Shown piece after piece: positions 1 to 64,000 of a DNA stretch of 64,000 nucleotides. Positions within the stretch are counted from its first letter, which is position 1; each line of letters opens with the position of its first letter. Made by a program: the position numbers and the translations under genes. The stretch is from positions 456 through 64,455 of IMG/VR virus record IMGVR_UViG_3300036804_000259. One strand, given 5' to 3'. The notes beneath the pieces were generated by a model. It was not told the DNA's origin. It made no database searches and saw only the letters and a list, made by a program, of their open reading frames with translations. This stretch comes from a virus. Lineage: Duplodnaviria > Caudoviricetes.

Positions 1-742
1 CGTGGCCATCACTTCTCCAGATAAATTCGGTCCCAGGCGCTAATTGTTCGTACTCTTCCGCGCTCCGAATTAATGGCAATGGTGTTGCTTTCTCTTTCGC
101 TTCAGCTGGAGCCTCGGGTTCTTCGGTCGGAGCACCCTTCCCGATCGGTGCTGGTGGAATTCGCTGGCCCGCAGCTCGCATCCGGATCCGCGGTTTCACT
201 GGAGGTGGCGTTGGTGCCGGGCCGGGCTGAATCTGAGCTGCCGCCGGTCCAGTTGGCTGCGTTTGAGCCGACCCGGCTTGTCCGCGCATCGGCGGCAACA
301 CCGGCCAGACCGGCGCCCGCTGTTTTGGAGCGCCGAAAACGGTATCCGCAATCCGGTTAAACAAATCACGACGCGGACCGCCTTGAGTCGGCCCTTGAGG
401 TTGCTGGGCGGTTGCGGCTTTTGCTAGTAGAATGTCTCTCATGCTTGGCCCCTTCGCTGCGGCGGGTTCAGGAGGTGCCGGAGTCGACGTAGCCGTTGCT
501 GGTTGAGCCGATGCGGTTGGCGGATGCAGCGGAACCGCGCCGCTAGGACCGCCGGCAATCGCCCCAGGTGGCGCCTGGCTGCGTGTTCTCGAAGCTAAGG
601 CCTGGCGCATCAGGTCGCCGACCTCGGCGCTTGGCAGGCCTTTTAGGTGGCTCTGCGCCTCTTTCTTGGGGATACCTAATCCGACCAATCCGGTCAGTGC
701 GCTCTCGTGATTAGGACTCCACTCTTTGGTCGCTGCTGCCAT
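1..742 (-). CDS. Pro/Ala-rich protein, runs off the window edge; N-terminal RuvA-C-like helical motif; probable internal virion protein
   Basis: Not in the ORF track; translated by hand from ATG at 742: MAAATKEWSPNHESALTGLVGLGIPKKEAQSHLKGLPSAEVGDLMRQAL...SAEEYEQLAPGTEFIWRSDGH, open to position 2. Confidence 0.75.
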   Translation of the reverse strand, partial: MAAATKEWSPNHESALTGLVGLGIPKKEAQSHLKGLPSAEVGDLMRQALASRTRSQAPPGAIAGGPSGAVPLHPPTASAQPATATSTPAPPEPAAAKGPSMRDILLAKAATAQQPQGPTQGGPRRDLFNRIADTVFGAPKQRAPVWPVLPPMRGQAGSAQTQPTGPAAAQIQPGPAPTPPPVKPRIRMRAAGQRIPPAPIGKGAPTEEPEAPAEAKEKATPLPLIRSAEEYEQLAPGTEFIWRSDGH

Positions 743-745
743 AAA

Positions 746-1078
746 TTAACTTCTCCAGGTTTTGATGGGCATCGCATCGGCAAGCGCCTTGAGGAAATTC
801 CGATTTTCTGGCGTTGGATGCAAGCTCCCAAAAACCTCTTTCTCGCCGCTCGGTCCGGTGATGCAGCACATGAATTCCCAGCCATCTGGCAGTTCAGCTC
901 GAATCGCTCGGTGGATTCGCTCCTGCAACTCAAGGATTTTTCTTTGCGACATCTGCACCGGCTCTGGGCCGGCTCGAGGCCGCGGTCGTACCGGCTTCCT
1001 CACAACGCCTGGGGGCAGCATCAAGGTGCTACTCGCTCGAATCGGTTCACCGAGCTCTTCCTTCTTGTCTGTTCTCAT
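746..1078 (-). CDS. hypothetical protein
   Basis: 110 aa ORF ending 3 nt before the next minus-strand ATG. Confidence 0.55.
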   Translation of the reverse strand: MRTDKKEELGEPIRASSTLMLPPGVVRKPVRPRPRAGPEPVQMSQRKILELQERIHRAIRAELPDGWEFMCCITGPSGEKEVFGSLHPTPENRNFLKALADAMPIKTWRS

Positions 1079-1244
1079 GACCTTAAGGTGCCCGAGGGAG
1101 CAGGGATTTCACCTACCAGGATCACGCCTTAACCTTTTCCCACAGTATGAATCGACGGGATTTCCCCGTAAGTAGACAACTTACCCCTCGGGCACTCAAT
1201 TCCTACGAAACCGTCCGCCCGCTTGCAACCCTTAATTAATTTCC

Positions 1245-1272
1245 TTGCATTATTTCATGGGGCAACTACGGT
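1245..1272 (+). promoter_or_regulatory. sigma70-like promoter, leaderless geometry
   Basis: TTGCAT-16nt-TACGGT-7nt-ATG(1280). Confidence 0.55.
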
Positions 1273-1279
1273 CGTCGCA

Positions 1280-1522
1280 ATGAAATTAGTATTAATCACC
1301 TGCGCAGTAGCGGGCTTTGTCGGCTCCAGCTTTGCTGGAGGTAGCGCTCAATGGAACCCGGTCACTAATCGCTGGGAGTATCGCGACGACTCTGGATCTA
1401 TAACCGGTTCGTCCAATTACAACCCAGTTACTGGCAACTACGAGTTCCGCGATCGGCTAGGGGGCCAAACCGGAACCGCACATTGGAACCCAGTCACCAA
1501 TCGGTGGGAGTATAGGGACTGA
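1280..1522 (+). CDS. small secreted protein with three W/Y-NPVT-x-x-W/Y-E-Y/F-RD repeats
   Basis: Signal-peptide-like MKLVLITCAVAGFVGSSFA, then WNPVTNRWEYRD, YNPVTGNYEFRD, WNPVTNRWEYRD. Confidence 0.75.
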   Translation: MKLVLITCAVAGFVGSSFAGGSAQWNPVTNRWEYRDDSGSITGSSNYNPVTGNYEFRDRLGGQTGTAHWNPVTNRWEYRD

Positions 1523-1535
1523 CCGAAAGGAAAGC

Positions 1536-1557
1536 GGGGGCCTCACTCGAGGCCCCC
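1536..1557. terminator. hairpin, probable intrinsic terminator
   Basis: GGGGGCCTC-actc-GAGGCCCCC, perfect 9 bp stem just after the stop codon. Confidence 0.6.
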
Positions 1558-1791
1558 AGACGTGTTTTCTCTTGTTTAAGGATAAGGATCCCCAAAAATG
1601 CTTACCATTAATTTGACGGAGCTGCTCGAAAAACAATACGAAGCGGCGGTCAAAATTCACTCCCTCCAAGTCCTCAGTCTCGCCAGTGACGCGAGGAGTG
1701 TGACCTTACAAGTCGAACTAACTGTCTTCGCCGAGACTCCTAGCCGGACCTATGTGGAAGTAGTGATTTAGAATTACCTCAAATATTTCTC

Positions 1792-1819
1792 TTGCATTAT
1801 TATCTGGAGTGCCTAACGT
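1792..1819 (+). promoter_or_regulatory. sigma70-like promoter, leaderless geometry
   Basis: TTGCAT-16nt-TAACGT-7nt-ATG(1827). Confidence 0.55.
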
Positions 1820-1826
1820 CCTTCTT

Positions 1827-2672
1827 ATGCAAAACACTTCCACTGACCTAGTCCACGCCAATGGCATCCTCTCTGACGCCCAAGTCCGCTCGATTGCGCC
1901 TTCGGTTTTCGCGACCGACCGCAATCACCGCCGGACCTCGGAGCGTTACTCCTTCCTTTCGACAGAGGAGATCATCAAGCCGCTGCGCCAGGAAGGCTGG
2001 CAAATCGTCGGCGTCAACACGACCGGGAGCCGCCATCCGGACGCCACTCTGGCCGACCGCAGCTTTGCCAGACATATGGTTGTGCTGGCCCATGCGCGGG
2101 ATTTGGAAAAGTACAACTACTCGAAGGTCTGCCCACGGGTCATCCTGACCAATAGCCACGACGGCGCGAGCGCTTGCAGGCTCCAGGCCGGCCTTTTCCG
2201 AACCGCCTGCGCCAATGGACTGGTCATCGCGGACGGCGTCATCCAGAGCCGGGTAATTCGCCACAGCCGCACCACCATCGACCAAGCGGTCCTGGCCGCG
2301 ATCTATCTCCAAGAGCAGTCCGAGCGCTCCCTGGAACGCGTCGAAGCCTTCAGCGCTCGCGAGCTCGATTACTCCGAGCAAGTGGCTTTCGCAGCCAACG
2401 CCATCGGGATCCGCTACGGCTCCGAAGAGGTCGCTGCTCGGCCTCACGACGTCCTGGCGGCTCGCCGGGAAGAGGACAAAGGCAATGACCTTTGGCGGGT
2501 GTTCAATCGCGTCCAAGAGAACATCGTCAAGGGCGGTTTCGAGGTCACCCGGCCCAAACTCGGCTGGCAGATCAGTCAGCAACGGGCCAAGGAAATCAAG
2601 GCCATCGATGGGCTGTTGGGCATCAACACCAAGCTGTGGGCAGCAGCTGAAGACCTCGTCCTGCCAGCCTAA
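1827..2672 (+). CDS. DUF932/DUF945 family phage/plasmid protein
   Basis: APSVFA..SERYSFLST, NSHDG, AGLFRTACANGLV, REEDKGNDLWRVFNRVQEN..GG, NTKLW motifs. Confidence 0.85.
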   Translation: MQNTSTDLVHANGILSDAQVRSIAPSVFATDRNHRRTSERYSFLSTEEIIKPLRQEGWQIVGVNTTGSRHPDATLADRSFARHMVVLAHARDLEKYNYSKVCPRVILTNSHDGASACRLQAGLFRTACANGLVIADGVIQSRVIRHSRTTIDQAVLAAIYLQEQSERSLERVEAFSARELDYSEQVAFAANAIGIRYGSEEVAARPHDVLAARREEDKGNDLWRVFNRVQENIVKGGFEVTRPKLGWQISQQRAKEIKAIDGLLGINTKLWAAAEDLVLPA

Positions 2673-2695
2673 ATTTACCCCGTCTTCTCTCTCTT

Positions 2696-2734
2696 AAGGC
2701 CCCGCAGCAATCCTGCGGGGCCTTTCATTATTTT
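2696..2734 (+). terminator. intrinsic terminator
   Basis: AAGGCCCCGCAG-caatc-CTGCGGGGCCTT followed by T-rich tract. Confidence 0.75.
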
Positions 2735-2769
2735 ACTTGCATTATTTTCTTACATCGCAATATTGAGTC

Positions 2770-3018
2770 ATGCCCGAATACGCTGACTACCTCGAAAGCC
2801 AACTCACCGGCTGCTACGACCGCGAGATCCCGCCTATGGACGATGACATCCTTGAAAGCGACTTCGACGAAGACGCTCCGGAACCCGAGCCAGTTCACAG
2901 TGACCATACCTGCGAGCTCTGTGGCTGCGATGTGGCCCGCTACGAAATTCGCGTGGGTAAGACCCGCGTGTTCAACTGCCGCAACTGCGGAATGACCTCT
3001 TACCTGGAGGTCGAATGA
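2770..3018 (+). CDS. small acidic zinc-ribbon protein
   Basis: Acidic N-terminus; CELC...CRNC pairs; TTGCATTA 33 nt upstream. Confidence 0.7.
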   Translation: MPEYADYLESQLTGCYDREIPPMDDDILESDFDEDAPEPEPVHSDHTCELCGCDVARYEIRVGKTRVFNCRNCGMTSYLEVE

Positions 3019-3206
3019 ACAGACGCCAAGAATTTATCGACTGGGCTCGGGCTCGGCTCGCTGAAGGGCAAAGCGAGCTGACCGTCGGCCGCACTCTCAA
3101 GAACATGAACACCTTCTACCTCTGGGTGTTCGACCATATCAGCACCACCCATCTGGACACCGTCCTCGACGTCGAGGCCTGGGGAATCATCAAGGACGCA
3201 CGATGA
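3015..3206 (+). CDS. hypothetical protein
   Basis: ATGA overlaps at both ends. Confidence 0.65.
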   Translation: MNRRQEFIDWARARLAEGQSELTVGRTLKNMNTFYLWVFDHISTTHLDTVLDVEAWGIIKDAR

Positions 3207-3502
3207 ACGACGACCAACAATCAGAAGCATCATTAGAGGCAATATTGAGGCTGTTAGATGAGGGACGGCTACGCAACGAGGAGACGCTAAAACTGTCGCT
3301 CAAGGGTCGCTCGCCAGAATCGCTAAAAAAGATATTGGTGGTGGTTGACGCCATGGTGCTCTTCCTAAGCGATGATTACGACGGAAAGGTTAGCTCAGCC
3401 GCAAGGAAGATACTGGCTAATGGCCCAGAGTTAACAACTCGAGCTCGCGGCTTGTTTCTACGGATGGGCACCGAGATACGGAAACAGATCGATGAAAGTT
3501 AG
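3203..3502 (+). CDS. hypothetical protein
   Basis: ATGA overlap with the upstream gene. Confidence 0.6.
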   Translation: MNDDQQSEASLEAILRLLDEGRLRNEETLKLSLKGRSPESLKKILVVVDAMVLFLSDDYDGKVSSAARKILANGPELTTRARGLFLRMGTEIRKQIDES

Positions 3503-3568
3503 TCTCTTTGAATTGTTAGTTTTCCTCTTCGCGCTGCACCTCTTTTTGTGTGCCTGCGCTCTCTGCGT

Positions 3569-3751
3569 ATGACTCCCGAAGAAATCGAATCAGAATTAAA
3601 GGTTGTAGCAACCAAACTGGATTTTCTAGCGACTAAAGCAGAGCTCCATCAAGAATTGCACGCTTTAACTTGGCGCTTCCTCGGCCTCATGATAGCGCAG
3701 ACCGGCCTGATTTTAGGCGCGATGTACTACATGCTCACTCACGTTAAATGA
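3569..3751 (+). CDS. DUF1640/CCDC90-like coiled-coil plus TM protein
   Basis: LATKAEL motif followed by a C-terminal hydrophobic helix WRFLGLMIAQTGLILGAM. Confidence 0.6.
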   Translation: MTPEEIESELKVVATKLDFLATKAELHQELHALTWRFLGLMIAQTGLILGAMYYMLTHVK

Positions 3752-3758
3752 CATTTTT

Positions 3759-4100
3759 ATGACTGACGAAGAATTCCAAAAGATCCTGGCTGATCCTGAG
3801 ATCCAACGCCTGATTAAGGCAAACGGATTGAAAGTGCCCATCTTCGACGACGATGATCCCTTCAACGAGCCACCAACAGCCAAACTGCAAATCGAACCAC
3901 AAATCGACCCGCAGTTAGCTCGCCAGCTTAAGCAGTACCTCGCACTTCAAGGTGGAGGAACCTTTGGTGAGCAAGTAGGCGCGAATCTCAATGCCGGATG
4001 CGCCCAATTAGCAGCCATTCTTGGCATTATTCTGTTGGTCGGACTCGGCCTGCTTGTCCTCGTAGCCTTCCTTTATGCGGTGGGCTCATCTCACCACTAG
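3759..4100 (+). CDS. membrane-anchored hypothetical protein
   Basis: C-terminal hydrophobic segment LAAILGIILLVGLGLLVLVAFLY. Confidence 0.65.
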   Translation: MTDEEFQKILADPEIQRLIKANGLKVPIFDDDDPFNEPPTAKLQIEPQIDPQLARQLKQYLALQGGGTFGEQVGANLNAGCAQLAAILGIILLVGLGLLVLVAFLYAVGSSHH

Positions 4101-5950
4101 ACCTTGACGTAAGGATCTGCGTGATCAGCCCAATAAAAGGGCGTTCCCGGCGGGAGCCCATCCACGTGTTCTTGGTGGAATAGGTGCGCGACTGGCTGGC
4201 CTCCTACTATCCGAGTATCTGGGGAGCCTAACGGAGCACCCACCTCGCTATTACTCGGCAACTCGTCGGCACTGGCTCCGGAGAATATCCCCCATGGCTT
4301 TAGATGCAGCGTGGGATAGTCTTTTGGTGCAAAGGTAGGATTCAATAGTTGTGGCCCCAATCCTGGCTGGCTGGCGTTGCCAATGGTTTCCGGCCCCTGA
4401 TTGCCGATTGGCGCTTTGCTAGGCTTAGGCGCTGCTACGGGGGTACGGTTAGGCTGCGCTACTGCCGGTGTGCGGCTAGGCGTAGCACCTGGTATAGCTG
4501 AAGGCTCGGGCGTAGCCTTTGCTATCGGAGCCGGCGCTACTTTCGTATTGTCGGCACCTTTATCGCCCTGCGGAGCCTGCGGTTCCTGAGAGCCAGGTGT
4601 TCCACGTTGATAGCCTTCGGTGATCCCTGACGATGCATTGGGGGCCTGCGCCGTTTTGACCACTGCTTCGACCCCTTTTTTGATCGCCTCGACTCCTGAT
4701 ACCATCTGCTTCGGATTATAGGGCTTCGTTTTCTGGATCCCTGCGTTGGCCATTGGCTCGAATTGTCCAACTGTATCGGTGGTAGTACCAGCTTGATTAC
4801 CGGTGCTGGTGCTGCCTTGGTCGCCCGAGGTCGTCGTAGTTGGCGAGGTCACAGACTTTACGGATGCTCCGCCCGCTTGTTCGGGCAGTATCGGATCTGA
4901 TTCCGTTACTGCGTGGCTCGGACCAAGATTATGTTTTTCAAGATCATCAGCAGCATCGTTTCCCCATCCCCTAACTTCGTCACTTAATCGCATTCTCCCG
5001 CCTTCTGGACTGGCGGCATTGAGGACTTCGCTATGCAATTCTCGTTGAAGTTGCGCTTTTAGCAGTGGGACGTTCTCGTTTAGGGCATCAACATCGAAGT
5101 TGCCGCTAACAACTTTCTTTAGCGAATCTATAATTGGCCCTGAAAGGCCGGATATGGCACCTGCGAGAGGACTTTTAGAAATGAGGTCGAACAGTGGACC
5201 AGCAGATGTCGTTCCTCCTCCTTTCCCTTCTGGAGTAAGTCTATTAACGTCTACACCCAGTTGATTTAACCGCATCAGATCGCGTGTTAATCCGAGCATA
5301 TTAGCACGCTCAGGATCTGGCGTGCCCCCAGGACGAAGAAAGTTAGCCAAATCAGTTTTACTATTTATCGCTGAAATAGCCTGCTGAAGCTTATTTAATC
5401 CCTGTGCTCCGTTAACGGCTTTAAATTTCGCCTCGATATCTTTGAGCAGTTCGATCGCGTCATGCGATTGGCCAAACATTCGCACGTCGTTAGGATTGGG
5501 AGCCACTGTTCTACCTGCCGCCTCATTCTGCGCCCTATAAGCTTGAAGCTCACCATAGCTTGCTTCGTTCAGGTCTTTGCCCCAGTTCTTATTCGTCAAA
5601 GGGTTTTGCTGCGGAAGCGTGCTTCGCAAGTGAACCATCGTATTGTGCATGTCTTCGCCGCCTAAATACCCTGAAACTTCCCCTTGCCGCGGATCCCAAT
5701 AGGTAAACTTCATGGGATCTGTAGGATCGGCTCTCATCAGCACTTGCTGGCCATTAACATTGTGAACTTCCCAAGTACGACCTAGAGCGTCGGTGTGCAT
5801 CGTGGCACTCCCGTCTTTGTTATGGAGGGTTGTCCCTAGTTGGTTATCGACATACTTTCTGTATGTTTTATTGGAAGCAGCGATCGCTTCCGGACTTGCC
5901 TCATCAGGAAGTAACTTTGGAATTCGATTGTAACGATCTCCGTCTGCCAT
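4097..5950 (-). CDS. probable internal virion/ejection protein
   Basis: 617 aa, helical plus low-complexity P/T/A, last gene of the tail operon, C-terminal LPPGTPFYW motif. Confidence 0.55.
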   Translation of the reverse strand: MADGDRYNRIPKLLPDEASPEAIAASNKTYRKYVDNQLGTTLHNKDGSATMHTDALGRTWEVHNVNGQQVLMRADPTDPMKFTYWDPRQGEVSGYLGGEDMHNTMVHLRSTLPQQNPLTNKNWGKDLNEASYGELQAYRAQNEAAGRTVAPNPNDVRMFGQSHDAIELLKDIEAKFKAVNGAQGLNKLQQAISAINSKTDLANFLRPGGTPDPERANMLGLTRDLMRLNQLGVDVNRLTPEGKGGGTTSAGPLFDLISKSPLAGAISGLSGPIIDSLKKVVSGNFDVDALNENVPLLKAQLQRELHSEVLNAASPEGGRMRLSDEVRGWGNDAADDLEKHNLGPSHAVTESDPILPEQAGGASVKSVTSPTTTTSGDQGSTSTGNQAGTTTDTVGQFEPMANAGIQKTKPYNPKQMVSGVEAIKKGVEAVVKTAQAPNASSGITEGYQRGTPGSQEPQAPQGDKGADNTKVAPAPIAKATPEPSAIPGATPSRTPAVAQPNRTPVAAPKPSKAPIGNQGPETIGNASQPGLGPQLLNPTFAPKDYPTLHLKPWGIFSGASADELPSNSEVGAPLGSPDTRIVGGQPVAHLFHQEHVDGLPPGTPFYWADHADPYVKV

Positions 5951-5951
5951 A

Positions 5952-6692
5952 TTAAGCTAATTGGAATTGATCCGGCTGCTGGAATTGAGGGACTGTCGGC
6001 CATCCTACCTGCTGATATCCAGGTTGTGAAATCGGGGCGTTGCTAACTAAATTCTGGGCATTTGGATTAGGATTCGCGAAGGGGGCGGAGCTGACCCTGA
6101 CCACAGTGGAAGGCAGATTATTTTGACCGCTGTTATCAAGCATCGCCGTAGAGAATCGATCTGCTCGGCTTTCTAATTCACTCTTTTGGGGAGCAGCATT
6201 TTGCGGAGGAGCTCCTTTTTGCGGAGGAGTGTTTTCTTGCGGAGGAGTCTCTTGGTTTGGTGGTCCCTGCAAATATTTCTCTGTGTAACCTGGAACATTT
6301 TGAAAGGGAAGGAATGGACTCGATGATTGACCCGTGGGGCTAGTAGTAATTCCACTTTGGATAAGCAGGCTTTGAATGGCCGCAGTTTTGTGCGCCGGGT
6401 CCATCGACTTATCAGCCTGAATCGCCTTAATTTGATTCTGAACGTTTTTAGCCTGCTCAATTTGAATCTGGGCATAAGCCTTCTGCAACGCGTTCTCGGC
6501 CCCTTCGCGAGGTAGCTTCGCCAGCGCGGAACCCATTTGGAGTCCCTTCTGCATGTTCTCAACAAAATCAGGGTAGTGGAACGCTGAAGCGACATTGAGC
6601 GGTGTGTTACCGCCGCCTACTATTGGTGTGATGAGATTCTGCGGTTGCAGCCGGGCTGGCAGGACTTCCCTAAATGGAGCTTGGAACGGCAT
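5952..6692 (-). CDS. probable internal virion protein (Q/P-rich)
   Basis: 246 aa, tightly packed in the operon, coiled-coil segment and short PPQ repeats. Confidence 0.55.
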   Translation of the reverse strand: MPFQAPFREVLPARLQPQNLITPIVGGGNTPLNVASAFHYPDFVENMQKGLQMGSALAKLPREGAENALQKAYAQIQIEQAKNVQNQIKAIQADKSMDPAHKTAAIQSLLIQSGITTSPTGQSSSPFLPFQNVPGYTEKYLQGPPNQETPPQENTPPQKGAPPQNAAPQKSELESRADRFSTAMLDNSGQNNLPSTVVRVSSAPFANPNPNAQNLVSNAPISQPGYQQVGWPTVPQFQQPDQFQLA

Positions 6693-6695
6693 AGG

Positions 6696-7511
6696 CTAAT
6701 AACTCACATTCTGATTCGGAGAGAGGTTGGGCGGAACAAATGTCACCCTTTGTGGAAGCGGAATGTTGCCAGGATTGTATTGGAAGTTCGGCTGGTTCTT
6801 CCCGAAGTTACTGATAGAACTCCCGAGGCCACTTAATATGCTGCCCCCCATTCCGCCGGCACCGCCAGCACCACCGCCTCCGCCAAACGACGTATTGGCT
6901 GCGTTGGCAGCGTCGATTCCCGGCGAAGAGGTCGCTACGCCTCCACTAGTTTGCGCGGCCTGAGGCATTGTCGGCGTTGCTGGGCCGACTTGAGTATCTG
7001 GATTGAGTAAGGGAGCGTTAACCGGTGCCGATTGTTGCTGACCGCCTCCGAGCAAGTTCTGGAGCCAGCTTAGGAAGTTGAAGCCGCCATCTCCTCCGCT
7101 ATCGCCGCTAAGAGGCTGGCCGACTTCGGGATTGTACGCCATCGGCGTCGCTGCGCTCCCTGACCGTGGGGCTTGCGCTGCCGCCAGCATCAGCCACCAG
7201 GGCAACACGAATTGATTGGCGGGCGAAACCGACTGGGCCGGCTGGCCGGGCGACTGTTCCTGAGTAGCTTGCTGGGGCACCGCGTAATTTGGCTGCGCAA
7301 ATGCAGATGCATCTCCGCTCAGTGGTTGGCCGACTTCTGGATTCCGACTAACTGGAGGCAGTTCTGGCTCTTTCGCGCCAATTGGCGCTCCGATCGCCGG
7401 GTTTTGGGATACCGGGACCACGGCCGGGCCAGCGCGTCGAGCACCAGAGCCGTATTGTTGCTCCCAGCCTCGGCGGAAGCCGTCCATGGAGTTCTGCAAA
7501 AAATTCGGCAT
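6696..7511 (-). CDS. Gly/Ala/Pro/Gln-rich protein, probable internal virion protein; candidate YcaO/TfuA substrate
   Basis: 271 aa, 27 nt downstream of tfuA; NPEVGQPLSGD twice; Gly-rich GGGGGAGGAGGMGGSILSGLG. Confidence 0.6.
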   Translation of the reverse strand: MPNFLQNSMDGFRRGWEQQYGSGARRAGPAVVPVSQNPAIGAPIGAKEPELPPVSRNPEVGQPLSGDASAFAQPNYAVPQQATQEQSPGQPAQSVSPANQFVLPWWLMLAAAQAPRSGSAATPMAYNPEVGQPLSGDSGGDGGFNFLSWLQNLLGGGQQQSAPVNAPLLNPDTQVGPATPTMPQAAQTSGGVATSSPGIDAANAANTSFGGGGGAGGAGGMGGSILSGLGSSISNFGKNQPNFQYNPGNIPLPQRVTFVPPNLSPNQNVSY

Positions 7512-7538
7512 GGAAGGGGAGAACCTCCGAGCCGGAGT

Positions 7539-8873
7539 TTATCCTTCAGTGCCGGCCTTGTCACGCAGCAACGCGACTGCGAGCTCGCGCAGCGTGCCGA
7601 ATCCGTTCTCCGCGATGAAATCTTCGAGCGAAGCACTGATCGTCTGACCCGAGCTTTTGGCGTGCTGGAGCAAAAGACTGGAGACGTTCATTTCTTCAGC
7701 GAATTCCAATCCGATTTCGCCACCTTGCGATTCCAACAATTGCTCGTGCCTGGCCGCGGCGTTGCACCAATAAGGGTATTGGCCATTGAGTTTGAGAAGG
7801 TCTAGCAGCCTCTGGGTTCGGCGCCTCGGCCCGCAGCGCACCATCAGAGCACGACGCAATTTCCGGAGACGAATCTCTTCGCCCAATAATCGGTAAAGTT
7901 CTCTCGCGTTCATATGGTTATCGCGCAGGAAGCGGTCGTGCTCGGCTAGCGAACGCAGCCCCTTCTTGATGTTCATCCGGCGCCACTCGGCATCGAGCTC
8001 GGCCGCGGTAAAACCGATCCGGTAGATATCCGCTAGCAGCAATCCTAGTATCCGGTTGTCTGCGGCTTCGCTCAGTTCCTCGAACTCCTGACTGTGAAGC
8101 GAGACGAACGCATCGATATCCTGCAATTTTACTTGCCGGCCACCCACCGTGACTGAGCGATCACGTTCGAACTGGGCGCTAAACAAAAGGGAGAGCGATT
8201 CCTCGGTCGGCTTGATTGCACCTTCGATTGGCTTGAGATCGCGAAACGTGCAGAGTAACTCAAGCGCGTCGATCGCTTTCTGGTTATGAGCCTTAAGAAC
8301 ATCAAGGAGTACATCATTGAGGGATCCAAGCGACCGTTCAGTCCGTTCAGTCCAATGGATTGCTCCAGCCTGGGCGAAGATCTGCTCCGCGGTTTCCTCG
8401 TCAAATACTTCGTTTTCAAAGCCCTTGAGGAGCGCCCCTCGCACGTTAACCAAGGGGACCGTTGTAGCGAAGAGTGAACCGTCTGGGAGCGGAGCGTAGG
8501 TCGAGGCTACTTCGCTCTCATCGTGAATGACGCCTTCGTAGTACCATTCGAAAATTTTGCCGCAACCGATCATGCCAAAATTAGCGATGTCGGCAGCTCG
8601 TAAGGCACCCATCGAACTCGCTCCGTAAACAGCCTTGACTCCAGGGATCTGAAGTGCCCATATCACCTCTTTGTGCCAGATACTCAGAGACTGGTGGAAG
8701 GTGCCGTCGATAATCAAGACGTGGCTCGGCTGCAACTCCATCAAGTCGCTAATGAAGTCGCCCTGTTTCAAGGGCGGCTTGATGATCGCCTCGGGCACCT
8801 GTTCACGGATCGAATCGTGATCAAGGCTGGGGCCGGCATAGACCAATACTCGTTCCTGCTCAGTCGGTTCCAT
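7539..8873 (-). CDS. tfuA: TfuA-like protein with long C-terminal helical extension
   Basis: VYAGPSL, PPLKQGD, IIDGTFHQSLSIWHKEVIWAL, YGASSMGALRAAD, GMIGCGKIFEWY, DESEVA, PLVNVR, QKAIDA motifs of the TfuA core. Confidence 0.93.
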   Translation of the reverse strand: MEPTEQERVLVYAGPSLDHDSIREQVPEAIIKPPLKQGDFISDLMELQPSHVLIIDGTFHQSLSIWHKEVIWALQIPGVKAVYGASSMGALRAADIANFGMIGCGKIFEWYYEGVIHDESEVASTYAPLPDGSLFATTVPLVNVRGALLKGFENEVFDEETAEQIFAQAGAIHWTERTERSLGSLNDVLLDVLKAHNQKAIDALELLCTFRDLKPIEGAIKPTEESLSLLFSAQFERDRSVTVGGRQVKLQDIDAFVSLHSQEFEELSEAADNRILGLLLADIYRIGFTAAELDAEWRRMNIKKGLRSLAEHDRFLRDNHMNARELYRLLGEEIRLRKLRRALMVRCGPRRRTQRLLDLLKLNGQYPYWCNAAARHEQLLESQGGEIGLEFAEEMNVSSLLLQHAKSSGQTISASLEDFIAENGFGTLRELAVALLRDKAGTEG

Positions 8874-10137
8874 CGGCGGCTTTAGCTACCTCCTTTTCCA
8901 GCCGTTTTTGAGCGCGGCCATTGGTCATCCAATTTTCGCACCAAGCCCCTTCCAATTGAGGAGCCACTGCTTTGACAATCGTAAGACTCGCGTTCGCGAA
9001 TTCTTCGACCCGCAACACCCGGTAGTAAAGCTGATCGATTCCGCAGGTCGCTAGCCGACCCGTTAAAGCGCTGAACTCCTCGGCCAAATTTGCGAATTCG
9101 TAGCCGTCGCAAATGAACTGCCTCGCGAATTCAGGCCAGTTAGCCTTGAAGAAGGGCAGATTATTCAACGATGCGATAAGGCGCTTTGAACTGGACTGCT
9201 TCATTAAAATAAAATCACGTCGGTAGAGATCGTCACGGGCACCGGAGATGTAACAGAGTCGGCTCTGGACAGCTTCTGTGATCGCCCTCTGTGCTGCCAC
9301 TCTCGGGTTCAGATGAGCCCCGTAGCCGCCGAAAAAGCCTACATTGTCACCGCCGAATAAGGCGCAGCCAAGCACGGGAATGCCGAGGTCGTTTTCTAAA
9401 TAATGCAGAAACGGGTAAAGGCCGGCTTTCCGGATCAACGAAATAGACCACTCCAGTTCGGGAGGCAGATCAATCAGCGGCACCCGAACCGGAAGCGTTC
9501 CGACTAACTCCCGCACATACTGGTTAATGGTCCAGGCGTCTCGTTCGACCAGTTCATAGAAAGCCTGCAAAAGTGCGTCCTCCAGAGTGATGCCGCTCGC
9601 GAGGCCATTGCTGGATTGCTGCACATCGAGAAACTGTTGCCTGGCGCGGTCTTCCAGCCAGATCATATGCGAAGGCATCCAGACGGTGCTCGCAAATCCT
9701 GGTCGAATGATGACCTTCTCGACCAGCTCCCAGGCGATCGGCGTGTCCTCGTCAAGGACGTTATCTCTGGCCAGCGGATAGGCTTCCAGAGGCAATAGAT
9801 CACTTGAATCCCGGTTCTGTTGTAGCTGCCGGTGACTGCAAAGCTTAAACTCTGAATTCGGATTCTCAGCGGCCCAGAACTCGAGCCCTTCGATGATCGA
9901 GCCGGCGCAAGCCAACCGGTCGTAGGCATTCTTGCCGGCCGTCACCGAAATCGTATGGGCGTCCGGTCGGTGACAAATCCAAACCGGAATACCAATTACG
10001 TCGAGATTAGTAATTTGCCGGTAGGAAGTGATGCCGTAGGAGAGGAGCCGGGAGTACGGTAGCCGGCAGATAGTTTCGGCTAGCTGAGTCCTAGCTTGAG
10101 AGCGAGCCTCGTTGCCCAAAAAAAGCAGGCGATCCAT
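8860..10137 (-). CDS. ycaO: YcaO-family enzyme, TfuA-associated (thioamide-forming type)
   Basis: GIT...ITNLDVIGIPV, RP..TISVTAGK, SIIEGLE, SSNGLASG..ELVERDA, GYGAHL, RAITEAVQSR..ISGARDDL; no PxPxP tail; overlaps tfuA by 14 nt. Confidence 0.93.
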   Translation of the reverse strand: MDRLLFLGNEARSQARTQLAETICRLPYSRLLSYGITSYRQITNLDVIGIPVWICHRPDAHTISVTAGKNAYDRLACAGSIIEGLEFWAAENPNSEFKLCSHRQLQQNRDSSDLLPLEAYPLARDNVLDEDTPIAWELVEKVIIRPGFASTVWMPSHMIWLEDRARQQFLDVQQSSNGLASGITLEDALLQAFYELVERDAWTINQYVRELVGTLPVRVPLIDLPPELEWSISLIRKAGLYPFLHYLENDLGIPVLGCALFGGDNVGFFGGYGAHLNPRVAAQRAITEAVQSRLCYISGARDDLYRRDFILMKQSSSKRLIASLNNLPFFKANWPEFARQFICDGYEFANLAEEFSALTGRLATCGIDQLYYRVLRVEEFANASLTIVKAVAPQLEGAWCENWMTNGRAQKRLEKEVAKAADGTD

Positions 10138-10995
10138 TCAAGGGAGGGTAGCGTAATTCAAGCGCCAAGTCGCTAGATCCATCAATATCCGTACTAGCGG
10201 CTTAAAAGAGGCGTGCGCTTCGAGCCAGCAAGCTGCCTGCGCTCCGTAGCGTTTGTAGAGCTTTCTGAGCGTCCGTGGAGCTCGGGCAATCATCCAGTAG
10301 CGGAATCGCTTCCATCGTGGGTCGTAGGCTCCGTAGGCGGAGCGGGCGAGCCAGCAAAAGGCGACCACGGCAAGTGCAGAGACGGCGCTGCCGGCACCGC
10401 TCAGAATGTTGCCGGTTTGCGCGTTGGCCGCGTTGGCCGACATGACACTTTGTTGTGCCGCCATGTTTTCGGCGAACTGGCTCTCTTGGACCTTGTAGGC
10501 GTAGTTCGCCTGGTTCCAATTGTTTTGGCCGGCAATGTTGGAGAGCGCGATTTGCGAAGCATCCGCGCCGGAGAGGCCGAAAGTCCTCGGACGGAAAGTA
10601 TCGTTAGCAGTCTGAAATTGATTCATCAGCTGCTGCTGATATTGCATCTGGTTCAGCCCCAGATTGCGGGCCACGTTCGCCATCCCGGTTGTGCCGGTGC
10701 CAAGACTCCAGCCGCCCGTGGCGCCCACCGCATTGGTCAGTCCGCTGCGCGTCCACAGATTTTGCAATTGGGGAGTAACCGCTCCGCCCATCTGCGTTTT
10801 GAGATTGTTCAGAAACGTCTGTTGCGAACTGTAAAGCTGCGGATAGCGGGACTTAAAATCGGCGTCGCTCAGACCATAGGCGGTCGTGTCCATGCCGGTC
10901 GCAGTCTGCTCGATCTGTTGCGGATTAGCCGGAACGAAAGCCGGCATGGCTCCTGGCAACTGCGGTTTTGGGAGGGATGGAGCGGTTGTCGACAT
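10138..10995 (-). CDS. probable internal virion protein with C-terminal CFI-box-CTERM-like domain
   Basis: Q/A/N-rich body, then FCWLARSAYG..PRWKRFRYWM..AP..LRKLYKRYG..AA; stop abuts the ycaO ATG. Confidence 0.65.
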   Translation of the reverse strand: MSTTAPSLPKPQLPGAMPAFVPANPQQIEQTATGMDTTAYGLSDADFKSRYPQLYSSQQTFLNNLKTQMGGAVTPQLQNLWTRSGLTNAVGATGGWSLGTGTTGMANVARNLGLNQMQYQQQLMNQFQTANDTFRPRTFGLSGADASQIALSNIAGQNNWNQANYAYKVQESQFAENMAAQQSVMSANAANAQTGNILSGAGSAVSALAVVAFCWLARSAYGAYDPRWKRFRYWMIARAPRTLRKLYKRYGAQAACWLEAHASFKPLVRILMDLATWRLNYATLP

Positions 10996-11372
10996 CAGGT
11001 TACCTCGAAAACCTTCAGGTCTTGCTCTACGAGTCCGACCTTACGCAGTAACTTCGGCGAAGCCAATACGCTTTTATCGTGGACCAACCAGAGAGGGTTC
11101 CCGAACATTCGCGTGGTCTGAATCGCTACTTTTGCGACCTCGTAAAATTCGCGGGCGCTCATCACATTCGGATGAACCGTTGGCCTGATACAAACGTGTG
11201 GGGTTGCGTAATAGAACGCGACCGGTTTGCCGTCCAATCTGAGCATGAAGATCGGAAAGACCGGTTCAAGCTTATGCTCGCAAGCCTCTGCTAATGAGAC
11301 TAGCCCCCAGAGCTCGGCCGCATGCAGATTGTTGATCCGCACCTGGTCTATTTGGAGTACCGATCCACCCAT
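10995..11372 (-). CDS. hypothetical protein, possibly degenerate GNAT-fold virion assembly protein
   Basis: 125 aa alpha/beta ORF preceding the ejection-like genes; fold is a positional guess. Confidence 0.4.
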   Translation of the reverse strand: MGGSVLQIDQVRINNLHAAELWGLVSLAEACEHKLEPVFPIFMLRLDGKPVAFYYATPHVCIRPTVHPNVMSAREFYEVAKVAIQTTRMFGNPLWLVHDKSVLASPKLLRKVGLVEQDLKVFEVT

Positions 11373-11512
11373 AGTTTTGTTCGCAACTGAGCCTCGGCGA
11401 AATTGATATTCGAGCGCATCTCAGGACCGTGGAGTTCGAGTTCGCGCTTCGAGTAAGGCCGGCTCCTCACTCGGATCCACCACCAACGCAATTTTCTTAA
11501 GAGCGTTTTCAT
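11348..11512 (-). CDS. small basic hypothetical protein
   Basis: MKTLLRKLRWWW start, ATGA-coupled to the upstream stop. Confidence 0.5.
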   Translation of the reverse strand: MKTLLRKLRWWWIRVRSRPYSKRELELHGPEMRSNINFAEAQLRTKLWVDRYSK

Positions 11513-12324
11513 TGGTATTTGATGATGTGCCACATGGTGCAAAAAGGTGGCATGATACTGAATTGCTGCTGACCCGGTCCCAATGGTTTACCGGTCATGT
11601 CCCGTATCGGCAATGTGAAATAGGAAATCGAGCCGGCACCTGGCGGCTGCAAATTCGGAATGTCGGTCCCAGGCAAACTAGGTGGATTCGCATTCGCGTA
11701 GTTCGGAAACGAAATCCGGATTGGCACCATTAATCCCGGCAGATCATTCCCAATCAGAAGACGGTTCAGTTGACTTCCGCCGACACTCGCGACTCCGCTA
11801 GGATTGGCGGTAGCCGGCGGTTGACCAGGAGCGGTGGGAATCGAACCAAGAGCGACCTCTTCCATAGTCGTAAATCCCGCGGCGTTGAAGAAAATGCAGG
11901 CACCAGGAGGAAGATTAAATGACGTCTCGCCGTCGCCCGGCCCCCAAGTTTCGCCTACCGCCTGAAATAGCCGGCTATAGGTGTATCTAGAAACCCATCT
12001 TCCATCACAGAGTAGCCAGTTGGCCGGCTGCGAATTACCGCCAAAAAGCGTGATTGTACCAACGGCCGCGCCCTGTTCGCCCGGCTGATATTGACCGGTT
12101 GTAGGATCAAACCACCACCATTCATTGCTGGAAGTATCGAACCAGGGACCGATATCGTGTACCGGCTTGCTTGAACCAACTTGGCCGATCAGAAAAGACT
12201 GCTCTAATTGGCCGGCAAGCGATTGACCGAGCAAATTGAAAAAGTCCGGCAAATAACCGCCCCAGCCTTGGGGAGCAGCCGACACGGTCAGATCGACAAA
12301 ATCAGTGGGGATTGGCACCGCCAT
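11509..12324 (-). CDS. tail collar domain protein (paralogue 3)
   Basis: VGTITLFGG..PANWLLCDG..VSR.TYSRLFQAVGETWG.GDG.TSFNLP; C-terminal MPPF...IIKY. Confidence 0.88.
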   Translation of the reverse strand: MAVPIPTDFVDLTVSAAPQGWGGYLPDFFNLLGQSLAGQLEQSFLIGQVGSSKPVHDIGPWFDTSSNEWWWFDPTTGQYQPGEQGAAVGTITLFGGNSQPANWLLCDGRWVSRYTYSRLFQAVGETWGPGDGETSFNLPPGACIFFNAAGFTTMEEVALGSIPTAPGQPPATANPSGVASVGGSQLNRLLIGNDLPGLMVPIRISFPNYANANPPSLPGTDIPNLQPPGAGSISYFTLPIRDMTGKPLGPGQQQFSIMPPFCTMWHIIKYQ

Positions 12325-12328
12325 AGTC

Positions 12329-13051
12329 TCACAAATATTTGATTACGAAATTCGCCGCGGCGAACGGAGGCATTACCGGTATGCGTTTTTGGTTAGCCCC
12401 AAGAATGTTGCCGTTTTCATCCACGACAGGGTAGTAGTAGCCGCCGCTCCCAGCTCCTTGGGTATTGGGAACGTTGAGGTTGTTATCGATCATGTCCGCG
12501 CTGATGTAGACCAAATCGACTTGTAACGCCGGCATTGCATCAGTGGGAATCACAGTGGTCTGCGCACCGCCGCGAGCGTTGATACCCCACACGGGAGAAC
12601 TACCAGGTGGCTGAAAAAAGAACCCTGGTACATTTACGAAAAAGACGGCCGGCGGAGGCAACAGGAAATTACTGCCTGCCCCTCCCCAAGTATGACCGAT
12701 GGCTGCAAACAACTCTGGATAGGAATTAGAACTAAGCTGCTGCCCTGCGCATACCATCCAATTATTCGGAATGTTACCCTTACCTCCCCAGATTGCCACC
12801 GTGCCAATCGGACAACCCTGAACGGTAGGGTTATATCCGTAACCGGTCCAATAATACCACTCAGTACCATTTAGCCACGGCCCAACGTTAGTGCTAGGTT
12901 TGTTCCCTCCGATTCGCCCAGTTAACAAACTAACGCTCATCTTTCCCTCTAAAGACGAGGCGATCAGATTTAGGACATCAGTCAAATAGTTGCCCTTAAA
13001 ATTCGCTGGCGGCGGATTAATCGTGATATCGACTGGAACAGGAACGGCCAT
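12329..13051 (-). CDS. tail collar domain protein (paralogue 2)
   Basis: PIGTVAIWGG..IPNNWMVCAG...YPELFAAIG.TWGG...FLLP; MPPF...VIKY. Confidence 0.88.
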   Translation of the reverse strand: MAVPVPVDITINPPPANFKGNYLTDVLNLIASSLEGKMSVSLLTGRIGGNKPSTNVGPWLNGTEWYYWTGYGYNPTVQGCPIGTVAIWGGKGNIPNNWMVCAGQQLSSNSYPELFAAIGHTWGGAGSNFLLPPPAVFFVNVPGFFFQPPGSSPVWGINARGGAQTTVIPTDAMPALQVDLVYISADMIDNNLNVPNTQGAGSGGYYYPVVDENGNILGANQKRIPVMPPFAAANFVIKYL

Positions 13052-13053
13052 AG

Positions 13054-13869
13054 CTATTGATATTTAATTATATGATTAGCAGTGGCAAAAGGAGGCATAG
13101 TCGGGAACTGACTTTGATCGGCAGCTAACACATTTAACTGGGCGCCTTCTTTGCTCTGCACCTGGTAATTGTAAGCTTGAACTGAAGTATCGCTGTAGGG
13201 AACAGGTAATCCGACTCCGGCGATTCCCGGCTGTTGTTTTTGCGCGTTTATGAACGGCACCAGCAATTGCATCGGCGGCAAATTAGCCGCGGTTAGCAAT
13301 GGTGCCAATTGCGAGCCACCAATGCAAGCCACTCCGTACGGAGCGGAGGTTACTCCGCTTACCGGTGCGCCCATTCCAGGTGGCACATTCGGAGATAAGA
13401 CCACCGATGGATCAGGAACAAAGCCGGGAGCATTTATAAAGGCGACTCCGCCAGGCGGTAACTTGAAGGTGGTGGAATAATCACCTGAGCCCCAGGTCGT
13501 ACCGATCACCTGAAAAAGCTCTTGATAGGTCGTTCGCGAAACTTCGCTTCCGTCGCAAACCAGCCAATTTGCGGGCGTCGATTGCCCACCCCACATCATG
13601 ACAATTCCAATAGGGACGCCATCCAAGCCTTGGACGTAAGCGCCTTTCTGCGGATTCCAAAACCACCAAGAATTCCCGTTTGACCACGGCCCTACGTCTG
13701 CGCCCGGCAAAATCCCGTTTAATTGGCCAAAGATTAACGCGCTCGTGTCGACAGAGGGATCGAACTTCGCCGCTATCGAACTGCCAATCGCATTGAGCAA
13801 TTCCTGCACGCTCTCAGGTTTAACCTTAGGTTCTTTCTCAACATAGAAAGCGATTGGATAGGAGGCCAT
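13054..13869 (-). CDS. tail collar domain protein (paralogue 1)
   Basis: PIGIVMMWGG..PANWLVCDG..VSRTTYQELFQVIGTTWGSGD..TFKLP; MPPF...IIKY. Confidence 0.88.
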   Translation of the reverse strand: MASYPIAFYVEKEPKVKPESVQELLNAIGSSIAAKFDPSVDTSALIFGQLNGILPGADVGPWSNGNSWWFWNPQKGAYVQGLDGVPIGIVMMWGGQSTPANWLVCDGSEVSRTTYQELFQVIGTTWGSGDYSTTFKLPPGGVAFINAPGFVPDPSVVLSPNVPPGMGAPVSGVTSAPYGVACIGGSQLAPLLTAANLPPMQLLVPFINAQKQQPGIAGVGLPVPYSDTSVQAYNYQVQSKEGAQLNVLAADQSQFPTMPPFATANHIIKYQ

Positions 13870-13871
13870 AA

Positions 13872-15320
13872 TTATTGGCGAGCCCAACTCATCGAGAAAG
13901 TTAATTGCAAAGTGCCTAACGGCGCCAGGGCGTGCGGTTGATCAAAATAATAGGTATCGATTTGGTTAGTCGTATCGGGAGTGCCATAGCCGAAACTCAA
14001 CATATAGAGTCCGGTTTGGTCCATGGCGATGGTGCCGCTCTGGGTCAGATTAAAACTGCCCGAGACATAGCTACTTGGCAGACAGGGCGCAACAAAGATC
14101 TGCTCCGTCGGCGCCGGGATCCGAGTAGGACTGCCGTTTGTGCCCACGGAGAGGCCTCCTGCGGTCGAGAGCCAAATTTGGCCGGCAACACTCGGTTCGT
14201 CGTAGCCGACGAATATATCGGCCGTGGGGCTAGGAGCTGCGCTTTGGCCATAGGGATTGACAAGAAAAATGCCCTGGTTACCGCGGAAAAACCATCCGTT
14301 CATGTCGACATTGAGCGTGCCGCCGGTCGGACTCGCGCTACTCACAAAGGTGAGTTGTAGACTGACCGTGGTTGATGGGCCGTGCGTCGAATCGGTAAAC
14401 GTGGACCAATCCAATACTTTCCATGTCCCGTTATAAGGCGCGTAACTAGAGCCGGCCAGGACAAGCGTGCTGCCGGGAATGACCGGCATCGTGCCGGAGA
14501 CGGTGACCGCGAGTTGATTTAATTGGGTTGAACTGGAGAGGTATTGCCAAATCGAGTAACTGATCGGCAAATTGCTGATGCTGATCGTCAGCGGCGTATT
14601 AGGAAAATAAGGAGAAATGACTCCTGGCCCCTGGCCATAATCGAAATTGACCTGGAGTTGATAAGTGACCTGCAATTGTTGGCCATTCGGAAGTTCATCA
14701 CTCGGGCCTTGCAAGATTATGGGAGCAGTGAGAAGCACCCGGCTAAAAAGATTCGCTCCGCCAACCGATTGCGGTGAGAACCCTAGCTCGGTGTAAGTGA
14801 TCCCAACCGATTCGGGCGTGAAGAGGAAGGTTCGATAGAGCGTGATTGAACCTAAGGCGACATTTGAACCGCAGGCACCCGGTGTAGTGAGATAATCAAC
14901 GGTCCGTTTAATCTCGTTGCCCAGTACGGCTTGATTGACGTACTGGACCACGAAGTGCGTCGCCGTTGATATGGTCAGGCTTATCGAAAGCGTGACCTGG
15001 GTCGGACTTACGTAGGCAATGATTTTCGCGATTTGGCCAGTATCGAAAACTACGTTCGCGGCTAAATCTCCGGTGCTAAAGCAGGCGGTGGCCGCGGTAA
15101 GAGCGGTGCCGGCAACTGTCGCAGTCGTCGCCGGATCGCGGGTGGTAGCCTGCGTGCCGGTGCCCACAGCGCAAGCTGCAAAAAGCTCATTGTAAAGAGT
15201 GGAGGCAACATAATCTAGTCCCTGATCCAGAATGAGATTGTCTTGCCAAGGTCGCGTCTCAATCAACTTGCCACCGGCTCGGACCGCGACTTGCACTCTA
15301 CCTTTTAGTTGCGCATTCAT
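13872..15320 (-). CDS. virion tail protein (beta-rich)
   Basis: NLILDQGLD..CAVGTG, ELGF..LFSR..L....QLQVTYQL pattern seen in phage tail proteins; S/T-rich. Confidence 0.6.
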   Translation of the reverse strand: MNAQLKGRVQVAVRAGGKLIETRPWQDNLILDQGLDYVASTLYNELFAACAVGTGTQATTRDPATTATVAGTALTAATACFSTGDLAANVVFDTGQIAKIIAYVSPTQVTLSISLTISTATHFVVQYVNQAVLGNEIKRTVDYLTTPGACGSNVALGSITLYRTFLFTPESVGITYTELGFSPQSVGGANLFSRVLLTAPIILQGPSDELPNGQQLQVTYQLQVNFDYGQGPGVISPYFPNTPLTISISNLPISYSIWQYLSSSTQLNQLAVTVSGTMPVIPGSTLVLAGSSYAPYNGTWKVLDWSTFTDSTHGPSTTVSLQLTFVSSASPTGGTLNVDMNGWFFRGNQGIFLVNPYGQSAAPSPTADIFVGYDEPSVAGQIWLSTAGGLSVGTNGSPTRIPAPTEQIFVAPCLPSSYVSGSFNLTQSGTIAMDQTGLYMLSFGYGTPDTTNQIDTYYFDQPHALAPLGTLQLTFSMSWARQ

Positions 15321-15562
15321 GCCGTATAAGTGCCGCTTTTAAACCTGGTTGAGCAGCCAACCGCCGCGGCCGCTCCGCTGAGAGCCGTAGCAGCAAAATA
15401 AGCTCCGCTCGCCAAAATCAGGCTAGTGTTGAGCGTCTCGCTGATCAGCGGTACTAACACGATCGGACTTGGCGGGATCGTGAGTCCCAAAGAGTCATAC
15501 CCACTATCTGGCGTCCGCGGGCTCCAAACTTTCTGGAAGGGTTGAAAGATTCTCGCTTTCAT
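15317..15562 (-). CDS. hypothetical protein in tail operon
   Basis: ATGA overlaps at both ends. Confidence 0.6.
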   Translation of the reverse strand: MKARIFQPFQKVWSPRTPDSGYDSLGLTIPPSPIVLVPLISETLNTSLILASGAYFAATALSGAAAAVGCSTRFKSGTYTA

Positions 15563-17448
15563 GTTGCGGTGATCGGAGCAACCGGGATTGCACAGACTTT
15601 CGGCGGCGGCAAACAGCCGATCGCGGTAACGATATTAGTCTTATCTTCTTCGCTTGGAGTGCATTGGCCTATGCCGGCTTGCGGATAGGCATCGACAAAA
15701 AGTCGGACTTCCCGTATACCCATCCGACCTTGCCAATTGATCAAGAGCTGGAATCCCTTGTCGACATTGTGAATGTATTTGCTCTCCACTTCGCAAGTGT
15801 CGGCACAATTGTCGTTTTCGGCCTTTGCTCCGCTGAACTCTGGCGTCCGGATCGTGCGTGTCTGTGGCTTGAAAGTCTGGATAAGAGTGTCGGTAGTGAG
15901 CCCTTGACTCGTCCAAATCGGATAGTTCGCATTGCCCGGCAGACCTTCCTCCGCCGAAAGCAGTAACTCATAAGCGAGCCGGTAATGACCTTTGATGCCG
16001 GCGTAGTAAATCTGAATCGTGACATTGCCGATTAGTTCTACGATATCGATCTCCGCATATTTGAAACGCGAGAGCTCGCCGACTTGACTGACCTCGAAAA
16101 TTTTGGTTTCCCAACTGCAAGCGATCGGCGTCTCGTTATAATCAACTCGCCGGCCGATGAAATCTTCCCAGAGCATAATGTTGCACGTCTGCCCATGCGA
16201 ATTCACGACTGGGTTACAGGCGTAGGAAAGCTCAAAGCAGCGCGGTACGTCTTGGATCTCGCCGGTTGCGAACTGAACTGGATAGGTGCCAGTCCAGATG
16301 CCGACCCAGGCCGGTGGCGGACTCGCTTGTTGCCCTTGCATGCCTGATGCTACGCTTCCGTCCATCACCCAACAGTGGCGATTCCATCGGCTTCCGCTCG
16401 GAACGGCAACGAGCATAAAGTTCTCGAAGTTGACCGCGCAAATCCCGCGTCGGTCCGGAGACATGTTCATCTTCGAACGCAACATCTCGCCGTCCTGCGG
16501 CGTGACCTGGCTTGAACGATATTGGTTGTAAGCCATATCGAAACTGACCAATCCAACCTCGGAAAACATCCAGGGTTGGCCGAACTGTTGCAGAGGCGAA
16601 AAAGGAGAGACGCTTCCGTAGTCCTTCGAGACAATGATTTGAAAATTCGGCGTATTCTGCCAAGTCGTTCGATCCAGAATGCCCGATTGCAGACCGGTCA
16701 CCGAGAAAGGAGTGAAGGCGAGCAAGGATGGCATGCTCTGTGACTGCGGATCGCCCGGCGTTTCCAGCAAACCGGTACAGCTTTCCGGCAGTTTGAATCC
16801 ATCGGCCTCGGCCAAATACGTGCCTTCGGTGAAAGAATTCGGATTGAGAAGATCACTCGCGTAGATGGTTTCGTTATAGGCCACCCAGAGCCTCGAGCCG
16901 GAGTAGACCATCATCTGTCCAGTCGGCAATTGATACCACGGTGCGCCGGCCTGATTATGACCACTCTGCTGTGGCGCCGTGGTCGAGGTCGCGGTATAAA
17001 ACGCACTCGCAGTGTAACCGTCCTGCATTAGGAGCGTATCGACCGGAGTGGGGAGCAAGGTTAGACTTCCGTCTAAATTTAGTTGAACGGCTTGTCTGGC
17101 CTGACAGAAATAGATTCGCGGACTGTATCTGTAAAAACTGACGTTCGGGAGTTGGACGTAGGTCGTAAATGGATAGACCGAGAAATAAATGTTGCCGTCG
17201 ATCGACCAAACGAGCTGCTCCTTTTGTCGGTATGGTCGGTAAATACAGAGGCCTTGAGCGCGTTTACCCGGCAGCATGAAAAGCAGGCTTCGACCTGGTC
17301 GCGTTTGCATCACGCCCCCGCGGTTCACCAAATTTTCGGACCAATTATAGCCGCCTTGGCCTATATCGGTTGGAGAAACCAGGGTGTTGCACCCTCGAAT
17401 CCAAGAACGGTCTTGAACCGGTACACGGCCAGTTTGGGGATAGGCCAT
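15559..17448 (-). CDS. probable tail nozzle/tubular protein B (P22 gp10/T7 gp12-like beta-propeller)
   Basis: 629 aa; ENLVNRGGVMQTRPG start, RLWVA...IYASD, W/Y-rich beta strands; first gene of the tail operon. Confidence 0.6.
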   Translation of the reverse strand: MAYPQTGRVPVQDRSWIRGCNTLVSPTDIGQGGYNWSENLVNRGGVMQTRPGRSLLFMLPGKRAQGLCIYRPYRQKEQLVWSIDGNIYFSVYPFTTYVQLPNVSFYRYSPRIYFCQARQAVQLNLDGSLTLLPTPVDTLLMQDGYTASAFYTATSTTAPQQSGHNQAGAPWYQLPTGQMMVYSGSRLWVAYNETIYASDLLNPNSFTEGTYLAEADGFKLPESCTGLLETPGDPQSQSMPSLLAFTPFSVTGLQSGILDRTTWQNTPNFQIIVSKDYGSVSPFSPLQQFGQPWMFSEVGLVSFDMAYNQYRSSQVTPQDGEMLRSKMNMSPDRRGICAVNFENFMLVAVPSGSRWNRHCWVMDGSVASGMQGQQASPPPAWVGIWTGTYPVQFATGEIQDVPRCFELSYACNPVVNSHGQTCNIMLWEDFIGRRVDYNETPIACSWETKIFEVSQVGELSRFKYAEIDIVELIGNVTIQIYYAGIKGHYRLAYELLLSAEEGLPGNANYPIWTSQGLTTDTLIQTFKPQTRTIRTPEFSGAKAENDNCADTCEVESKYIHNVDKGFQLLINWQGRMGIREVRLFVDAYPQAGIGQCTPSEEDKTNIVTAIGCLPPPKVCAIPVAPITAT

Positions 17449-17455
17449 GCCGGGC

Positions 17456-17483
17456 AGTCTATCACCCAGGGTACGCCGGGCAA
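17456..17483 (-). promoter_or_regulatory. promoter of the tail/ycaO-tfuA/ejection operon, leaderless geometry
   Basis: TTGCCC-16nt-TAGACT-7nt-ATG(17448). Confidence 0.55.
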
Positions 17484-17590
17484 GAACGGAGCGATGCTCG
17501 CGTCACGTTAACGCGAGCTTCGGCTAGCGTTTATGGACCGGCATCGTCATGCCGCGCTTGGCCTTTGCTGTCGCTCGCAGCAAATCTGCT

Positions 17591-17902
17591 TCAGTCCAAA
17601 TAATGCTCGCGCATTTTTTGGATGACGTTCTGAACGTGCAGAATGTCGCGCCGATCAGTGAAGTCCTCGGCGGCGTCATCGGCTTTATCCAAGACCGCGC
17701 TCAGGTTCTTGAGTTGTTGGGCTTCGGTGAGGCCTCGAGCCCCAGGCAGACTGACCATGGCACCGCCCGGCCCAACGATCATGCCGGCACTTTCCCCCGC
17801 TCGGTCACGCTTCACATGCGGTCCCGCCGGCAATTCGTTCGCGGGCCGCGCTTCGACCAGTTTACCCGTGGCTTTATCGATCCGGTAGATTTTGCCTTTC
17901 AT
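17591..17902 (-). CDS. hypothetical protein
   Basis: ATGA-coupled; IYRIDKATGKLVE N-terminus. Confidence 0.65.
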   Translation of the reverse strand: MKGKIYRIDKATGKLVEARPANELPAGPHVKRDRAGESAGMIVGPGGAMVSLPGARGLTEAQQLKNLSAVLDKADDAAEDFTDRRDILHVQNVIQKMREHYLD

Positions 17903-18111
17903 AGTTTGCTCAAGTCGTCTCGGATTTCCTCCTCGATGCCTGCTGCGGTACGTCTCAAGATATCGGGAAGCTGTCTCAAAAATTGGACGTCGGATTTAAC
18001 CGACATGCCGAAGCCGCGCTCGCCATCGAATACCATTAGGACGATGGCTTTTGCGCGGAGTTTTTCGAGAAGCTCTTGTGTCTCCGGATCGTACTTGCCA
18101 GCGCCAATCAT
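17899..18111 (-). CDS. hypothetical protein
   Basis: ATGA-coupled chain. Confidence 0.7.
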   Translation of the reverse strand: MIGAGKYDPETQELLEKLRAKAIVLMVFDGERGFGMSVKSDVQFLRQLPDILRRTAAGIEEEIRDDLSKL

Positions 18112-18572
18112 GTTTTTTGGACCTTGTTACTGAGATAGTTTTTCAGCCATTCGATCCCTTCCTGGTGCCTCTTAAGCGCCTCTTGAAGCGTGCGATCCCG
18201 CTCCTGCCAAAGGCTCGGCCGCATCATCTGCTTTGTTCCGTCGAACCATTCAGTTTCCTCCGGCGGACCGAAAACCATGGTTTCAAACACACGAGGGATG
18301 TGGCTATGGACATACCAGCTGTGGTCTAGACCCTCGAAAATGGTGGATACCTTGTGATCCTCGAAATAATCTTGCTGGATCACGCGCTGCCCGTTTTTCT
18401 CAAACCAGAAGGTCCATTCGAACAGACTGGCCGGGATGACCTCGCCTGATTCATTCAGGATCCAGTGATGAGGCCCGTACTTCGCCATCTGCTCATCGGA
18501 GAATCTCTTAAGCTCGTCTAGAGCTTTAGCCTTATCACTCGGTCCCTCAGGGCGATTGCTTCGGTCCTTCAT
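18108..18572 (-). CDS. hypothetical phage protein
   Basis: ATGA-coupled; VSTIF.GLDH...FETMVFG motif typical of small phage proteins. Confidence 0.7.
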   Translation of the reverse strand: MKDRSNRPEGPSDKAKALDELKRFSDEQMAKYGPHHWILNESGEVIPASLFEWTFWFEKNGQRVIQQDYFEDHKVSTIFEGLDHSWYVHSHIPRVFETMVFGPPEETEWFDGTKQMMRPSLWQERDRTLQEALKRHQEGIEWLKNYLSNKVQKT

Positions 18573-18799
18573 TTGAGTTGGTCGACGATCATCTTCACTA
18601 AGGCGAGCTCTGTGGGATCACGAGAATTGAGACACATCACATTGTGAAAGGCTTCACGTTGCGCGTAGGTGGTCCCAGCCCAGACCGCCATCATCTTTTG
18701 CACAACCGGATCATCTTCCGGCATAGGTCGACCGGTATCTCGGTCTAGAATCACCGGTCTGCATCCTGGGCAGTTATCATCAAATTTCTCTCGCGACAT
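18569..18799 (-). CDS. hypothetical protein (CxxC)
   Basis: Coupled ORF with CPGC and H..MC. Confidence 0.65.
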   Translation of the reverse strand: MSREKFDDNCPGCRPVILDRDTGRPMPEDDPVVQKMMAVWAGTTYAQREAFHNVMCLNSRDPTELALVKMIVDQLK

Positions 18800-19087
18800 T
18801 TATTGAGCCTTCTCAGTAGAGGCGTTCCGCCATACGTGCCGGACATAGCCGGCGCTAACGGCCGTGCCGCAATAAACGTAATCGTTGCCCGGCGATTCGG
18901 TGCCGGAGGCGGTCACTTTGAACCGAGCGATCCATTTAGGTTTCGCACTGTCCACATGGCAAAAGACACTGATCTGATTGGCGAACACATGATCACCGAC
19001 TACCCCGGCCACGCCGCCCCAACCTGGAATCTCAAAGACCTGATCCTCAGGCCCGATATGCAGCGTGTATGCGAGAATTGTTCTCAC
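18800..19087 (-). CDS. hypothetical phage protein
   Basis: Abutting ORF ending YCGTAV..GYVRHVW. Confidence 0.65.
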   Translation of the reverse strand: MRTILAYTLHIGPEDQVFEIPGWGGVAGVVGDHVFANQISVFCHVDSAKPKWIARFKVTASGTESPGNDYVYCGTAVSAGYVRHVWRNASTEKAQ

Positions 19088-19090
19088 TGT

Positions 19091-19273
19091 TCAAGTCTCT
19101 TTCAGCACATCTTTTTTGTACGATTCCAACCCTGATTCTAAAACCAGTAGTAGCCGGTGTTCGGGCGTATCCAGAGGAAAGTGCAAAGCTTTTAAAACCG
19201 CGACCAACTCTTCGACGTTTGCTACCATTTGCGTAGCTAGGTTTTGAGGATCGCTATTGCGCTCTCCGTTCAT
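19091..19273 (-). CDS. hypothetical protein
   Basis: ATGA-coupled. Confidence 0.55.
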   Translation of the reverse strand: MNGERNSDPQNLATQMVANVEELVAVLKALHFPLDTPEHRLLLVLESGLESYKKDVLKET

Positions 19274-20112
19274 TCGTTTTCTTCTCCGTGGATCCGAATC
19301 GCAGCAGCTCCAACGAAACTGGTCCGGCTCGTTTTGCGAATCTGAAGGCCGGGAACGCTATCCAGAGGTTCGCCGGCTTCATCCAAAGATTTCGCGAACT
19401 CCTTGGCCAAGCCTGTCCTGAGTTCGATCTTTAAAAGTTGCGGTTGGGCTTGATAGAGCGCCATCGGATCGGTGCATTCAACCAGATATTCAGTCCAGGG
19501 ACGGGTTCCGCTGGATTTAGAAATCTCCTTGGGAATGTCGGCTACCGGCAGGTTCTCGCGCTCAACCTGGAGCGCAATTTCTTCGCTCTGAATCTTTTCA
19601 TTTGCCTTCGCGACCTGGCGCTGCGCTGCGGCCTTCTCGCGGGCGTCCTCCGCTAGTCGCAACTTCCTTTGAGCCTCCTCTTTCTCGCGCTCCAGCTGCC
19701 GAATCTTCGCCATCCGTTCTTCTTCGATCCGGCGTTCCTCGGCTTTACGCGTAGCTTCGGCGGTTTCCAGTTCGAGACGTTGCTTGTCATGGAATCCGCT
19801 AACGAGTTTATCGATTAACTTCAGTGCGTCAGCGAGCGGCGTATCCAATTCATGGTAGAGATTGTCCAACCCTCTGGTCGCAGCCAATAAAGGCGCCTTT
19901 GCGGCTCGATAATTCACCTCAACGCCTTTGCGCAATCCTTGCAATTCTTTGCCAATGAGAGAGGCCCTGTCTCGGGATTTGACGTCGGTGACCTGAGTAA
20001 TTGACTTGGCTCGTTTGAGCAAGCTTTCCCACGCGACCATGGCGTCTTTACGCTTGGAGACGGTAATCTCCTCAAGCGGAACGCCACGCACTAATATTTC
20101 GATGTTGTTCAT
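19270..20112 (-). CDS. coiled-coil phage protein
   Basis: Long E/K/R/A helix; promoter TTGCGA-17-TAGCAT 8 nt upstream. Confidence 0.7.
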   Translation of the reverse strand: MNNIEILVRGVPLEEITVSKRKDAMVAWESLLKRAKSITQVTDVKSRDRASLIGKELQGLRKGVEVNYRAAKAPLLAATRGLDNLYHELDTPLADALKLIDKLVSGFHDKQRLELETAEATRKAEERRIEEERMAKIRQLEREKEEAQRKLRLAEDAREKAAAQRQVAKANEKIQSEEIALQVERENLPVADIPKEISKSSGTRPWTEYLVECTDPMALYQAQPQLLKIELRTGLAKEFAKSLDEAGEPLDSVPGLQIRKTSRTSFVGAAAIRIHGEENE

Positions 20113-20173
20113 CAATTTCTATGCTATTACCTTCGGCCTTCTATCGCAATATTAACATCGAATAATTTCCACC

Positions 20174-20632
20174 ATGGCATACGACTCAACCGTTGATACC
20201 CGCGTCCATATCGCAAAGGTCCAAGGCTTGCTCGCCGATGTTATCACCATCCTCCAGAGCCGCGGAACCGAGCACGACCTATCTAAGTTTAGTAGCCCAG
20301 AGAAAGAGGCTTACGACGAACTGACGCCTAAATTGCGCGACGTCCAATATGGGAGTGAGGAGTACAAAGAGATCATCAGGGAAATGCGCCCGGCGATTGA
20401 CCATCACTACCAAAAAAACCGGCATCATCCTGAATATTATTCAAACGGGATTGGCGGTATGAGCCTGATTGATCTACTCGAAATGCTGGTCGATTGGAAA
20501 GCGGCCAGCGAACGCAGTGAGAAATCTGTCTCTTTTGAAAAGGCTTTCGATATCAACAAAAAGCGTTTCGACATCAATCCGCAACTGGCCGGCATTCTGT
20601 GGAATACAGCCTGCGAACTGGACTGGGTATGA
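20174..20632 (+). CDS. HD-superfamily protein (DUF5662-like)
   Basis: H...V, HDLSKF..PE, HHY..NRHHPEY, MSLIDLLEMLVDW.AA. Confidence 0.8.
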   Translation: MAYDSTVDTRVHIAKVQGLLADVITILQSRGTEHDLSKFSSPEKEAYDELTPKLRDVQYGSEEYKEIIREMRPAIDHHYQKNRHHPEYYSNGIGGMSLIDLLEMLVDWKAASERSEKSVSFEKAFDINKKRFDINPQLAGILWNTACELDWV

Positions 20633-20880
20633 ACGAACTAGACCAAGAAACAGTTGAGAGGTTGACCGTGGAGATAATGCAGGTGCTTAAGCCCCATCTT
20701 GAGAAGGAACCGAAAACTCGGATGCTGGTCTACGAAAGCTTAAATGCCCTTGCCGTTGCCGCAGGCACCATGATTGCCGGAACCATGGATCCAGTCGCAT
20801 TAAATTTTTTCAACGAAGCCCTGTTCACGCAAATGCAGAGCATCGTCCTTGACGAGGCGAAAAAGGAACCTCACACTTAA
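20629..20880 (+). CDS. hypothetical protein
   Basis: ATGA overlap with the HD gene. Confidence 0.6.
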   Translation: MNELDQETVERLTVEIMQVLKPHLEKEPKTRMLVYESLNALAVAAGTMIAGTMDPVALNFFNEALFTQMQSIVLDEAKKEPHT

Positions 20881-21139
20881 GCTCTGAGTTGCGCGGTAGA
20901 GCGAGCGTATCTGGCCGTGACGTCTGTAATGTTCTTACAGGTGAATCGACCGTGAACGGGCTCGCCGGCTCTTCACTGAGTCGCCGCGCACCTTTCTTTT
21001 AAAGAACGAAGGAATCGCCGATAGGTCGGCGCACCTTGGCCCCACTCCGTTCGCCACCAAAAGACGTGTTTGCTCCGCAGATCCATCACATAGCAGGCTC
21101 CGCCTTCGGCTCTCCACCAATACCACTTAGTCATGTCGC

Positions 21140-21406
21140 TCATCGCACGATAAAGCCCTGTTCTCTGGCCCAAGCCGGATGGGAATGAATCAGGTCATGG
21201 CACGTCCGACAGACTGAGAGCCAATAGAATTGGTCCACTAAGCGTTTACCGGTGCGCCCGGCTTTGTGATGGACATCCCAGGACTTTCGCTTTTGGCAGA
21301 CCTCGCAGACCGGGTTGGCTCTCAGAAACTCCCGGCGAAGTTTGGAATACTCTCGCAGCTGCGCCGCTCGCTTATCGCTAACCGGTTTTAGCCGAGTTCG
21401 CTTCAC
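21140..21406 (-). CDS. HNH endonuclease
   Basis: CEVC....DVHH..GR...W.SVCRTCHD.IH. Confidence 0.85.
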   Translation of the reverse strand: MKRTRLKPVSDKRAAQLREYSKLRREFLRANPVCEVCQKRKSWDVHHKAGRTGKRLVDQFYWLSVCRTCHDLIHSHPAWAREQGFIVR

Positions 21407-21684
21407 AATGTCCGCTCTTCCTCTGCCAGGATTGCCTCCGTCCATTCGCGCACTCGGACCGCGTTTTCCATGGCAAGATGGGCGTTCACCTTATCAATGA
21501 GACTCTGGTTGAACTCTTTGATTTTCTCGGGATCAGCTCCTTGGGCCGTGGCCTTGGCGTAAGCATCCATCAGCGTCTTATCGACTCGTTCCTGGCTCTC
21601 CTTGGTAATGATCCCCACGATAAGGTCACTAATTTCCCGGTAACGCCGAGCCCGGTGCCAACCTCGCAATAGTTCGTAGATCAC
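21403..21684 (-). CDS. hypothetical protein
   Basis: GTGA overlaps at both ends. Confidence 0.55.
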   Translation of the reverse strand: MIYELLRGWHRARRYREISDLIVGIITKESQERVDKTLMDAYAKATAQGADPEKIKEFNQSLIDKVNAHLAMENAVRVREWTEAILAEEERTL

Positions 21685-21791
21685 CGCCGAACTTTGCTCG
21701 GGACTACCTTTTTCGCTACCTGCGCAGCTTTGGTTTTTTGAGCTGGCTTCATTTTTTTGAATAGACCCAGGCTGCGTTTTTTAGTGGCCAT
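21681..21791 (-). CDS. 36 aa Lys-rich peptide
   Basis: Hand translation MATKKRSLGLFKKMKPAQKTKAAQVAKKVVPSKVRR fills the gap exactly, below the ORF-track cutoff. Confidence 0.5.
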   Translation of the reverse strand: MATKKRSLGLFKKMKPAQKTKAAQVAKKVVPSKVRR

Positions 21792-21793
21792 AG

Positions 21794-22093
21794 CTAAGCG
21801 GAATTTAGAGCCCTTTTATGCCTGCGCTTCGGTGGTTTGATTTGTTTGGACGTTTTCCAGATTCTCCACTCCGTGCAATCCTCATTCTCTGCGAGAATCG
21901 TGACTTTTATCCCCATGGACCTTGCGAGCTGATAGAGCGCTTCTCGCCGTTTCGATGAAACGAAAGAGTCGCCGACAAGTTGCCCGTCCACTCGGACCGC
22001 GACCCCCATTTGGAGCAGCTGCATGTGCTCTTCCGAGGGAGGACGCCCCCGCGTTTCGGTGATCGGGACATTGTGTTCGATTTCGATGGCCAT
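21794..22093 (-). CDS. probable small DNA-binding protein
   Basis: IEIEHNVPI..RGRP...GDSF...WRIWK pattern. Confidence 0.6.
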   Translation of the reverse strand: MAIEIEHNVPITETRGRPPSEEHMQLLQMGVAVRVDGQLVGDSFVSSKRREALYQLARSMGIKVTILAENEDCTEWRIWKTSKQIKPPKRRHKRALNSA

Positions 22094-22256
22094 AAATTAT
22101 TCGCTGGTAAAAAAGAGCAAGGATGCGCGGATCGGTAATGCGACCCGAATGACTGCCGATTTTATAATCAATACCGGATTGATATCCCTCGACAGTGTAT
22201 TTTCCTTGCATTATTTACAACAATAACACCGTGCATTTTTCTCTGCAAGCCTTGTT

Positions 22257-22814
22257 ATGGACGACGAACCGATTCGAATAATCTCCGAAAACGAAGCCAA
22301 GCAACTCAGAGGCGATTCAGCTGAAGACCTAGAGCTTGGCCGGCGAATCTGGGATCTGGCGCTCCAGGGTCGGAACCGGGACCAGATCGCCCAGAAATTG
22401 AAGATCTCTATCGACATGCTCGACAATACCCTGAACGCCTATCGGGTACGGCTCGGCTTATCGATCGACCATTACCGCATGCTGGACAACGAGCGGATCG
22501 ATAAAATCGTCTCAAGTTGGATGCCAGTTGCGACCGAGGGACCGGTCAGACTTCTGACTTTTAAAAAAGGCGAACCAATCCTGATCGAGGACTTTGACCG
22601 GGCTATGAAAGCCGCCTATTTGGTCATCCAATCGGTTACGACTCGGATCCGTATACTTGGAGCCAGCGGAGCTCTAGCCGCGCCAGGAGAGGCGGCTGGA
22701 GGCCTGGAAGGAGCCAAATCTTACAGCGAGCGCAACATCGTAATTTGGCTTAGGGAAACGATGCCGATCATTGAAAAAATTACCCGCGAAGTCGAAGCCG
22801 AGGTCGTCCCATGA
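22257..22814 (+). CDS. HTH protein, possible small terminase subunit
   Basis: IWDLALQGRNRDQIAQKLKIS HTH followed by helices; function inferred. Confidence 0.5.
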   Translation: MDDEPIRIISENEAKQLRGDSAEDLELGRRIWDLALQGRNRDQIAQKLKISIDMLDNTLNAYRVRLGLSIDHYRMLDNERIDKIVSSWMPVATEGPVRLLTFKKGEPILIEDFDRAMKAAYLVIQSVTTRIRILGASGALAAPGEAAGGLEGAKSYSERNIVIWLRETMPIIEKITREVEAEVVP

Positions 22815-23035
22815 GTGCAGAAGCCTTTGGATATATGATAACAGCTCAAGAACAGGATGCCGCGCCCAAAGGGATCACTAAAACTGAAGCCGAGAATTAT
22901 CTCAATATTTGCAAGGAAAGCTACACCAGGGCAGTCGGCAAAGGCGAGATGCTCATGGTCACGCTCAGAATGGAAATCATGTATTGGCAAAAGTATCTGA
23001 ACATAAACTTTCCTGAACCCGAGAAAGAAAAATAA
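22811..23035 (+). CDS. hypothetical protein
   Basis: ATGA/TAATG coupling. Confidence 0.6.
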   Translation: MSAEAFGYMITAQEQDAAPKGITKTEAENYLNICKESYTRAVGKGEMLMVTLRMEIMYWQKYLNINFPEPEKEK

Positions 23036-23292
23036 TGCCGGCCAAACCCCATGCTAACCCAACGGCGCCGGCCAAACCGATCGTGATGAAGCCGGTGAAC
23101 TCGAGCACCATCAAATCGGTAGGCTACGACGAGCCGACTTCAAACCTGCAAGTCGAATTTATCCATGGAGGGCACTACATGTATCACGGCGTGCCGAAGC
23201 AACTTTATCATCAGCTGATCGGAGCGCCGAGCGTCGGCTCCTTCTTTCACCGCAACGTCAAAGACAAACACAAGTTCACCAAGCTAAAATGA
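23035..23292 (+). CDS. KTSC domain protein
   Basis: VNSSTIKSVGYD....LQVEF..G..Y.YHGVP...Y..L..APSVGSFFHRNVK. Confidence 0.92.
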   Translation: MPAKPHANPTAPAKPIVMKPVNSSTIKSVGYDEPTSNLQVEFIHGGHYMYHGVPKQLYHQLIGAPSVGSFFHRNVKDKHKFTKLK

Positions 23293-23486
23293 ACCGGTAG
23301 GCGGAGGCCAATATTCCTGGCCGACTCGAAACGGCTCCCAGTTTAGGATTGGATGAACCCCCAGGAAGGGAACCGTTTTAGCCGGTATCTGGTAAACCGC
23401 CTTATTGGTGAGGATGAAGAGATGGCCTTGAACCATCCGCATACTGAGCACCTTTTCGTCCTCCGGAAAACTTGCGATGAAGTGGG

Positions 23487-23792
23487 CTACGACTTCACTT
23501 CCCATTCTGGATATTTAGCTAGAATTTCAAGGGAGTCATCGCCCTCGAGGTACGCGATCACCCACCATTGCTTGCCTCCGTCGAATTCGGCCAGCATAAG
23601 GTGTACATCCTCATCCTCACCGTGTCCGTGTCGATGGAAGTAATGCCGATGGACAGCAAAACGGTGAAACATTTGCTCCTCGCTCCAGTGGCGAATGAAT
23701 TCGAGCCCCTCGAGATCCTCTGTGTTGAACACGTAAGTTCTCCTTGGCTCGAAGCCTTCAAAAAAGCTCGGAATGTGTTGGCGGACTCTCAT
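23487..23792 (-). CDS. hypothetical protein
   Basis: ATGA-coupled. Confidence 0.6.
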   Translation of the reverse strand: MRVRQHIPSFFEGFEPRRTYVFNTEDLEGLEFIRHWSEEQMFHRFAVHRHYFHRHGHGEDEDVHLMLAEFDGGKQWWVIAYLEGDDSLEILAKYPEWEVKS

Positions 23793-24049
23793 CGAGGGTG
23801 CCTCTTTTTCCAGGCTTCGATCTCGGCTAGTTGAGCTTCGTTCGGCGGCATTACCTGGACCGTTTCTCCCGGTTCAATGGTTGAGAAACAGCACTCGATA
23901 CACACCACCTGAATGTGTTGAGGGCTTGAGTGCGCCCGCCAGACCGGCGAGCCGCACTTTGCGCAAATGTCTTTTTGGGAAGGGACATATGGCTCTTCGC
24001 CCGGCACTGCCCGTTTACATACGACCCATTCGACCCATTCCTCATTCAT
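23789..24049 (-). CDS. small Cys-rich (zinc-binding) protein
   Basis: CAKC...CIEC. Confidence 0.65.
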   Translation of the reverse strand: MNEEWVEWVVCKRAVPGEEPYVPSQKDICAKCGSPVWRAHSSPQHIQVVCIECCFSTIEPGETVQVMPPNEAQLAEIEAWKKRHPR

Positions 24050-24570
24050 GTCCGCGGCACCTTTATTTGATCCTCCGCACCGAACAAATGGACGCGGCCG
24101 GTTCCTTTCCGGAGCGAATAATTTTTCACCTTGGGCTTTTGGCCTTGCGTCACCCTCGGAGATATTTTGCCGGCTCTGATTCGTTTCAATTGTTGTCTGT
24201 GCTTATAAGCCAAGGTCTGACATCGACTCGGAGCATGAAACACAAAACCGCCAGGCGCGATCTTCTCTCCACCGTCGAACCGAAGGAGGTATTCCCGCGC
24301 ATAGGTTTTGACTTTGAACCGCTCCATGACGTTCTCGCCTTTCTCATTCAGGGTTTGCACATACGCCGTCGTTTTGAAGACGAAGACGTTTGCTGCCGAG
24401 AGCGTTCTTCGTAGACATCGGGCATATGCGCAGTTCTCTGGATCCTCCTTGGTCGCGCCCGAAATATCTTTGTCGTTTGGCTGTACGTGCAAACTGGCCC
24501 GTGCCTCCCAAATGGGAAACCCCTTAAACATGCGCTGCCGTTCTCTTGAGGGTCTAGTTCTTCTTTTCAT
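24046..24570 (-). CDS. basic hypothetical protein
   Basis: 174 aa, divergent from the helicase. Confidence 0.65.
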   Translation of the reverse strand: MKRRTRPSRERQRMFKGFPIWEARASLHVQPNDKDISGATKEDPENCAYARCLRRTLSAANVFVFKTTAYVQTLNEKGENVMERFKVKTYAREYLLRFDGGEKIAPGGFVFHAPSRCQTLAYKHRQQLKRIRAGKISPRVTQGQKPKVKNYSLRKGTGRVHLFGAEDQIKVPRT

Positions 24571-24636
24571 TACTTGCCTACATGGAATTGTTCACGGAAA
24601 ACAATTATTTACTAGCATGTTATTATCAAGTGCAGC

Positions 24637-24665
24637 TTGCATGACCTGCGCAATTATCCTACAAT
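24637..24665 (+). promoter_or_regulatory. sigma70-like promoter of helicase, leaderless geometry
   Basis: TTGCAT-17nt-TACAAT-7nt-GTG(24673). Confidence 0.65.
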
Positions 24666-24672
24666 GCTCGCT

Positions 24673-26229
24673 GTGTTAGACTTGCGCGATTATCAGATCC
24701 GTGCAGTCAATTCCGTCCTGGCCGGCTGGCGCGACTGGCGTCGCCTTTTGGGAGTAGCCGCGACCGGCGCCGGCAAGACGGTCATCGCCGCGCACGTCTT
24801 TAATCAGCGGCTCTCGAGCGGTCCCTGCTTATTTGTCGCGCACCGGGAAGAACTCCTCGATCAGGCCATCGATAAGTTATGGAGAGTGACTCGCGAAAAA
24901 ATCGGACTCGAGCGAGCCGAATCTCACGCGAATCTCTCTCACCGCATTGTGGTTGCTAGCGTTGCCAGTCTGCACCTGAACCGAATAGCAAAATGGCCCT
25001 CTCACTACTTTAAAACAATCGTTATTGATGAGTGCCATAGAGCCGCTGCGAAATCGTACCAGAATGTACTCAGTCGTTTTCCTGAAGCAAAAGTGCTCGG
25101 GATCACCGCGACGCCGGATCGCGCCGACCATAAAAGTCTTGGGAACATCTTCGAATCGATCGCTTTTGAGATCGGGCTAATCGAGCTGATTGAACAAGGC
25201 TGGCTGGCACCCATCCGAGTTGAGCAGATCCCGCTCAAGATCGATCTGAGCGGGATTGAATTGGATTCTCGCGGCGATCTGGATGTTACCCAGACCGCGC
25301 ACGTATTAGAACCTTACCTTGATTCACTCGCTCAGGAGCTGTTGTTCCACCAGGATCGCAAGACCCTGGTTTTTTGGCCTTTAGTCAAATTGAGCAAACA
25401 ATTCGTCGAATGTGCCCGTAGCCTAGACCTGTTGGCGGATCATATCGACGGCGAGTCGACGGACCGGAAAGAAATCCTGGCCCAGTTCAAGGCTGGCGAG
25501 ACGCGGATCCTTTCGTGTGCGGCTCTACTAAGCGAGGGCTACGATGAGCCAAGCGTCGATTGCATCGTGATGATGCGGCCAACGCAGAGCCGCACACTCT
25601 ATTGCCAGTGCCTCGGACGCGGGTTCAGGATATGCGAAGGTAAAAGCGATCTACTGGTCCTAGATCCTTTATGGCAAAGTGGCGAGCACTCGCTCGTGCG
25701 CCCAGCCAACCTGGTCGCCGCGTCCGAGGACGAAGCTGAACAAATTTTCAAACTCCTGGCTCAGGAACCTGACCTTTTACGCGCCAAGGCCAAGGTCAAG
25801 GAAATCGATTTGGCGCTGGTGCAAGAAAGGGCGCGACGGCTTGCAGAGAGGCTGGACGCGACCTCCAAGCGCCAACGTCAGCTATTTGATCCGCTGGAGG
25901 CGGCGAGCGTCTTACAGGATCCAGAATTAGCCGATTACGAGCCGGTTATGGAGTGGCAAGCTACCACTGTCTCCCCCAAACAAGCAGCGCTGCTGCGGGA
26001 TCTAGGAGTGGATCCCGCAGCAGTAAAATGCAAGGGGCAAGCCAGTGCGATTTTGAGTCGGCTTATCGGACGAAGGAAACAATCCTTGGCGACGTTTCGG
26101 CAGCTACGTTGGTTGATTCACTATGGGTACGAAAACCCGCAGAATGCCACCTTCGAAGAGGCAAGCCGGTTTTTAGACGAACATTTTGGCAACCGCCGGC
26201 CACCGCGGCAACGCCAGCTAACTTTGTGA
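24673..26229 (+). CDS. superfamily 2 DExH helicase (ResIII/RadD-like)
   Basis: LRDYQ, ATGAGKT, DECH, GITATP, LSEGYDEP, QCLGRGFR. Confidence 0.93.
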   Translation: MLDLRDYQIRAVNSVLAGWRDWRRLLGVAATGAGKTVIAAHVFNQRLSSGPCLFVAHREELLDQAIDKLWRVTREKIGLERAESHANLSHRIVVASVASLHLNRIAKWPSHYFKTIVIDECHRAAAKSYQNVLSRFPEAKVLGITATPDRADHKSLGNIFESIAFEIGLIELIEQGWLAPIRVEQIPLKIDLSGIELDSRGDLDVTQTAHVLEPYLDSLAQELLFHQDRKTLVFWPLVKLSKQFVECARSLDLLADHIDGESTDRKEILAQFKAGETRILSCAALLSEGYDEPSVDCIVMMRPTQSRTLYCQCLGRGFRICEGKSDLLVLDPLWQSGEHSLVRPANLVAASEDEAEQIFKLLAQEPDLLRAKAKVKEIDLALVQERARRLAERLDATSKRQRQLFDPLEAASVLQDPELADYEPVMEWQATTVSPKQAALLRDLGVDPAAVKCKGQASAILSRLIGRRKQSLATFRQLRWLIHYGYENPQNATFEEASRFLDEHFGNRRPPRQRQLTL

Positions 26230-26329
26230 GAGACTATTGAAGGGGGCAGAGCCGGTGTTCTAGATCGGAAGAATCGTCGCTCAAACGTCCCGGTGAGCCG
26301 ACTCTGTCCTCTTCAGTAGTCGAGTCATT

Positions 26330-26620
26330 ATGCTAGAACCAGACGAATACGGGAAGCCTCTAGATCGAGATAAGTACAAAGCTTTGTTTGACGCCATTGG
26401 CGACGCCTTCCCAGAGAATCCAGAGGAGGTTCCATTTGTGCTGCCGCCCATGAAACCAGACGAAAGTGATCCTGTAAAACCCGAGGAGCAGCTGCGCCTA
26501 ACGCGGGAAGCTATCAAAGTCTTGAGAGAGATCGTGGTCGTGCAAGGCCAGCGCATCGATAATGTCGAGAACTGGCTCAAGAAGCTCGAGGACAAACTGG
26601 ATGATTTACTCGCGGGTTGA
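26330..26620 (+). CDS. hypothetical protein with C-terminal coiled coil
   Basis: 96 aa ORF with heptad pattern. Confidence 0.6.
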   Translation: MLEPDEYGKPLDRDKYKALFDAIGDAFPENPEEVPFVLPPMKPDESDPVKPEEQLRLTREAIKVLREIVVVQGQRIDNVENWLKKLEDKLDDLLAG

Positions 26621-26937
26621 CTGGCGGTACTCTTCCGCTCGTGAGCAAAGCAAAAGTTGGCACTGGTAGCCTTGAGCCGTTTAAAAAAGGCGACTGCCAT
26701 TCAGAGTCGATCGGTGGCAGCACAAGCAAAGAGCACGTTCGCGAGGGATTCACCGAGAACGTAAAGATCACGCGGGCCTCTCGGGAGGAAACCGAACTGA
26801 CGCCCTTCAAAACTGGACCAACTGGCCCTGGCGTGAATCGTGGCAACCCTAGCGTGCCGGCGTTTCGCGAGAAAGAGGACTGCGGGATTCCCACCCACGG
26901 GTACAAACCCTTCAAGAAATAAACCGAGGAATATTTT

Positions 26938-27159
26938 ATGGCTAAAAGTGGAGACTGGGGCGGAGATAAATCCGCCATTCCGCGGACCGTAAAACGGACC
27001 GAGAACGTGACGAAGAACGCGACCTCAACGGTCAGCAAGCCTTCGCTTGAAGTGCCCGAAGAGGCACCAAAACTCAGATATGTGCCCGATCCCTGGTACA
27101 CCCGCGAACCCATGAATCCCGCGTTTAAGAAAAATCCGAGGGTTCCAAGAGGCGGATGA
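26938..27159 (+). CDS. small disordered protein ending in RGG
   Basis: 73 aa, GAGG upstream, ATGA-coupled to the next gene. Confidence 0.6.
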   Translation: MAKSGDWGGDKSAIPRTVKRTENVTKNATSTVSKPSLEVPEEAPKLRYVPDPWYTREPMNPAFKKNPRVPRGG

Positions 27160-27404
27160 GCACGGCACCCTCATTCGATAGCATCTGCAAAGCGTTTCGC
27201 CAGGACATCAAACTGAGCGCATCGAAACTGAAAGCCTTTAAGGAAGCAACCGCAACCTACAAAGAAATGGATGCGGTCACCGTCGAGATTAACGAAGTGT
27301 TGGCGAATCTGACCCTTGCCTATCGCCATTTAGAAGACGCAGCGATGCGGCTCGGCAAAGCCATTCAAGCCGCAGACGGTGGCGTCAGCGTATACGACAA
27401 ATGA
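27156..27404 (+). CDS. hypothetical phage protein
   Basis: ANLTLAYRHLEDAAMRLGKAIQA.DGGVSVYDK, coupled. Confidence 0.7.
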   Translation: MSTAPSFDSICKAFRQDIKLSASKLKAFKEATATYKEMDAVTVEINEVLANLTLAYRHLEDAAMRLGKAIQAADGGVSVYDK

Positions 27405-28048
27405 GGGTCTTGAGTTCGATCGTGATGCCTGGGGGCTGGCATTTCGAGCAGAAACTCGTTTCTAGCCCCCAACGACCCCGTACGCAGCGGATCGGTGCCT
27501 CGACCTACGATCAGCTCTTGGATAACGTCTTTAAGTTCCGGCTCAACAACCTCGAGATGGTGCCGGCCGGCACCGCCACAAAAGAGTTGGTCGAACAGGA
27601 TGTAAGCTTTTTTATCTGCGGTCACTATCCCGGCAATTGCACTGGCACTCGGGCGCAATTTGCCCAAATGAAAGGTGGCGAATGGCCAGGTCGAAAATAC
27701 AAAGTCGATTACCGCCGGCCACTCACCAGGATCGAAGATTGGATTACCAGGCTCAACCAAGAGAACCTCAAATTCGTCGATAACACCGTTGCACTTTCGC
27801 GAGCGCAGATTTGCATCAAGTGCTCGCTGCATCAGAACTGGAGAAGCGGCTGCGGCCCCTGCAACGAAAACGCGACGCGCCGGGCAACTCTCATTCGCGG
27901 CTCGCATGTAATGGGGCTGGAAGGAAAATTGAAAGCCTGCCTTGCCTACGGCACCCTCCAAGAAGTATCGGTTTGGTTGGAACAAGATTTTTCAACTGCC
28001 GTAAGCAAACGGATTCCCGCAGAATGTTGGAAGGTGAAAGCGTCGTAA
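27401..28048 (+). CDS. Cys-rich protein upstream of portal
   Basis: C....PGNC, CIKC..H, CGPC, C, CW motifs. Confidence 0.7.
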   Translation: MRVLSSIVMPGGWHFEQKLVSSPQRPRTQRIGASTYDQLLDNVFKFRLNNLEMVPAGTATKELVEQDVSFFICGHYPGNCTGTRAQFAQMKGGEWPGRKYKVDYRRPLTRIEDWITRLNQENLKFVDNTVALSRAQICIKCSLHQNWRSGCGPCNENATRRATLIRGSHVMGLEGKLKACLAYGTLQEVSVWLEQDFSTAVSKRIPAECWKVKAS

Positions 28049-28242
28049 TCCGAGTGCCAGACCGCCAGGCTGCGATTGAATTTCTCGAAGGCCAGCATTG
28101 GCTCGGACGCGTCGTGCCTTTCTGTGTGCTGGTTCGCAAACCGCCGATCTGGATGATTCACGCTCGGATTATCCAAGGGCCGTTTGAATTAAATAAGCTT
28201 TATAGCTTTCAGGACGACGGCTGGGAATGGGGAGTATCGTAG
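28024..28242 (+). CDS. hypothetical protein
   Basis: Fills the gap before the portal. Confidence 0.4.
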   Translation: MLEGESVVIRVPDRQAAIEFLEGQHWLGRVVPFCVLVRKPPIWMIHARIIQGPFELNKLYSFQDDGWEWGVS

Positions 28243-28283
28243 ACTTGCATTAGCTCGATGCCGCGAGCATCATCCTTTTCGGG

Positions 28284-30707
28284 ATGCCGAGCGACGTTTA
28301 CAGTCCCACTGCCGCGGGCCTGTCCGCGGGACAGGGGCAATTCGCCCAACCTAAATTAGGTCGTGACGGTCGGCCGACAAATAAGCCGATCGAAAACGCG
28401 ATGCAGGCCTATCAGGTCTATCTGCGCTTCAAGCGCCAGAACCGCGCCAGGGCCACAAGAAACAAAATTATTCAGGACGTTTACAACGGTAAACCGCCCT
28501 ACGATCAGAAGGAGTTAGAAGACCAGAACCAAGGTTGGCGCAGCAACGTTTCCACGCAATTTCTATCCTCGATCGTCGACCGAGTTACACCGCGGTTCCA
28601 AGACGCGATCCATGACGTCAAAAGCTTAACCGCGAGCGAGCTGCCGGACTCCTACGACGACTACGTTAACAAGAGCGAGCTCTACCAATCCAAGACCACG
28701 GAACTCGTTCGTAAGTGGACCGGCTGGACCGATTTCACTCAACGAATCACGACCGAGAATGTGCTCCAAGGTTACACCTGCGCACTTTCAATCGATGAGC
28801 ACAATTGGCGTCCGCGCACCTTCCGCCAAGAGGACGTACTTTTCGATGAACAGTGCGCTCAAGAAACGCACCGGCTCGATTGTTTTTGCGTCCAACAGGA
28901 CTTTTACGTTCATGAGTTAATCAGCCTTCTTGAGGAGCCAGAGACTTCCGAAAAAGCCGGGTTCAACGTCGACAACCTGAAAAAAGCGATCGAGCACGCG
29001 ATGCCGCCACGGGAAGATCTACCGAGCGATCCGCGGCAACTCTCTGACATGGCTCGCGAAGCCAGCCTGTTTTTCTCATGGCATATGGCCTCGAAAATGA
29101 TCCAGACCGTCCACATCTTCGTAAGAAATTATCAGGGCGGAATCGATCACTGGTGGGTGAATCGTAACTCGAGTGTAATCGGCAAGGATCCCGGTCCGAT
29201 GAGCGAAGATACTCCCAGCGGCGGAGAGGAGCTTTTCTTCGGCGACAGCGTTGCCGACCTCATGGAGGATATTATCACTCTATTCACATTCCAGGCCGGC
29301 AACGATAGATTGTTCGGAAGTAAAGGCCTTGGCAGGCTATTGGTAAACATCGCGATCTCTATAGAACGCGAAAGAAATCTGTATTTTGATCAGCAATACA
29401 TCGCCGGCTTGTTGATCGGAACGGCCGAGGAAAAAGACATCCCGTTCCTCCAACCCAAAGTGTTGTCGCCATTTTTGATTCTGCCAAAAGGATTCGAGTT
29501 AATGGCGCAGCAGATGCAGATCAATCCCGAGACGTTTACCGGACTCGACAACAAACTGACCGCGATCTGCGAGATCATTGCCGGCACCTTCATGCCGGAA
29601 CAAGTCCAGTCCAATGGCCAAAGTGCGCAAACGGCGACCGAGGCGACCATCGACGCCAGTCGAGAAGAGCAAATCAAGCAAGGCATTCTCAATCGTTGGT
29701 GGAACCAATTCACTCGGCTCATCACTCAGATGCAGCGCCGGATCTACACGCCGCTCAACATTAAAGCCGCACTTGCGTACGCCGAGGCTCGAGACATGGC
29801 GGAAGCGGCCGGCCTGAAACTCGTTGACCAGGACATGATGGAGCGGCTGCTTAAGATCGATCCAAGGGCGGACGAGACTTACGCCACGGCGCCGGAACTC
29901 GGCCGGGCGGACGGAGACGCGGTCACAACCATTGTTGAGCTACTAGATGGAGGCTTGGCTGCGGAAGAGATTCTGGTGCTGGCGTACACGCCCGCGACCG
30001 AATACAACGCCAACGTCGGATCGGTAGAAGATAACAAGCTTTTGCAGTTTGCGGCCGTGGCTCAGGGCAATCCCTACTGGGATCAAGGTAAATTGAACTT
30101 CGAAAGTGGAGCAGCCATGATCGGCTATCGGCGAGCGAAAGATCTCTTCGTTGGTGATCCAGCTCTTAGCACCAACCTCGAGCAACAGCGCCAGCAATAC
30201 AGCGAGTGGAGCGATATGACGCTCGGCCAAGCGATGCCAGTCAGTGATCGCGACGACCATATCCAGCATCTAACCGCGTTGACTCAAAAGACGATGGCTT
30301 CGCTCAATACCATGCGCTCAATTCCGCCGGCAGCGATTCCGGAACAAGATCTGAACACGATGAAACTCGCGCTGATGCACGGCGACGCGCACGCCCAGGC
30401 CGAGAATAAAAAACCTTCCAGCACCAGTGCCGGAGCTGCTCGCACCAAGCGCACCAAACAATTACAACCTTTGACTCAGCAACTCGGCCAAGCGCATCAA
30501 GTGTTTCAGCAAATCCTCGATAACCGCACGAAGGCTCAGGCCTCCGCAGCTGCCATGGGCCAAGGTGCGCAGCCGCCATCCTTTACCGGAGCCGCCGGAG
30601 CCCAGCCTCCGACTCCTCCTCATCACGGCGCCGGTATCGGAGGAATCCCACATGTCCCACTCAACCCGAGCCCCAATCCGGCGAGCCTCGCCGGCATCCC
30701 TGCATGA
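28284..30707 (+). CDS. probable portal protein
   Basis: 807 aa mostly helical; QTATEA motif, D.H..H motif and Q/P-rich tail typical of P22-like portals; followed by a small gene and scaffold. Confidence 0.7.
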   Translation: MPSDVYSPTAAGLSAGQGQFAQPKLGRDGRPTNKPIENAMQAYQVYLRFKRQNRARATRNKIIQDVYNGKPPYDQKELEDQNQGWRSNVSTQFLSSIVDRVTPRFQDAIHDVKSLTASELPDSYDDYVNKSELYQSKTTELVRKWTGWTDFTQRITTENVLQGYTCALSIDEHNWRPRTFRQEDVLFDEQCAQETHRLDCFCVQQDFYVHELISLLEEPETSEKAGFNVDNLKKAIEHAMPPREDLPSDPRQLSDMAREASLFFSWHMASKMIQTVHIFVRNYQGGIDHWWVNRNSSVIGKDPGPMSEDTPSGGEELFFGDSVADLMEDIITLFTFQAGNDRLFGSKGLGRLLVNIAISIERERNLYFDQQYIAGLLIGTAEEKDIPFLQPKVLSPFLILPKGFELMAQQMQINPETFTGLDNKLTAICEIIAGTFMPEQVQSNGQSAQTATEATIDASREEQIKQGILNRWWNQFTRLITQMQRRIYTPLNIKAALAYAEARDMAEAAGLKLVDQDMMERLLKIDPRADETYATAPELGRADGDAVTTIVELLDGGLAAEEILVLAYTPATEYNANVGSVEDNKLLQFAAVAQGNPYWDQGKLNFESGAAMIGYRRAKDLFVGDPALSTNLEQQRQQYSEWSDMTLGQAMPVSDRDDHIQHLTALTQKTMASLNTMRSIPPAAIPEQDLNTMKLALMHGDAHAQAENKKPSSTSAGAARTKRTKQLQPLTQQLGQAHQVFQQILDNRTKAQASAAAMGQGAQPPSFTGAAGAQPPTPPHHGAGIGGIPHVPLNPSPNPASLAGIPA

Positions 30708-30958
30708 AAGTTAATTGGACCAATGATGACCGGGCCGCTTTCGGGGAATTCCTCGCATCGAGCTTAGGTCGAAAATTCACTCAATACATTGAGCAAGAGC
30801 GCCCTGAGTTTCCGGAATCAGGCGATTTAACCGCTATGGCTCTCGCCGGCAGGGCCGCAAAAGAACACGATAGAATCATCAAATTGATCGAAGGCATGGC
30901 TCGTCTGCCCGTGGCGCCAGGGCCAAAGGTCGAATTTGTGGAGGTCGAAACAGACTGA
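30704..30958 (+). CDS. small protein between portal and scaffold
   Basis: ATGA-coupled; W...D...F..FL.S.LG.KF pattern. Confidence 0.7.
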   Translation: MKVNWTNDDRAAFGEFLASSLGRKFTQYIEQERPEFPESGDLTAMALAGRAAKEHDRIIKLIEGMARLPVAPGPKVEFVEVETD

Positions 30959-30961
30959 CCT

Positions 30962-32341
30962 ATGGCCGATCCGCGAGTTACTAATTCCATTCCGCGCACG
31001 GTCGATACCAACATGAGTATCACCAGCGCTGAACAAAGCCTGGCACTCGATAAGGCTTTTGACGACGCGTTCGGCAGCATGGGCGAAGGCCCGAAAGAAA
31101 CGCCGCCGCCAGACGAAACAAAACCGGCCGAACCCGAAACGAAGCCGGCTCCCGCTGAAACAAAACCGCCACCAGCTGAGACAAAACCGCCAGAACCTGA
31201 AACAAAACCGGCCGAGCCGGCGCCAGGAGCTAAGGTTGAGGCACCAAAACCGGTCGAAACTCCGCCAGGAGTTAAGGTTGAGGCCACGCCGACAGTCCAT
31301 CCTGACGACGAACCCGATCCTGAACTCGATGCGATTCGGCTCCATCCGGATTCGCGACCCGAGACGGTCGAAGCGTTCAGGAATTTGCGAGGTGCGGCCA
31401 AAACCGAGCGCAAGCTCACCAAGGAGCTACGCGAAAAAGTTCAGGCTCAAGAGAAGGAACTCGCAACCTCTCGTTCGCAGGTGCGCCCAGTCAGCGATCC
31501 ACAAGTCCAAACGGAGTTGGAGACACTGCGCAATTTTCATCAGACGCATAGGATCTTTGATGACTCGAGTTTCCAATCCCAATACGAACTGCCGGTGCGC
31601 TCGATCTTTGACGACATCATAAAAGATGTCAAATCGATGGCGAGCGACCAGGGCGCAGCGGACCAATGGGAGAAAGAGATCCGAGCCGCCGGCCCTGACA
31701 AACTGGACCGCGCTTATTGGAGCCAGGGCGTCATTAGCCAATGCGATGACCCGCTCCAGCGCGACCGGCTCACGCGCAAAATCAGTACGCTGCTCGAGGC
31801 TCAAGACAAGCGGAATGAATTCCGCGAGAAGATGGTTAACGAGCCCAACGCGTACGACGCGTGGCAGCAGGCGCAGGTCGCGACTTACTGGAAACAGTTC
31901 GGAGATGAGGCTGCGGACGAAGTGAAAAAGTTGTTGCCCGAAATGGGCGACTGGGCAAGCGAAAGAGACTTGGCTCTTGCGAAATCGGCGCAAGAACGGA
32001 CCGCCTGGGAATCGCACAATAAGACCTACAAAGAGTACGAAGGCCTCTTTCAACAACTGCTCACTGACGCAGCGACCCAAGGTCCGCGAGGCATGACTCG
32101 AGTCGCAGCTCGGGCCACGATGGCTGAACATTATAAACGCGAACTTGCCTCGAGTCAGACCCAGCTAGAAAAGATCAAGGGAGAGCTCGCGGCCGCGCAG
32201 GAAGAGCTTAATAAAATCGCGAACGCTCGCAGCAAAGTGAATGCCTCGAGCGGCACATCGACCGGTGCAAAAGACACGCCTCGGCGCCGGATCGGTCAAA
32301 CAGTAGACGATGCCTTTAAGGAACACTTCGGCACCACATGA
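30962..32341 (+). CDS. probable head scaffolding protein
   Basis: Acidic P/E/T/K repeat N-terminus, long coiled coils, short C-terminal helix. Confidence 0.65.
   Translation: MADPRVTNSIPRTVDTNMSITSAEQSLALDKAFDDAFGSMGEGPKETPPPDETKPAEPETKPAPAETKPPPAETKPPEPETKPAEPAPGAKVEAPKPVETPPGVKVEATPTVHPDDEPDPELDAIRLHPDSRPETVEAFRNLRGAAKTERKLTKELREKVQAQEKELATSRSQVRPVSDPQVQTELETLRNFHQTHRIFDDSSFQSQYELPVRSIFDDIIKDVKSMASDQGAADQWEKEIRAAGPDKLDRAYWSQGVISQCDDPLQRDRLTRKISTLLEAQDKRNEFREKMVNEPNAYDAWQQAQVATYWKQFGDEAADEVKKLLPEMGDWASERDLALAKSAQERTAWESHNKTYKEYEGLFQQLLTDAATQGPRGMTRVAARATMAEHYKRELASSQTQLEKIKGELAAAQEELNKIANARSKVNASSGTSTGAKDTPRRRIGQTVDDAFKEHFGTT
31113..31220 (+). repeat. about 5 copies of a 21 bp coding repeat (ETKP-x-x-x)
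   Basis: DETKPAEPETKPAPAETKPPPAETKPPEPETKPAEP. Confidence 0.8.
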
Positions 32342-33168
32342 GCACTGCACCGTCACTTGAGTTGAATCCACTGCCAGAGGCTCCGCCGGACGCTCCGCAG
32401 TGGCATAACATCGATTATACGCAGTTCAGCATGTCTTATCGTAAGCCGGCTTACCCGGTCACGATCATGATGCCGTATTTGGACGGGATCCGCGGTCCTG
32501 TCGTCGCCAGCATGCTTTATTACGCGAAGCATCTAGATGTCGGGTTTGAATTAGTGGGCAACACTGTGATTGCCTCGGCTCGGAACGAGTTAGCTGACCG
32601 GTTTTTGCGCTCCAATGCGACCTGGTCTTTTTGGGTAGACTCAGACGTTTTCCTGCCTTTCGGCAATGCGGATGCTTTCAATGCTTACACGTCTACTACC
32701 AAGGGCCGGCAATTCACCGAGCACAACGCGCTCGTGCGTCTGTTGTCCCATAAGCAGCCTCTAGTCGGCGGAGTTTATGCCGGACGTTTCAAGCGCTCGC
32801 CATTAACGATTCAGCCGGACCTAGCGCCAAGAAATCCGAACGATTCCCGTATCAGTCAAAGTTTGCGCGAAGGCAATAATGCCGGAGGCTTGCAACCAGT
32901 CGATTGGATTGCTGCCGGCTGCATGCTCGTCCATCGAAAAGTGTTCGAAAAGATCATGGAGACGCAGCCGATCGAGCCGCGTTTTAAAAAAGATTATTAT
33001 CCCTTTTTCACTGCGTTTCCTGATACGCCAGGACACGAAGACATCGCCTTTTGCACACGAGCCAAAGAGGCTGGAGCGCAGCCACTCTTGGATACTGAAG
33101 TGCGATGCGGACACATCGGATTGTCCATGTTCTTGTGCGAAGATTCCGAACCGCCGCCCAAACGCTAG
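32338..33168 (+). CDS. GT-A fold glycosyltransferase (family 2-like)
   Basis: IASARNELA..FL, FWVDSDV (DxD), VGGVY, AAGCMLVHRKVFE, HEDIAFC, DTEVRCGHIG. Confidence 0.85.
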   Translation: MSTAPSLELNPLPEAPPDAPQWHNIDYTQFSMSYRKPAYPVTIMMPYLDGIRGPVVASMLYYAKHLDVGFELVGNTVIASARNELADRFLRSNATWSFWVDSDVFLPFGNADAFNAYTSTTKGRQFTEHNALVRLLSHKQPLVGGVYAGRFKRSPLTIQPDLAPRNPNDSRISQSLREGNNAGGLQPVDWIAAGCMLVHRKVFEKIMETQPIEPRFKKDYYPFFTAFPDTPGHEDIAFCTRAKEAGAQPLLDTEVRCGHIGLSMFLCEDSEPPPKR

Positions 33169-33242
33169 CTTCCGCTAAGGGCATTGATATTTCACAAGAA
33201 TTTTGCTTGTGTCTAGCTAGCAAGCAGGCGCATAGGCACTGT

Positions 33243-33953
33243 ATGCAACCGTTCTTAGCTCTTATTACTCCCCTTGCTCAACCCGCTGAACCTCCCGGCC
33301 TCTGGCCACCGGGTGGCGGGATCGAAGCGCCGAGTCATCCCATCGCTCCTGGCGGACCGCCGCCGCAAGTCTGGCCCGGTCCCGGAGCTCCTACGCATCC
33401 CATCGCTCCGGGTGGACCACCGCCAGAAGTCTGGCCAGGCCCCGGCTATCCGGCGCACCCGATTGCACCCGGCGGACCGCCGCCTGGAATCTGGCCAGGG
33501 CCAGGGGCTCCTGGTCATCCGATCGCACCCGGTGGCGGACCAAGTCATCCCATCGTGATCCCGCCAGACGCTATTGCGCCTGGGGTTCCAAGTCATCCCA
33601 TTTATTTGCCGCCGCCAGTCCCAGGTCATCCGATCGTAATCCCGCCAGAGTCGATCGCTCCCGGCGTGCCCGCGCACCCGATTGTGCTCCCGCCAGCAAC
33701 ACCTGAGCACCCGATCGTAATTCCGCCTGATGCCATCGCGCCAGGAGTGCCAAGTCACCCAATTGTGCTGCCGCCGGGATCGCCCGAGCATCCGATCGTG
33801 CTTCCGCCGACAGATCCCTCAACGCCAGAGAATAGCTTCACTGTCGCGGTCCGAAACAATGCAACCGGAGAGGTTAAAACGGTCACCTTCGTTCCCGGTG
33901 ATCCATCAATTCCTGGTGCCCAGCCGCCGACAACTCCTGGGCCAAAAGAATAG
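33243..33953 (+). CDS. Pro-rich PxHPI-repeat protein
   Basis: 11 PxHPI motifs in two repeat families. Confidence 0.8.
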   Translation: MQPFLALITPLAQPAEPPGLWPPGGGIEAPSHPIAPGGPPPQVWPGPGAPTHPIAPGGPPPEVWPGPGYPAHPIAPGGPPPGIWPGPGAPGHPIAPGGGPSHPIVIPPDAIAPGVPSHPIYLPPPVPGHPIVIPPESIAPGVPAHPIVLPPATPEHPIVIPPDAIAPGVPSHPIVLPPGSPEHPIVLPPTDPSTPENSFTVAVRNNATGEVKTVTFVPGDPSIPGAQPPTTPGPKE

Positions 33954-33980
33954 TTGTTCCGTAGCTAGACAGCGATACCA

Positions 33981-34023
33981 GAGCCGCCGCTTTTTACTAG
34001 GGGAAGCGGCGGCTCCTTTTCTT
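33981..34023 (+). terminator. intrinsic terminator directly before the next start codon
   Basis: GAGCCGCCGCTT...AAGCGGCGGCTC then CTTTTCTT-ATG. Confidence 0.65.
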
Positions 34024-35601
34024 ATGAAAAAAGCTCTTTTGTTGTTCCTTCTCTTTTCTGTAGCCACTCTACGCGGCTACACGACTGCCAAGCAGCACGG
34101 CGTCAATAAGCTGGTTACTAACGGGAGCCAAGCTGATGTGCAGGCTGCAATCGATGCGGCTCCTGATAACGGTCAAACCACCGTGGTTGTTCCCGAAGGC
34201 ACGTATGATTGGAGCGGCACGCTCTCCATCACCAAAGCGGTCAGCCTAGCTGGGGAAAATGCCACTGGCACTATAATCAAAAACCAGAACGCCAGTAGCC
34301 CCATGATCGACGCTAGTGCAGGTAAAAAGGGGCACATCAATATCTATTGGCTGCACGTTGTGCAGGCAGTCAATAACCAGCCCGGTGCGGGGCACGCCTT
34401 CATGCTGAAGTGCGATCGGGATGACTCCACTGCCTACACCGTGCTGGTGCATGATTGTTCCTTCGATCAAGCTGGGGTTTACTCTTACTCAGTTGAGGCC
34501 GCAACCAATGGAATCATCTTTTGGAAAGACACCTTTATTGGCAGCGGTAGAGACGGGATGGGTGGTATTTCCTGGCGCGTCCTCAAAGGCGGTTATGAAG
34601 GCTGGAACACGCCGGACACGCTTGGTGATCAGGACAGAACCGGTTTAGCTAACACCTACGTCGAAGACTGCACCTTGAAGTTTGCCAGTACTGGAATCGG
34701 AAATTTCGACGATAATTCTCGCGTTGTGGTCCGCTATTCGGCCTTTGATAACGCCACAGTCGGCAGTCACGGTCAGGAGACTAGCATTTACGGAGTTAGA
34801 CAATTCGAATTTTATAACAACGACTTTAAAGTCGATTCTGCTAACAACTCCTACAACCTAAATAGTTATGTTATGGTCAGAGGAGGAACCGGAGTCATTA
34901 CCAATAACCGGCTGGATGAAATCCCCTGGGGCAAAAGCCAATTCCAGCTCAATGTGTTCAGCATTACCCGAGGAGCCAACGATGGTGCCGGTGGCAGTTT
35001 CTGTCCCATTGAATATCCGGCTCCGCGTCAGACGGGCTGGGGCTGGGCCAATAACAACGCCAATTGGGGCAAGGTTGAGGATAGCAACACTCAGGTAATG
35101 GAGAACGGCCAGAATCCCGGCTATTTTGCGCCCAACGGCAAAGGCGCAGTGCTGGACCCGGTCTACATTTGGAACAATACCGGCCCAGGGGCATCAGCAC
35201 CGGGCTATGTATCTATCCAGACCTATCAGCCGGACAATTGCGGCAACGGGTTAAACATCTCTGCCTATCTGCAAAAGAATAGGGACTATTACGTCAATGT
35301 AGCCAGGCCAAATTGGCATCCCTACACCTACCCGCATCCGTTGCATGCCCAGTTTGAAGCCGGCGGTGGTGGACCGCAACCTACGCCAACGCCACAACCC
35401 ACGCCGACTCCCCAACCTACTCCAACCCCGCCGCAACCCACGCCTACGCCGCAACCAACACCTAATCCAACGCCTACACCCGGTCCCAGTGCGAGCCCAT
35501 CTCCGCTAGTAATCGATGGCGACTTGCATGTGAAAGGGGATCTCGAAGTGGACGGAAGCTTGAAAGTGGGAGGTCAGATCAAGAAGGGCGGTAAACCCTA
35601 G
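34024..35601 (+). CDS. secreted right-handed beta-helix (pectin lyase-like) protein with PT linker
   Basis: Signal peptide MKKALLLFLLFSVA; DVQAAIDAA..G..VVVPEGTY; N/G-rich strands; YTYPHPL; PQPTPT repeats. Confidence 0.75.
   Translation: MKKALLLFLLFSVATLRGYTTAKQHGVNKLVTNGSQADVQAAIDAAPDNGQTTVVVPEGTYDWSGTLSITKAVSLAGENATGTIIKNQNASSPMIDASAGKKGHINIYWLHVVQAVNNQPGAGHAFMLKCDRDDSTAYTVLVHDCSFDQAGVYSYSVEAATNGIIFWKDTFIGSGRDGMGGISWRVLKGGYEGWNTPDTLGDQDRTGLANTYVEDCTLKFASTGIGNFDDNSRVVVRYSAFDNATVGSHGQETSIYGVRQFEFYNNDFKVDSANNSYNLNSYVMVRGGTGVITNNRLDEIPWGKSQFQLNVFSITRGANDGAGGSFCPIEYPAPRQTGWGWANNNANWGKVEDSNTQVMENGQNPGYFAPNGKGAVLDPVYIWNNTGPGASAPGYVSIQTYQPDNCGNGLNISAYLQKNRDYYVNVARPNWHPYTYPHPLHAQFEAGGGGPQPTPTPQPTPTPQPTPTPPQPTPTPQPTPNPTPTPGPSASPSPLVIDGDLHVKGDLEVDGSLKVGGQIKKGGKP
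35373..35482 (+). repeat. PQPTPT linker repeats
   Basis: About 6 imperfect 18 bp units. Confidence 0.8.
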
Positions 35602-37706
35602 CCGACCTGCTCAAATGCGTTGCCGTAGGTTGAGCGCGGCCACTGAAGCGAAATCGTAGCGTGCGGATTTCGCGCAGCCCATTCGTCATCCAATAGTTGC
35701 ACCGCCAGCTGGAGTTGGTCCATCGCGATCTGGACTCCAGCTGTCGGCATGAAAGGCGTTGAGGCCGCGCCGGCACCGCCCGTGCGCATCGCTGCGACGG
35801 CCGTCATCGCCAGAATGATCGCTTCGCGGCTCCGGACGTGCAGCGGATCAGTCAGTTGCGCGATCTTAGCCCAATTTCGTTTGTAGCGGATCCGCACCCG
35901 TTTGCACATCGTCCCTACGCGAATAAGCCGGTATTGCGGTTCAATATCCCACGGCCAATACATCGCTACGAAATCAGTTTGGCTCGCAGGATCGAACGGG
36001 CCTGGCACCACGCATGCCGGCGGAATTTCCTGCGGATAAGCAGGGTCCGGACAACCGGTCGAATCAGTGCCTATTGGGATATTCGCGTTGTAGAACGGAT
36101 TGACCGCAAAGAGATTGATGAACCCGTAGGTCGGATCTTTGGTGACTCTCTCTACGCGGTCGAAGACGTATTTGCTCGGTGCAAACCGATTGGCGTAGCA
36201 AGGGATATCTACTCCCCATTGACCTCGGCTATTGAGTACTGGGCTCTCTTGCAGATAGCCGTAGACCGTTATTCGGGCGCCGTTATCTTGGCCGAGTTCC
36301 GGTTGTGCGTATAGCGCGGCCGGACCGCGGAGCCGGAACGCAAATGGCGTCGTGCCGACTTCCTCCCACCCTTTCCCGAGTCGATTGGAGCCGTTGATAC
36401 CAACACTGCCCCAGCCGCTTGAATACGGATATACAGAAGCATTAGTTGAACCCTGTTGTTGAGCTAATTGCGACCATGGTTGCCAGCCTTCGGACTGTTG
36501 CTGCAAATCTCCGAATTCGCCCAAGCCGGCATAAGAAAACTCGAACCAGGGCGAATGGTAAGCGCCAATGGTCCGGTTAACATTCATGGCCAGGATCGTG
36601 TCCACGTAGCGCGGCAAGGCGATGTAGTAATCCTGGTCAGCGCGTAGCGTCACGACGCCGGTTAAGCCATCCCAATATTGACACTTGTTATAGAGCAACT
36701 CCATCGTGCTCGTGATTCGATCGAAAATCTTTGGCCGGCCGATGAAGCCAAAGATCCGCGCTGCTTCGTCGTAAATGTCCGCGCAGATGACCACGTCTCT
36801 TTGGCCGATTGTGAGGTTGAGCGCGGTCGCGACCTCGGTTGCCGTTGAGGATTGGAAGTACGCATTCCGAGCGGCTTGCTCTTCGTTGAGATAGGTAACA
36901 GCCTGCTGTTCTGCTGCCTGCGCTAAGTCAAAATGCACCTCGTCGTAATACTTGATGGCCTGGCATTGCATCACGACCGCTTGCGAACTGTTCAGCGGGA
37001 TCACATCCAGCAAGCTCGTGATCGGCATCGTCTTGCGCCGAGCTAGCATGCGTACGCCAACCGCTTTCTGACTCAACTTGATGCACGAGAATTCCGGCAG
37101 TGTGATGCTGGGGTAATAGTTCGCTAGAAGATAAGGACCGGCGTATAGCGACACGGTTCCCACACTTGGCGGTTTAACCACTTCAATGACCCCGTAGACC
37201 GAATTGCTTAGGCTCGGAGTCGTACCTGCCGGCGCAATCGGCAGAGTAATGATGTAATCGGTCCGGCTGCGCCCGCGGACCTTGATCGTCAGGTCTAACT
37301 CAGTGTCAGCTTCCGAGTCGCTGATCGCTCGGAGTTGAAAGGCCCCTCGAGGCCATTTGCGTTGGATCGGACCGGTAAGCCGTTCCTGCCATTGCCAGCC
37401 GGCCTCGAGATCATTCGAGCCGGGACCATTCAGCGTGAATTCGTAGAGCGGCGGGCGCGAAAAGGTCGGATTGCCGTTGATATTGACCCTGATCGGTTTC
37501 TCGATTTGATAGGGCAGAAACACGTAGTAATCCTGCTGCACCGGCAGGTCTACGTAGATCATCAAAGGATCGAAAGTGATTGAGACAGCGCACGCTTTCC
37601 GCGCCAGCGTTTCGACGGCTCGAGTAAGGACCGAAAATAAATATGTTTGATCACAGCGTCCGAGTACCTGACTTACTTCGCCGATGATGTCAGATACAAG
37701 AATCAT
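35598..37706 (-). CDS. probable head-tail adaptor with two tandem homologous domains
   Basis: Halves align: SDII.E..VLG / ADIYDE...FG; QDYYVFLPYQ / QDYYIALPRY; YEFTLNGPG / FEFSYAGLG. Confidence 0.55.
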   Translation of the reverse strand: MILVSDIIGEVSQVLGRCDQTYLFSVLTRAVETLARKACAVSITFDPLMIYVDLPVQQDYYVFLPYQIEKPIRVNINGNPTFSRPPLYEFTLNGPGSNDLEAGWQWQERLTGPIQRKWPRGAFQLRAISDSEADTELDLTIKVRGRSRTDYIITLPIAPAGTTPSLSNSVYGVIEVVKPPSVGTVSLYAGPYLLANYYPSITLPEFSCIKLSQKAVGVRMLARRKTMPITSLLDVIPLNSSQAVVMQCQAIKYYDEVHFDLAQAAEQQAVTYLNEEQAARNAYFQSSTATEVATALNLTIGQRDVVICADIYDEAARIFGFIGRPKIFDRITSTMELLYNKCQYWDGLTGVVTLRADQDYYIALPRYVDTILAMNVNRTIGAYHSPWFEFSYAGLGEFGDLQQQSEGWQPWSQLAQQQGSTNASVYPYSSGWGSVGINGSNRLGKGWEEVGTTPFAFRLRGPAALYAQPELGQDNGARITVYGYLQESPVLNSRGQWGVDIPCYANRFAPSKYVFDRVERVTKDPTYGFINLFAVNPFYNANIPIGTDSTGCPDPAYPQEIPPACVVPGPFDPASQTDFVAMYWPWDIEPQYRLIRVGTMCKRVRIRYKRNWAKIAQLTDPLHVRSREAIILAMTAVAAMRTGGAGAASTPFMPTAGVQIAMDQLQLAVQLLDDEWAARNPHATISLQWPRSTYGNAFEQVG

Positions 37707-38152
37707 TGCTTGCGCTGCCTTTCTCGTCGGCAAGTTCGACAATGCTGATGCGTATGACCATCTGAAGTGCGGTAAGTGTATATATTTTCTGGCGTCAACT
37801 CATGCCCGTGCTTGCAGTGGGTCGGCGTTGTAAACCAGCCGGAATTCTCTGGCGTTCTAAGTGAGTGCTGTTTCTGAGTCAACGGCTCTAGATGGGTCCA
37901 ATTAATGCAGCGTCTCGTCCGACAAAGATGATCCAATTGAATATCATCAGGAAGCGACCCGTATTTCCATTCGTACAGCCATCGATGAGCGTTATAAGTG
38001 CGTCGGCGAATCCGAAATGAGGCATAGCCTCGATCGGTTAGCGCGTCTTGCCAGAGCCAACATCCGTTTTCAGGAAAGTTTTCGTCCTCGAGGACAACCC
38101 GTGATAAAAGTCGTTCAGCAATGTCGGCCGGCTCTGTGGACAGAACATCCAT
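37703..38152 (-). CDS. HNH endonuclease (HNH_3-like, possibly homing)
   Basis: GCWLW...GY...AHRW.YE...LDHLC....CINW.HLEP.T; HCKHGH...CRTC. Confidence 0.9.
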   Translation of the reverse strand: MDVLSTEPADIAERLLSRVVLEDENFPENGCWLWQDALTDRGYASFRIRRRTYNAHRWLYEWKYGSLPDDIQLDHLCRTRRCINWTHLEPLTQKQHSLRTPENSGWFTTPTHCKHGHELTPENIYTYRTSDGHTHQHCRTCRRERQRKQ

Positions 38153-38527
38153 TCACTTTTTAGCTTCGGCCTTTTCGGGTTCTTTGTCTTTCTTGGCCTT
38201 TTTCTCGGCATCCTCTTTGTCGTACTTGTCCATCGCTTCCTTGACTTCCTCGTGGCCGGACTTCTTCTGCTTGACCTCTTTGCCGTTGCCCTTGTGCTCG
38301 AAATCGTGGACGTCCAAATCGTAGTGATGGGTTTCTTTACCTTCGCCGCCACTTATCTTGTGGCCGCGGCATTTGCCTTTGATGTGGCCCTCGAAGTCTT
38401 GGCCGGCCTCGAGGCCTTCGATCGGCTTAGGCAATTCGCGCAGGTTTAAACTGGGCGAGATTTCGTCGTTGTCTTTCGACGGCCCGAGCGCCTTGAATTC
38501 ATCTTTGTATTTGCGCGTGACCTTCAT
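38153..38527 (-). CDS. charged hypothetical protein
   Basis: K/E-rich 124 aa ORF abutting the HNH gene. Confidence 0.65.
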   Translation of the reverse strand: MKVTRKYKDEFKALGPSKDNDEISPSLNLRELPKPIEGLEAGQDFEGHIKGKCRGHKISGGEGKETHHYDLDVHDFEHKGNGKEVKQKKSGHEEVKEAMDKYDKEDAEKKAKKDKEPEKAEAKK

Positions 38528-38537
38528 AATTGGGGTT

Positions 38538-38720
38538 CTATTTGAATCGACTCGTCAACCAACTCGCGTCTTCATCCTGTAGCCTCAGGACGAATTTATC
38601 TGCCTCCTCTAGTGCCGCTTCCATGCTGATGCCCGGCACGCACAGTAAGCTGATCGCCACTCGCAATCGGATTTCGTAAACGCTCTGCTCATAAATGTGG
38701 TTGATGTCTTGCTTGGTCAC
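38538..38720 (-). CDS. hypothetical protein
   Basis: GTGA-coupled. Confidence 0.5.
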   Translation of the reverse strand: MTKQDINHIYEQSVYEIRLRVAISLLCVPGISMEAALEEADKFVLRLQDEDASWLTSRFK

Positions 38721-38890
38721 TTTCGTTTAGCTGCTCGTCTGCCTTTTGCGGTCGTCTTGTTACCGCGCATGAGTCCGGCTTTATTCAGAGTCCCGTAGAC
38801 AGCACCGGGATTGCCGGGATACTCTCGTTTTAGTTTGCTTTCGACATCGGCAACTGCGGTTTTCTTTCCGCTTTTTGTAGTCTTTGGCAT
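38717..38890 (-). CDS. 57 aa basic protein
   Basis: Hand translation MPKTTKSGKK...KLKREYPGNPGAVYGTLNKAG...RRAAKRK; AAGGTG upstream. Confidence 0.6.
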   Translation of the reverse strand: MPKTTKSGKKTAVADVESKLKREYPGNPGAVYGTLNKAGLMRGNKTTAKGRRAAKRK

Positions 38891-38897
38891 ATCACCT

Positions 38898-39203
38898 TTA
38901 GTTAAAAACCAGATTGATTATCTGGCTGAGTTTTTGACGGATGTTAGCCAACTCCGTAGAGCGCCCTCGCTGGACCCCGATGAGAAAGATCTGCATCATC
39001 GCGACCAAGGTTTTTTTCTCGAATAGCACCGTGTTCGCGTCGACGCTAAAAAGCTCGGTGTTGTCGGCCAGGTACAAGTGAACGATGCCTTCGGCTAGCC
39101 TGGCATAGCTACCGTTCTCGAGTTCAATCCGGACCTCTGCGATGCCGTCATTTTTTGCCACCGGCTCCAATGGCTCTTCAATTTGGGGGATTCGTGGATT
39201 CAT
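38898..39203 (-). CDS. hypothetical protein
   Basis: 101 aa ORF in the operon. Confidence 0.6.
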   Translation of the reverse strand: MNPRIPQIEEPLEPVAKNDGIAEVRIELENGSYARLAEGIVHLYLADNTELFSVDANTVLFEKKTLVAMMQIFLIGVQRGRSTELANIRQKLSQIINLVFN

Positions 39204-39342
39204 CGTCGATAAATTCTAGGTATATTCTGATAACGGGTGTGAGCTTCTAATACGGCCCAAGAAAGTAAACGTCGACCGCCGCTTATGAGAATGGCTTCTA
39301 CAATCTGGCGTTTGAATTTGGCTCGCTCTGTCCTGGTCAACC

Positions 39343-40566
39343 TCATGAGATTTTGCGCACATAGTCGAACGCGCCCATAGCCGCACCTCCGCCACCGGTT
39401 GCACCTCCGGAGTCCACATCCAGAACCAAGCTAGTGGGGAAGGTTCCATTCAAGCTGCCCCCATTGGAAAAAGCTTCCGTATAGATGGTGAGCCAATTAA
39501 TGGCGTCGGTGCTAACGGCAATACTCAACTGCCCAGGCGTACCGCCGCTGGTGTCGTTCCAGATCTTAAAACGCAGGTCAGTCCCGGTGTACATGGCGGG
39601 CGTCTCATAAAAGAGGTTGCCCATGCCTGAGCCCTTCCAGATCCCAAACATGATATACCAAAGTTGAGTACCGGAGCCATCGGTTTCGGTTTGGACGGAT
39701 AAACCTACGCCAATGGAACGGCTGCTCGTTAAAAGACCGAATGCGACATTGCCGAGGTAATTGGTACTGGCGCCGCCTGAGCCGTAACTATTTAGAACTC
39801 CGCGCAGCTTGATCTGGAATCCGAAGCCAGCTGCGATGCCGGTAAGCGGTTCAGTCGCTCTTAGCACAATGCTACCGGTTGCCCCATACTGGTAGGCAAG
39901 CTGCAAATAATCGCTTCCAGTAAGAGTTGCTGTTACCAGAGCTTTGGCGCCGCTGATGGTCCATTTCGGATTGAGCGTAGCACTTTTAAATTCGTCATCG
40001 AAAGCACTCGGACTGGCCGGCGGGATTAGATCGCCATCCGGATTGGAGGCATTGGGCAGTTGGTGCGTTGCATTGTCTCCTCCTACATAATCGGTCGCCG
40101 CTCCACTTAACTGCGCCAAGAGGCCGGCCGAGGTTCTACTCGCCATCGGTATTACATCGGTGCCGCCAGGCAAGTGTGTCGTCTCGTGCGGACTGGGAGG
40201 GAAGGTTGTCGGCTTGCCGCTAACCGTTGACCAGGTCGACGGAAATGTGGCCGGGATGCCGGTTATTTGCGACCAGGAGGAAGGGAAAGTAGTCGGCGCT
40301 CCGGTGATGCCTCCCCATGGCACCGAGCCGGCCTGCGTCGCGTAAGGCACGTTGGCACCGCTTGTGAGGCCTTCGGCTACCACTGCTTTATCTACCACTC
40401 CGTTGACGCCATTGGTGGCATACTCCGATTTGAGCATGTCTCCCCCGCCAGGGCCTGCGCCGGTCGTACCGACCGTGATCGAAGTTGCCGTTTCAGTCAG
40501 CACGATGCCGGAACCCTGCAACAGGGACTTGAAAGGAAGGTAAACTCCTGCTTGGGCGATACTCAT
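39343..40566 (-). CDS. fibre/receptor-binding protein with C-terminal beta-sandwich
   Basis: GDMLKSEY..NG.VDKA, W..ITG.P.TFP repeats, H..TH..GG.D, DDEF....L...W...FDYVR lectin-like domain. Confidence 0.75.
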   Translation of the reverse strand: MSIAQAGVYLPFKSLLQGSGIVLTETATSITVGTTGAGPGGGDMLKSEYATNGVNGVVDKAVVAEGLTSGANVPYATQAGSVPWGGITGAPTTFPSSWSQITGIPATFPSTWSTVSGKPTTFPPSPHETTHLPGGTDVIPMASRTSAGLLAQLSGAATDYVGGDNATHQLPNASNPDGDLIPPASPSAFDDEFKSATLNPKWTISGAKALVTATLTGSDYLQLAYQYGATGSIVLRATEPLTGIAAGFGFQIKLRGVLNSYGSGGASTNYLGNVAFGLLTSSRSIGVGLSVQTETDGSGTQLWYIMFGIWKGSGMGNLFYETPAMYTGTDLRFKIWNDTSGGTPGQLSIAVSTDAINWLTIYTEAFSNGGSLNGTFPTSLVLDVDSGGATGGGGAAMGAFDYVRKIS

Positions 40567-41318
40567 GTGGAGAGAGCGGTTAAGGACAGAATTGAGAAAC
40601 CCATGCCGGCCTGGAAATAAGTAGTGCTCCCAGGCGTATCCAAGACCAGGCGCCATTGGAAAGCACTCGCCGGCCCGGTCCAGACTCTGACCAGGGCGCT
40701 AGAAAGTAACAGCGCGTTGATTACCGAGGTATCGGCCGACAGTTGGCTGATATCGGTTGAGGCGGTCACGGCCACCCAATTGGCCGCATTGGCATCGTAG
40801 ACCTCGAAATGCACCATCCCTGAAATCGGAAAATTCTTATTCCAATTGTAGAGGTAAGCGCGGTCGATCAGATAAATACCCGGCTGCAAATTCGGCACCA
40901 CGCTCAGTAAGAGCACGGAGCCAGTGCTATTGCCTGAACTCAATGTTACTGGACCTTCGCTGCGTGTGTGAACCGCGGGAGGCAACGAATGGTTCTGGCG
41001 ATCACCGCCTAAATACGAGAGCGGATTACCGTCGCCGGCAGGACAAAGCCCATCAAATTGGGTGTTGGAGTCTGGGATCGGATCATTGCCGTTTTGAATG
41101 TGCTGCGGACCGTGCTGGGGAAGGATTTCGACTGTCTCCGCCAGCACCGCTTTGTCGACAATGCCTGGTTGGCCGTTCGTCGCGTAGTTGGATCGCAGCA
41201 TGTAGTTGGTCGCATCCGCAGTCGGCTGAAGGATAACGATCGGCAGACACGCTTGATCCTGGTAATCGCTCGGGAGCGGCACTTCTAAAATCTGACCTTG
41301 GGTAAATCGGACGCTCAT
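40563..41318 (-). CDS. fibre-like protein, paralogous to the downstream gene
   Basis: MLRSNYATNG.PGIVDKAV, HGPQHIQNGNDPIP, YLGGD. Confidence 0.7.
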   Translation of the reverse strand: MSVRFTQGQILEVPLPSDYQDQACLPIVILQPTADATNYMLRSNYATNGQPGIVDKAVLAETVEILPQHGPQHIQNGNDPIPDSNTQFDGLCPAGDGNPLSYLGGDRQNHSLPPAVHTRSEGPVTLSSGNSTGSVLLLSVVPNLQPGIYLIDRAYLYNWNKNFPISGMVHFEVYDANAANWVAVTASTDISQLSADTSVINALLLSSALVRVWTGPASAFQWRLVLDTPGSTTYFQAGMGFSILSLTALST

Positions 41319-41342
41319 AATTATGGCATTATTATGGCATTG

Positions 41343-41885
41343 TTATCGGATTAATCGGGCTGCGGCGAACTGGCGGGCGGCGAGTTGGGCTTGTGCGCGG
41401 GCTGTTCTCACCACGGTAGTGCCGGGAATGTACTCAGGCGGCAAAGGCACCATCGCGGACAAGGTCGTATTAGTGCCTGGCAACACATCGAGTTCGCCTC
41501 GAGCAAACGTGGTTGTGAGATAGGCGCTCGGAGTCATGTACTTAAGATCAAAGGCGTAGTTACCCGCCGGCAACGCCGCAGTGATGTTAGGCAAAACGAT
41601 CAGCGCGGTATAGCCGCAGGTGCCGTGTTGCTCGTTCCAGACTACTTGGGCAAGGGTATTGGGATCCAAGGGATCCAGGCTTGCTTTGACCGTAAAAAGG
41701 AAAACGTAATTAGTGACGTCAGGAGCTAGAGCTCCAGTCGAGAGACAACTGCAAAGGAATTGAATAAAATACGCGAGGGCATCGCCCTGGACAACACTCC
41801 AGCGCATGTTCTCGCAGAAGTCGCCCATCCAGGCAGGCCGCATCGGTTGCTGCGGTGCAACTAACGGAGCATCATCAGCGTACAT
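41343..41885 (-). CDS. virion protein, BppU N-terminal-like Ig domain
   Basis: VVQGD, DVTNY.F.FTVK, TAALPAGNYAFDL, RGELDVLP. Confidence 0.6.
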   Translation of the reverse strand: MYADDAPLVAPQQPMRPAWMGDFCENMRWSVVQGDALAYFIQFLCSCLSTGALAPDVTNYVFLFTVKASLDPLDPNTLAQVVWNEQHGTCGYTALIVLPNITAALPAGNYAFDLKYMTPSAYLTTTFARGELDVLPGTNTTLSAMVPLPPEYIPGTTVVRTARAQAQLAARQFAAARLIR

Positions 41886-41892
41886 AAGGTTA

Positions 41893-41935
41893 GCTTCTGG
41901 CTCGACGGCCCGTCGCGAATCCGCGAGCCAGAAGC
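41893..41935. terminator. 12 bp stem hairpin after the capsid gene
   Basis: GCTTCTGGCTCG...CGAGCCAGAAGC; weak U tract. Confidence 0.5.
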
Positions 41936-41957
41936 GTTATAACTTCCCCCAAGGAAG

Positions 41958-43214
41958 CTAGATAGTAAGGCTTCCAACCATGGATCCCGTGGCGCTGCCA
42001 GTATAACCTTGGCAAGTCGCGAAACCGAAATCGGGTTGGCAACGTTTGAACGCAATCGGAATCACCGCGTGCGGACGCTCCGGCCGGTACGCTCGCGTGA
42101 TCTGATACAGGTGAACGCCGAAATCACCAAAGGCATTACAGTCGTTGTCTCTGATGACAACGAATTCCAATTCTCCTTGGCTGAACTGTGGAGGAAACCG
42201 AAATTCACCAGCCCCAGTGTAACTTTCCGGTGTTAGTCGGCGGAAACTATTCGAGAAGCACATGAATAAAACTTCGTATTGCGCTTCAAGATAAGCAGGG
42301 TTCGCCCGTGCGCCGATGCCCTTAGAAACTTGCACCGCGACTTCTGGCTCGATAAAATCTGGGATCAGTTGACCGTTAAGTTCCTGCCAGGTATCGAAGC
42401 GCAGAGGCTGCTGATCTATTCCTAGTCCAATGCCCTGGTATGGTCCATACCAGGAGTAGCCTGTAATTGTCTCTTCACCGAGCGCGTATTTCCCGGTAGT
42501 AAGCGCTCTCATATCATAGCGCACATCTAACTCATCACGGAAAACGTCGATGATATCAGCGCCTGCAATTACCTTAGTAATCGTGCCGGCTTCCGACTCG
42601 AACGGTTCAGCTAACAATGCCTCGTGCGCCCACGTCTCTGTGTACTTCATGAATTTCCACGTAGGAGCTGTGTCCGGAGGATTATCATCGTTGAACGAAA
42701 CGTCGATCGCCTGCACATCGCCGGACACCATCTGCGGAAAAGTATAGGCGGTGTTACACTTGATCTTGACGCCGCTGCGTAACAAGAGTTGCGAACGAAC
42801 GTCACAGTTCATGAAGTAGAGCAGCGTCTTCTGCATCGCATCTTGCGTGCTAGAATATGAGGCCTGAAATGCGGACCTCATTGATTTTACACATAACTTA
42901 GGTCCGCGGCCTCGGATGGTTCCGAGTTTCGTGGTGTACTCAGTCGAACCGGTTTCAATAATTTGGCCGAGCTCGGCGCACGAATCCGTATCGTTAAAGA
43001 ATGTTGGCGTCACTAACGACTGATTCAAAACCGGTCTTTCCATGACGACATTTCTTTGTTCATCGCTGACCGCCGACTCAAAAATTCCGCCTGAGAGAAT
43101 GTCTGCGTAAGGCGCCCGCCTCATCAGAAGCAAAGTGATGTTTCCAACTAAGCGGCTGATGTCCCTATTCGCGAAATCTACAGCCTGTTGAGGAGATATT
43201 AGGCAATCGCCCAT
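41958..43214 (-). CDS. probable major capsid protein
   Basis: 418 aa alpha/beta ORF with own promoter/leader and downstream hairpin, heading a structural operon; no better capsid candidate in the window. Confidence 0.65.
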   Translation of the reverse strand: MGDCLISPQQAVDFANRDISRLVGNITLLLMRRAPYADILSGGIFESAVSDEQRNVVMERPVLNQSLVTPTFFNDTDSCAELGQIIETGSTEYTTKLGTIRGRGPKLCVKSMRSAFQASYSSTQDAMQKTLLYFMNCDVRSQLLLRSGVKIKCNTAYTFPQMVSGDVQAIDVSFNDDNPPDTAPTWKFMKYTETWAHEALLAEPFESEAGTITKVIAGADIIDVFRDELDVRYDMRALTTGKYALGEETITGYSWYGPYQGIGLGIDQQPLRFDTWQELNGQLIPDFIEPEVAVQVSKGIGARANPAYLEAQYEVLFMCFSNSFRRLTPESYTGAGEFRFPPQFSQGELEFVVIRDNDCNAFGDFGVHLYQITRAYRPERPHAVIPIAFKRCQPDFGFATCQGYTGSATGSMVGSLTI

Positions 43215-43420
43215 AAAAGGAAAAAGGGTAAAAAGAGTTCTGGGTTGATGCCAGGCGAAGGGCCGGCAGTGGACGCAGTTTTACAACCGAGTGGTTGTGG
43301 CGTACTGCGGCACCCGTAATTACGCCGCGGCGACCGGCGAGCTCTCGGTTGCGACTTTTCCCAGGCCCGAGCGAGCTAAGAGCCTGTGCCCAATGGTTTA
43401 CTCCTCAACTGGACAACCCG

Positions 43421-43458
43421 CAACAAAAAAGGAGTGCCAGGATGGCTCCTGGCACTCC
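43421..43458 (-). terminator. intrinsic terminator
   Basis: GGAGTGCCAGGA-4nt-TCCTGGCACTCC then TTTTTTG on the minus strand. Confidence 0.8.
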
Positions 43459-43489
43459 GCGTGCTGAATTTTGATGGGCTTCTGTGGCC

Positions 43490-43783
43490 TTACATTACCT
43501 CGAATCGCATTGCTTCCTCAATGCGCTCATCAGCGGCTTGGTCGTGAGCTTTCTTTTCCGCAAGCCCTGGCATCAATGTCACCTTCTTGTCCTGAGTCGG
43601 CTTCGGTCGCGCCCGCACGGTTTCTGCCAGCATCAGTCTCTGCACGTTCTCAGAGTATCTGGAAATGACCTCCGCAGACTCGATCGAGATCTCGCCAGCT
43701 TCGAGAGCTTTCTCAACCTCTGTGATCGCAGAGAGCTGTATCCGACTAAGGCGTGCCTGAGTTCGCTTTGAGTTCGCCTTCAT
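43490..43783 (-). CDS. ParB-HTH-like small protein
   Basis: EVEKALEAGEISIESAEVISRY..Q resembles the ParB HTH-adjacent helices. Confidence 0.5.
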   Translation of the reverse strand: MKANSKRTQARLSRIQLSAITEVEKALEAGEISIESAEVISRYSENVQRLMLAETVRARPKPTQDKKVTLMPGLAEKKAHDQAADERIEEAMRFEVM

Positions 43784-44556
43784 TTACCCTTAGCGGCACG
43801 CTGCTGATCCTCCGCTCTGTCTGCGGCTATTCGAGAGCCGTACTGTTCTTCGTGCTCCCCTGCGTACTTTTTGAGGTGCTCGATGACGATATCCCAAGTA
43901 AGGGTAGCGGAATGGATATCAACCATTTTGCCGATAGGGCGGAAGTATCGATTTCGCATCTTCCGTAATAGCTCGGCTCTTTCGGCCTTGAGCCTACCTT
44001 CATTCCGAAGCTTAGTGGCCTCGCTGATATCCTCGGCATCCCGTACTCCATAGCCAGCCTCGCCATGAGAGAGGCTCTGAAGTGCCCGTTTTCTTCCGGT
44101 AGTGGTTTTCTCATTTACGAGATCAAGAGCTGCTGAAAAAGCTCGATAAGTATCTCGGCGAACCTTCGGCGTAATGGCGTAACCTTGCGCCTTATGCCGC
44201 GAGAGAAAGGCTTCTTGGTCGCCTTCTTTGACCTCCCATTCAGTAAGGTCATTAATTATGTCCTTGAAGTCCCGCGCTATAGCTTCGCCTTCTTCTCTGT
44301 GAGCCAGCGTACGTTGTTGGTATCGGTCCATCTTGGAGCTCAAGATGTCCATCTGCGTGTGATTAAACATATTGGGGTTTCTAATTTGATCCCACGGCAG
44401 GCGGGAGCGCCAATTGACCGAATTGGCCGCTGGCGATACAGTCGCAGTGGAATTGTTTTTTAGCCGAGCGGAGTCTCCTTCCAAAAAGTCTCCGCCGGCT
44501 TTTTCTTCTTTGGCACAATTCAAGCCGGCGTGCAAGTCCCTGATTACATGCCTCAA
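43780..44556 (-). CDS. hypothetical protein (start uncertain)
   Basis: 258 aa helical ORF, ATGA-coupled. Confidence 0.6.
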   Translation of the reverse strand: MRHVIRDLHAGLNCAKEEKAGGDFLEGDSARLKNNSTATVSPAANSVNWRSRLPWDQIRNPNMFNHTQMDILSSKMDRYQQRTLAHREEGEAIARDFKDIINDLTEWEVKEGDQEAFLSRHKAQGYAITPKVRRDTYRAFSAALDLVNEKTTTGRKRALQSLSHGEAGYGVRDAEDISEATKLRNEGRLKAERAELLRKMRNRYFRPIGKMVDIHSATLTWDIVIEHLKKYAGEHEEQYGSRIAADRAEDQQRAAKGK

Positions 44557-44694
44557 ACTTGTTGCGATTGAATTTCTGATTGCTAATTCAAGCCCTCAGA
44601 GCTAGAGCCAAGGCGGTTCTTTATTATTGATTCCGTTATTCTGTGTTGTTAGAGCAGCGAGAGCGAGTCCCCTTACGGCTCGCTCTCCTCTTTT

Positions 44695-44714
44695 TTGTTG
44701 TCAGCTGACAACAA
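44695..44714. promoter_or_regulatory. perfect 20 bp palindrome, operator-like
   Basis: TTGTTGTCAGCTGACAACAA, intergenic. Confidence 0.55.
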
Positions 44715-44715
44715 T

Positions 44716-44907
44716 TTACTCGGGCGGGGCTTCATCGAAGCCGAGCTCGGTGAGCACGCCAGGAGCACAATCGGTTGTTGCGCCCTCGGGAACCCACAGA
44801 CGTTCTATGGTCATTTCTTCTTGGGCCGGCTTCCTCTCCACCATCTTGCCGGTCGCTTTGTCGTAGACGTAAACCTTACGACTCTTTGGTAACTGGAATC
44901 TTTTCAT
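44716..44907 (-). CDS. hypothetical protein
   Basis: VYVYDKATGKMVE motif. Confidence 0.55.
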   Translation of the reverse strand: MKRFQLPKSRKVYVYDKATGKMVERKPAQEEMTIERLWVPEGATTDCAPGVLTELGFDEAPPE

Positions 44908-45073
44908 CGTCCAAGTAGATCGTGACTTCGTTCGGCCTGTTTATGATCACCCATTTCAGGCCGGCTGGATCCAATTCTTTGTTCAAGAACAGTACCAGCC
45001 TATCATGGAATCCATCTGGCACCTTCGGCTCCTCGACCTCTCCGTACAGTGTTCGGATCCTTCTCATATAAAG

Positions 45074-45256
45074 TCAGGGCTCCTTGGCTTTTGCCTCGTT
45101 GTTCACCCTGACTGCGGTCCTAGCGATTTCTCTAAAAATGTCGCCCAGGGTCGACTCGACTCCTTTGACCGTTTGGATGCCGCCCTCTTCGTTGCTTAGG
45201 TGCGCCTGCCAGAGCCCATCATCTAGCACCTGGAGATCGATTAGAAATCTTCTCAT
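45074..45256 (-). CDS. hypothetical protein
   Basis: ATGA-coupled. Confidence 0.55.
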   Translation of the reverse strand: MRRFLIDLQVLDDGLWQAHLSNEEGGIQTVKGVESTLGDIFREIARTAVRVNNEAKAKEP

Positions 45257-45447
45257 TTTACCGGTGCTAGGTGTAAGCCACCCACAACTCCCATGAGGAG
45301 GTAAAGGATCCAGACAATGAAGAGCACGATACAGACCACTCGCACAATCTGGGCGAACGGTGCCATCCCTGGAATCTGCCCTACCAACCAGACCACCAAT
45401 CCCAGGATGATGGCCACGATGATGATCAGAAAAATAGTGGTGAGCAT
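45253..45447 (-). CDS. small 2-TM membrane protein (possible holin)
   Basis: Two hydrophobic helices separated by IPGMAPFAQ. Confidence 0.7.
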   Translation of the reverse strand: MLTTIFLIIIVAIILGLVVWLVGQIPGMAPFAQIVRVVCIVLFIVWILYLLMGVVGGLHLAPVK

Positions 45448-45483
45448 ATGATTTAGTGTAACAAAATTATCTTAGGGCAATAC

Positions 45484-45499
45484 GTTTCCACGTGGAACT
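45484..45499. promoter_or_regulatory. parS-like palindrome
   Basis: GTTTCCACGTGGAACT, 13/16 to TGTTCCACGTGGAACA, intergenic. Confidence 0.45.
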
Positions 45500-45522
45500 G
45501 TTCCCCAATTCGCAGCCTTGGC

Positions 45523-45804
45523 CTAGCTTGGCGGACCGGCCTCTAAAGCCGCTATTTCCGATTTGAACCAGTTCTGGAGTTGGTCCCTCGCGGTTTTAAG
45601 GCGCCAGAGTAAATCTTCACGCTCATCCAAAGGACCGGGATCAAAGGAAAGGTTTGGCTGCACCCGTTCTAGGAAATCTTCGAGCTCTTCTAGTGGACTG
45701 ATTTCTTCTGGAAACCCGGCTCGCTTCAATTCGGCGCGACCTTGGTGCCTTAACTCGGAGCGCAATTTATGACTGATTTTCAATGTGTTCATAGGATGGG
45801 TCAT
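45523..45804 (-). CDS. hypothetical protein
   Basis: 93 aa ORF. Confidence 0.5.
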   Translation of the reverse strand: MTHPMNTLKISHKLRSELRHQGRAELKRAGFPEEISPLEELEDFLERVQPNLSFDPGPLDEREDLLWRLKTARDQLQNWFKSEIAALEAGPPS

Positions 45805-45849
45805 ATTGTCTTTTAGCCTGTTCTAAAATAAATCGGAGTGGCATCTGAA

Positions 45850-47070
45850 TTATTTTTGCAGTGTCAGATTGGCCATTTCCTTTTCGAGCATCTTGCGCTG
45901 AAGCAGTCCACTTAATGCAATCGTGAACTCGGTATACTGCTGAAGGACCGGGCCGAGATTCTCCAACACGATCGAATCGGATGCCCAATCCTCGACTTGG
46001 TCTAGGCGGTAACTCAGCGTCAGGTTTTGCCGAAAATCAGCCAGGAAGTCGTACATGAAGCGCCTCGGATTCAGATGCTCAGTCCCGCTCTTTTCCTGTT
46101 TCTTTGGCGTCGCTGGCGCTTTAAAGCTTTTCTCACTTAAAGTGCCGTCCTCAATCCCCTGGTCGCGAATACGCCGATAATCCTGCGGCTCGAAAGGCCG
46201 AAGGAGCGTAACTAGCTTCCTCTGATACTCCGTAAAGCAGTTGAGCGGATCAGTTTGGCCATTGAGGCTCGGACGACCGCGGGGGGGAGGGTCGAACAAT
46301 TGGCTAGCTTTGTAGAGAGCGTCAAACCGCAACTTTTTGGCCTTTTTCTCGCAGCGCTGCCCTAGGCTCAACAGGTCGACGAGCATGCGCAGTTTTTCGG
46401 CGATATCGACAATCTGTTTTATCGCCCATGGATCTCTCACTTCATCTAGGACCGAAGAGGTCCGATCAAAAACGACCAGAAATGCGTCGACGTTCTGGAT
46501 TGATCGCGGATCCAGCAAATCGGTATTGAACTGCTCCAGCTCCGCGATAGGTTCGCCTTGTTCGGAGCTTTCTGGAAGTGGTTCTGATGATGCTTGCATG
46601 ACGCCGGTGGCCGAGTGGTCACCGGTTTCTTTTTCGGGCTCCGGCGGCTCTTCTTCGGGCTCAAGCTCAGGCTCCTCTTCTTCGGGTTGCGGCGTTGTGG
46701 CCGGCATCGGCGGAGCTGCCGGCGGAGCGCTAGCCTGCGGCTGCTGCATCAGTTCGAGTTGCCGCAGATGCTCATTCCGTCCGTGAGCCTTCAACTCGGC
46801 CAGCATGTTTGCCGCGGCCTCGAGCGCGTCCAAATCTCGAGTTGCTCTCGCTTGGAAGTCCGCATTCGGAACTCCCTCAACTTGGCTGCGCAGACCCTCC
46901 ATTCCCTTGCCGAATTTTTCGATTGTCGACCGGTCAAAAGAGCCGACATGCCTGTGGTTTATCTCAGGACGGTTCGGAAATGCCGTAACCATGTGACCGA
47001 TCCACCAATCTGCTGCGTTGCAGAGTCCAAGATCAATGCACCTACCGACCCATTCTTCATGAGCATGCAT
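45850..47070 (-). CDS. hypothetical protein, possibly DNA-binding
   Basis: 406 aa with central P/E linker and RGRP motif. Confidence 0.65.
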   Translation of the reverse strand: MHAHEEWVGRCIDLGLCNAADWWIGHMVTAFPNRPEINHRHVGSFDRSTIEKFGKGMEGLRSQVEGVPNADFQARATRDLDALEAAANMLAELKAHGRNEHLRQLELMQQPQASAPPAAPPMPATTPQPEEEEPELEPEEEPPEPEKETGDHSATGVMQASSEPLPESSEQGEPIAELEQFNTDLLDPRSIQNVDAFLVVFDRTSSVLDEVRDPWAIKQIVDIAEKLRMLVDLLSLGQRCEKKAKKLRFDALYKASQLFDPPPRGRPSLNGQTDPLNCFTEYQRKLVTLLRPFEPQDYRRIRDQGIEDGTLSEKSFKAPATPKKQEKSGTEHLNPRRFMYDFLADFRQNLTLSYRLDQVEDWASDSIVLENLGPVLQQYTEFTIALSGLLQRKMLEKEMANLTLQK

Positions 47071-47104
47071 AATTTGCCATGCTAGGACCGAACTAAATCA
47101 TTTG

Positions 47105-48934
47105 CTAGGAATCAAGCGACGGATTCCATTTGACTCCGGATTGAGCACCACGCTCGATAACGCCGACTACTTTGGCTTGCCGGCGTGGCAATGTGCGGCC
47201 GAACATCCTTGCTCGTTCTGGCCCTAATATCCGGACTCGATGTAAGAGCATCACTAGCGCGTCGGCCCGGTCCGGCGACCAGCCGTGAAGCGCCTTGAAT
47301 TCTTTCTTGGGCTGGATCCGTGTCCGCGCTAAATCCGTTGGCCCTTTGCCGCCGAGTTGATAGGTGCGCAAGGTCATCTCTCTGAAAAGCTTGTCCGTGT
47401 CTAGGGTTGGACTGGTTTTGATGAACTCGAACTCGATATACTTGCGCAGCGCCCAGTGCATTTCGGTCGCCAAGTTCTCGTACTCTTCGATTGGAGTAGT
47501 CGAGTCATCCTCGAGGATCTTTTTCTCAGTCGGCCCTTCACCCCAATTGATTCCTACTACCTCCGGATCCCAGAGCGTCATCAGTGAATCGTGGAGTCCG
47601 GTTCCGATAGCGGTTTTATCAACCACGAACCACTCAGGTGAAATCGCCAATCGTTTGCAATAGTCGATGACATTCTCTGCCTGCTGAATCGTGCGGACCT
47701 TTGCCAGTGTGAAAAATTGGTCGATCTGCAAACAATATCGGGACTTCTCAAAATAGCGGACCGCTCCGGTTTGATCGCGCCAACCGCTAGCCAACCCGTA
47801 TCTGCCTGCGCATAAAACGCATTCATCGCCTGGGCTTTCGAATGCGACGTCTAAACTTCCGCACGGCACCACCCTGCCGACAAATAAGAGTGTACCAACC
47901 AACGTGTCTAAATACGAGAGCGGAATCAGCGCGTTGTTGACGCCCTCTAAACTGTACATGCCCCTGGCTAGCGTCCAATAGTCAGGCGAATTGCCTCCGC
48001 CTTTGAGCCGGAGATTCTCGAAGCCTGAGAAGGTCATGAAGCCGGAATAGATGACCCGGCGTTCACGCACATTTTCTAGGTCTACGCCGTCGATGCGCTG
48101 AACGAGCCAGCCTTCCTTGCTCACCCATTTTTTATCAATATCCGCCTTGATCCGGTTCCACCCCTGAACCGGCATCGCGTAACTAGCCAAAGGCGATAGA
48201 ACGTTGTGAGGATTGGTTGCCGCGACCACTTTGATGAGGTCGGTGCCCTCCATAGAGAGCAACATGTTTTGCACGCCGCGCCACAAACCCAAGGGCACTT
48301 CCTCGGCTTCGTCGACTAGAGCTCGTACGCGACCGACTGTTCCGAAAATCGGATCTGGCGCCGAGCGAGGAATCGGATGGAAGCCCTGTAGTGCGGCCCT
48401 GCCGGACTCACCAGCCGGGATCGATACTCGGCTAATGCCGGCGTGCCGGTTCGCACTATCGAGGCCTATAAAGCCATCTATGCGAATGCCCGGTAACTTA
48501 ATCCGGCTCTTTGCGTGCAGGTTTGCGAAGGTTGAAAAGATATTGGATTTGGCGTGGCCGGCGGTGCTGGAAATGATCTTCGTATTCGTGAAGGCCGGAT
48601 CTCTCAGATAATCCAAAAGGAACCAGGCCGCAGAGCTGTACGATTTGCCGGCGGATCCGCAGCCCAAAAAAATGACCTTCGCTTCAGCATGAATCGTGTG
48701 CCAGATGAGCCGCACACATTCGGGCCGCGAATCGAATAATTCCTGGGGCCATATGAGACGAGCGACCGCAGCGAGCAAATTCGCACGCAATAGGCGCCAC
48801 ACTACTGCCCAGAGAAATGCGTCGGCTTGTGCTAGAACCTCACAACTGGGCTCTAGTTTTCGCACAGCTGCGAGCCGCTCTTCGTCGCTCCCAGTCCCGA
48901 GCGTTTCTTGGAGTTGATCAACTAGCCGGTCCAA
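47105..48934 (-). CDS. terL: terminase large subunit
   Basis: Walker A GCGSAGKS, Walker B LVDEAEE, ATNP coupling motif, nuclease LDVA..GD, VVDKTAIG.G, SPDRADA. Confidence 0.88.
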   Translation of the reverse strand: MDRLVDQLQETLGTGSDEERLAAVRKLEPSCEVLAQADAFLWAVVWRLLRANLLAAVARLIWPQELFDSRPECVRLIWHTIHAEAKVIFLGCGSAGKSYSSAAWFLLDYLRDPAFTNTKIISSTAGHAKSNIFSTFANLHAKSRIKLPGIRIDGFIGLDSANRHAGISRVSIPAGESGRAALQGFHPIPRSAPDPIFGTVGRVRALVDEAEEVPLGLWRGVQNMLLSMEGTDLIKVVAATNPHNVLSPLASYAMPVQGWNRIKADIDKKWVSKEGWLVQRIDGVDLENVRERRVIYSGFMTFSGFENLRLKGGGNSPDYWTLARGMYSLEGVNNALIPLSYLDTLVGTLLFVGRVVPCGSLDVAFESPGDECVLCAGRYGLASGWRDQTGAVRYFEKSRYCLQIDQFFTLAKVRTIQQAENVIDYCKRLAISPEWFVVDKTAIGTGLHDSLMTLWDPEVVGINWGEGPTEKKILEDDSTTPIEEYENLATEMHWALRKYIEFEFIKTSPTLDTDKLFREMTLRTYQLGGKGPTDLARTRIQPKKEFKALHGWSPDRADALVMLLHRVRILGPERARMFGRTLPRRQAKVVGVIERGAQSGVKWNPSLDS

Positions 48935-48977
48935 TAAGGCTTTGTCTCACTAGGCAAGAATTGAGACAAGACCAGAT

Positions 48978-50348
48978 CTAGGTAGTGATAACCACAACTA
49001 AGCCATTTGCTCCGTTGCCACCCGCGCCAGAACCGGGACAGGTTGCTGCTAATCCACCACCACCGCCGCCGCCGCCACCACCGTAGCTGCCACCTAGACC
49101 ACCGTTACCACCGGCAGTTCCCGCTGTAGTTGAAGAACCACCACCACCGCCGCCAGCACCGCCAGCATAGAGGCCATTAGGAGCAGCATTCCCGTTATTG
49201 CCGGGGCCGTGATTTACGCCTCCAGAAGATGAACCGCCACTAGTAGATAAAAGGAAATAAGGAACATCCGCACCTGAGCCGCCACCGTGTTCTGAAGGCG
49301 TCGTTCCGATTCCAGCTCCACTACCGCCTCCACCGGGACCGCCTTGGACTTGAGCAGCATTAGATCCGCCGATCCCTGCCGTACCAGGTGTTAATGCCGA
49401 AGCACCAGTCCCTCCAACAAATAAACCGCCGACACTTCCTGCCCCACCATTAGCCGTAGCGCTAGTGCCACCCGAACCAAAGGAACCACCGCTACCAACA
49501 CACCAAGCTAAGAGATTCGCTCCAAAGCGGCTAAAACTTCCCGATGTCCCATTGTTACCATTACCGGCGGCAGTAACCGCGGCTCCGCCTATACCACCGG
49601 CTGATACTACTAGAGCCACCGTAGCAGGCACCAGAGAAGCTGGAACCCGAATATAAGCATAACCACCGCCTCCTCCGCCCCCACCGCCGCCTGCTGCTGT
49701 CCCACTAGCCTGGAAAGCGCCAGAACCACCTCCGCCGCCTCCGCCGATACAGATGATTTCCACCATCTTTGGGATGAAGCTAGTGGGCTTAGTCCAAGTA
49801 AAACTGCCCGGCGTCGAAAACACTTGGACATCGACAGATCCGACTGGAACCCACGATCCTGACTGCCGGGCGTATCGGTTGCCGTCAGAAGGTGCATCGA
49901 TTTGGATCGGTGCCTTTGTCCAAGCGCCAAGTGTCCGTGAGTAAAGGCTAGTGTCTACTGCGTCGGCCTGGACGGCGCTCTTGGCCCAGGCTCCATTCTT
50001 GCGAGTATAGAGATTGCCATCAGAAGGCGCATCGCTTGCAATCGGAGGGGGTGGAAAAACGATCCGGCTCCATGATTGATTTTCCCGAGCGTAAGGAGTT
50101 CCATCGCTCGGAGCGTCGACCGTGATAGGCGAGGTAGGGACTGGAGCCCAGGCTTGGTTTTGGACGCCGTAAAATTGGCCGTCGCTCGGCGGCAGCGCAT
50201 CTTGCGCGGACGTAGGTGGGGCAGGATAATTCTCTCTCCGCGCTGAGCCTGGCTGCATCCGGTAGGCTACTTTCAGGATGCCGTCCGCAGCCCACATCTT
50301 GCCGTCTGCGCCAGTGTAAAGCACCAATGGCCTGGGAGGGTTTGCCAT
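48978..50348 (-). CDS. fibre protein with DAPSDG repeats and glycine-rich C-terminal domain
   Basis: DAPSDG..YAR....W repeated about 5 times; FSTPGSFTWTKP, IGGGGGGGSG, GGNGANGLVVVIT. Confidence 0.8.
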   Translation of the reverse strand: MANPPRPLVLYTGADGKMWAADGILKVAYRMQPGSARRENYPAPPTSAQDALPPSDGQFYGVQNQAWAPVPTSPITVDAPSDGTPYARENQSWSRIVFPPPPIASDAPSDGNLYTRKNGAWAKSAVQADAVDTSLYSRTLGAWTKAPIQIDAPSDGNRYARQSGSWVPVGSVDVQVFSTPGSFTWTKPTSFIPKMVEIICIGGGGGGGSGAFQASGTAAGGGGGGGGGGYAYIRVPASLVPATVALVVSAGGIGGAAVTAAGNGNNGTSGSFSRFGANLLAWCVGSGGSFGSGGTSATANGGAGSVGGLFVGGTGASALTPGTAGIGGSNAAQVQGGPGGGGSGAGIGTTPSEHGGGSGADVPYFLLSTSGGSSSGGVNHGPGNNGNAAPNGLYAGGAGGGGGGSSTTAGTAGGNGGLGGSYGGGGGGGGGGLAATCPGSGAGGNGANGLVVVITT

Positions 50349-50399
50349 GGGCTTCGAGCATACGCGCCTAAGACTCAGAAGGCGAGTGCGTTTTGCATG

Positions 50400-50618
50400 T
50401 CACTCGTAGTCGACGATCGCTTTGCACTCCCAGCAAATCAGAGCGCAATACTTTTGCGGTTCGGTCTTTACAAATGGCCAGCGCCTCATAAAGCATAGCT
50501 TCCATCGGCCACGCTGAATCTGGCCCCGCAAAAACGGTCTGAACGGTTCAACTCCGCACTTTGGACAGACCTTGATCGGGCTCGGCAAGCCCTCAAGCAA
50601 AGAGGATTCAATTGGCAT
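50400..50618 (-). CDS. zinc-binding hypothetical protein
   Basis: CPKC...CWEC. Confidence 0.6.
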   Translation of the reverse strand: MPIESSLLEGLPSPIKVCPKCGVEPFRPFLRGQIQRGRWKLCFMRRWPFVKTEPQKYCALICWECKAIVDYE

Positions 50619-50999
50619 TTACGCAGTTGACCTTCCGCCCTTGAAAGCGTCTCGGGTCCATTGTTTGAGTTGGCCCAAGTCGAACTTGATCGGCAGTTTC
50701 GGGACTCGAGCACACTGGCTTTTCCACCACGTCTCGAACTCGGCCTCGATCTCTAGCCCTCCTTCGGCGTCGAGCTGGGGCCGCTCCCGTTGCCAGTTGC
50801 GTTCTTCCATCTGCACGGCAATAAACTCGCGCATCACCTGAATCGCGTCGGCTCGTTCAACCGTCGACAAATAGAGCAAGGTCTGATCCGGTCCCATCCT
50901 GGATACTAACAATACAAATTGGAAGCCTGCCGGGAGCTGTTTCTTTAGGCCGCGCCCGATCTCTTGCAGGTTGGCTCTAACTTCGTCTTCTGCGCTCAT
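50619..50999 (-). CDS. hypothetical protein
   Basis: Abutting ORF; F.LLV...Y.ST..R.D. Confidence 0.7.
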   Translation of the reverse strand: MSAEDEVRANLQEIGRGLKKQLPAGFQFVLLVSRMGPDQTLLYLSTVERADAIQVMREFIAVQMEERNWQRERPQLDAEGGLEIEAEFETWWKSQCARVPKLPIKFDLGQLKQWTRDAFKGGRSTA

Positions 51000-51000
51000 A

Positions 51001-51216
51001 TCAATTGAACCCGGTTATCCAACGGCGCACCGAGTCAGCACTGTTCAAGTGGCCGTTTAGCAACAGCTGCATGCCTAGCTCAACGCCAGCATGGTGATTA
51101 GTTTCCTCGTGTTTGCTCATGTCGCTCATCATTGAGGCGACCGCGTTCTCCGGATCGGTTGGCAGATATTCCAATGCTCGCTCTTTGCACCAAGCTAAGT
51201 GTTCGGCTCTACTCAT
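51001..51216 (-). CDS. hypothetical phage protein
   Basis: RAEHLAWCKERALEY...ASMMSDMSKHEET..H. Confidence 0.7.
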   Translation of the reverse strand: MSRAEHLAWCKERALEYLPTDPENAVASMMSDMSKHEETNHHAGVELGMQLLLNGHLNSADSVRRWITGFN

Positions 51217-51361
51217 GTCGTTCTAAAAGTAGGATCAAGAGGCTGAGAAACAGGCCGAGCAAGAGACGGGCACATCCGCAGCCTCTTTGGATAACGTTTA
51301 TTTTCTCATCGCCTTCACCGCCGTAGTGAGATGCCCAAGGTGCGCTACTCATTGTCTCCGC

Positions 51362-51730
51362 TCATACTTCGCGCCCTGACTCAATTTCGAAAGTTTCATC
51401 CCACTTGCCTGATTCCTGCGCGGACTTTAAAACTTCATCTCCGATTTTTCTCCAGTCCTTTTCCGCTAGGTCTTTGTGTTTTTCACCGGTTGTTAACCAG
51501 ACAAATCCCGCTCCGTCGGACAGTCCCAGTGGATCAACAGTCGCGCCGAGGATGATATGAAAAAACATTTCGCCGGCCTCGTACTCAGTGAGAATCGGAC
51601 AGAACCCTGTCCTTCGGCGCACATCCTGGTTCAGCATCATAGCGATGTTCTCAATCTCCTTTTCTAGATGAAACGCATGGAGCCAAAACTGGATCTCCTT
51701 TTTCCCCTTAACTGGCATTTTTATTAGCAT
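51362..51730 (-). CDS. hypothetical protein
   Basis: 122 aa ORF. Confidence 0.55.
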   Translation of the reverse strand: MLIKMPVKGKKEIQFWLHAFHLEKEIENIAMMLNQDVRRRTGFCPILTEYEAGEMFFHIILGATVDPLGLSDGAGFVWLTTGEKHKDLAEKDWRKIGDEVLKSAQESGKWDETFEIESGREV

Positions 51731-52097
51731 CTTTGATGACCTTGCGTCCTGCGATGATAGCTGATTCGATGTCTTTTCCTTTGCGCAGAGCTCTGCCGAT
51801 CACCATGCCGGCTGAGAGCAATGTATCGGGAGAAATGTCGCCGTAATCGCGACCGAAGATCGGATGCTCGGCCTCTGGGTAGAGCTTCATTGCTCGCTCT
51901 CGCGTCTCGCGATCGACCTCGCCAAAAAACCAGCCGATATTGCTCAGCTGAATTGCTTTAGCTTCGCCGTAATTCATGAGCGGAACTTCTTTTTGGCAGC
52001 GTTTAATCAGCTCTTCTAAAGTCTGATCCGCCTCTTCCTGAGTCTGAACGTTGACCGCTTTCCACAATGCTTCCCAATAAGGAGTCAGTTCCGGCAT
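51708..52097 (-). CDS. hypothetical protein
   Basis: Start at MPELTPY. Confidence 0.6.
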   Translation of the reverse strand: MPELTPYWEALWKAVNVQTQEEADQTLEELIKRCQKEVPLMNYGEAKAIQLSNIGWFFGEVDRETRERAMKLYPEAEHPIFGRDYGDISPDTLLSAGMVIGRALRKGKDIESAIIAGRKVIKDANKNAS

Positions 52098-52140
52098 GTG
52101 ACCAATAGCCGACAGCCAATTAAAACAGGCAAGCAAAAAA

Positions 52141-55100
52141 TTAGACCGGCGATCCCGCCAGGATATAGTTCGGGCCACCGCTATAAAGAGCGGTGCTATT
52201 GTCGCCTAGATACAGCAGATCCGACAGGGCGCTGTAGGCGACGACGTACCATAGATCCGTCGCATCAGCTTGGTAAATCTCGTAGTGCTTCATCCGGTAG
52301 GCGGCGACTCGAGCCAGTTGCGCGGCAAGTATGGTCGCATTAACCGGAGTAGCGTTCGGCGGGTTGTTTACGTAATTCCACCAAGGGACTTGTCCATTAT
52401 TGGGAGGCGCTTTGCCGGCGTTATTCCGATAAGTCGTGTCGCCCGAATTCCACCAGGTTGATTGCCCTCCAATATCGCCCAGAGGCATCGCCTCATATAG
52501 AATCTGAAAATTGCTGCCCCAGGCCTGCGCCGGGAAAGGTATTATCGCATTCAGTTGGTTCTTGCCGGCGCGAAATCTTTTGCCGAGTAACTGGTAAGCC
52601 TGCTGAATGATTTTCTCGCAACAGTAATCAGCGACCGCATACTTCGGGTTAGGGAGAATCCCGTTATCGGTCGGATCAAGGGTTCCATTCCGGCCGCAAG
52701 CGTTATACACAATCGCGTTCGGAAACGCGTCTGCCAGATGTTGAATATCGCTTACGACCGTGTCGATGAGGCGCTGGCTTGTGTAGCCGTAATTGCGCAC
52801 CCAATTTTGACAATCAACGGCCAGGTGCGGAACGCCCCAATCGCCCGAGCTATAGGTGGCGCCGGCAATTGCAAAGATTTTGATATTCGGGACCGCGGCA
52901 TAGCGTTGGCCAAGCATGTCGTACATGTTCCAGAGCAGCGGTTGCACCTGCGGATCCCAATAAGGCCAGAGCGGCTTCTGCGGCGACGCCGAAGGATAAA
53001 ACCATTGCACCGGCAAATTTTTCAACCAACTCGGTTGACCGCTTTGCACCAATATTCGCAACTCCACATCCAGGCCGGCGGCAACGGCCCGATCAATTTC
53101 CGAATCCAGAAAATCGTAATTAAAATTACCTTGGGAGTACTCTAATTGGCTCCAAGTTTGCCGGAGCGAAATGCCGGCTAACACGCTTCGAACAGGGTCA
53201 GTGAAAATTCTTGGATCCGCCGGGACGCCTACTTGGCCTAAAGAATAAAACTCAGTCTGACACAACGGCCAAAGCTCGCCGGCACCGCTATGCGCCCCGG
53301 TCCAATACATCGGGCCGGGCACAATGATTTGCGCTTGTGCCAGGGTCGACTCGACCGCGGCTAGCCGGCCGCTAGGAATGATTACTCCTCCCGTTATGCT
53401 CGGTGCCGAACAACTAGTAAATTCAACTGCAATCAGATCGGCGTTGACAGGCACAGTGACTAAGGCCGCGCTCTTGGTGTTTTCGATCGCGGTTAGGAGG
53501 ACAGCTTCGATCCGTTGGGAAAGAGCAGGAGTCGAGCTCTTAGTGTTCTCGGTGGCCAGCACGGCTAGATAGACATTGACCAGATCCATGTCATAGGGCT
53601 CGCCTCTTACGCAGCCGTAGCCGGTCAATACGGCGACGGTTGCTGCCCAAACCGGGAACGGATTCGAGTAAGGGACTCCGCCATTGGCTGTATAGGGGCC
53701 TTGGGCGCTGGCGGTTGATTCGGGCGAGTATTGGCCAGTAGAATCGTATGCGTACCAAGCCCATTGACCGTTTAACATCGATCCCGCTGGGATAGTGCCA
53801 GTCGTACCGCTGGTATTGCTTGAGCCAGCGACCGTTTGAGCAGGAAGATAAAATGAACTGCCGTCCTGCCCCGCCAATGCGGTGGCGACACTTGGCGTCT
53901 GCGCATTGAATGTGTCTTTCTCTATCGCAAATTTCCCTGCCGGTATATTCGCATAAGCCCATTGAGCGATTCTGGTGGCGGCGTGGTATTGGAAAGTGGT
54001 GCCGGGCAAATTACCGTCCCAAGATTTAAAGGCGATGATCAGGGAAGCGTAACCTGCACTCCCTTGGCCAAAGGTTGCGGAAATGGGAGCCGCTGATGCC
54101 GGTAAAATGAATTGAGTTGCCAGAGTATTGTGACTCTGAAAGGTCCAGCCTGCTTCTCCGGTTAAAGGGGCAGCACCAGCCAGAGCGGCCAAGACTAAAT
54201 CACTAGCAAAAGCGGGAGTAATCGTCGGTGTTGTTACCGTAGTAGTCGTCCCGCCGTTATTGGTATTCGCTACATCCCAAAAGGGGATTGGCGGTCCAGA
54301 AAATTCGTAATAAGAAAAGTTAACAGCGCCGCTAGCTGCGGCCAGGGCCATGGTAACTGTTAGCTTCCCGGCTACCTGATTTTGTAAGTAATAGCAAGCC
54401 AAGGTCCGATTTTGGGCCTGGATGATACCTCCTTGCAGCCACTGGACATTATTTAGATTATCGGTGAAACCTGTAATCGAAGCGGCGGAGCTGCTAATAT
54501 TTAAAAAAATAATTAGGAGGCTTCCCACGGCTACATTGTTGCTGAAAGTACAGGTGTAAGGATTACTGCCGGCGGGAACTAATGCGCCGGCTTGAAGTTG
54601 ACTCCATTTTGTCTGGGCCTGATTAGGATAAGGGTCTAGGGTTCCAGTCCGGCCAACCTCCTGGTTAATCACCTGGTTAGGAAAAGCGGCATGCGCGACT
54701 GCCAGGATGTTAGTAACTGCGTTAACAAACTTAGTCGTCGTGTAGCCGTAAACGGGACCGGTAAGGTTAGCCACATCGTTAACCGTAAAGACCGTGCCGC
54801 TATTGATGGTTCCGCTAGAAGCGTTGCCGTTGATTCCGAGGTTCTTGATCGTGACTGTGTAAGGCGCAGCCGATCCAGTGACCGCAGTAACCTGGAACCA
54901 GCCAAAGCCGGGAAGTGTTCCTACCCAATTTTTAAACGGCGCCGTAGCGGAGGTGGTGGTGCCGGTGGCGCCAAAGGCTGGACAAGTCAGGCTTTGGGTC
55001 AGGGTCCAACTCGTCGTTGCGTTGGGCACGGTCCAGTCGCCACTGCCTTTTTGTGCCGCATTGCAATCAAACACAGTAACCCTGGGATTACTCGCGTAAC

Positions 55101-55470
55101 GAGTGCCCATCGCTTGAATGATCGCCGTCAGTGCGGCGACGTAATTCGCGTCCCACCAGATCGGATAGTTACTACCGTCGCTACCGACATAGACGACACA
55201 CTGACTCCTGACCCAGCCTGGGGTATCGGCACCGACTAGGAGCCGGAGCCAGCAATTGATGCCAAGGGATTGAGCTTGAGCAAGTGCAGAATCGAAAAAG
55301 CCCCAGTCGTAGCTGCCATCAGTGGGATCGTTGGTGAATCCACCGCCCGCCGGCGCATTAGGCTGAGTCTGATTAAAGGCTTGGCGATAACTTCCTTCTG
55401 TGATTCCCGGCTTAATCGCCGAAGGAGTCACTAGTGTTGCTACCCCATTAGGAAGATCAGCGAGGATCAC
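52141..55470 (-). CDS. large virion-module protein with two GH42/GH35-like glycoside hydrolase barrels
   Basis: GSYDWGFFDS..A...G....LR....TPGWV..PIWWD and W..LE..QGNFNYDFLD..A...GL.V.LR....PSWL..PYWD. Confidence 0.65.
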   Translation of the reverse strand: MILADLPNGVATLVTPSAIKPGITEGSYRQAFNQTQPNAPAGGGFTNDPTDGSYDWGFFDSALAQAQSLGINCWLRLLVGADTPGWVRSQCVVYVGSDGSNYPIWWDANYVAALTAIIQAMGTRYASNPRVTVFDCNAAQKGSGDWTVPNATTSWTLTQSLTCPAFGATGTTTSATAPFKNWVGTLPGFGWFQVTAVTGSAAPYTVTIKNLGINGNASSGTINSGTVFTVNDVANLTGPVYGYTTTKFVNAVTNILAVAHAAFPNQVINQEVGRTGTLDPYPNQAQTKWSQLQAGALVPAGSNPYTCTFSNNVAVGSLLIIFLNISSSAASITGFTDNLNNVQWLQGGIIQAQNRTLACYYLQNQVAGKLTVTMALAAASGAVNFSYYEFSGPPIPFWDVANTNNGGTTTTVTTPTITPAFASDLVLAALAGAAPLTGEAGWTFQSHNTLATQFILPASAAPISATFGQGSAGYASLIIAFKSWDGNLPGTTFQYHAATRIAQWAYANIPAGKFAIEKDTFNAQTPSVATALAGQDGSSFYLPAQTVAGSSNTSGTTGTIPAGSMLNGQWAWYAYDSTGQYSPESTASAQGPYTANGGVPYSNPFPVWAATVAVLTGYGCVRGEPYDMDLVNVYLAVLATENTKSSTPALSQRIEAVLLTAIENTKSAALVTVPVNADLIAVEFTSCSAPSITGGVIIPSGRLAAVESTLAQAQIIVPGPMYWTGAHSGAGELWPLCQTEFYSLGQVGVPADPRIFTDPVRSVLAGISLRQTWSQLEYSQGNFNYDFLDSEIDRAVAAGLDVELRILVQSGQPSWLKNLPVQWFYPSASPQKPLWPYWDPQVQPLLWNMYDMLGQRYAAVPNIKIFAIAGATYSSGDWGVPHLAVDCQNWVRNYGYTSQRLIDTVVSDIQHLADAFPNAIVYNACGRNGTLDPTDNGILPNPKYAVADYCCEKIIQQAYQLLGKRFRAGKNQLNAIIPFPAQAWGSNFQILYEAMPLGDIGGQSTWWNSGDTTYRNNAGKAPPNNGQVPWWNYVNNPPNATPVNATILAAQLARVAAYRMKHYEIYQADATDLWYVVAYSALSDLLYLGDNSTALYSGGPNYILAGSPV

Positions 55471-55471
55471 T

Positions 55472-56998
55472 TTAGGAAATGCTTGAGATTAATATCGGCA
55501 TCACGCTCCCTGGCACCAGTTGCGGTTCAGCTCCATTGGTCACTTGAACCGGCGTTGCTAGTTGCCCATATTCCCACAGATTACCTGCTCCGGTTGCCGG
55601 ACTATCGCTAACCGCCCAGGCGTTCCAAGTTTCGTTTCCGTTGCCCAGAGGACCGAATACGATCGCGCTTCCCCATGGATCCTGGGATTGGCCAGGATTT
55701 AAGCTCGACATCGGGATAAGACCGACCGCGACCATGGCGCAATTGACGGCGCTCGCTAGCACACAAGGAGCAGCCGTGTAGGCACCATCGGTTGCATTGG
55801 GACCGAGTTGAAGTTCGAAAAATCCTTGGCCCGCGCTGGTAACGCTTCCTTCCAGGGTCCAACCGGAATTAGTTGCCAAGGCTACGTTTGCGGCGTAAAC
55901 GCCGACTGCGATGATCTCTCCTGAGATCCCTGGATTGAGTACAATCGTCGGATTGGTCGTCTCATTAGTGCTGGTAAACTGCGCCACCGCCAAGCTCGCC
56001 CAATCAATATCATCGACATTCTGCCACTCTTCGTAGGCAACGAAAGGATGGTTGACCGTGGCACTGAAAGTGATCGTGATCGTGATTGTGGGATTAGTAT
56101 CGGCAAGGATCGATCGACAATAGACCAACGAGGTCATGAGGTTGCCAGCCGAAGCCGATTGCGTAAGCAGAGTTTGGTACTGGTTGCCGTTGTTATCACT
56201 GATCCCGGTAATGGTGACCCCATTCATCTGCCAGCCAATATTGAGCAAGAGTAAATCGCCATCCGTCGATGGTTTATCTAAAGTCAGTACGAGGCTCGCA
56301 CTGGAAGCGGTAGCTTTTGAATCAGACTGAATCTTGAGCGGATTTAACAGCGGATTCCACCTATTGGTGCCCTGGCCAATGTTCAGGAGTTGGCGTTGAT
56401 AAGCCGGCATCTGAGATTCAGTGCCTCCGCCGACTGGAGTCGGACTAGCCTTGTAGCCGCCGATATAGTACGCACTCGGGACAATCAAACCTGCACCGCC
56501 AAAGAGTGCATTCAGGATGTTCTTAGCGGCGTAATCGCTGTATCCGCCATTGGATGAGCACAACGTTTGAAGCACCAGATTAGCGATCGGAATGTTGTAG
56601 ACCGTGCCGGCACTGATAATGGGTTGGCTGGCGCTCGGGATCGCCCAAAAGAGCCAGAGATTCCCGCCGCCTAGCACACTGGCGTCATTATCATAAAAAC
56701 CAACCCCGGTAAGGGTTTGGTTAGCTCCGGTGCCGCCGGCCGGGAACGGGATAGCAATTGCGTTACTCGAACTAACCGTGCCGCTCGAACCGCTGGCCGC
56801 ACTAAAACTAGTGTTGTTGTTAGCTATGAGCACTCGCCCATAGCCAGGATAGTTGGCTTCTATCGGACTAAAGCCGCCTGGCTGCGCAGCGGTTGAAAAT
56901 GCGGCTACTCGCCAAGTCGTCGGAATGCCAGAGGGCCGGCCTCCTTTGAGCGCATTCAGAATCCGCAGTTGAGCATAGTTAGTAAGACCGCCTATCAT
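55472..56998 (-). CDS. virion structural protein with duplicated domain and insertion
   Basis: TNYA...ILNAL...GYGR...I.FP...GNLW domain twice. Confidence 0.65.
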   Translation of the reverse strand: MIGGLTNYAQLRILNALKGGRPSGIPTTWRVAAFSTAAQPGGFSPIEANYPGYGRVLIANNNTSFSAASGSSGTVSSSNAIAIPFPAGGTGANQTLTGVGFYDNDASVLGGGNLWLFWAIPSASQPIISAGTVYNIPIANLVLQTLCSSNGGYSDYAAKNILNALFGGAGLIVPSAYYIGGYKASPTPVGGGTESQMPAYQRQLLNIGQGTNRWNPLLNPLKIQSDSKATASSASLVLTLDKPSTDGDLLLLNIGWQMNGVTITGISDNNGNQYQTLLTQSASAGNLMTSLVYCRSILADTNPTITITITFSATVNHPFVAYEEWQNVDDIDWASLAVAQFTSTNETTNPTIVLNPGISGEIIAVGVYAANVALATNSGWTLEGSVTSAGQGFFELQLGPNATDGAYTAAPCVLASAVNCAMVAVGLIPMSSLNPGQSQDPWGSAIVFGPLGNGNETWNAWAVSDSPATGAGNLWEYGQLATPVQVTNGAEPQLVPGSVMPILISSIS

Positions 56999-57000
56999 TG

Positions 57001-57396
57001 CTAGACCTCCAAAAGTATGAGTGATCCTGGGTTAAAGATCAGTTGCGCGGTAGCAAGGACGGGTTGCTGCAACTCGGCTTTTAAGTCGTTATAAATCCAG
57101 AGATTGCCTTGCATATAGTTCGGATTATCTGCTAATCCGAACGTCGTGATCGGCACTCCGTTAGCCCACATCTGCGTGGCTTTCGGATAAATAATTTGGT
57201 TCAGGTTATAGGTTTGACCGTTGGCCGGCGGATTCCACGCGTTGAGGCCTAAAGGCAAACGCCCGTAGCCATAACCAAATGGAATCTCGTTCCCGAATCC
57301 GGTGGCGCCTCCATTGGAAGTGAAAATCGCGAGCCAGAGATTATTGGTATTGAGCAGCTGCAATACCAGGTTGGAAAAGTAGACCCCCTTTGGCAT
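57001..57396 (-). CDS. virion structural protein (single copy of the same domain)
   Basis: LWLAIFT...E...GYGR...N...IIYPKAT..W..ITTFGLAD...GNLW. Confidence 0.7.
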   Translation of the reverse strand: MPKGVYFSNLVLQLLNTNNLWLAIFTSNGGATGFGNEIPFGYGYGRLPLGLNAWNPPANGQTYNLNQIIYPKATQMWANGVPITTFGLADNPNYMQGNLWIYNDLKAELQQPVLATAQLIFNPGSLILLEV

Positions 57397-57402
57397 TGGG
57401 CT

Positions 57403-57927
57403 TTAGGTCATTACTGCGGTGAATTGGCCCAAGAGCCACACATCGCTCGAGGCGCTCGTTTGCAGAAAGCAGTCCAGTGAAGCACCCACTGAAAGACCGC
57501 TCGTATCAGCCGGCCGGAAATAAGCAAGCAGCGTCCAATCAAGCGCGTCATTGACCGTCAGGACCAGGTCCGGCCCGAGTTGCTTAACGAATAACAGGGT
57601 CGTGCCCTGCATGGCGATAAACTGAACGGTGTAACTGCTCGGAGGCGGATTCGTGCCGAGCCAAGCAATCGTCGACTTGACTTGAAAGGAAGTGCCTGGC
57701 CCGAAATAAAAGGTCGTTTCTGAAACCGGCGGAGTCGGCCCCCCGTTCGGCGGACAGGGCGGACAAGGAGGGCAAGGAGGGCAAGGACCGCCTTCCGGCG
57801 TAATGATGTAATAGCTCGGATCCCAAGGAACAGGGATAGAGCGCGGCCCGATCTCCCCTGGTGTAGGCGGAGGCGCATCTCTCCGGCTTGGCAACAGGAG
57901 AGGATAAGTTGGCCTGGGGTATCTCAT
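57403..57927 (-). CDS. Pro/Cys-rich structural protein with (CPP)4
   Basis: CPPCPPCPPCPP then a beta-rich domain. Confidence 0.6.
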   Translation of the reverse strand: MRYPRPTYPLLLPSRRDAPPPTPGEIGPRSIPVPWDPSYYIITPEGGPCPPCPPCPPCPPNGGPTPPVSETTFYFGPGTSFQVKSTIAWLGTNPPPSSYTVQFIAMQGTTLLFVKQLGPDLVLTVNDALDWTLLAYFRPADTSGLSVGASLDCFLQTSASSDVWLLGQFTAVMT

Positions 57928-57939
57928 CCCCAGCGGAGA

Positions 57940-58146
57940 TCAGTGCTGCCAAGCGCCACCAAAAATGATTGTCGGTAGTCCCGGTGCGCAGCCTGGAGGC
58001 ACGGCTTTCGGGCCGGCTTCCGGCGCCGGGTAACCGCCCTGCCCTGGAGTTACTGTAGGCGGATAAACTGGTGTTGCGGGGCACATGAGCCCCGTTGGAT
58101 TCCACGAAGTCGTGGCCAATGGTGTTGCAGAAGAACCGTTGCTCAT
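57940..58146 (-). CDS. small Pro-rich protein
   Basis: 68 aa, leads the minus-strand operon. Confidence 0.5.
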   Translation of the reverse strand: MSNGSSATPLATTSWNPTGLMCPATPVYPPTVTPGQGGYPAPEAGPKAVPPGCAPGLPTIIFGGAWQH

Positions 58147-58190
58147 ACGGCTCGCATTTTATCCTAAGCTGGTTGATAAAGCGATGGAGA

Positions 58191-58997
58191 ATGAGCCACC
58201 TACTTTTCGCGCTCCAGCTGTCGCCGATCGATGCCAACGCCGCAGTGGAATTAATCGACGTGGTTACCGGCATCGAAGCGGCCCATCCATCTACCTGCCG
58301 GCCGAGCTGGCTCATTAGCTACCGAAAAGACACTCCCTTGATCCGAGTTCACGCGATCGAACAAAAGCTTTGCCAGCATTACGACAGTGTCTGGCTAGCG
58401 ATGGCCAAGGAATACGCTAGCGGTTGGCCGGGGGGCTCAAATGCGCTCTGGCGTTCGACTATGCGCGACGTGGCCGAACTCGCTAAACTGGGCGAACTGG
58501 ATTGTGCCGGCGTTCTGACCTTTGAACCCGATTGTTGCCCTTTACGTCTCGATTGGATCGATGTACTCGACCAGGCTTACGGCTCCCGTTTGCAGCCTAT
58601 TGTCGGCAACCTCCATGACCGAGGAATCGAGGAAGCCCAACATATCAACGGTAACGCCATGTGGCCGGTTACCGCGGTGAGCGATTGGCCGAACATTCTC
58701 CAAACGCCGGCAGGAATCGCCTGGGACTTTTATCATCGGAAGTTTTTCCTCAACTACTCAGAAGACACGCCTTTTCTCACCCAGATTTACCGGCGGAAAA
58801 ATCTCACCAAAGAGGTCTTCGAGGGAATCGTAAAAGGCGGCGAACGGCCGGCGCTCCTGCACGGAATCAAAGACGGTTCCGCAATCGAGATGGCTCGTCG
58901 CGCTTTTGTTCATGGCACCCGCGCCCGCGCTGGCGTTCGCGCTCGGACTGTTGGATCAGAGGCCGCGCCAACTAAAAGCCGGATGCAGTCTCCATGA
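58191..58997 (+). CDS. glycosyltransferase-like protein
   Basis: GWPGGSN, FEPDCCPL..DWID, HINGNAMW, AWD, LLHGIKDGS. Confidence 0.55.
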   Translation: MSHLLFALQLSPIDANAAVELIDVVTGIEAAHPSTCRPSWLISYRKDTPLIRVHAIEQKLCQHYDSVWLAMAKEYASGWPGGSNALWRSTMRDVAELAKLGELDCAGVLTFEPDCCPLRLDWIDVLDQAYGSRLQPIVGNLHDRGIEEAQHINGNAMWPVTAVSDWPNILQTPAGIAWDFYHRKFFLNYSEDTPFLTQIYRRKNLTKEVFEGIVKGGERPALLHGIKDGSAIEMARRAFVHGTRARAGVRARTVGSEAAPTKSRMQSP

Positions 58998-59317
58998 CGA
59001 TATTCGATGACGGACCAGCAAAAGGTCTGACTCTGTCCTTGAGCCGAGCTCCAGTGTTCTTGCGCGTGACCCAAACACCGGAGGGATTCGATGCGCTCGA
59101 TCTAATCGAGGATGAACCTAAGCCGGCAGAAAAGCTTTACGCTTATCGGCGGATTGGCGAATCGACAATGTGTTTTGTTGACGGCGTGAAGGACGGTCGA
59201 CGCACCGGTTGGCAAGAGATCATTGCCCGTTATCAACTAGTCAAAGAGCAACCTAGCGATGAACGGATGCGCTCCAAAACTGCATGGCAAGATTGGTGTA
59301 GAAATGCCGGAGCTTAA
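58994..59317 (+). CDS. hypothetical protein
   Basis: ATGA-coupled; FDDGPA.G...DALD...DEP...E. Confidence 0.7.
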   Translation: MTIFDDGPAKGLTLSLSRAPVFLRVTQTPEGFDALDLIEDEPKPAEKLYAYRRIGESTMCFVDGVKDGRRTGWQEIIARYQLVKEQPSDERMRSKTAWQDWCRNAGA

Positions 59318-60072
59318 GCCGCTAGCAATGCGTCGAATTTGGCTTGCAGCGCAGCATTCCAATCTCCATGCGACCAGTACACTCGCAGCGGCCAATAGGT
59401 GCCTCGCGGTTGATGGACGAGCGCATAACGGCCCGGCTGAAATTTCGCTGCGTACAGCCCCAAGCTTTCGTAATCGCAAAATACTTTGGGATGTTTCATG
59501 AACTTCCGATAGTCGAACGGAACGTCCGAGAAGACTGCTTTCTCAAACGGCAATCCTACGACCTGCTCAATGCGCGCTCGGAGCTTCGGGAATGTGTCAT
59601 GCCAGAACGCGAAGGGCGGAGCGATCATGTAGTTTTTATCGAGCTTCACGCCCATCACGCGCTCGGTCGGTGGTCCCCACACTTTCAAGCCGACTGTGAG
59701 ATCGGTATCGTTCGGATCCTCATCCCAGTTGCGGTAGCGAATGATCGGAACGCCTTTCTCGAGCAAATCGTCAATGTGCAACGGCTCGAGCAAGATATGG
59801 TCCGAGTCCATTAAGAGAATCAGATCCGCGTCGGAGTATTTATCGGCGCTGGCTTTCTGAGCCATAGCGAACGCATACCCATCCGGCCAGGGATCCACAA
59901 AGTGATACTGCGTCCGCGGCAAGCCCCAGGTATCGGTGACGTCCTTGCAATCTCGGTTGACGATGACCTGCACTCCAAAGGCACCTCGCAGATGTTTATG
60001 GAGCAGCTGCATCGAATAGCAAAGCCAATTAAGGTCTTTGCGATAGCTGGTATAAACGACGTCGACAGTCAT
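59314..60072 (-). CDS. glycosyltransferase-like protein (GT-A, DxD)
   Basis: VVYTSYRKDL.WL..S, QK..AD.Y..AD.ILLMDSD, CDYESLG.Y, YWSHG. Confidence 0.65.
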   Translation of the reverse strand: MTVDVVYTSYRKDLNWLCYSMQLLHKHLRGAFGVQVIVNRDCKDVTDTWGLPRTQYHFVDPWPDGYAFAMAQKASADKYSDADLILLMDSDHILLEPLHIDDLLEKGVPIIRYRNWDEDPNDTDLTVGLKVWGPPTERVMGVKLDKNYMIAPPFAFWHDTFPKLRARIEQVVGLPFEKAVFSDVPFDYRKFMKHPKVFCDYESLGLYAAKFQPGRYALVHQPRGTYWPLRVYWSHGDWNAALQAKFDALLAA

Positions 60073-60488
60073 AGGATATTAATTAGCAAATCAAGGCCCA
60101 ATGTCGTGACGACAAATTGGGCGGCTTCGATGTAACTCTGCGTCACCAGCACTGGCGTGCCGCGCTCGCATTGTCGAGCCAGAAAATCTTTCTGCGCTTG
60201 CCTTAGCTTACCGAACTCGCTTTTAAATTCGACGAAGCAGTGGCGCTCGCCTTTCCACACATGGAAATCCGGAGTTCCGACCTTAATTGTGGCCGGCTTA
60301 TCCATGCGTGAGTGCGTGTAGTCAAGGTCGTGCCGATCCAACCAACCGATGAAGCGTTTGTGCTCCTGCTTCTCCTCTTTTGCAGCGACCCGCTCATAAA
60401 CCTCCATCGCCGTGAATTGCCCTTTGGCATACTTGCGCCGGTCGCTAGCGCTCATGCACTTGAGGATGTTTTCCGGTACAAGGCTCAT
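60069..60488 (-). CDS. VRR-NUC (PD-(D/E)xK) nuclease
   Basis: EKQEH, GTPDF, FVEFK...GKL...QK. Confidence 0.88.
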   Translation of the reverse strand: MSLVPENILKCMSASDRRKYAKGQFTAMEVYERVAAKEEKQEHKRFIGWLDRHDLDYTHSRMDKPATIKVGTPDFHVWKGERHCFVEFKSEFGKLRQAQKDFLARQCERGTPVLVTQSYIEAAQFVVTTLGLDLLINIL

Positions 60489-60505
60489 GCTATACTTGAA
60501 GCCAT

Positions 60506-60874
60506 ATGATGACTAAGGAGCAGGCTAGGCGGACCGCTCAAATACTCTACCCGCAAATCTTCGCGAGCAACCCGCTCGAAGCGGTCGCCAAAGCCATCGA
60601 GTTTCTGCATGAAGCAGCCGGTGAGCCGGCACCCAGTGCGCATCTCAATGATTCTGGCTCGGACGCGAAAACTTCTGCCGTCGTGGAGGCTTTGAGAGCC
60701 CACATGAAACGGGCGCACTTGCATGTAAATGTCACGGCCCGAGCCATCGGCGTTTCCGCTTATACGGTCAGAACTTGGTTAGAGGGCAAATATGCGCCCA
60801 ACGAAGCTAACACCAAAAAGATCGCTAACTTTTTGGAGCAGCTTGATGCGACTCCGGAGATTTTGACGCCTTGA
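60506..60874 (+). CDS. XRE-family HTH regulator
   Basis: ARAIGVSAYTVRTWLEGKYAP...KKI. Confidence 0.8.
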   Translation: MMTKEQARRTAQILYPQIFASNPLEAVAKAIEFLHEAAGEPAPSAHLNDSGSDAKTSAVVEALRAHMKRAHLHVNVTARAIGVSAYTVRTWLEGKYAPNEANTKKIANFLEQLDATPEILTP

Positions 60875-61457
60875 GGATGCCGACCGACAACACAAAACGA
60901 CCAGTCGCAATGTGCAGCGTCCCATTCGGTTGGCCCTGAGCCAACTCTACCAATTGTCGCACGGTGGTATCAAACGATACCACCGTGCCGGCCGGCGCTG
61001 CTGCTGCTGTTAACGGAGGCGCGACCGAGGAAACTAGTTTTTCCTGCACCGGAGCCGGCGCTGGAGACACTTTTTTATTAAGGTCAATGTCCATGCCGGT
61101 AAACACGCTCGGCACGGCTAGCGCGGGATTAGCGGCCTTAAACTCCGATACTGGATCCGGCGGCGGAATGTTTTTTCCCTTTAATGTCCGCTGATCAGGA
61201 CTCGGCCGCGGATTGGTCACTGGATTCTGGACCTGCGACCGGATTTTAGTCGTCTCATTGCGAATAACGCCGCCTCGAATATTGACTCCGCGGTTAGCGA
61301 GACTTGGTGGTTTATTGGGCGAACTTGGCGAACTAGGCGCCGGACTTGGCGAACTCGAAGTGACCGGCGCGGGCGGTTGGCCGTTACTCACCGCCCGCGC
61401 TGCGGCCAGCTCGTCGGCGACTCCTGCATTCAACCACTTGTCTATATCACCGCTCAT
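60825..61457 (-). CDS. Pro/Ser-rich hypothetical protein
   Basis: ATGA-coupled to the recombinase; overlaps the HTH gene end. Confidence 0.6.
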   Translation of the reverse strand: MSGDIDKWLNAGVADELAAARAVSNGQPPAPVTSSSPSPAPSSPSSPNKPPSLANRGVNIRGGVIRNETTKIRSQVQNPVTNPRPSPDQRTLKGKNIPPPDPVSEFKAANPALAVPSVFTGMDIDLNKKVSPAPAPVQEKLVSSVAPPLTAAAAPAGTVVSFDTTVRQLVELAQGQPNGTLHIATGRFVLSVGILKASKSPESHQAAPKS

Positions 61458-62578
61458 GTGACCGAAAATTCTAAGCTGGCTGTTGCCGGATGGGCTTGGT
61501 CCCACAAAATACGTTCTCTTATCGCCATGTAATGGGCTTTCAAGTCCGCATCCAGACCACCCCAGGATTCCTGCATCCGACCTAATAGCCCCGTCAGGCC
61601 ATTGACCTCGCCGATGGTTAAACTGCCCACCGTGCGACCTCTCAGCGCCTCAATGCGGTTGATTACGAAATCCGGCCAAGCCGGTTGGGGGGGAGGGGGA
61701 GGAGGAGGAGGTGCTGGCGCCGTTATCCGCGGCAGAGGCGGTGCTGCGCTGACCTGGGGAAGGGTCGGAATCACGCCTAGATCTATTCCAGGCACCGGAC
61801 CATTTGGACCCGGCTGGGGATGCTGTTCGCGCTCTAGCCGCTGTACTTCATCGATCGGCAGATTGCCTTTCAATCGCTCTTTATCCCAATACTCTTTCTC
61901 CGCGCGAGCTCGACGAATCATCTCCGCTTCAATCGCTTCTTCACTGTCCGGATCCAGAACGTCTTGCAACTCTTCGGAGATGTAGAGCCCCGAGCATTGA
62001 TTCGGGAACGCTCCACGATAGGCGCCGGCTAAAGAGCATTTGCCCAACATGTGAGAACCCATCCGTTTCCAGAATGGATTCGGAATCGGATCGCCGCTCT
62101 GCCCCCATTTGAGTTGAACGTATGCGTCCCACCGGCAAACCTGGATTTGAGCGCGTGGCCGGTCTTTTCGATATACGCTGGCTCGCGCTGCCTTTGGCGG
62201 TGCGCTCTCAAGCCAAACGTCTTTCCATTGACCGTCCTCGCCGCACCACTCCGGTGTCGATTCGCCATCAAGTTGTCCGGAGCGATCACCGATCGAGCGT
62301 AACCCTTGTAGCGTCGTGATGATCAAAAAGGTCGGAGTCTTGTTACCGTCCTCTTCGGTCTTGTGTCTCACGTCCGGCCGAATTTGACCGGTGAAAGGAT
62401 CCAATCTCGTTCGTTCAACTACTTCGAAAAAGTAGGCTTTCTGATTCTCATCCAGCTTTTCGCAAAGGGCCGACTTGGCTAAAATGTCGCGCTGCTCCGG
62501 AGTAAGAAAGGGAACGTGTTTAGCGGGCGCCGTGGTCTGATCAACCGCAGGCCCGCCATTCTGCTTTGCGCTTGCCAT
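61454..62578 (-). CDS. RecT/Bet-like single-strand annealing recombinase
   Basis: LDPFTGQI, GLRSIGDRSGQ.DG, W.DVW....P.AA...VYR, W......ML.KC.....R.AFP...SGLY..EE. Confidence 0.88.
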   Translation of the reverse strand: MASAKQNGGPAVDQTTAPAKHVPFLTPEQRDILAKSALCEKLDENQKAYFFEVVERTRLDPFTGQIRPDVRHKTEEDGNKTPTFLIITTLQGLRSIGDRSGQLDGESTPEWCGEDGQWKDVWLESAPPKAARASVYRKDRPRAQIQVCRWDAYVQLKWGQSGDPIPNPFWKRMGSHMLGKCSLAGAYRGAFPNQCSGLYISEELQDVLDPDSEEAIEAEMIRRARAEKEYWDKERLKGNLPIDEVQRLEREQHPQPGPNGPVPGIDLGVIPTLPQVSAAPPLPRITAPAPPPPPPPPQPAWPDFVINRIEALRGRTVGSLTIGEVNGLTGLLGRMQESWGGLDADLKAHYMAIRERILWDQAHPATASLEFSVT

Positions 62579-62611
62579 AAGGACTAGGGAAACGCACCTA
62601 GCCCCGCTCAG

Positions 62612-62791
62612 TCAAGACTCACTTTGGCAAGCAGAGAGCTGTAAATCTATTTCCTCAATCTTGCGGCAGACTGAATTGAGCCGCCAGTAAGTTAACCAGC
62701 CCAAATTGCCAGCATCGATCAACCGCTGGATCGCAGCCAGCTTGCGCTCCAATTTAGCGAGAGACTTCCTTAACTTCAGGGTCGAACTCAT
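62612..62791 (-). CDS. 59 aa hypothetical protein
   Basis: Hand translation MSSTLKLRKSLAKLERK..., ATGA-coupled. Confidence 0.45.
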   Translation of the reverse strand: MSSTLKLRKSLAKLERKLAAIQRLIDAGNLGWLTYWRLNSVCRKIEEIDLQLSACQSES

Positions 62792-63216
62792 AGCATTGAG
62801 ATTAAGAGCGGTATCAAGATCTGGCGCATCTGGACGTCTCTGATCGGTTCCGCTCTGCCCCCAGGCGCTTCCTTGATCTTCTGATCCATTGACCGCACGG
62901 CCTCATCTTCGCCAACCATCGCCGCGATTAAATCCCGAAAGTCACCAAACGTTTCCGGCCCAGCCGGATCCGCCCCAATCTGCCCTAAAGGATCGACAAT
63001 CGCGACCTCCATCAAATCCTTACTAAACGAGTTGGCCTGGACCTCGATCCCCATCGCCTCCTCCTGGCTGAAACGGCCCGCATCGACCAAGCGCCGGGTG
63101 TAACCGCACCCACCCGCTATCCACCAACCGCCGTGCTCTTCACTCCACACGACATAACGCTCCGGCATCTCTCTGGCCTCGTTCTCAACAAAGTCTTTAA
63201 AGTGTTCTGCGCTCAT
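62788..63216 (-). CDS. hypothetical phage protein
   Basis: YVVWSEEH..WW...GYT....AGRFS.EEA. Confidence 0.7.
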   Translation of the reverse strand: MSAEHFKDFVENEAREMPERYVVWSEEHGGWWIAGGCGYTRRLVDAGRFSQEEAMGIEVQANSFSKDLMEVAIVDPLGQIGADPAGPETFGDFRDLIAAMVGEDEAVRSMDQKIKEAPGGRAEPIRDVQMRQILIPLLISML

Positions 63217-63484
63217 CGGCCCTCCGCTCCAAAGCCACTTTTATCAACTCCTGGTGCTCTTGATGTAACAACTCGAGCTTGGCTCGCAAGTCGACTGCTC
63301 CCTTCCTGAGTTCCTCGATCTCTTGAGCCAGGTCACGCTTCGGCTCTTCGATCATAGAGAGCAACAACTTGCGATAGCCGCGGATGCGCTCCGGCCAAGT
63401 GCCCCCGCTGTCTTGGAGGAAGTTCCCGGCTAGCTCGCAGATGTATTCGAGGTCTTTAAGCTGGGTAGGATTAAATTGGCTCAT
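63197..63484 (-). CDS. hypothetical coiled-coil protein
   Basis: ATGA-coupled. Confidence 0.6.
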   Translation of the reverse strand: MSQFNPTQLKDLEYICELAGNFLQDSGGTWPERIRGYRKLLLSMIEEPKRDLAQEIEELRKGAVDLRAKLELLHQEHQELIKVALERRADERRTL

Positions 63485-63933
63485 GGTAAGAACTCCTTGA
63501 TCCTGTCTCGGAACTTGCCTCCGTCGACCTCGTTAACCTTGATCGCACGCTGCAAGGCGTCCGCGATCCAGCTCTGAAAACCTATCCCTTCCGGCACCTC
63601 TTTGAGTTCGGTACAAATCCGGTTATGGTCGCGAACAATTTCCCAGGATTTAAAGTGCGTCTCCTTGGCATCGCCCATTAAGCACACAACCGCTTCCTGG
63701 CGGTCTGGCCGGTTTCTAGGTTCTTTACCAATCGGAGGCGGGGCGTTGCTTCCCTCATGTGTCGCCCTTGCTGTCCAGACCTCGGAGACAAAGGAAAACG
63801 CGATTACGTCGTCTTTGATGATCTTAAGGCAGACGTTAAAAACCAATTCCTTTTTCTCTTTGGCATCGCCCCACGGTGTCGCAACTATGTCGTGGCCACC
63901 ATCGCGCTTGATCAGGTGAAAAAACGTCATCAT
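63481..63933 (-). CDS. hypothetical phage protein (start may be further upstream)
   Basis: FVSEVW...P...PDRQEAVV motif. Confidence 0.65.
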   Translation of the reverse strand: MMTFFHLIKRDGGHDIVATPWGDAKEKKELVFNVCLKIIKDDVIAFSFVSEVWTARATHEGSNAPPPIGKEPRNRPDRQEAVVCLMGDAKETHFKSWEIVRDHNRICTELKEVPEGIGFQSWIADALQRAIKVNEVDGGKFRDRIKEFLP

Positions 63934-64000
63934 CTCAGTCTCTTCGGGTTCGCCGAAGAGTTGCCCTTTTTTCCCGAGCAGGTTCCAGTTGGCGTGCTCG

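What the first reader, a model, noticed from the sequence alone, without database searches (positions are those of the whole stretch)
7539..10137. Phage-encoded YcaO-TfuA thioamidation pair embedded in the virion/ejection operon
Seen: full-length ycaO (425 aa) and tfuA (444 aa) with recognisable family motifs, overlapping by 14 nt. The ycaO ATG abuts the stop of a virion-like gene and the next virion-like gene starts 27 nt after tfuA, all in one minus-strand run (17448 to 4097) of nozzle, tail-collar and internal proteins. No transporter, peptidase, dehydrogenase, ThiS/ThiF or leader-core precursor lies nearby. Established: TfuA-associated YcaOs install backbone thioamides using ATP (methyl-coenzyme M reductase thioglycine, thioviridamide-type RiPPs), and TfuA releases sulfide from thiocarboxylated ThiS. 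Inference: the phage thioamidates its own virion/ejection proteins (for protease resistance, stability or evasion of protein-sensing defences) or a host protein late in infection. I know of no described phage system of this kind.
Basis: partly seen in the sequence, partly recalled or inferred. Interest (0 to 1): 0.93.

Follow-up and report, generated by a model that had tools for sequence, protein, structure and literature searches.

The report
Phage-encoded YcaO-TfuA thioamidation pair
An uncultured soil phage carries, among its tail and probable DNA-ejection genes, an intact pair of enzymes that in cells swap a backbone oxygen for sulfur in proteins, and it probably uses them on the alanine-rich tail of the phage protein encoded just upstream, which would be the first such modification known in a virus.

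Summary
ycaO (8860-10137, 425 aa) and a long tfuA (7539-8873, 444 aa) are intact, overlap by 14 nt and lie in one minus-strand run of tail genes in a 64-kb IMG/VR phage record. The pair is not an assembly artefact. 25 other viral loci carry ycaO, and tfuA follows it in all 21 loci that extend far enough.

In all 25 loci the gene upstream of ycaO ends in a stretch of small residues. In 21 of them a Cys-initiated "CWVAR" domain follows.

This tail module is a large phage family: 1,853 representative clusters, including gp25 of the cultured phage HMO-2011. It mostly occurs without YcaO: 48 of 52 sampled loci lack it. So the stretch alone is not a substrate signature. In the YcaO lineages it is shifted towards Ala/Val, and it is kept in the four loci that lost the CWVAR domain.

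The target is still inferred. No ThiS/ThiF is encoded, so sulfur must come from the host. Four literature searches found no description of a phage YcaO-TfuA. This scan has found the same system before on other DNA (33 notes, at least 18 genomes).

The parts
8860..10137 (-). ycaO, 425 aa; ATP-dependent backbone-activating enzyme of the TfuA-associated type
   Evidence: PF02624 1.2e-45; TIGR00702 129 bits, above its cut-off of 75.65; MJ1094 6pe3. Motif residues E83, E86, S176-N177-G178, E195, E198-R199-D200, R284, E288, Q291 and R301-D302-D303 are invariant in 84 sequences.
8229..8873 (-). tfuA N-terminal catalytic domain (residues 1-215)
   Evidence: PF07812 7.9e-33; 6xp8 by sequence 1.5e-21; AF2 model against 6xp8: Foldseek 3.4e-12 and VIA Z 24.5, rmsd 2.3 over 200 residues.
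7539..8228 (-). tfuA C-terminal helical extension (residues about 216-444, plus stop), conserved in the phage clade
   Evidence: Aligned across 16 phage TfuAs. Modelled mostly at pLDDT 70-90. Only weak matches to SurA/PEB4/trigger-factor chaperone modules, Z 7.1-7.6, which is within noise for helical folds.
10138..10995 (-). Upstream 285-aa gene, the candidate substrate; translationally abutted to ycaO
   Evidence: 67-75% identical in three relatives, more conserved than YcaO at 47-62%. A homologous tail is present upstream of ycaO in 25 of 25 viral loci.
10357..10443 (-). Small-residue, Ala/Val-rich stretch (residues about 185-213) of the upstream protein; proposed thioamidation site
   Evidence: Sequence. 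Best 19-residue Kyte-Doolittle window is 1.84, at residues 197-215. Ala fraction in the 25 residues before the Cys is 0.377 in YcaO-linked tails and 0.165 in YcaO-less tails.
10141..10356 (-). Cys-initiated basic C-terminal 'CWVAR' domain (residues 214-285)
   Evidence: C214, W215, A217, R218, G222, W228, R232, Y247 and G251 are nearly invariant in 60 proteins. 41% identical to the tail of HMO-2011 gp25. 1,853 representative clusters match the profile.
10995..11372 (-). 125-aa protein with a GNAT-like fold, directly upstream of the candidate substrate gene
   Evidence: Atlas features score 0.97 to viral clusters in which 47-67% of members carry PF00583; structure TM 0.62-0.73 to GNAT clusters. 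No Pfam hit at 0.01. Present in 22 of 25 YcaO loci.
6696..7511 (-). Downstream 271-aa low-complexity protein with the NPEVGQPLSGD repeat; alternative candidate substrate
   Evidence: Sequence. Related motifs occur only in the three closest relatives; distant loci have unrelated low-complexity proteins here.
11509..13887 (-). Three paralogous tail-collar-domain genes
   Evidence: PF07484 E 1.2e-16, 1.4e-12 and 1.5e-19; PHROG tail and tail-fibre families.
13872..15320 (-). 482-aa protein with a tail-fibre-like N-terminus
   Evidence: phrog_4176 'tail fiber protein', 3.3e-14, residues 3-64.
15559..17448 (-). 629-aa probable tail hub / nozzle protein
   Evidence: AF2 model of low confidence (pLDDT 44.6). 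The five best Foldseek matches are podophage tail complexes (Pa223 3.3e-6, Pan3, Pam1, SU10, VP1). A P22 in-situ gp10-gp26 entry (8eap_D) scores 3.4e-3.

Best explanation
The phage encodes a working YcaO-TfuA backbone-thioamidation pair that is transcribed with its tail and late genes. By analogy with the characterised systems, YcaO uses ATP to phosphorylate a backbone amide oxygen. TfuA supplies sulfide by hydrolysing a thiocarboxylated ThiS-type carrier, which here must come from the host. The result is one or several C=S bonds.

The most likely substrate is the Ala/Val-rich small-residue stretch (residues about 185-213) of the 285-aa protein encoded directly upstream. That protein belongs to a large family of phage proteins with a 'small-residue stretch + CWVAR domain' tail. 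By gene position it is probably an internal or ejection protein whose tail meets the host membrane.

Shown: the genes, their intact motifs, their conservation and the invariable gene order. Inferred: the activity, the sulfur source, the target and the purpose. My odds are about 0.85 that the pair is an active thioamidase and about 0.45 that the upstream tail is its target.
For: Enzymes:
- Family and structure matches.
- YcaO motif residues are invariant in 84 sequences.
- A distinct clade of 70 rows (the window's YcaO and 69 database clusters) is separated from 14 cellular relatives with SH-aLRT 100.
- TfuA follows YcaO in 21 of 21 loci with room for it.

Target:
- In 25 of 25 viral YcaO loci the gene before ycaO ends in the small-residue stretch. 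In L022 an HNH-like ORF lies between the two.
- Four loci (L008, L030, L032, L034) lost the CWVAR domain but kept the stretch as the very C-terminus, the position of a RiPP core.
- The stretch is compositionally shifted where YcaO is present: Ala 0.377 against 0.165, Val 0.088 against 0.016, Gly 0.164 against 0.242; 19 against 47 distinct tails; Mann-Whitney p 8e-10, not corrected for phylogeny.

Precedents:
- YcaO+TfuA thioamidate a thioamitide core iteratively; the characterised shunt product carries thioamides at Val2-Met3 of a Ser-Val-Met-Ala stretch (passages of PMC8153245).
- A YcaO thioamidates a folded protein, uL16 (abstract and passages of PMC13063428).
Against: - The stretch + CWVAR module is not specific to the enzymes. 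48 of 52 sampled viral loci with at least 1.5 kb downstream have no YcaO. The complete genome of phage HMO-2011 has the module on gp25 but no YcaO or TfuA.
- On the tail-domain tree the YcaO label needs only 2 changes and one origin is not excluded. The adjacency and the Ala shift may therefore reflect one or two historical events, and the p-value overstates the support.
- No leader or RRE-like recognition element was identified.
- The scores are below the McrA equivalog cut-offs: 124 against 365 for YcaO, 135.7 against 235.2 for TfuA.
- No sulfur carrier is encoded.
- The stretch is hydrophobic enough to be a membrane helix (KD 1.84). That alone could explain why it is conserved.
- There are no expression or proteomic data.
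Confidence: 0.45

Rival explanations
1. The pair thioamidates a different phage protein, for example the low-complexity proteins encoded downstream (6696-7511 with its NPEVGQPLSGD repeat, 5952-6692, 4097-5950) or another virion component. Under this reading, adjacency to the upstream gene is only the historical insertion site.
For: tfuA is followed after 27 nt by Gly/Pro/Gln-rich proteins. Every YcaO locus with room has such a protein after tfuA. The archaeal enzyme acts on a Gly (thioglycine in McrA, PMC5589413 passages).
Against: The NPEVGQP-type motif is seen only in the three closest relatives (L006, L007, L009). The downstream proteins of distant YcaO loci share no recognisable motif, whereas the upstream tail is shared by all 25.
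Confidence: 0.2
2. The target is a host protein. The enzymes act late in infection, or are themselves packaged and ejected, to alter a host machine, as cellular YcaO does with ribosomal protein uL16.
For: A YcaO that modifies a folded cellular protein exists (PMC13063428). The phage relies on host sulfur chemistry anyway. The genes sit in the block that in podophages holds ejected proteins (gene order).
Against: The uL16-type enzymes have no TfuA nearby (PMC13063428 Discussion). The window's YcaO scores 34.5 bits against a cut-off of 700 for that equivalog. The strict coupling to one phage gene in 25 of 25 loci is not expected for a host target. The host is unknown, so nothing could be tested.
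Confidence: 0.15
3. The genes are a RiPP-type moron. They mature a small secreted or released thioamide peptide from an unannotated short ORF, or from the cleaved-off tail of the upstream protein.
For: Most bacterial YcaO-TfuA pairs are assigned to thioamidated RiPP clusters (PMC8120280 abstract and passages). In four loci the stretch is the C-terminus, like a core peptide.
Against: No protease, transporter or further tailoring enzyme was found among ten neighbours. The small ORFs near the pair in relatives are Cys-rich, zinc-ribbon-like and not conserved. The conserved 64-86-aa ORF after the hub gene is not Ala-rich across lineages. The pair sits inside a structural operon, not at a moron position.
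Confidence: 0.07
4. The pair does something other than thioamidation (another YcaO chemistry such as azoline or amidine formation at the invariant Cys or at Ser/Thr), or it has lost catalysis and serves as a structural or assembly factor.
For: Scores are below every NCBIfam equivalog cut-off. TfuA has a 230-residue extra domain of unknown role.
Against: All YcaO motif residues are invariant across 84 sequences. TfuA association goes with thioamide formation in the systems I read about: McrA (PMC5589413) and thioamitides (PMC8153245). The invariant Cys is also present in the YcaO-less tails and absent from four YcaO-linked tails. The SagD-type model scores 85 against a cut-off of 219.
Confidence: 0.1

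Closest known systems
Archaeal YcaO-TfuA that forms thioglycine in methyl-coenzyme M reductase McrA (MJ1094, PDB 6pe3/6peu; M. acetivorans TfuA, PDB 6xp8; NCBIfam TIGR03266 / NF033432)
   Same: Best sequence and structure matches for both proteins. The two genes are adjacent. The substrate is a segment of a protein, not a free peptide.
   Different: Below both equivalog cut-offs. TfuA is twice as long, with a helical C-terminal domain. Viral, not archaeal. No McrA. Probable target is an Ala-rich stretch, perhaps with several sites.
Thioamitide biosynthesis (TsaH YcaO + TsaI TfuA; thiostreptamide S4, thioviridamide family)
   Same: YcaO+TfuA install several thioamides iteratively in a short core that includes small aliphatic residues, and thioamidation protects peptides from proteolysis (passages of PMC8153245).
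   Different: No leader-type precursor, no AviCys, dehydration or methylation enzymes among the neighbours. The candidate substrate is part of a 285-aa phage protein and is followed by a 72-aa domain.
E. coli YcaO, which thioamidates ribosomal protein uL16 at Met82
   Same: A YcaO acting on a full-length protein and recognising tertiary structure. The target was found by in-silico pairing (PMC13063428).
   Different: That enzyme has no TfuA nearby. The window's YcaO scores 34.5 bits against a cut-off of 700 for NF040716.
gp25 (N386_gp25, 706 aa) of Puniceispirillum phage HMO-2011 and the wider 'small-residue stretch + CWVAR domain' family
   Same: Same C-terminal module (41% identity over residues 213-273). 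Same position after the tail-fibre genes and before large unannotated late genes.
   Different: The stretch is Gly-rich rather than Ala-rich. No YcaO or TfuA in the complete genome. No family in Pfam or PHROGs.

Membership tests
YcaO superfamily (PF02624 / TIGR00702) | YcaO domain above the curated cut-off, with the conserved acidic, Ser-Asn-Gly and ExxER motifs | tested here: met
   156.7 bits against a cut-off of 25.7; TIGR00702 129.3 against 75.65; motif residues invariant in 84 sequences. That these residues bind ATP/Mg is recalled knowledge. Only E202A of EcYcaO is documented in a paper I read (PMC13063428 figure legend), and I did not obtain the residue-by-residue alignment to it.
TfuA family (PF07812) | TfuA domain above the cut-off and the TfuA fold | tested here: met
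   113.2 bits against a cut-off of 30; VIA Z 24.5, rmsd 2.3 over 200 residues to 6xp8.
TfuA-associated thioamide-forming YcaO systems | ycaO and tfuA adjacent and co-conserved | tested here: met
   14-nt overlap; tfuA follows ycaO in 21 of 21 loci with room.
TfuA-associated thioamide-forming YcaO systems | Thioamide actually formed on a substrate, dependent on ATP and sulfide or ThiS-COSH | not testable with these tools
   Needs biochemistry or mass spectrometry.
McrA-glycine thioamidation equivalogs (TIGR03266, NF033432) | Score above the equivalog cut-off | tested here: not met
   124.3 against 365 and 135.7 against 235.2.
uL16/S12-type YcaO (NF040716) | Score above the cut-off; no TfuA partner | tested here: not met
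   34.5 bits against 700. A TfuA partner is present, whereas the uL16 enzymes have none (PMC13063428).
Azoline-forming TOMM cyclodehydratase (TIGR03604 SagD) | Score above the cut-off | tested here: not met
   85.1 bits against 219.25. The usual partner genes were not looked for by name; the ten neighbours scanned gave no Pfam family other than Collar, YcaO and TfuA.
Thioamitide-type RiPP gene cluster | Short leader-core precursor plus dehydration, AviCys and methylation enzymes | tested here: not met
   Ten neighbouring proteins have no such Pfam family, and no short conserved Ala-rich ORF was found.
P22 gp7-type ejection protein (PF25688), for the upstream protein | Match to the Pfam model | tested here: not met
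   This was only an Atlas lead: score 0.85, family on 13% of one cluster. 0 of 60 family members match at E 0.01 or better.
CFI-box-CTERM-type Cys-initiated sorting domain (resemblance suggested by earlier notes; the name is recalled) | Match to an NCBIfam model | tested here: inconclusive
   No NCBIfam family at E 0.01 or better for the upstream protein. I did not verify that such a model is in the library.

The most novel reading that the evidence does not exclude
A whole clade of soil podophages converts the membrane-facing, Ala-rich tail of an ejected virion protein into a poly-thioamide segment, using host ThiS sulfur. This would be a thioamitide-like element built into a structural protein. 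It would be the first thioamide, and the first YcaO chemistry, in any virus. It would also be a third class of natural thioamidated protein, after McrA and uL16. The neighbouring GNAT-like gene may be part of the same maturation cassette.
Probability: 0.35. Interest if true: 0.9.

Novelty: new variant of a known kind. Interest (0 to 1): 0.8.

Why it matters
Backbone thioamides are among the rarest protein modifications. Among the papers read here they are documented on two proteins (McrA and uL16) and in a few peptide natural products.

A conserved viral system would show that phages use this chemistry on their own particles. It would give a compact, testable substrate-enzyme set of three or four genes. 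It would also point to an unrecognised property of the proteins that open the host envelope, such as stability, hydrogen bonding in the membrane or protease resistance.

The 'stretch + CWVAR' tail is itself an undescribed and very common phage module (1,853 representative clusters). Its YcaO-linked and YcaO-less forms offer a natural comparison.

Tried and rejected
1. Complex prediction of YcaO (alignment A6) with the 110-residue tail of the upstream protein (A4): score 0.00 in both runs, verdict 'no answer'. It counts neither for nor against binding.

The genomic context of the database YcaO hits, including the 131,760-base contig, could be read only where search for related loci gave loci.

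I used a closer subset, A5: all 11 hits lie on contigs already known to carry YcaO. I then used a degenerate DNA pattern.

4. The 629-aa model is poor (pLDDT 44.6). Its Foldseek matches (TM 0.26-0.36 normalised by the query) are only a hint.

5. The TfuA C-terminal domain has no convincing fold match. The SurA/PEB4/trigger-factor rows at Z 7.1-7.6 are below the level the tool calls meaningful for helical folds.

6. The P22_gp7 lead from the Atlas was not confirmed.

7. Pfam and PHROGs give nothing for eight CWVAR proteins, including HMO-2011 gp25.

8. No cultured phage in the 50,697-record collection has a YcaO relative at E 1e-5 or better or similar DNA. Only HMO-2011 has the CWVAR tail there.

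9. The genome-contig scan found no prophage copy, only four cellular YcaOs at 26-33% identity. The host therefore stays unknown. My ORF listing of two of those high-GC loci was too noisy to read precursors.

10. No tRNA gene in the window.

11. No RNA holder was listed among the sequencing runs, so nothing can be said about expression. Outside run X1, no listed contig piece bridges the ycaO/tfuA junction or the tfuA/downstream junction by 31 letters or more.

12. The 81-aa ORF 15317-15562 has an Ala-rich end in this window, but its homologues elsewhere do not. It was rejected as a precursor.

13. Papers PMC8084935, PMC6535971 and PMC4167974 are not held. The catalytic residues of TfuA and the ATP-site residues of YcaO are therefore not cited from print.

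The similarity-network and neighbourhood tables of PMC13063428 and PMC8120280 might list viral entries that I could not see.

15. The literature searches were judged from listings and abstract starts only.
Full report
**What is there.** The window is bases 456-64455 of a 64,455-base IMG/VR virus record, linear, CheckV completeness 87%. On the minus strand, ORFs run without a strand change from 17448 to 4097. Two of them are ycaO (8860-10137, 425 aa) and tfuA (7539-8873, 444 aa). They overlap by 14 nt. The stop of the upstream ORF (10138-10995) abuts the ycaO ATG, and the next ORF (6696-7511) starts 27 nt after tfuA.

**The enzymes.**
- YcaO matches PF02624 over 324 of 325 positions (E 1.2e-45), and TfuA matches PF07812 over all 119 positions (E 7.9e-33).
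- The best NCBIfam models are the two McrA-glycine thioamidation equivalogs. Both scores are far below the cut-offs (124 against 365; 135.7 against 235.2). The uL16/S12-type and SagD-type models score still lower.
- A profile of 84 YcaO sequences matches the thioamidating enzyme MJ1094 (PDB 6pe3) end to end at 2.5e-65.
- The residues of the acidic, SNG, ExxER(D), R..E..Q and RDD motifs are invariant in all 84 sequences. That these are the ATP/Mg site is recalled knowledge. The papers describing it are not held. Only the inactive E202A variant of EcYcaO is documented in what I read.
- An AF2 model of TfuA (pLDDT 81) superposes residues 7-213 on M. acetivorans TfuA with Z 24.5 and rmsd 2.3 over 200 residues (Foldseek 3.4e-12).
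- Residues about 216-444 form a helical domain that is conserved in all 16 phage TfuAs aligned. It gives only weak chaperone-like matches (SurA, PEB4, trigger factor, Z 7.1-7.6), which I treat as a lead only.

**Phage context.**
- Three paralogous tail-collar genes lie at 11509-13887 (PF07484).
- 13872-15320 has a tail-fibre N-terminus.
- 55472-56998 carries the podophage GP4 fibre domain PF23140.
- The 629-aa product of 15559-17448 gave a poor model (pLDDT 44.6). Its five best Foldseek hits are nevertheless all podophage tail machines, and a P22 in-situ gp10-gp26 entry follows at 3.4e-3.
- The three genes after tfuA are low-complexity and have no family. 'Ejection or internal protein' rests on gene position only.
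- No ThiS or ThiF is present in the record, and no tRNA gene in the window.

**Not an artefact, and conserved.**
- A second assembly, Logan's, of what may be the source sample spans 6600-11100 with no difference. Short contigs from two other soil studies bridge the upstream-gene/ycaO junction.
- Twenty-five other IMG/VR loci encode a relative at 27-61% identity. Four of them (L026-L029) are identical over this region.
- tfuA directly follows ycaO in all 21 loci that extend far enough.
- In the 5.8-billion-protein collection, 72 clusters at 33% identity or more (E 8.5e-52 or better) stand apart from the cellular hits, whose full-length members score about 1e-38 or weaker.
- I built a quick tree of the window's YcaO with 69 of the 72 clusters and 14 more distant hits of my own choosing. 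Three short fragments were left out. The two groups separate with SH-aLRT 100. The grouping was defined by rank in the hit list, not by independent knowledge of origin.
- No cultured phage among 50,697 records has such a YcaO. No prophage copy was found in one genome per GTDB species.

**The candidate substrate.**
- The upstream 285-aa protein is more conserved than the enzymes: 67-75% against 47-62% identity.
- It ends in a Gln-rich region, then a stretch of small residues (about 185-213), then an invariant Cys that opens a basic 72-residue domain, CW[VIL]AR..G...W..FR.W...AP.....Y...G.
- Every one of the 25 viral YcaO loci has a gene with this stretch directly before ycaO. In L022 an HNH-like ORF is inserted between them.
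- Four loci (L008, L030, L032, L034) lack the CWVAR domain, and there the protein ends with the stretch.
- This repeats what earlier agents of this scan concluded on other genomes.

- The tail is not peculiar to YcaO phages. Residues 213-273 match gp25 of the cultured marine podophage HMO-2011. gp25 sits after the tail-fibre genes and before three large unannotated genes. That complete genome has no YcaO or TfuA.
In the 80 loci delivered, all 81 matches lie in the expected protein context.
- Of the 52 loci with at least 1.5 kb downstream, only 4 carry ycaO-tfuA.
- A profile of the tail finds 1,853 representative clusters, 1,078 of them at E 1e-10 or better. In nearly all of the 150 listed hits the domain lies at the C-terminus, in proteins of 84-1000 aa.
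- So the module is a general phage device. A small-residue stretch before the Cys is not by itself a mark of a thioamidation substrate.
- The stretch does differ between the two groups. In YcaO-linked tails (19 distinct) it is Ala/Val-rich and more hydrophobic. In YcaO-less tails (47 distinct) it is Gly/Leu-rich.
- On a tree of the 72-residue domain, the YcaO-linked tails need only two changes of label, and one origin is not excluded. The contrast therefore amounts to one or two evolutionary events, and its p-value should not be taken at face value.

**Mechanism proposed.** The pair is made with the late proteins. TfuA releases sulfide from host thiocarboxylated ThiS. YcaO activates backbone amides in the Ala/Val-rich stretch of the upstream protein with ATP, perhaps at several sites as in thioamitides (PMC8153245). 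The modified tail is then built into the particle or ejected with the DNA. The long TfuA domain may hold the hydrophobic stretch. Only the genes, their conservation and their order are shown. The rest is inference.

**Rivals.** These are another phage protein as target, a host protein as target, a released peptide, or other chemistry. The NPEVGQPLSGD repeat of the downstream gene is confined to the closest relatives. That makes it a poorer universal target.

**A possible fourth gene.** The 125-aa gene at 10995-11372 has a GNAT-like fold by the Atlas but no Pfam hit.
- It precedes the candidate substrate gene in 22 of 25 YcaO loci.
- It was found in 0 of 56 YcaO-less CWVAR loci with at least 600 nt upstream.
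- Two distant YcaO-linked loci with upstream DNA (L066, L101) also lack it.
- The link may simply reflect shared ancestry of these phages.

**Novelty.** Four full-text searches (listings and abstract starts only) showed no paper on a phage YcaO-TfuA. Two key surveys never use the words phage or virus (PMC8120280 and PMC5589413), and neither does the uL16 paper. Supplements could not be read.

Within this scan the system has been reported before on other DNA: 33 notes in at least 18 genomes. The enzymes are of a known kind. The viral setting, the protein target and the long TfuA make this a new variant.

Noticed in passing
window 10141-10443; loci L049-L128; L048 (HMO-2011 gp25): A C-terminal module, 'Gln-rich region, small-residue stretch, then a Cys-initiated CWVAREVYG...FR.W...P.WF...Y..GE.FA domain', closes proteins of about 84-1000 aa. 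It is found in 1,853 representative clusters, has no Pfam or PHROG family, and among 50,697 deposited phage records occurs only in HMO-2011.
   Followed up: partly
window 10995-11372: A 125-aa protein with a GNAT-like fold (Atlas only; no Pfam hit and no obvious acetyl-CoA glycine motif by eye). It precedes the candidate substrate gene in 22 of 25 YcaO loci and in none of 56 YcaO-less CWVAR loci.
   Followed up: partly
L022 5502-6041: An ORF with an HNH-type Cys/His motif (by eye; not scanned against a family library) is inserted between the Ala-rich-tail gene and ycaO in one relative. It is the only break in the otherwise constant gene order.
   Followed up: no
L007 7259-7564; L008 7220-7477: Two relatives carry unrelated small Cys-rich (zinc-ribbon-like) ORFs between ycaO and tfuA, where this window has a 14-nt overlap.
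   Followed up: no
window 15317-15562: A small ORF (81 aa) lies between the hub-like gene and the tail-fibre-like gene. A 63-86-aa ORF occupies the same place in the 7 relatives listed, with a conserved PQTGMPPIY...NPFGPQ motif in the six more distant ones.
   Followed up: partly
window 52141-56998: The 1109-aa protein has a partial GH42 beta-galactosidase-like hit (3.2e-7). The adjacent 508-aa protein carries the podophage GP4 fibre I gp80 domain (9.1e-25) and a PHROG 'head protein' hit.
   Followed up: no
window 24637-26229 and 61454-62578: Replication and recombination genes: a ResIII/DEAD-type helicase (1.3e-29) and a RecT-family protein (2e-13).
   Followed up: no
L035 7119-8180: The most distant viral YcaO locus has a shorter TfuA (353 aa, HMM E 1.2e-42). 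The long C-terminal domain is therefore not universal among phage copies.
   Followed up: no
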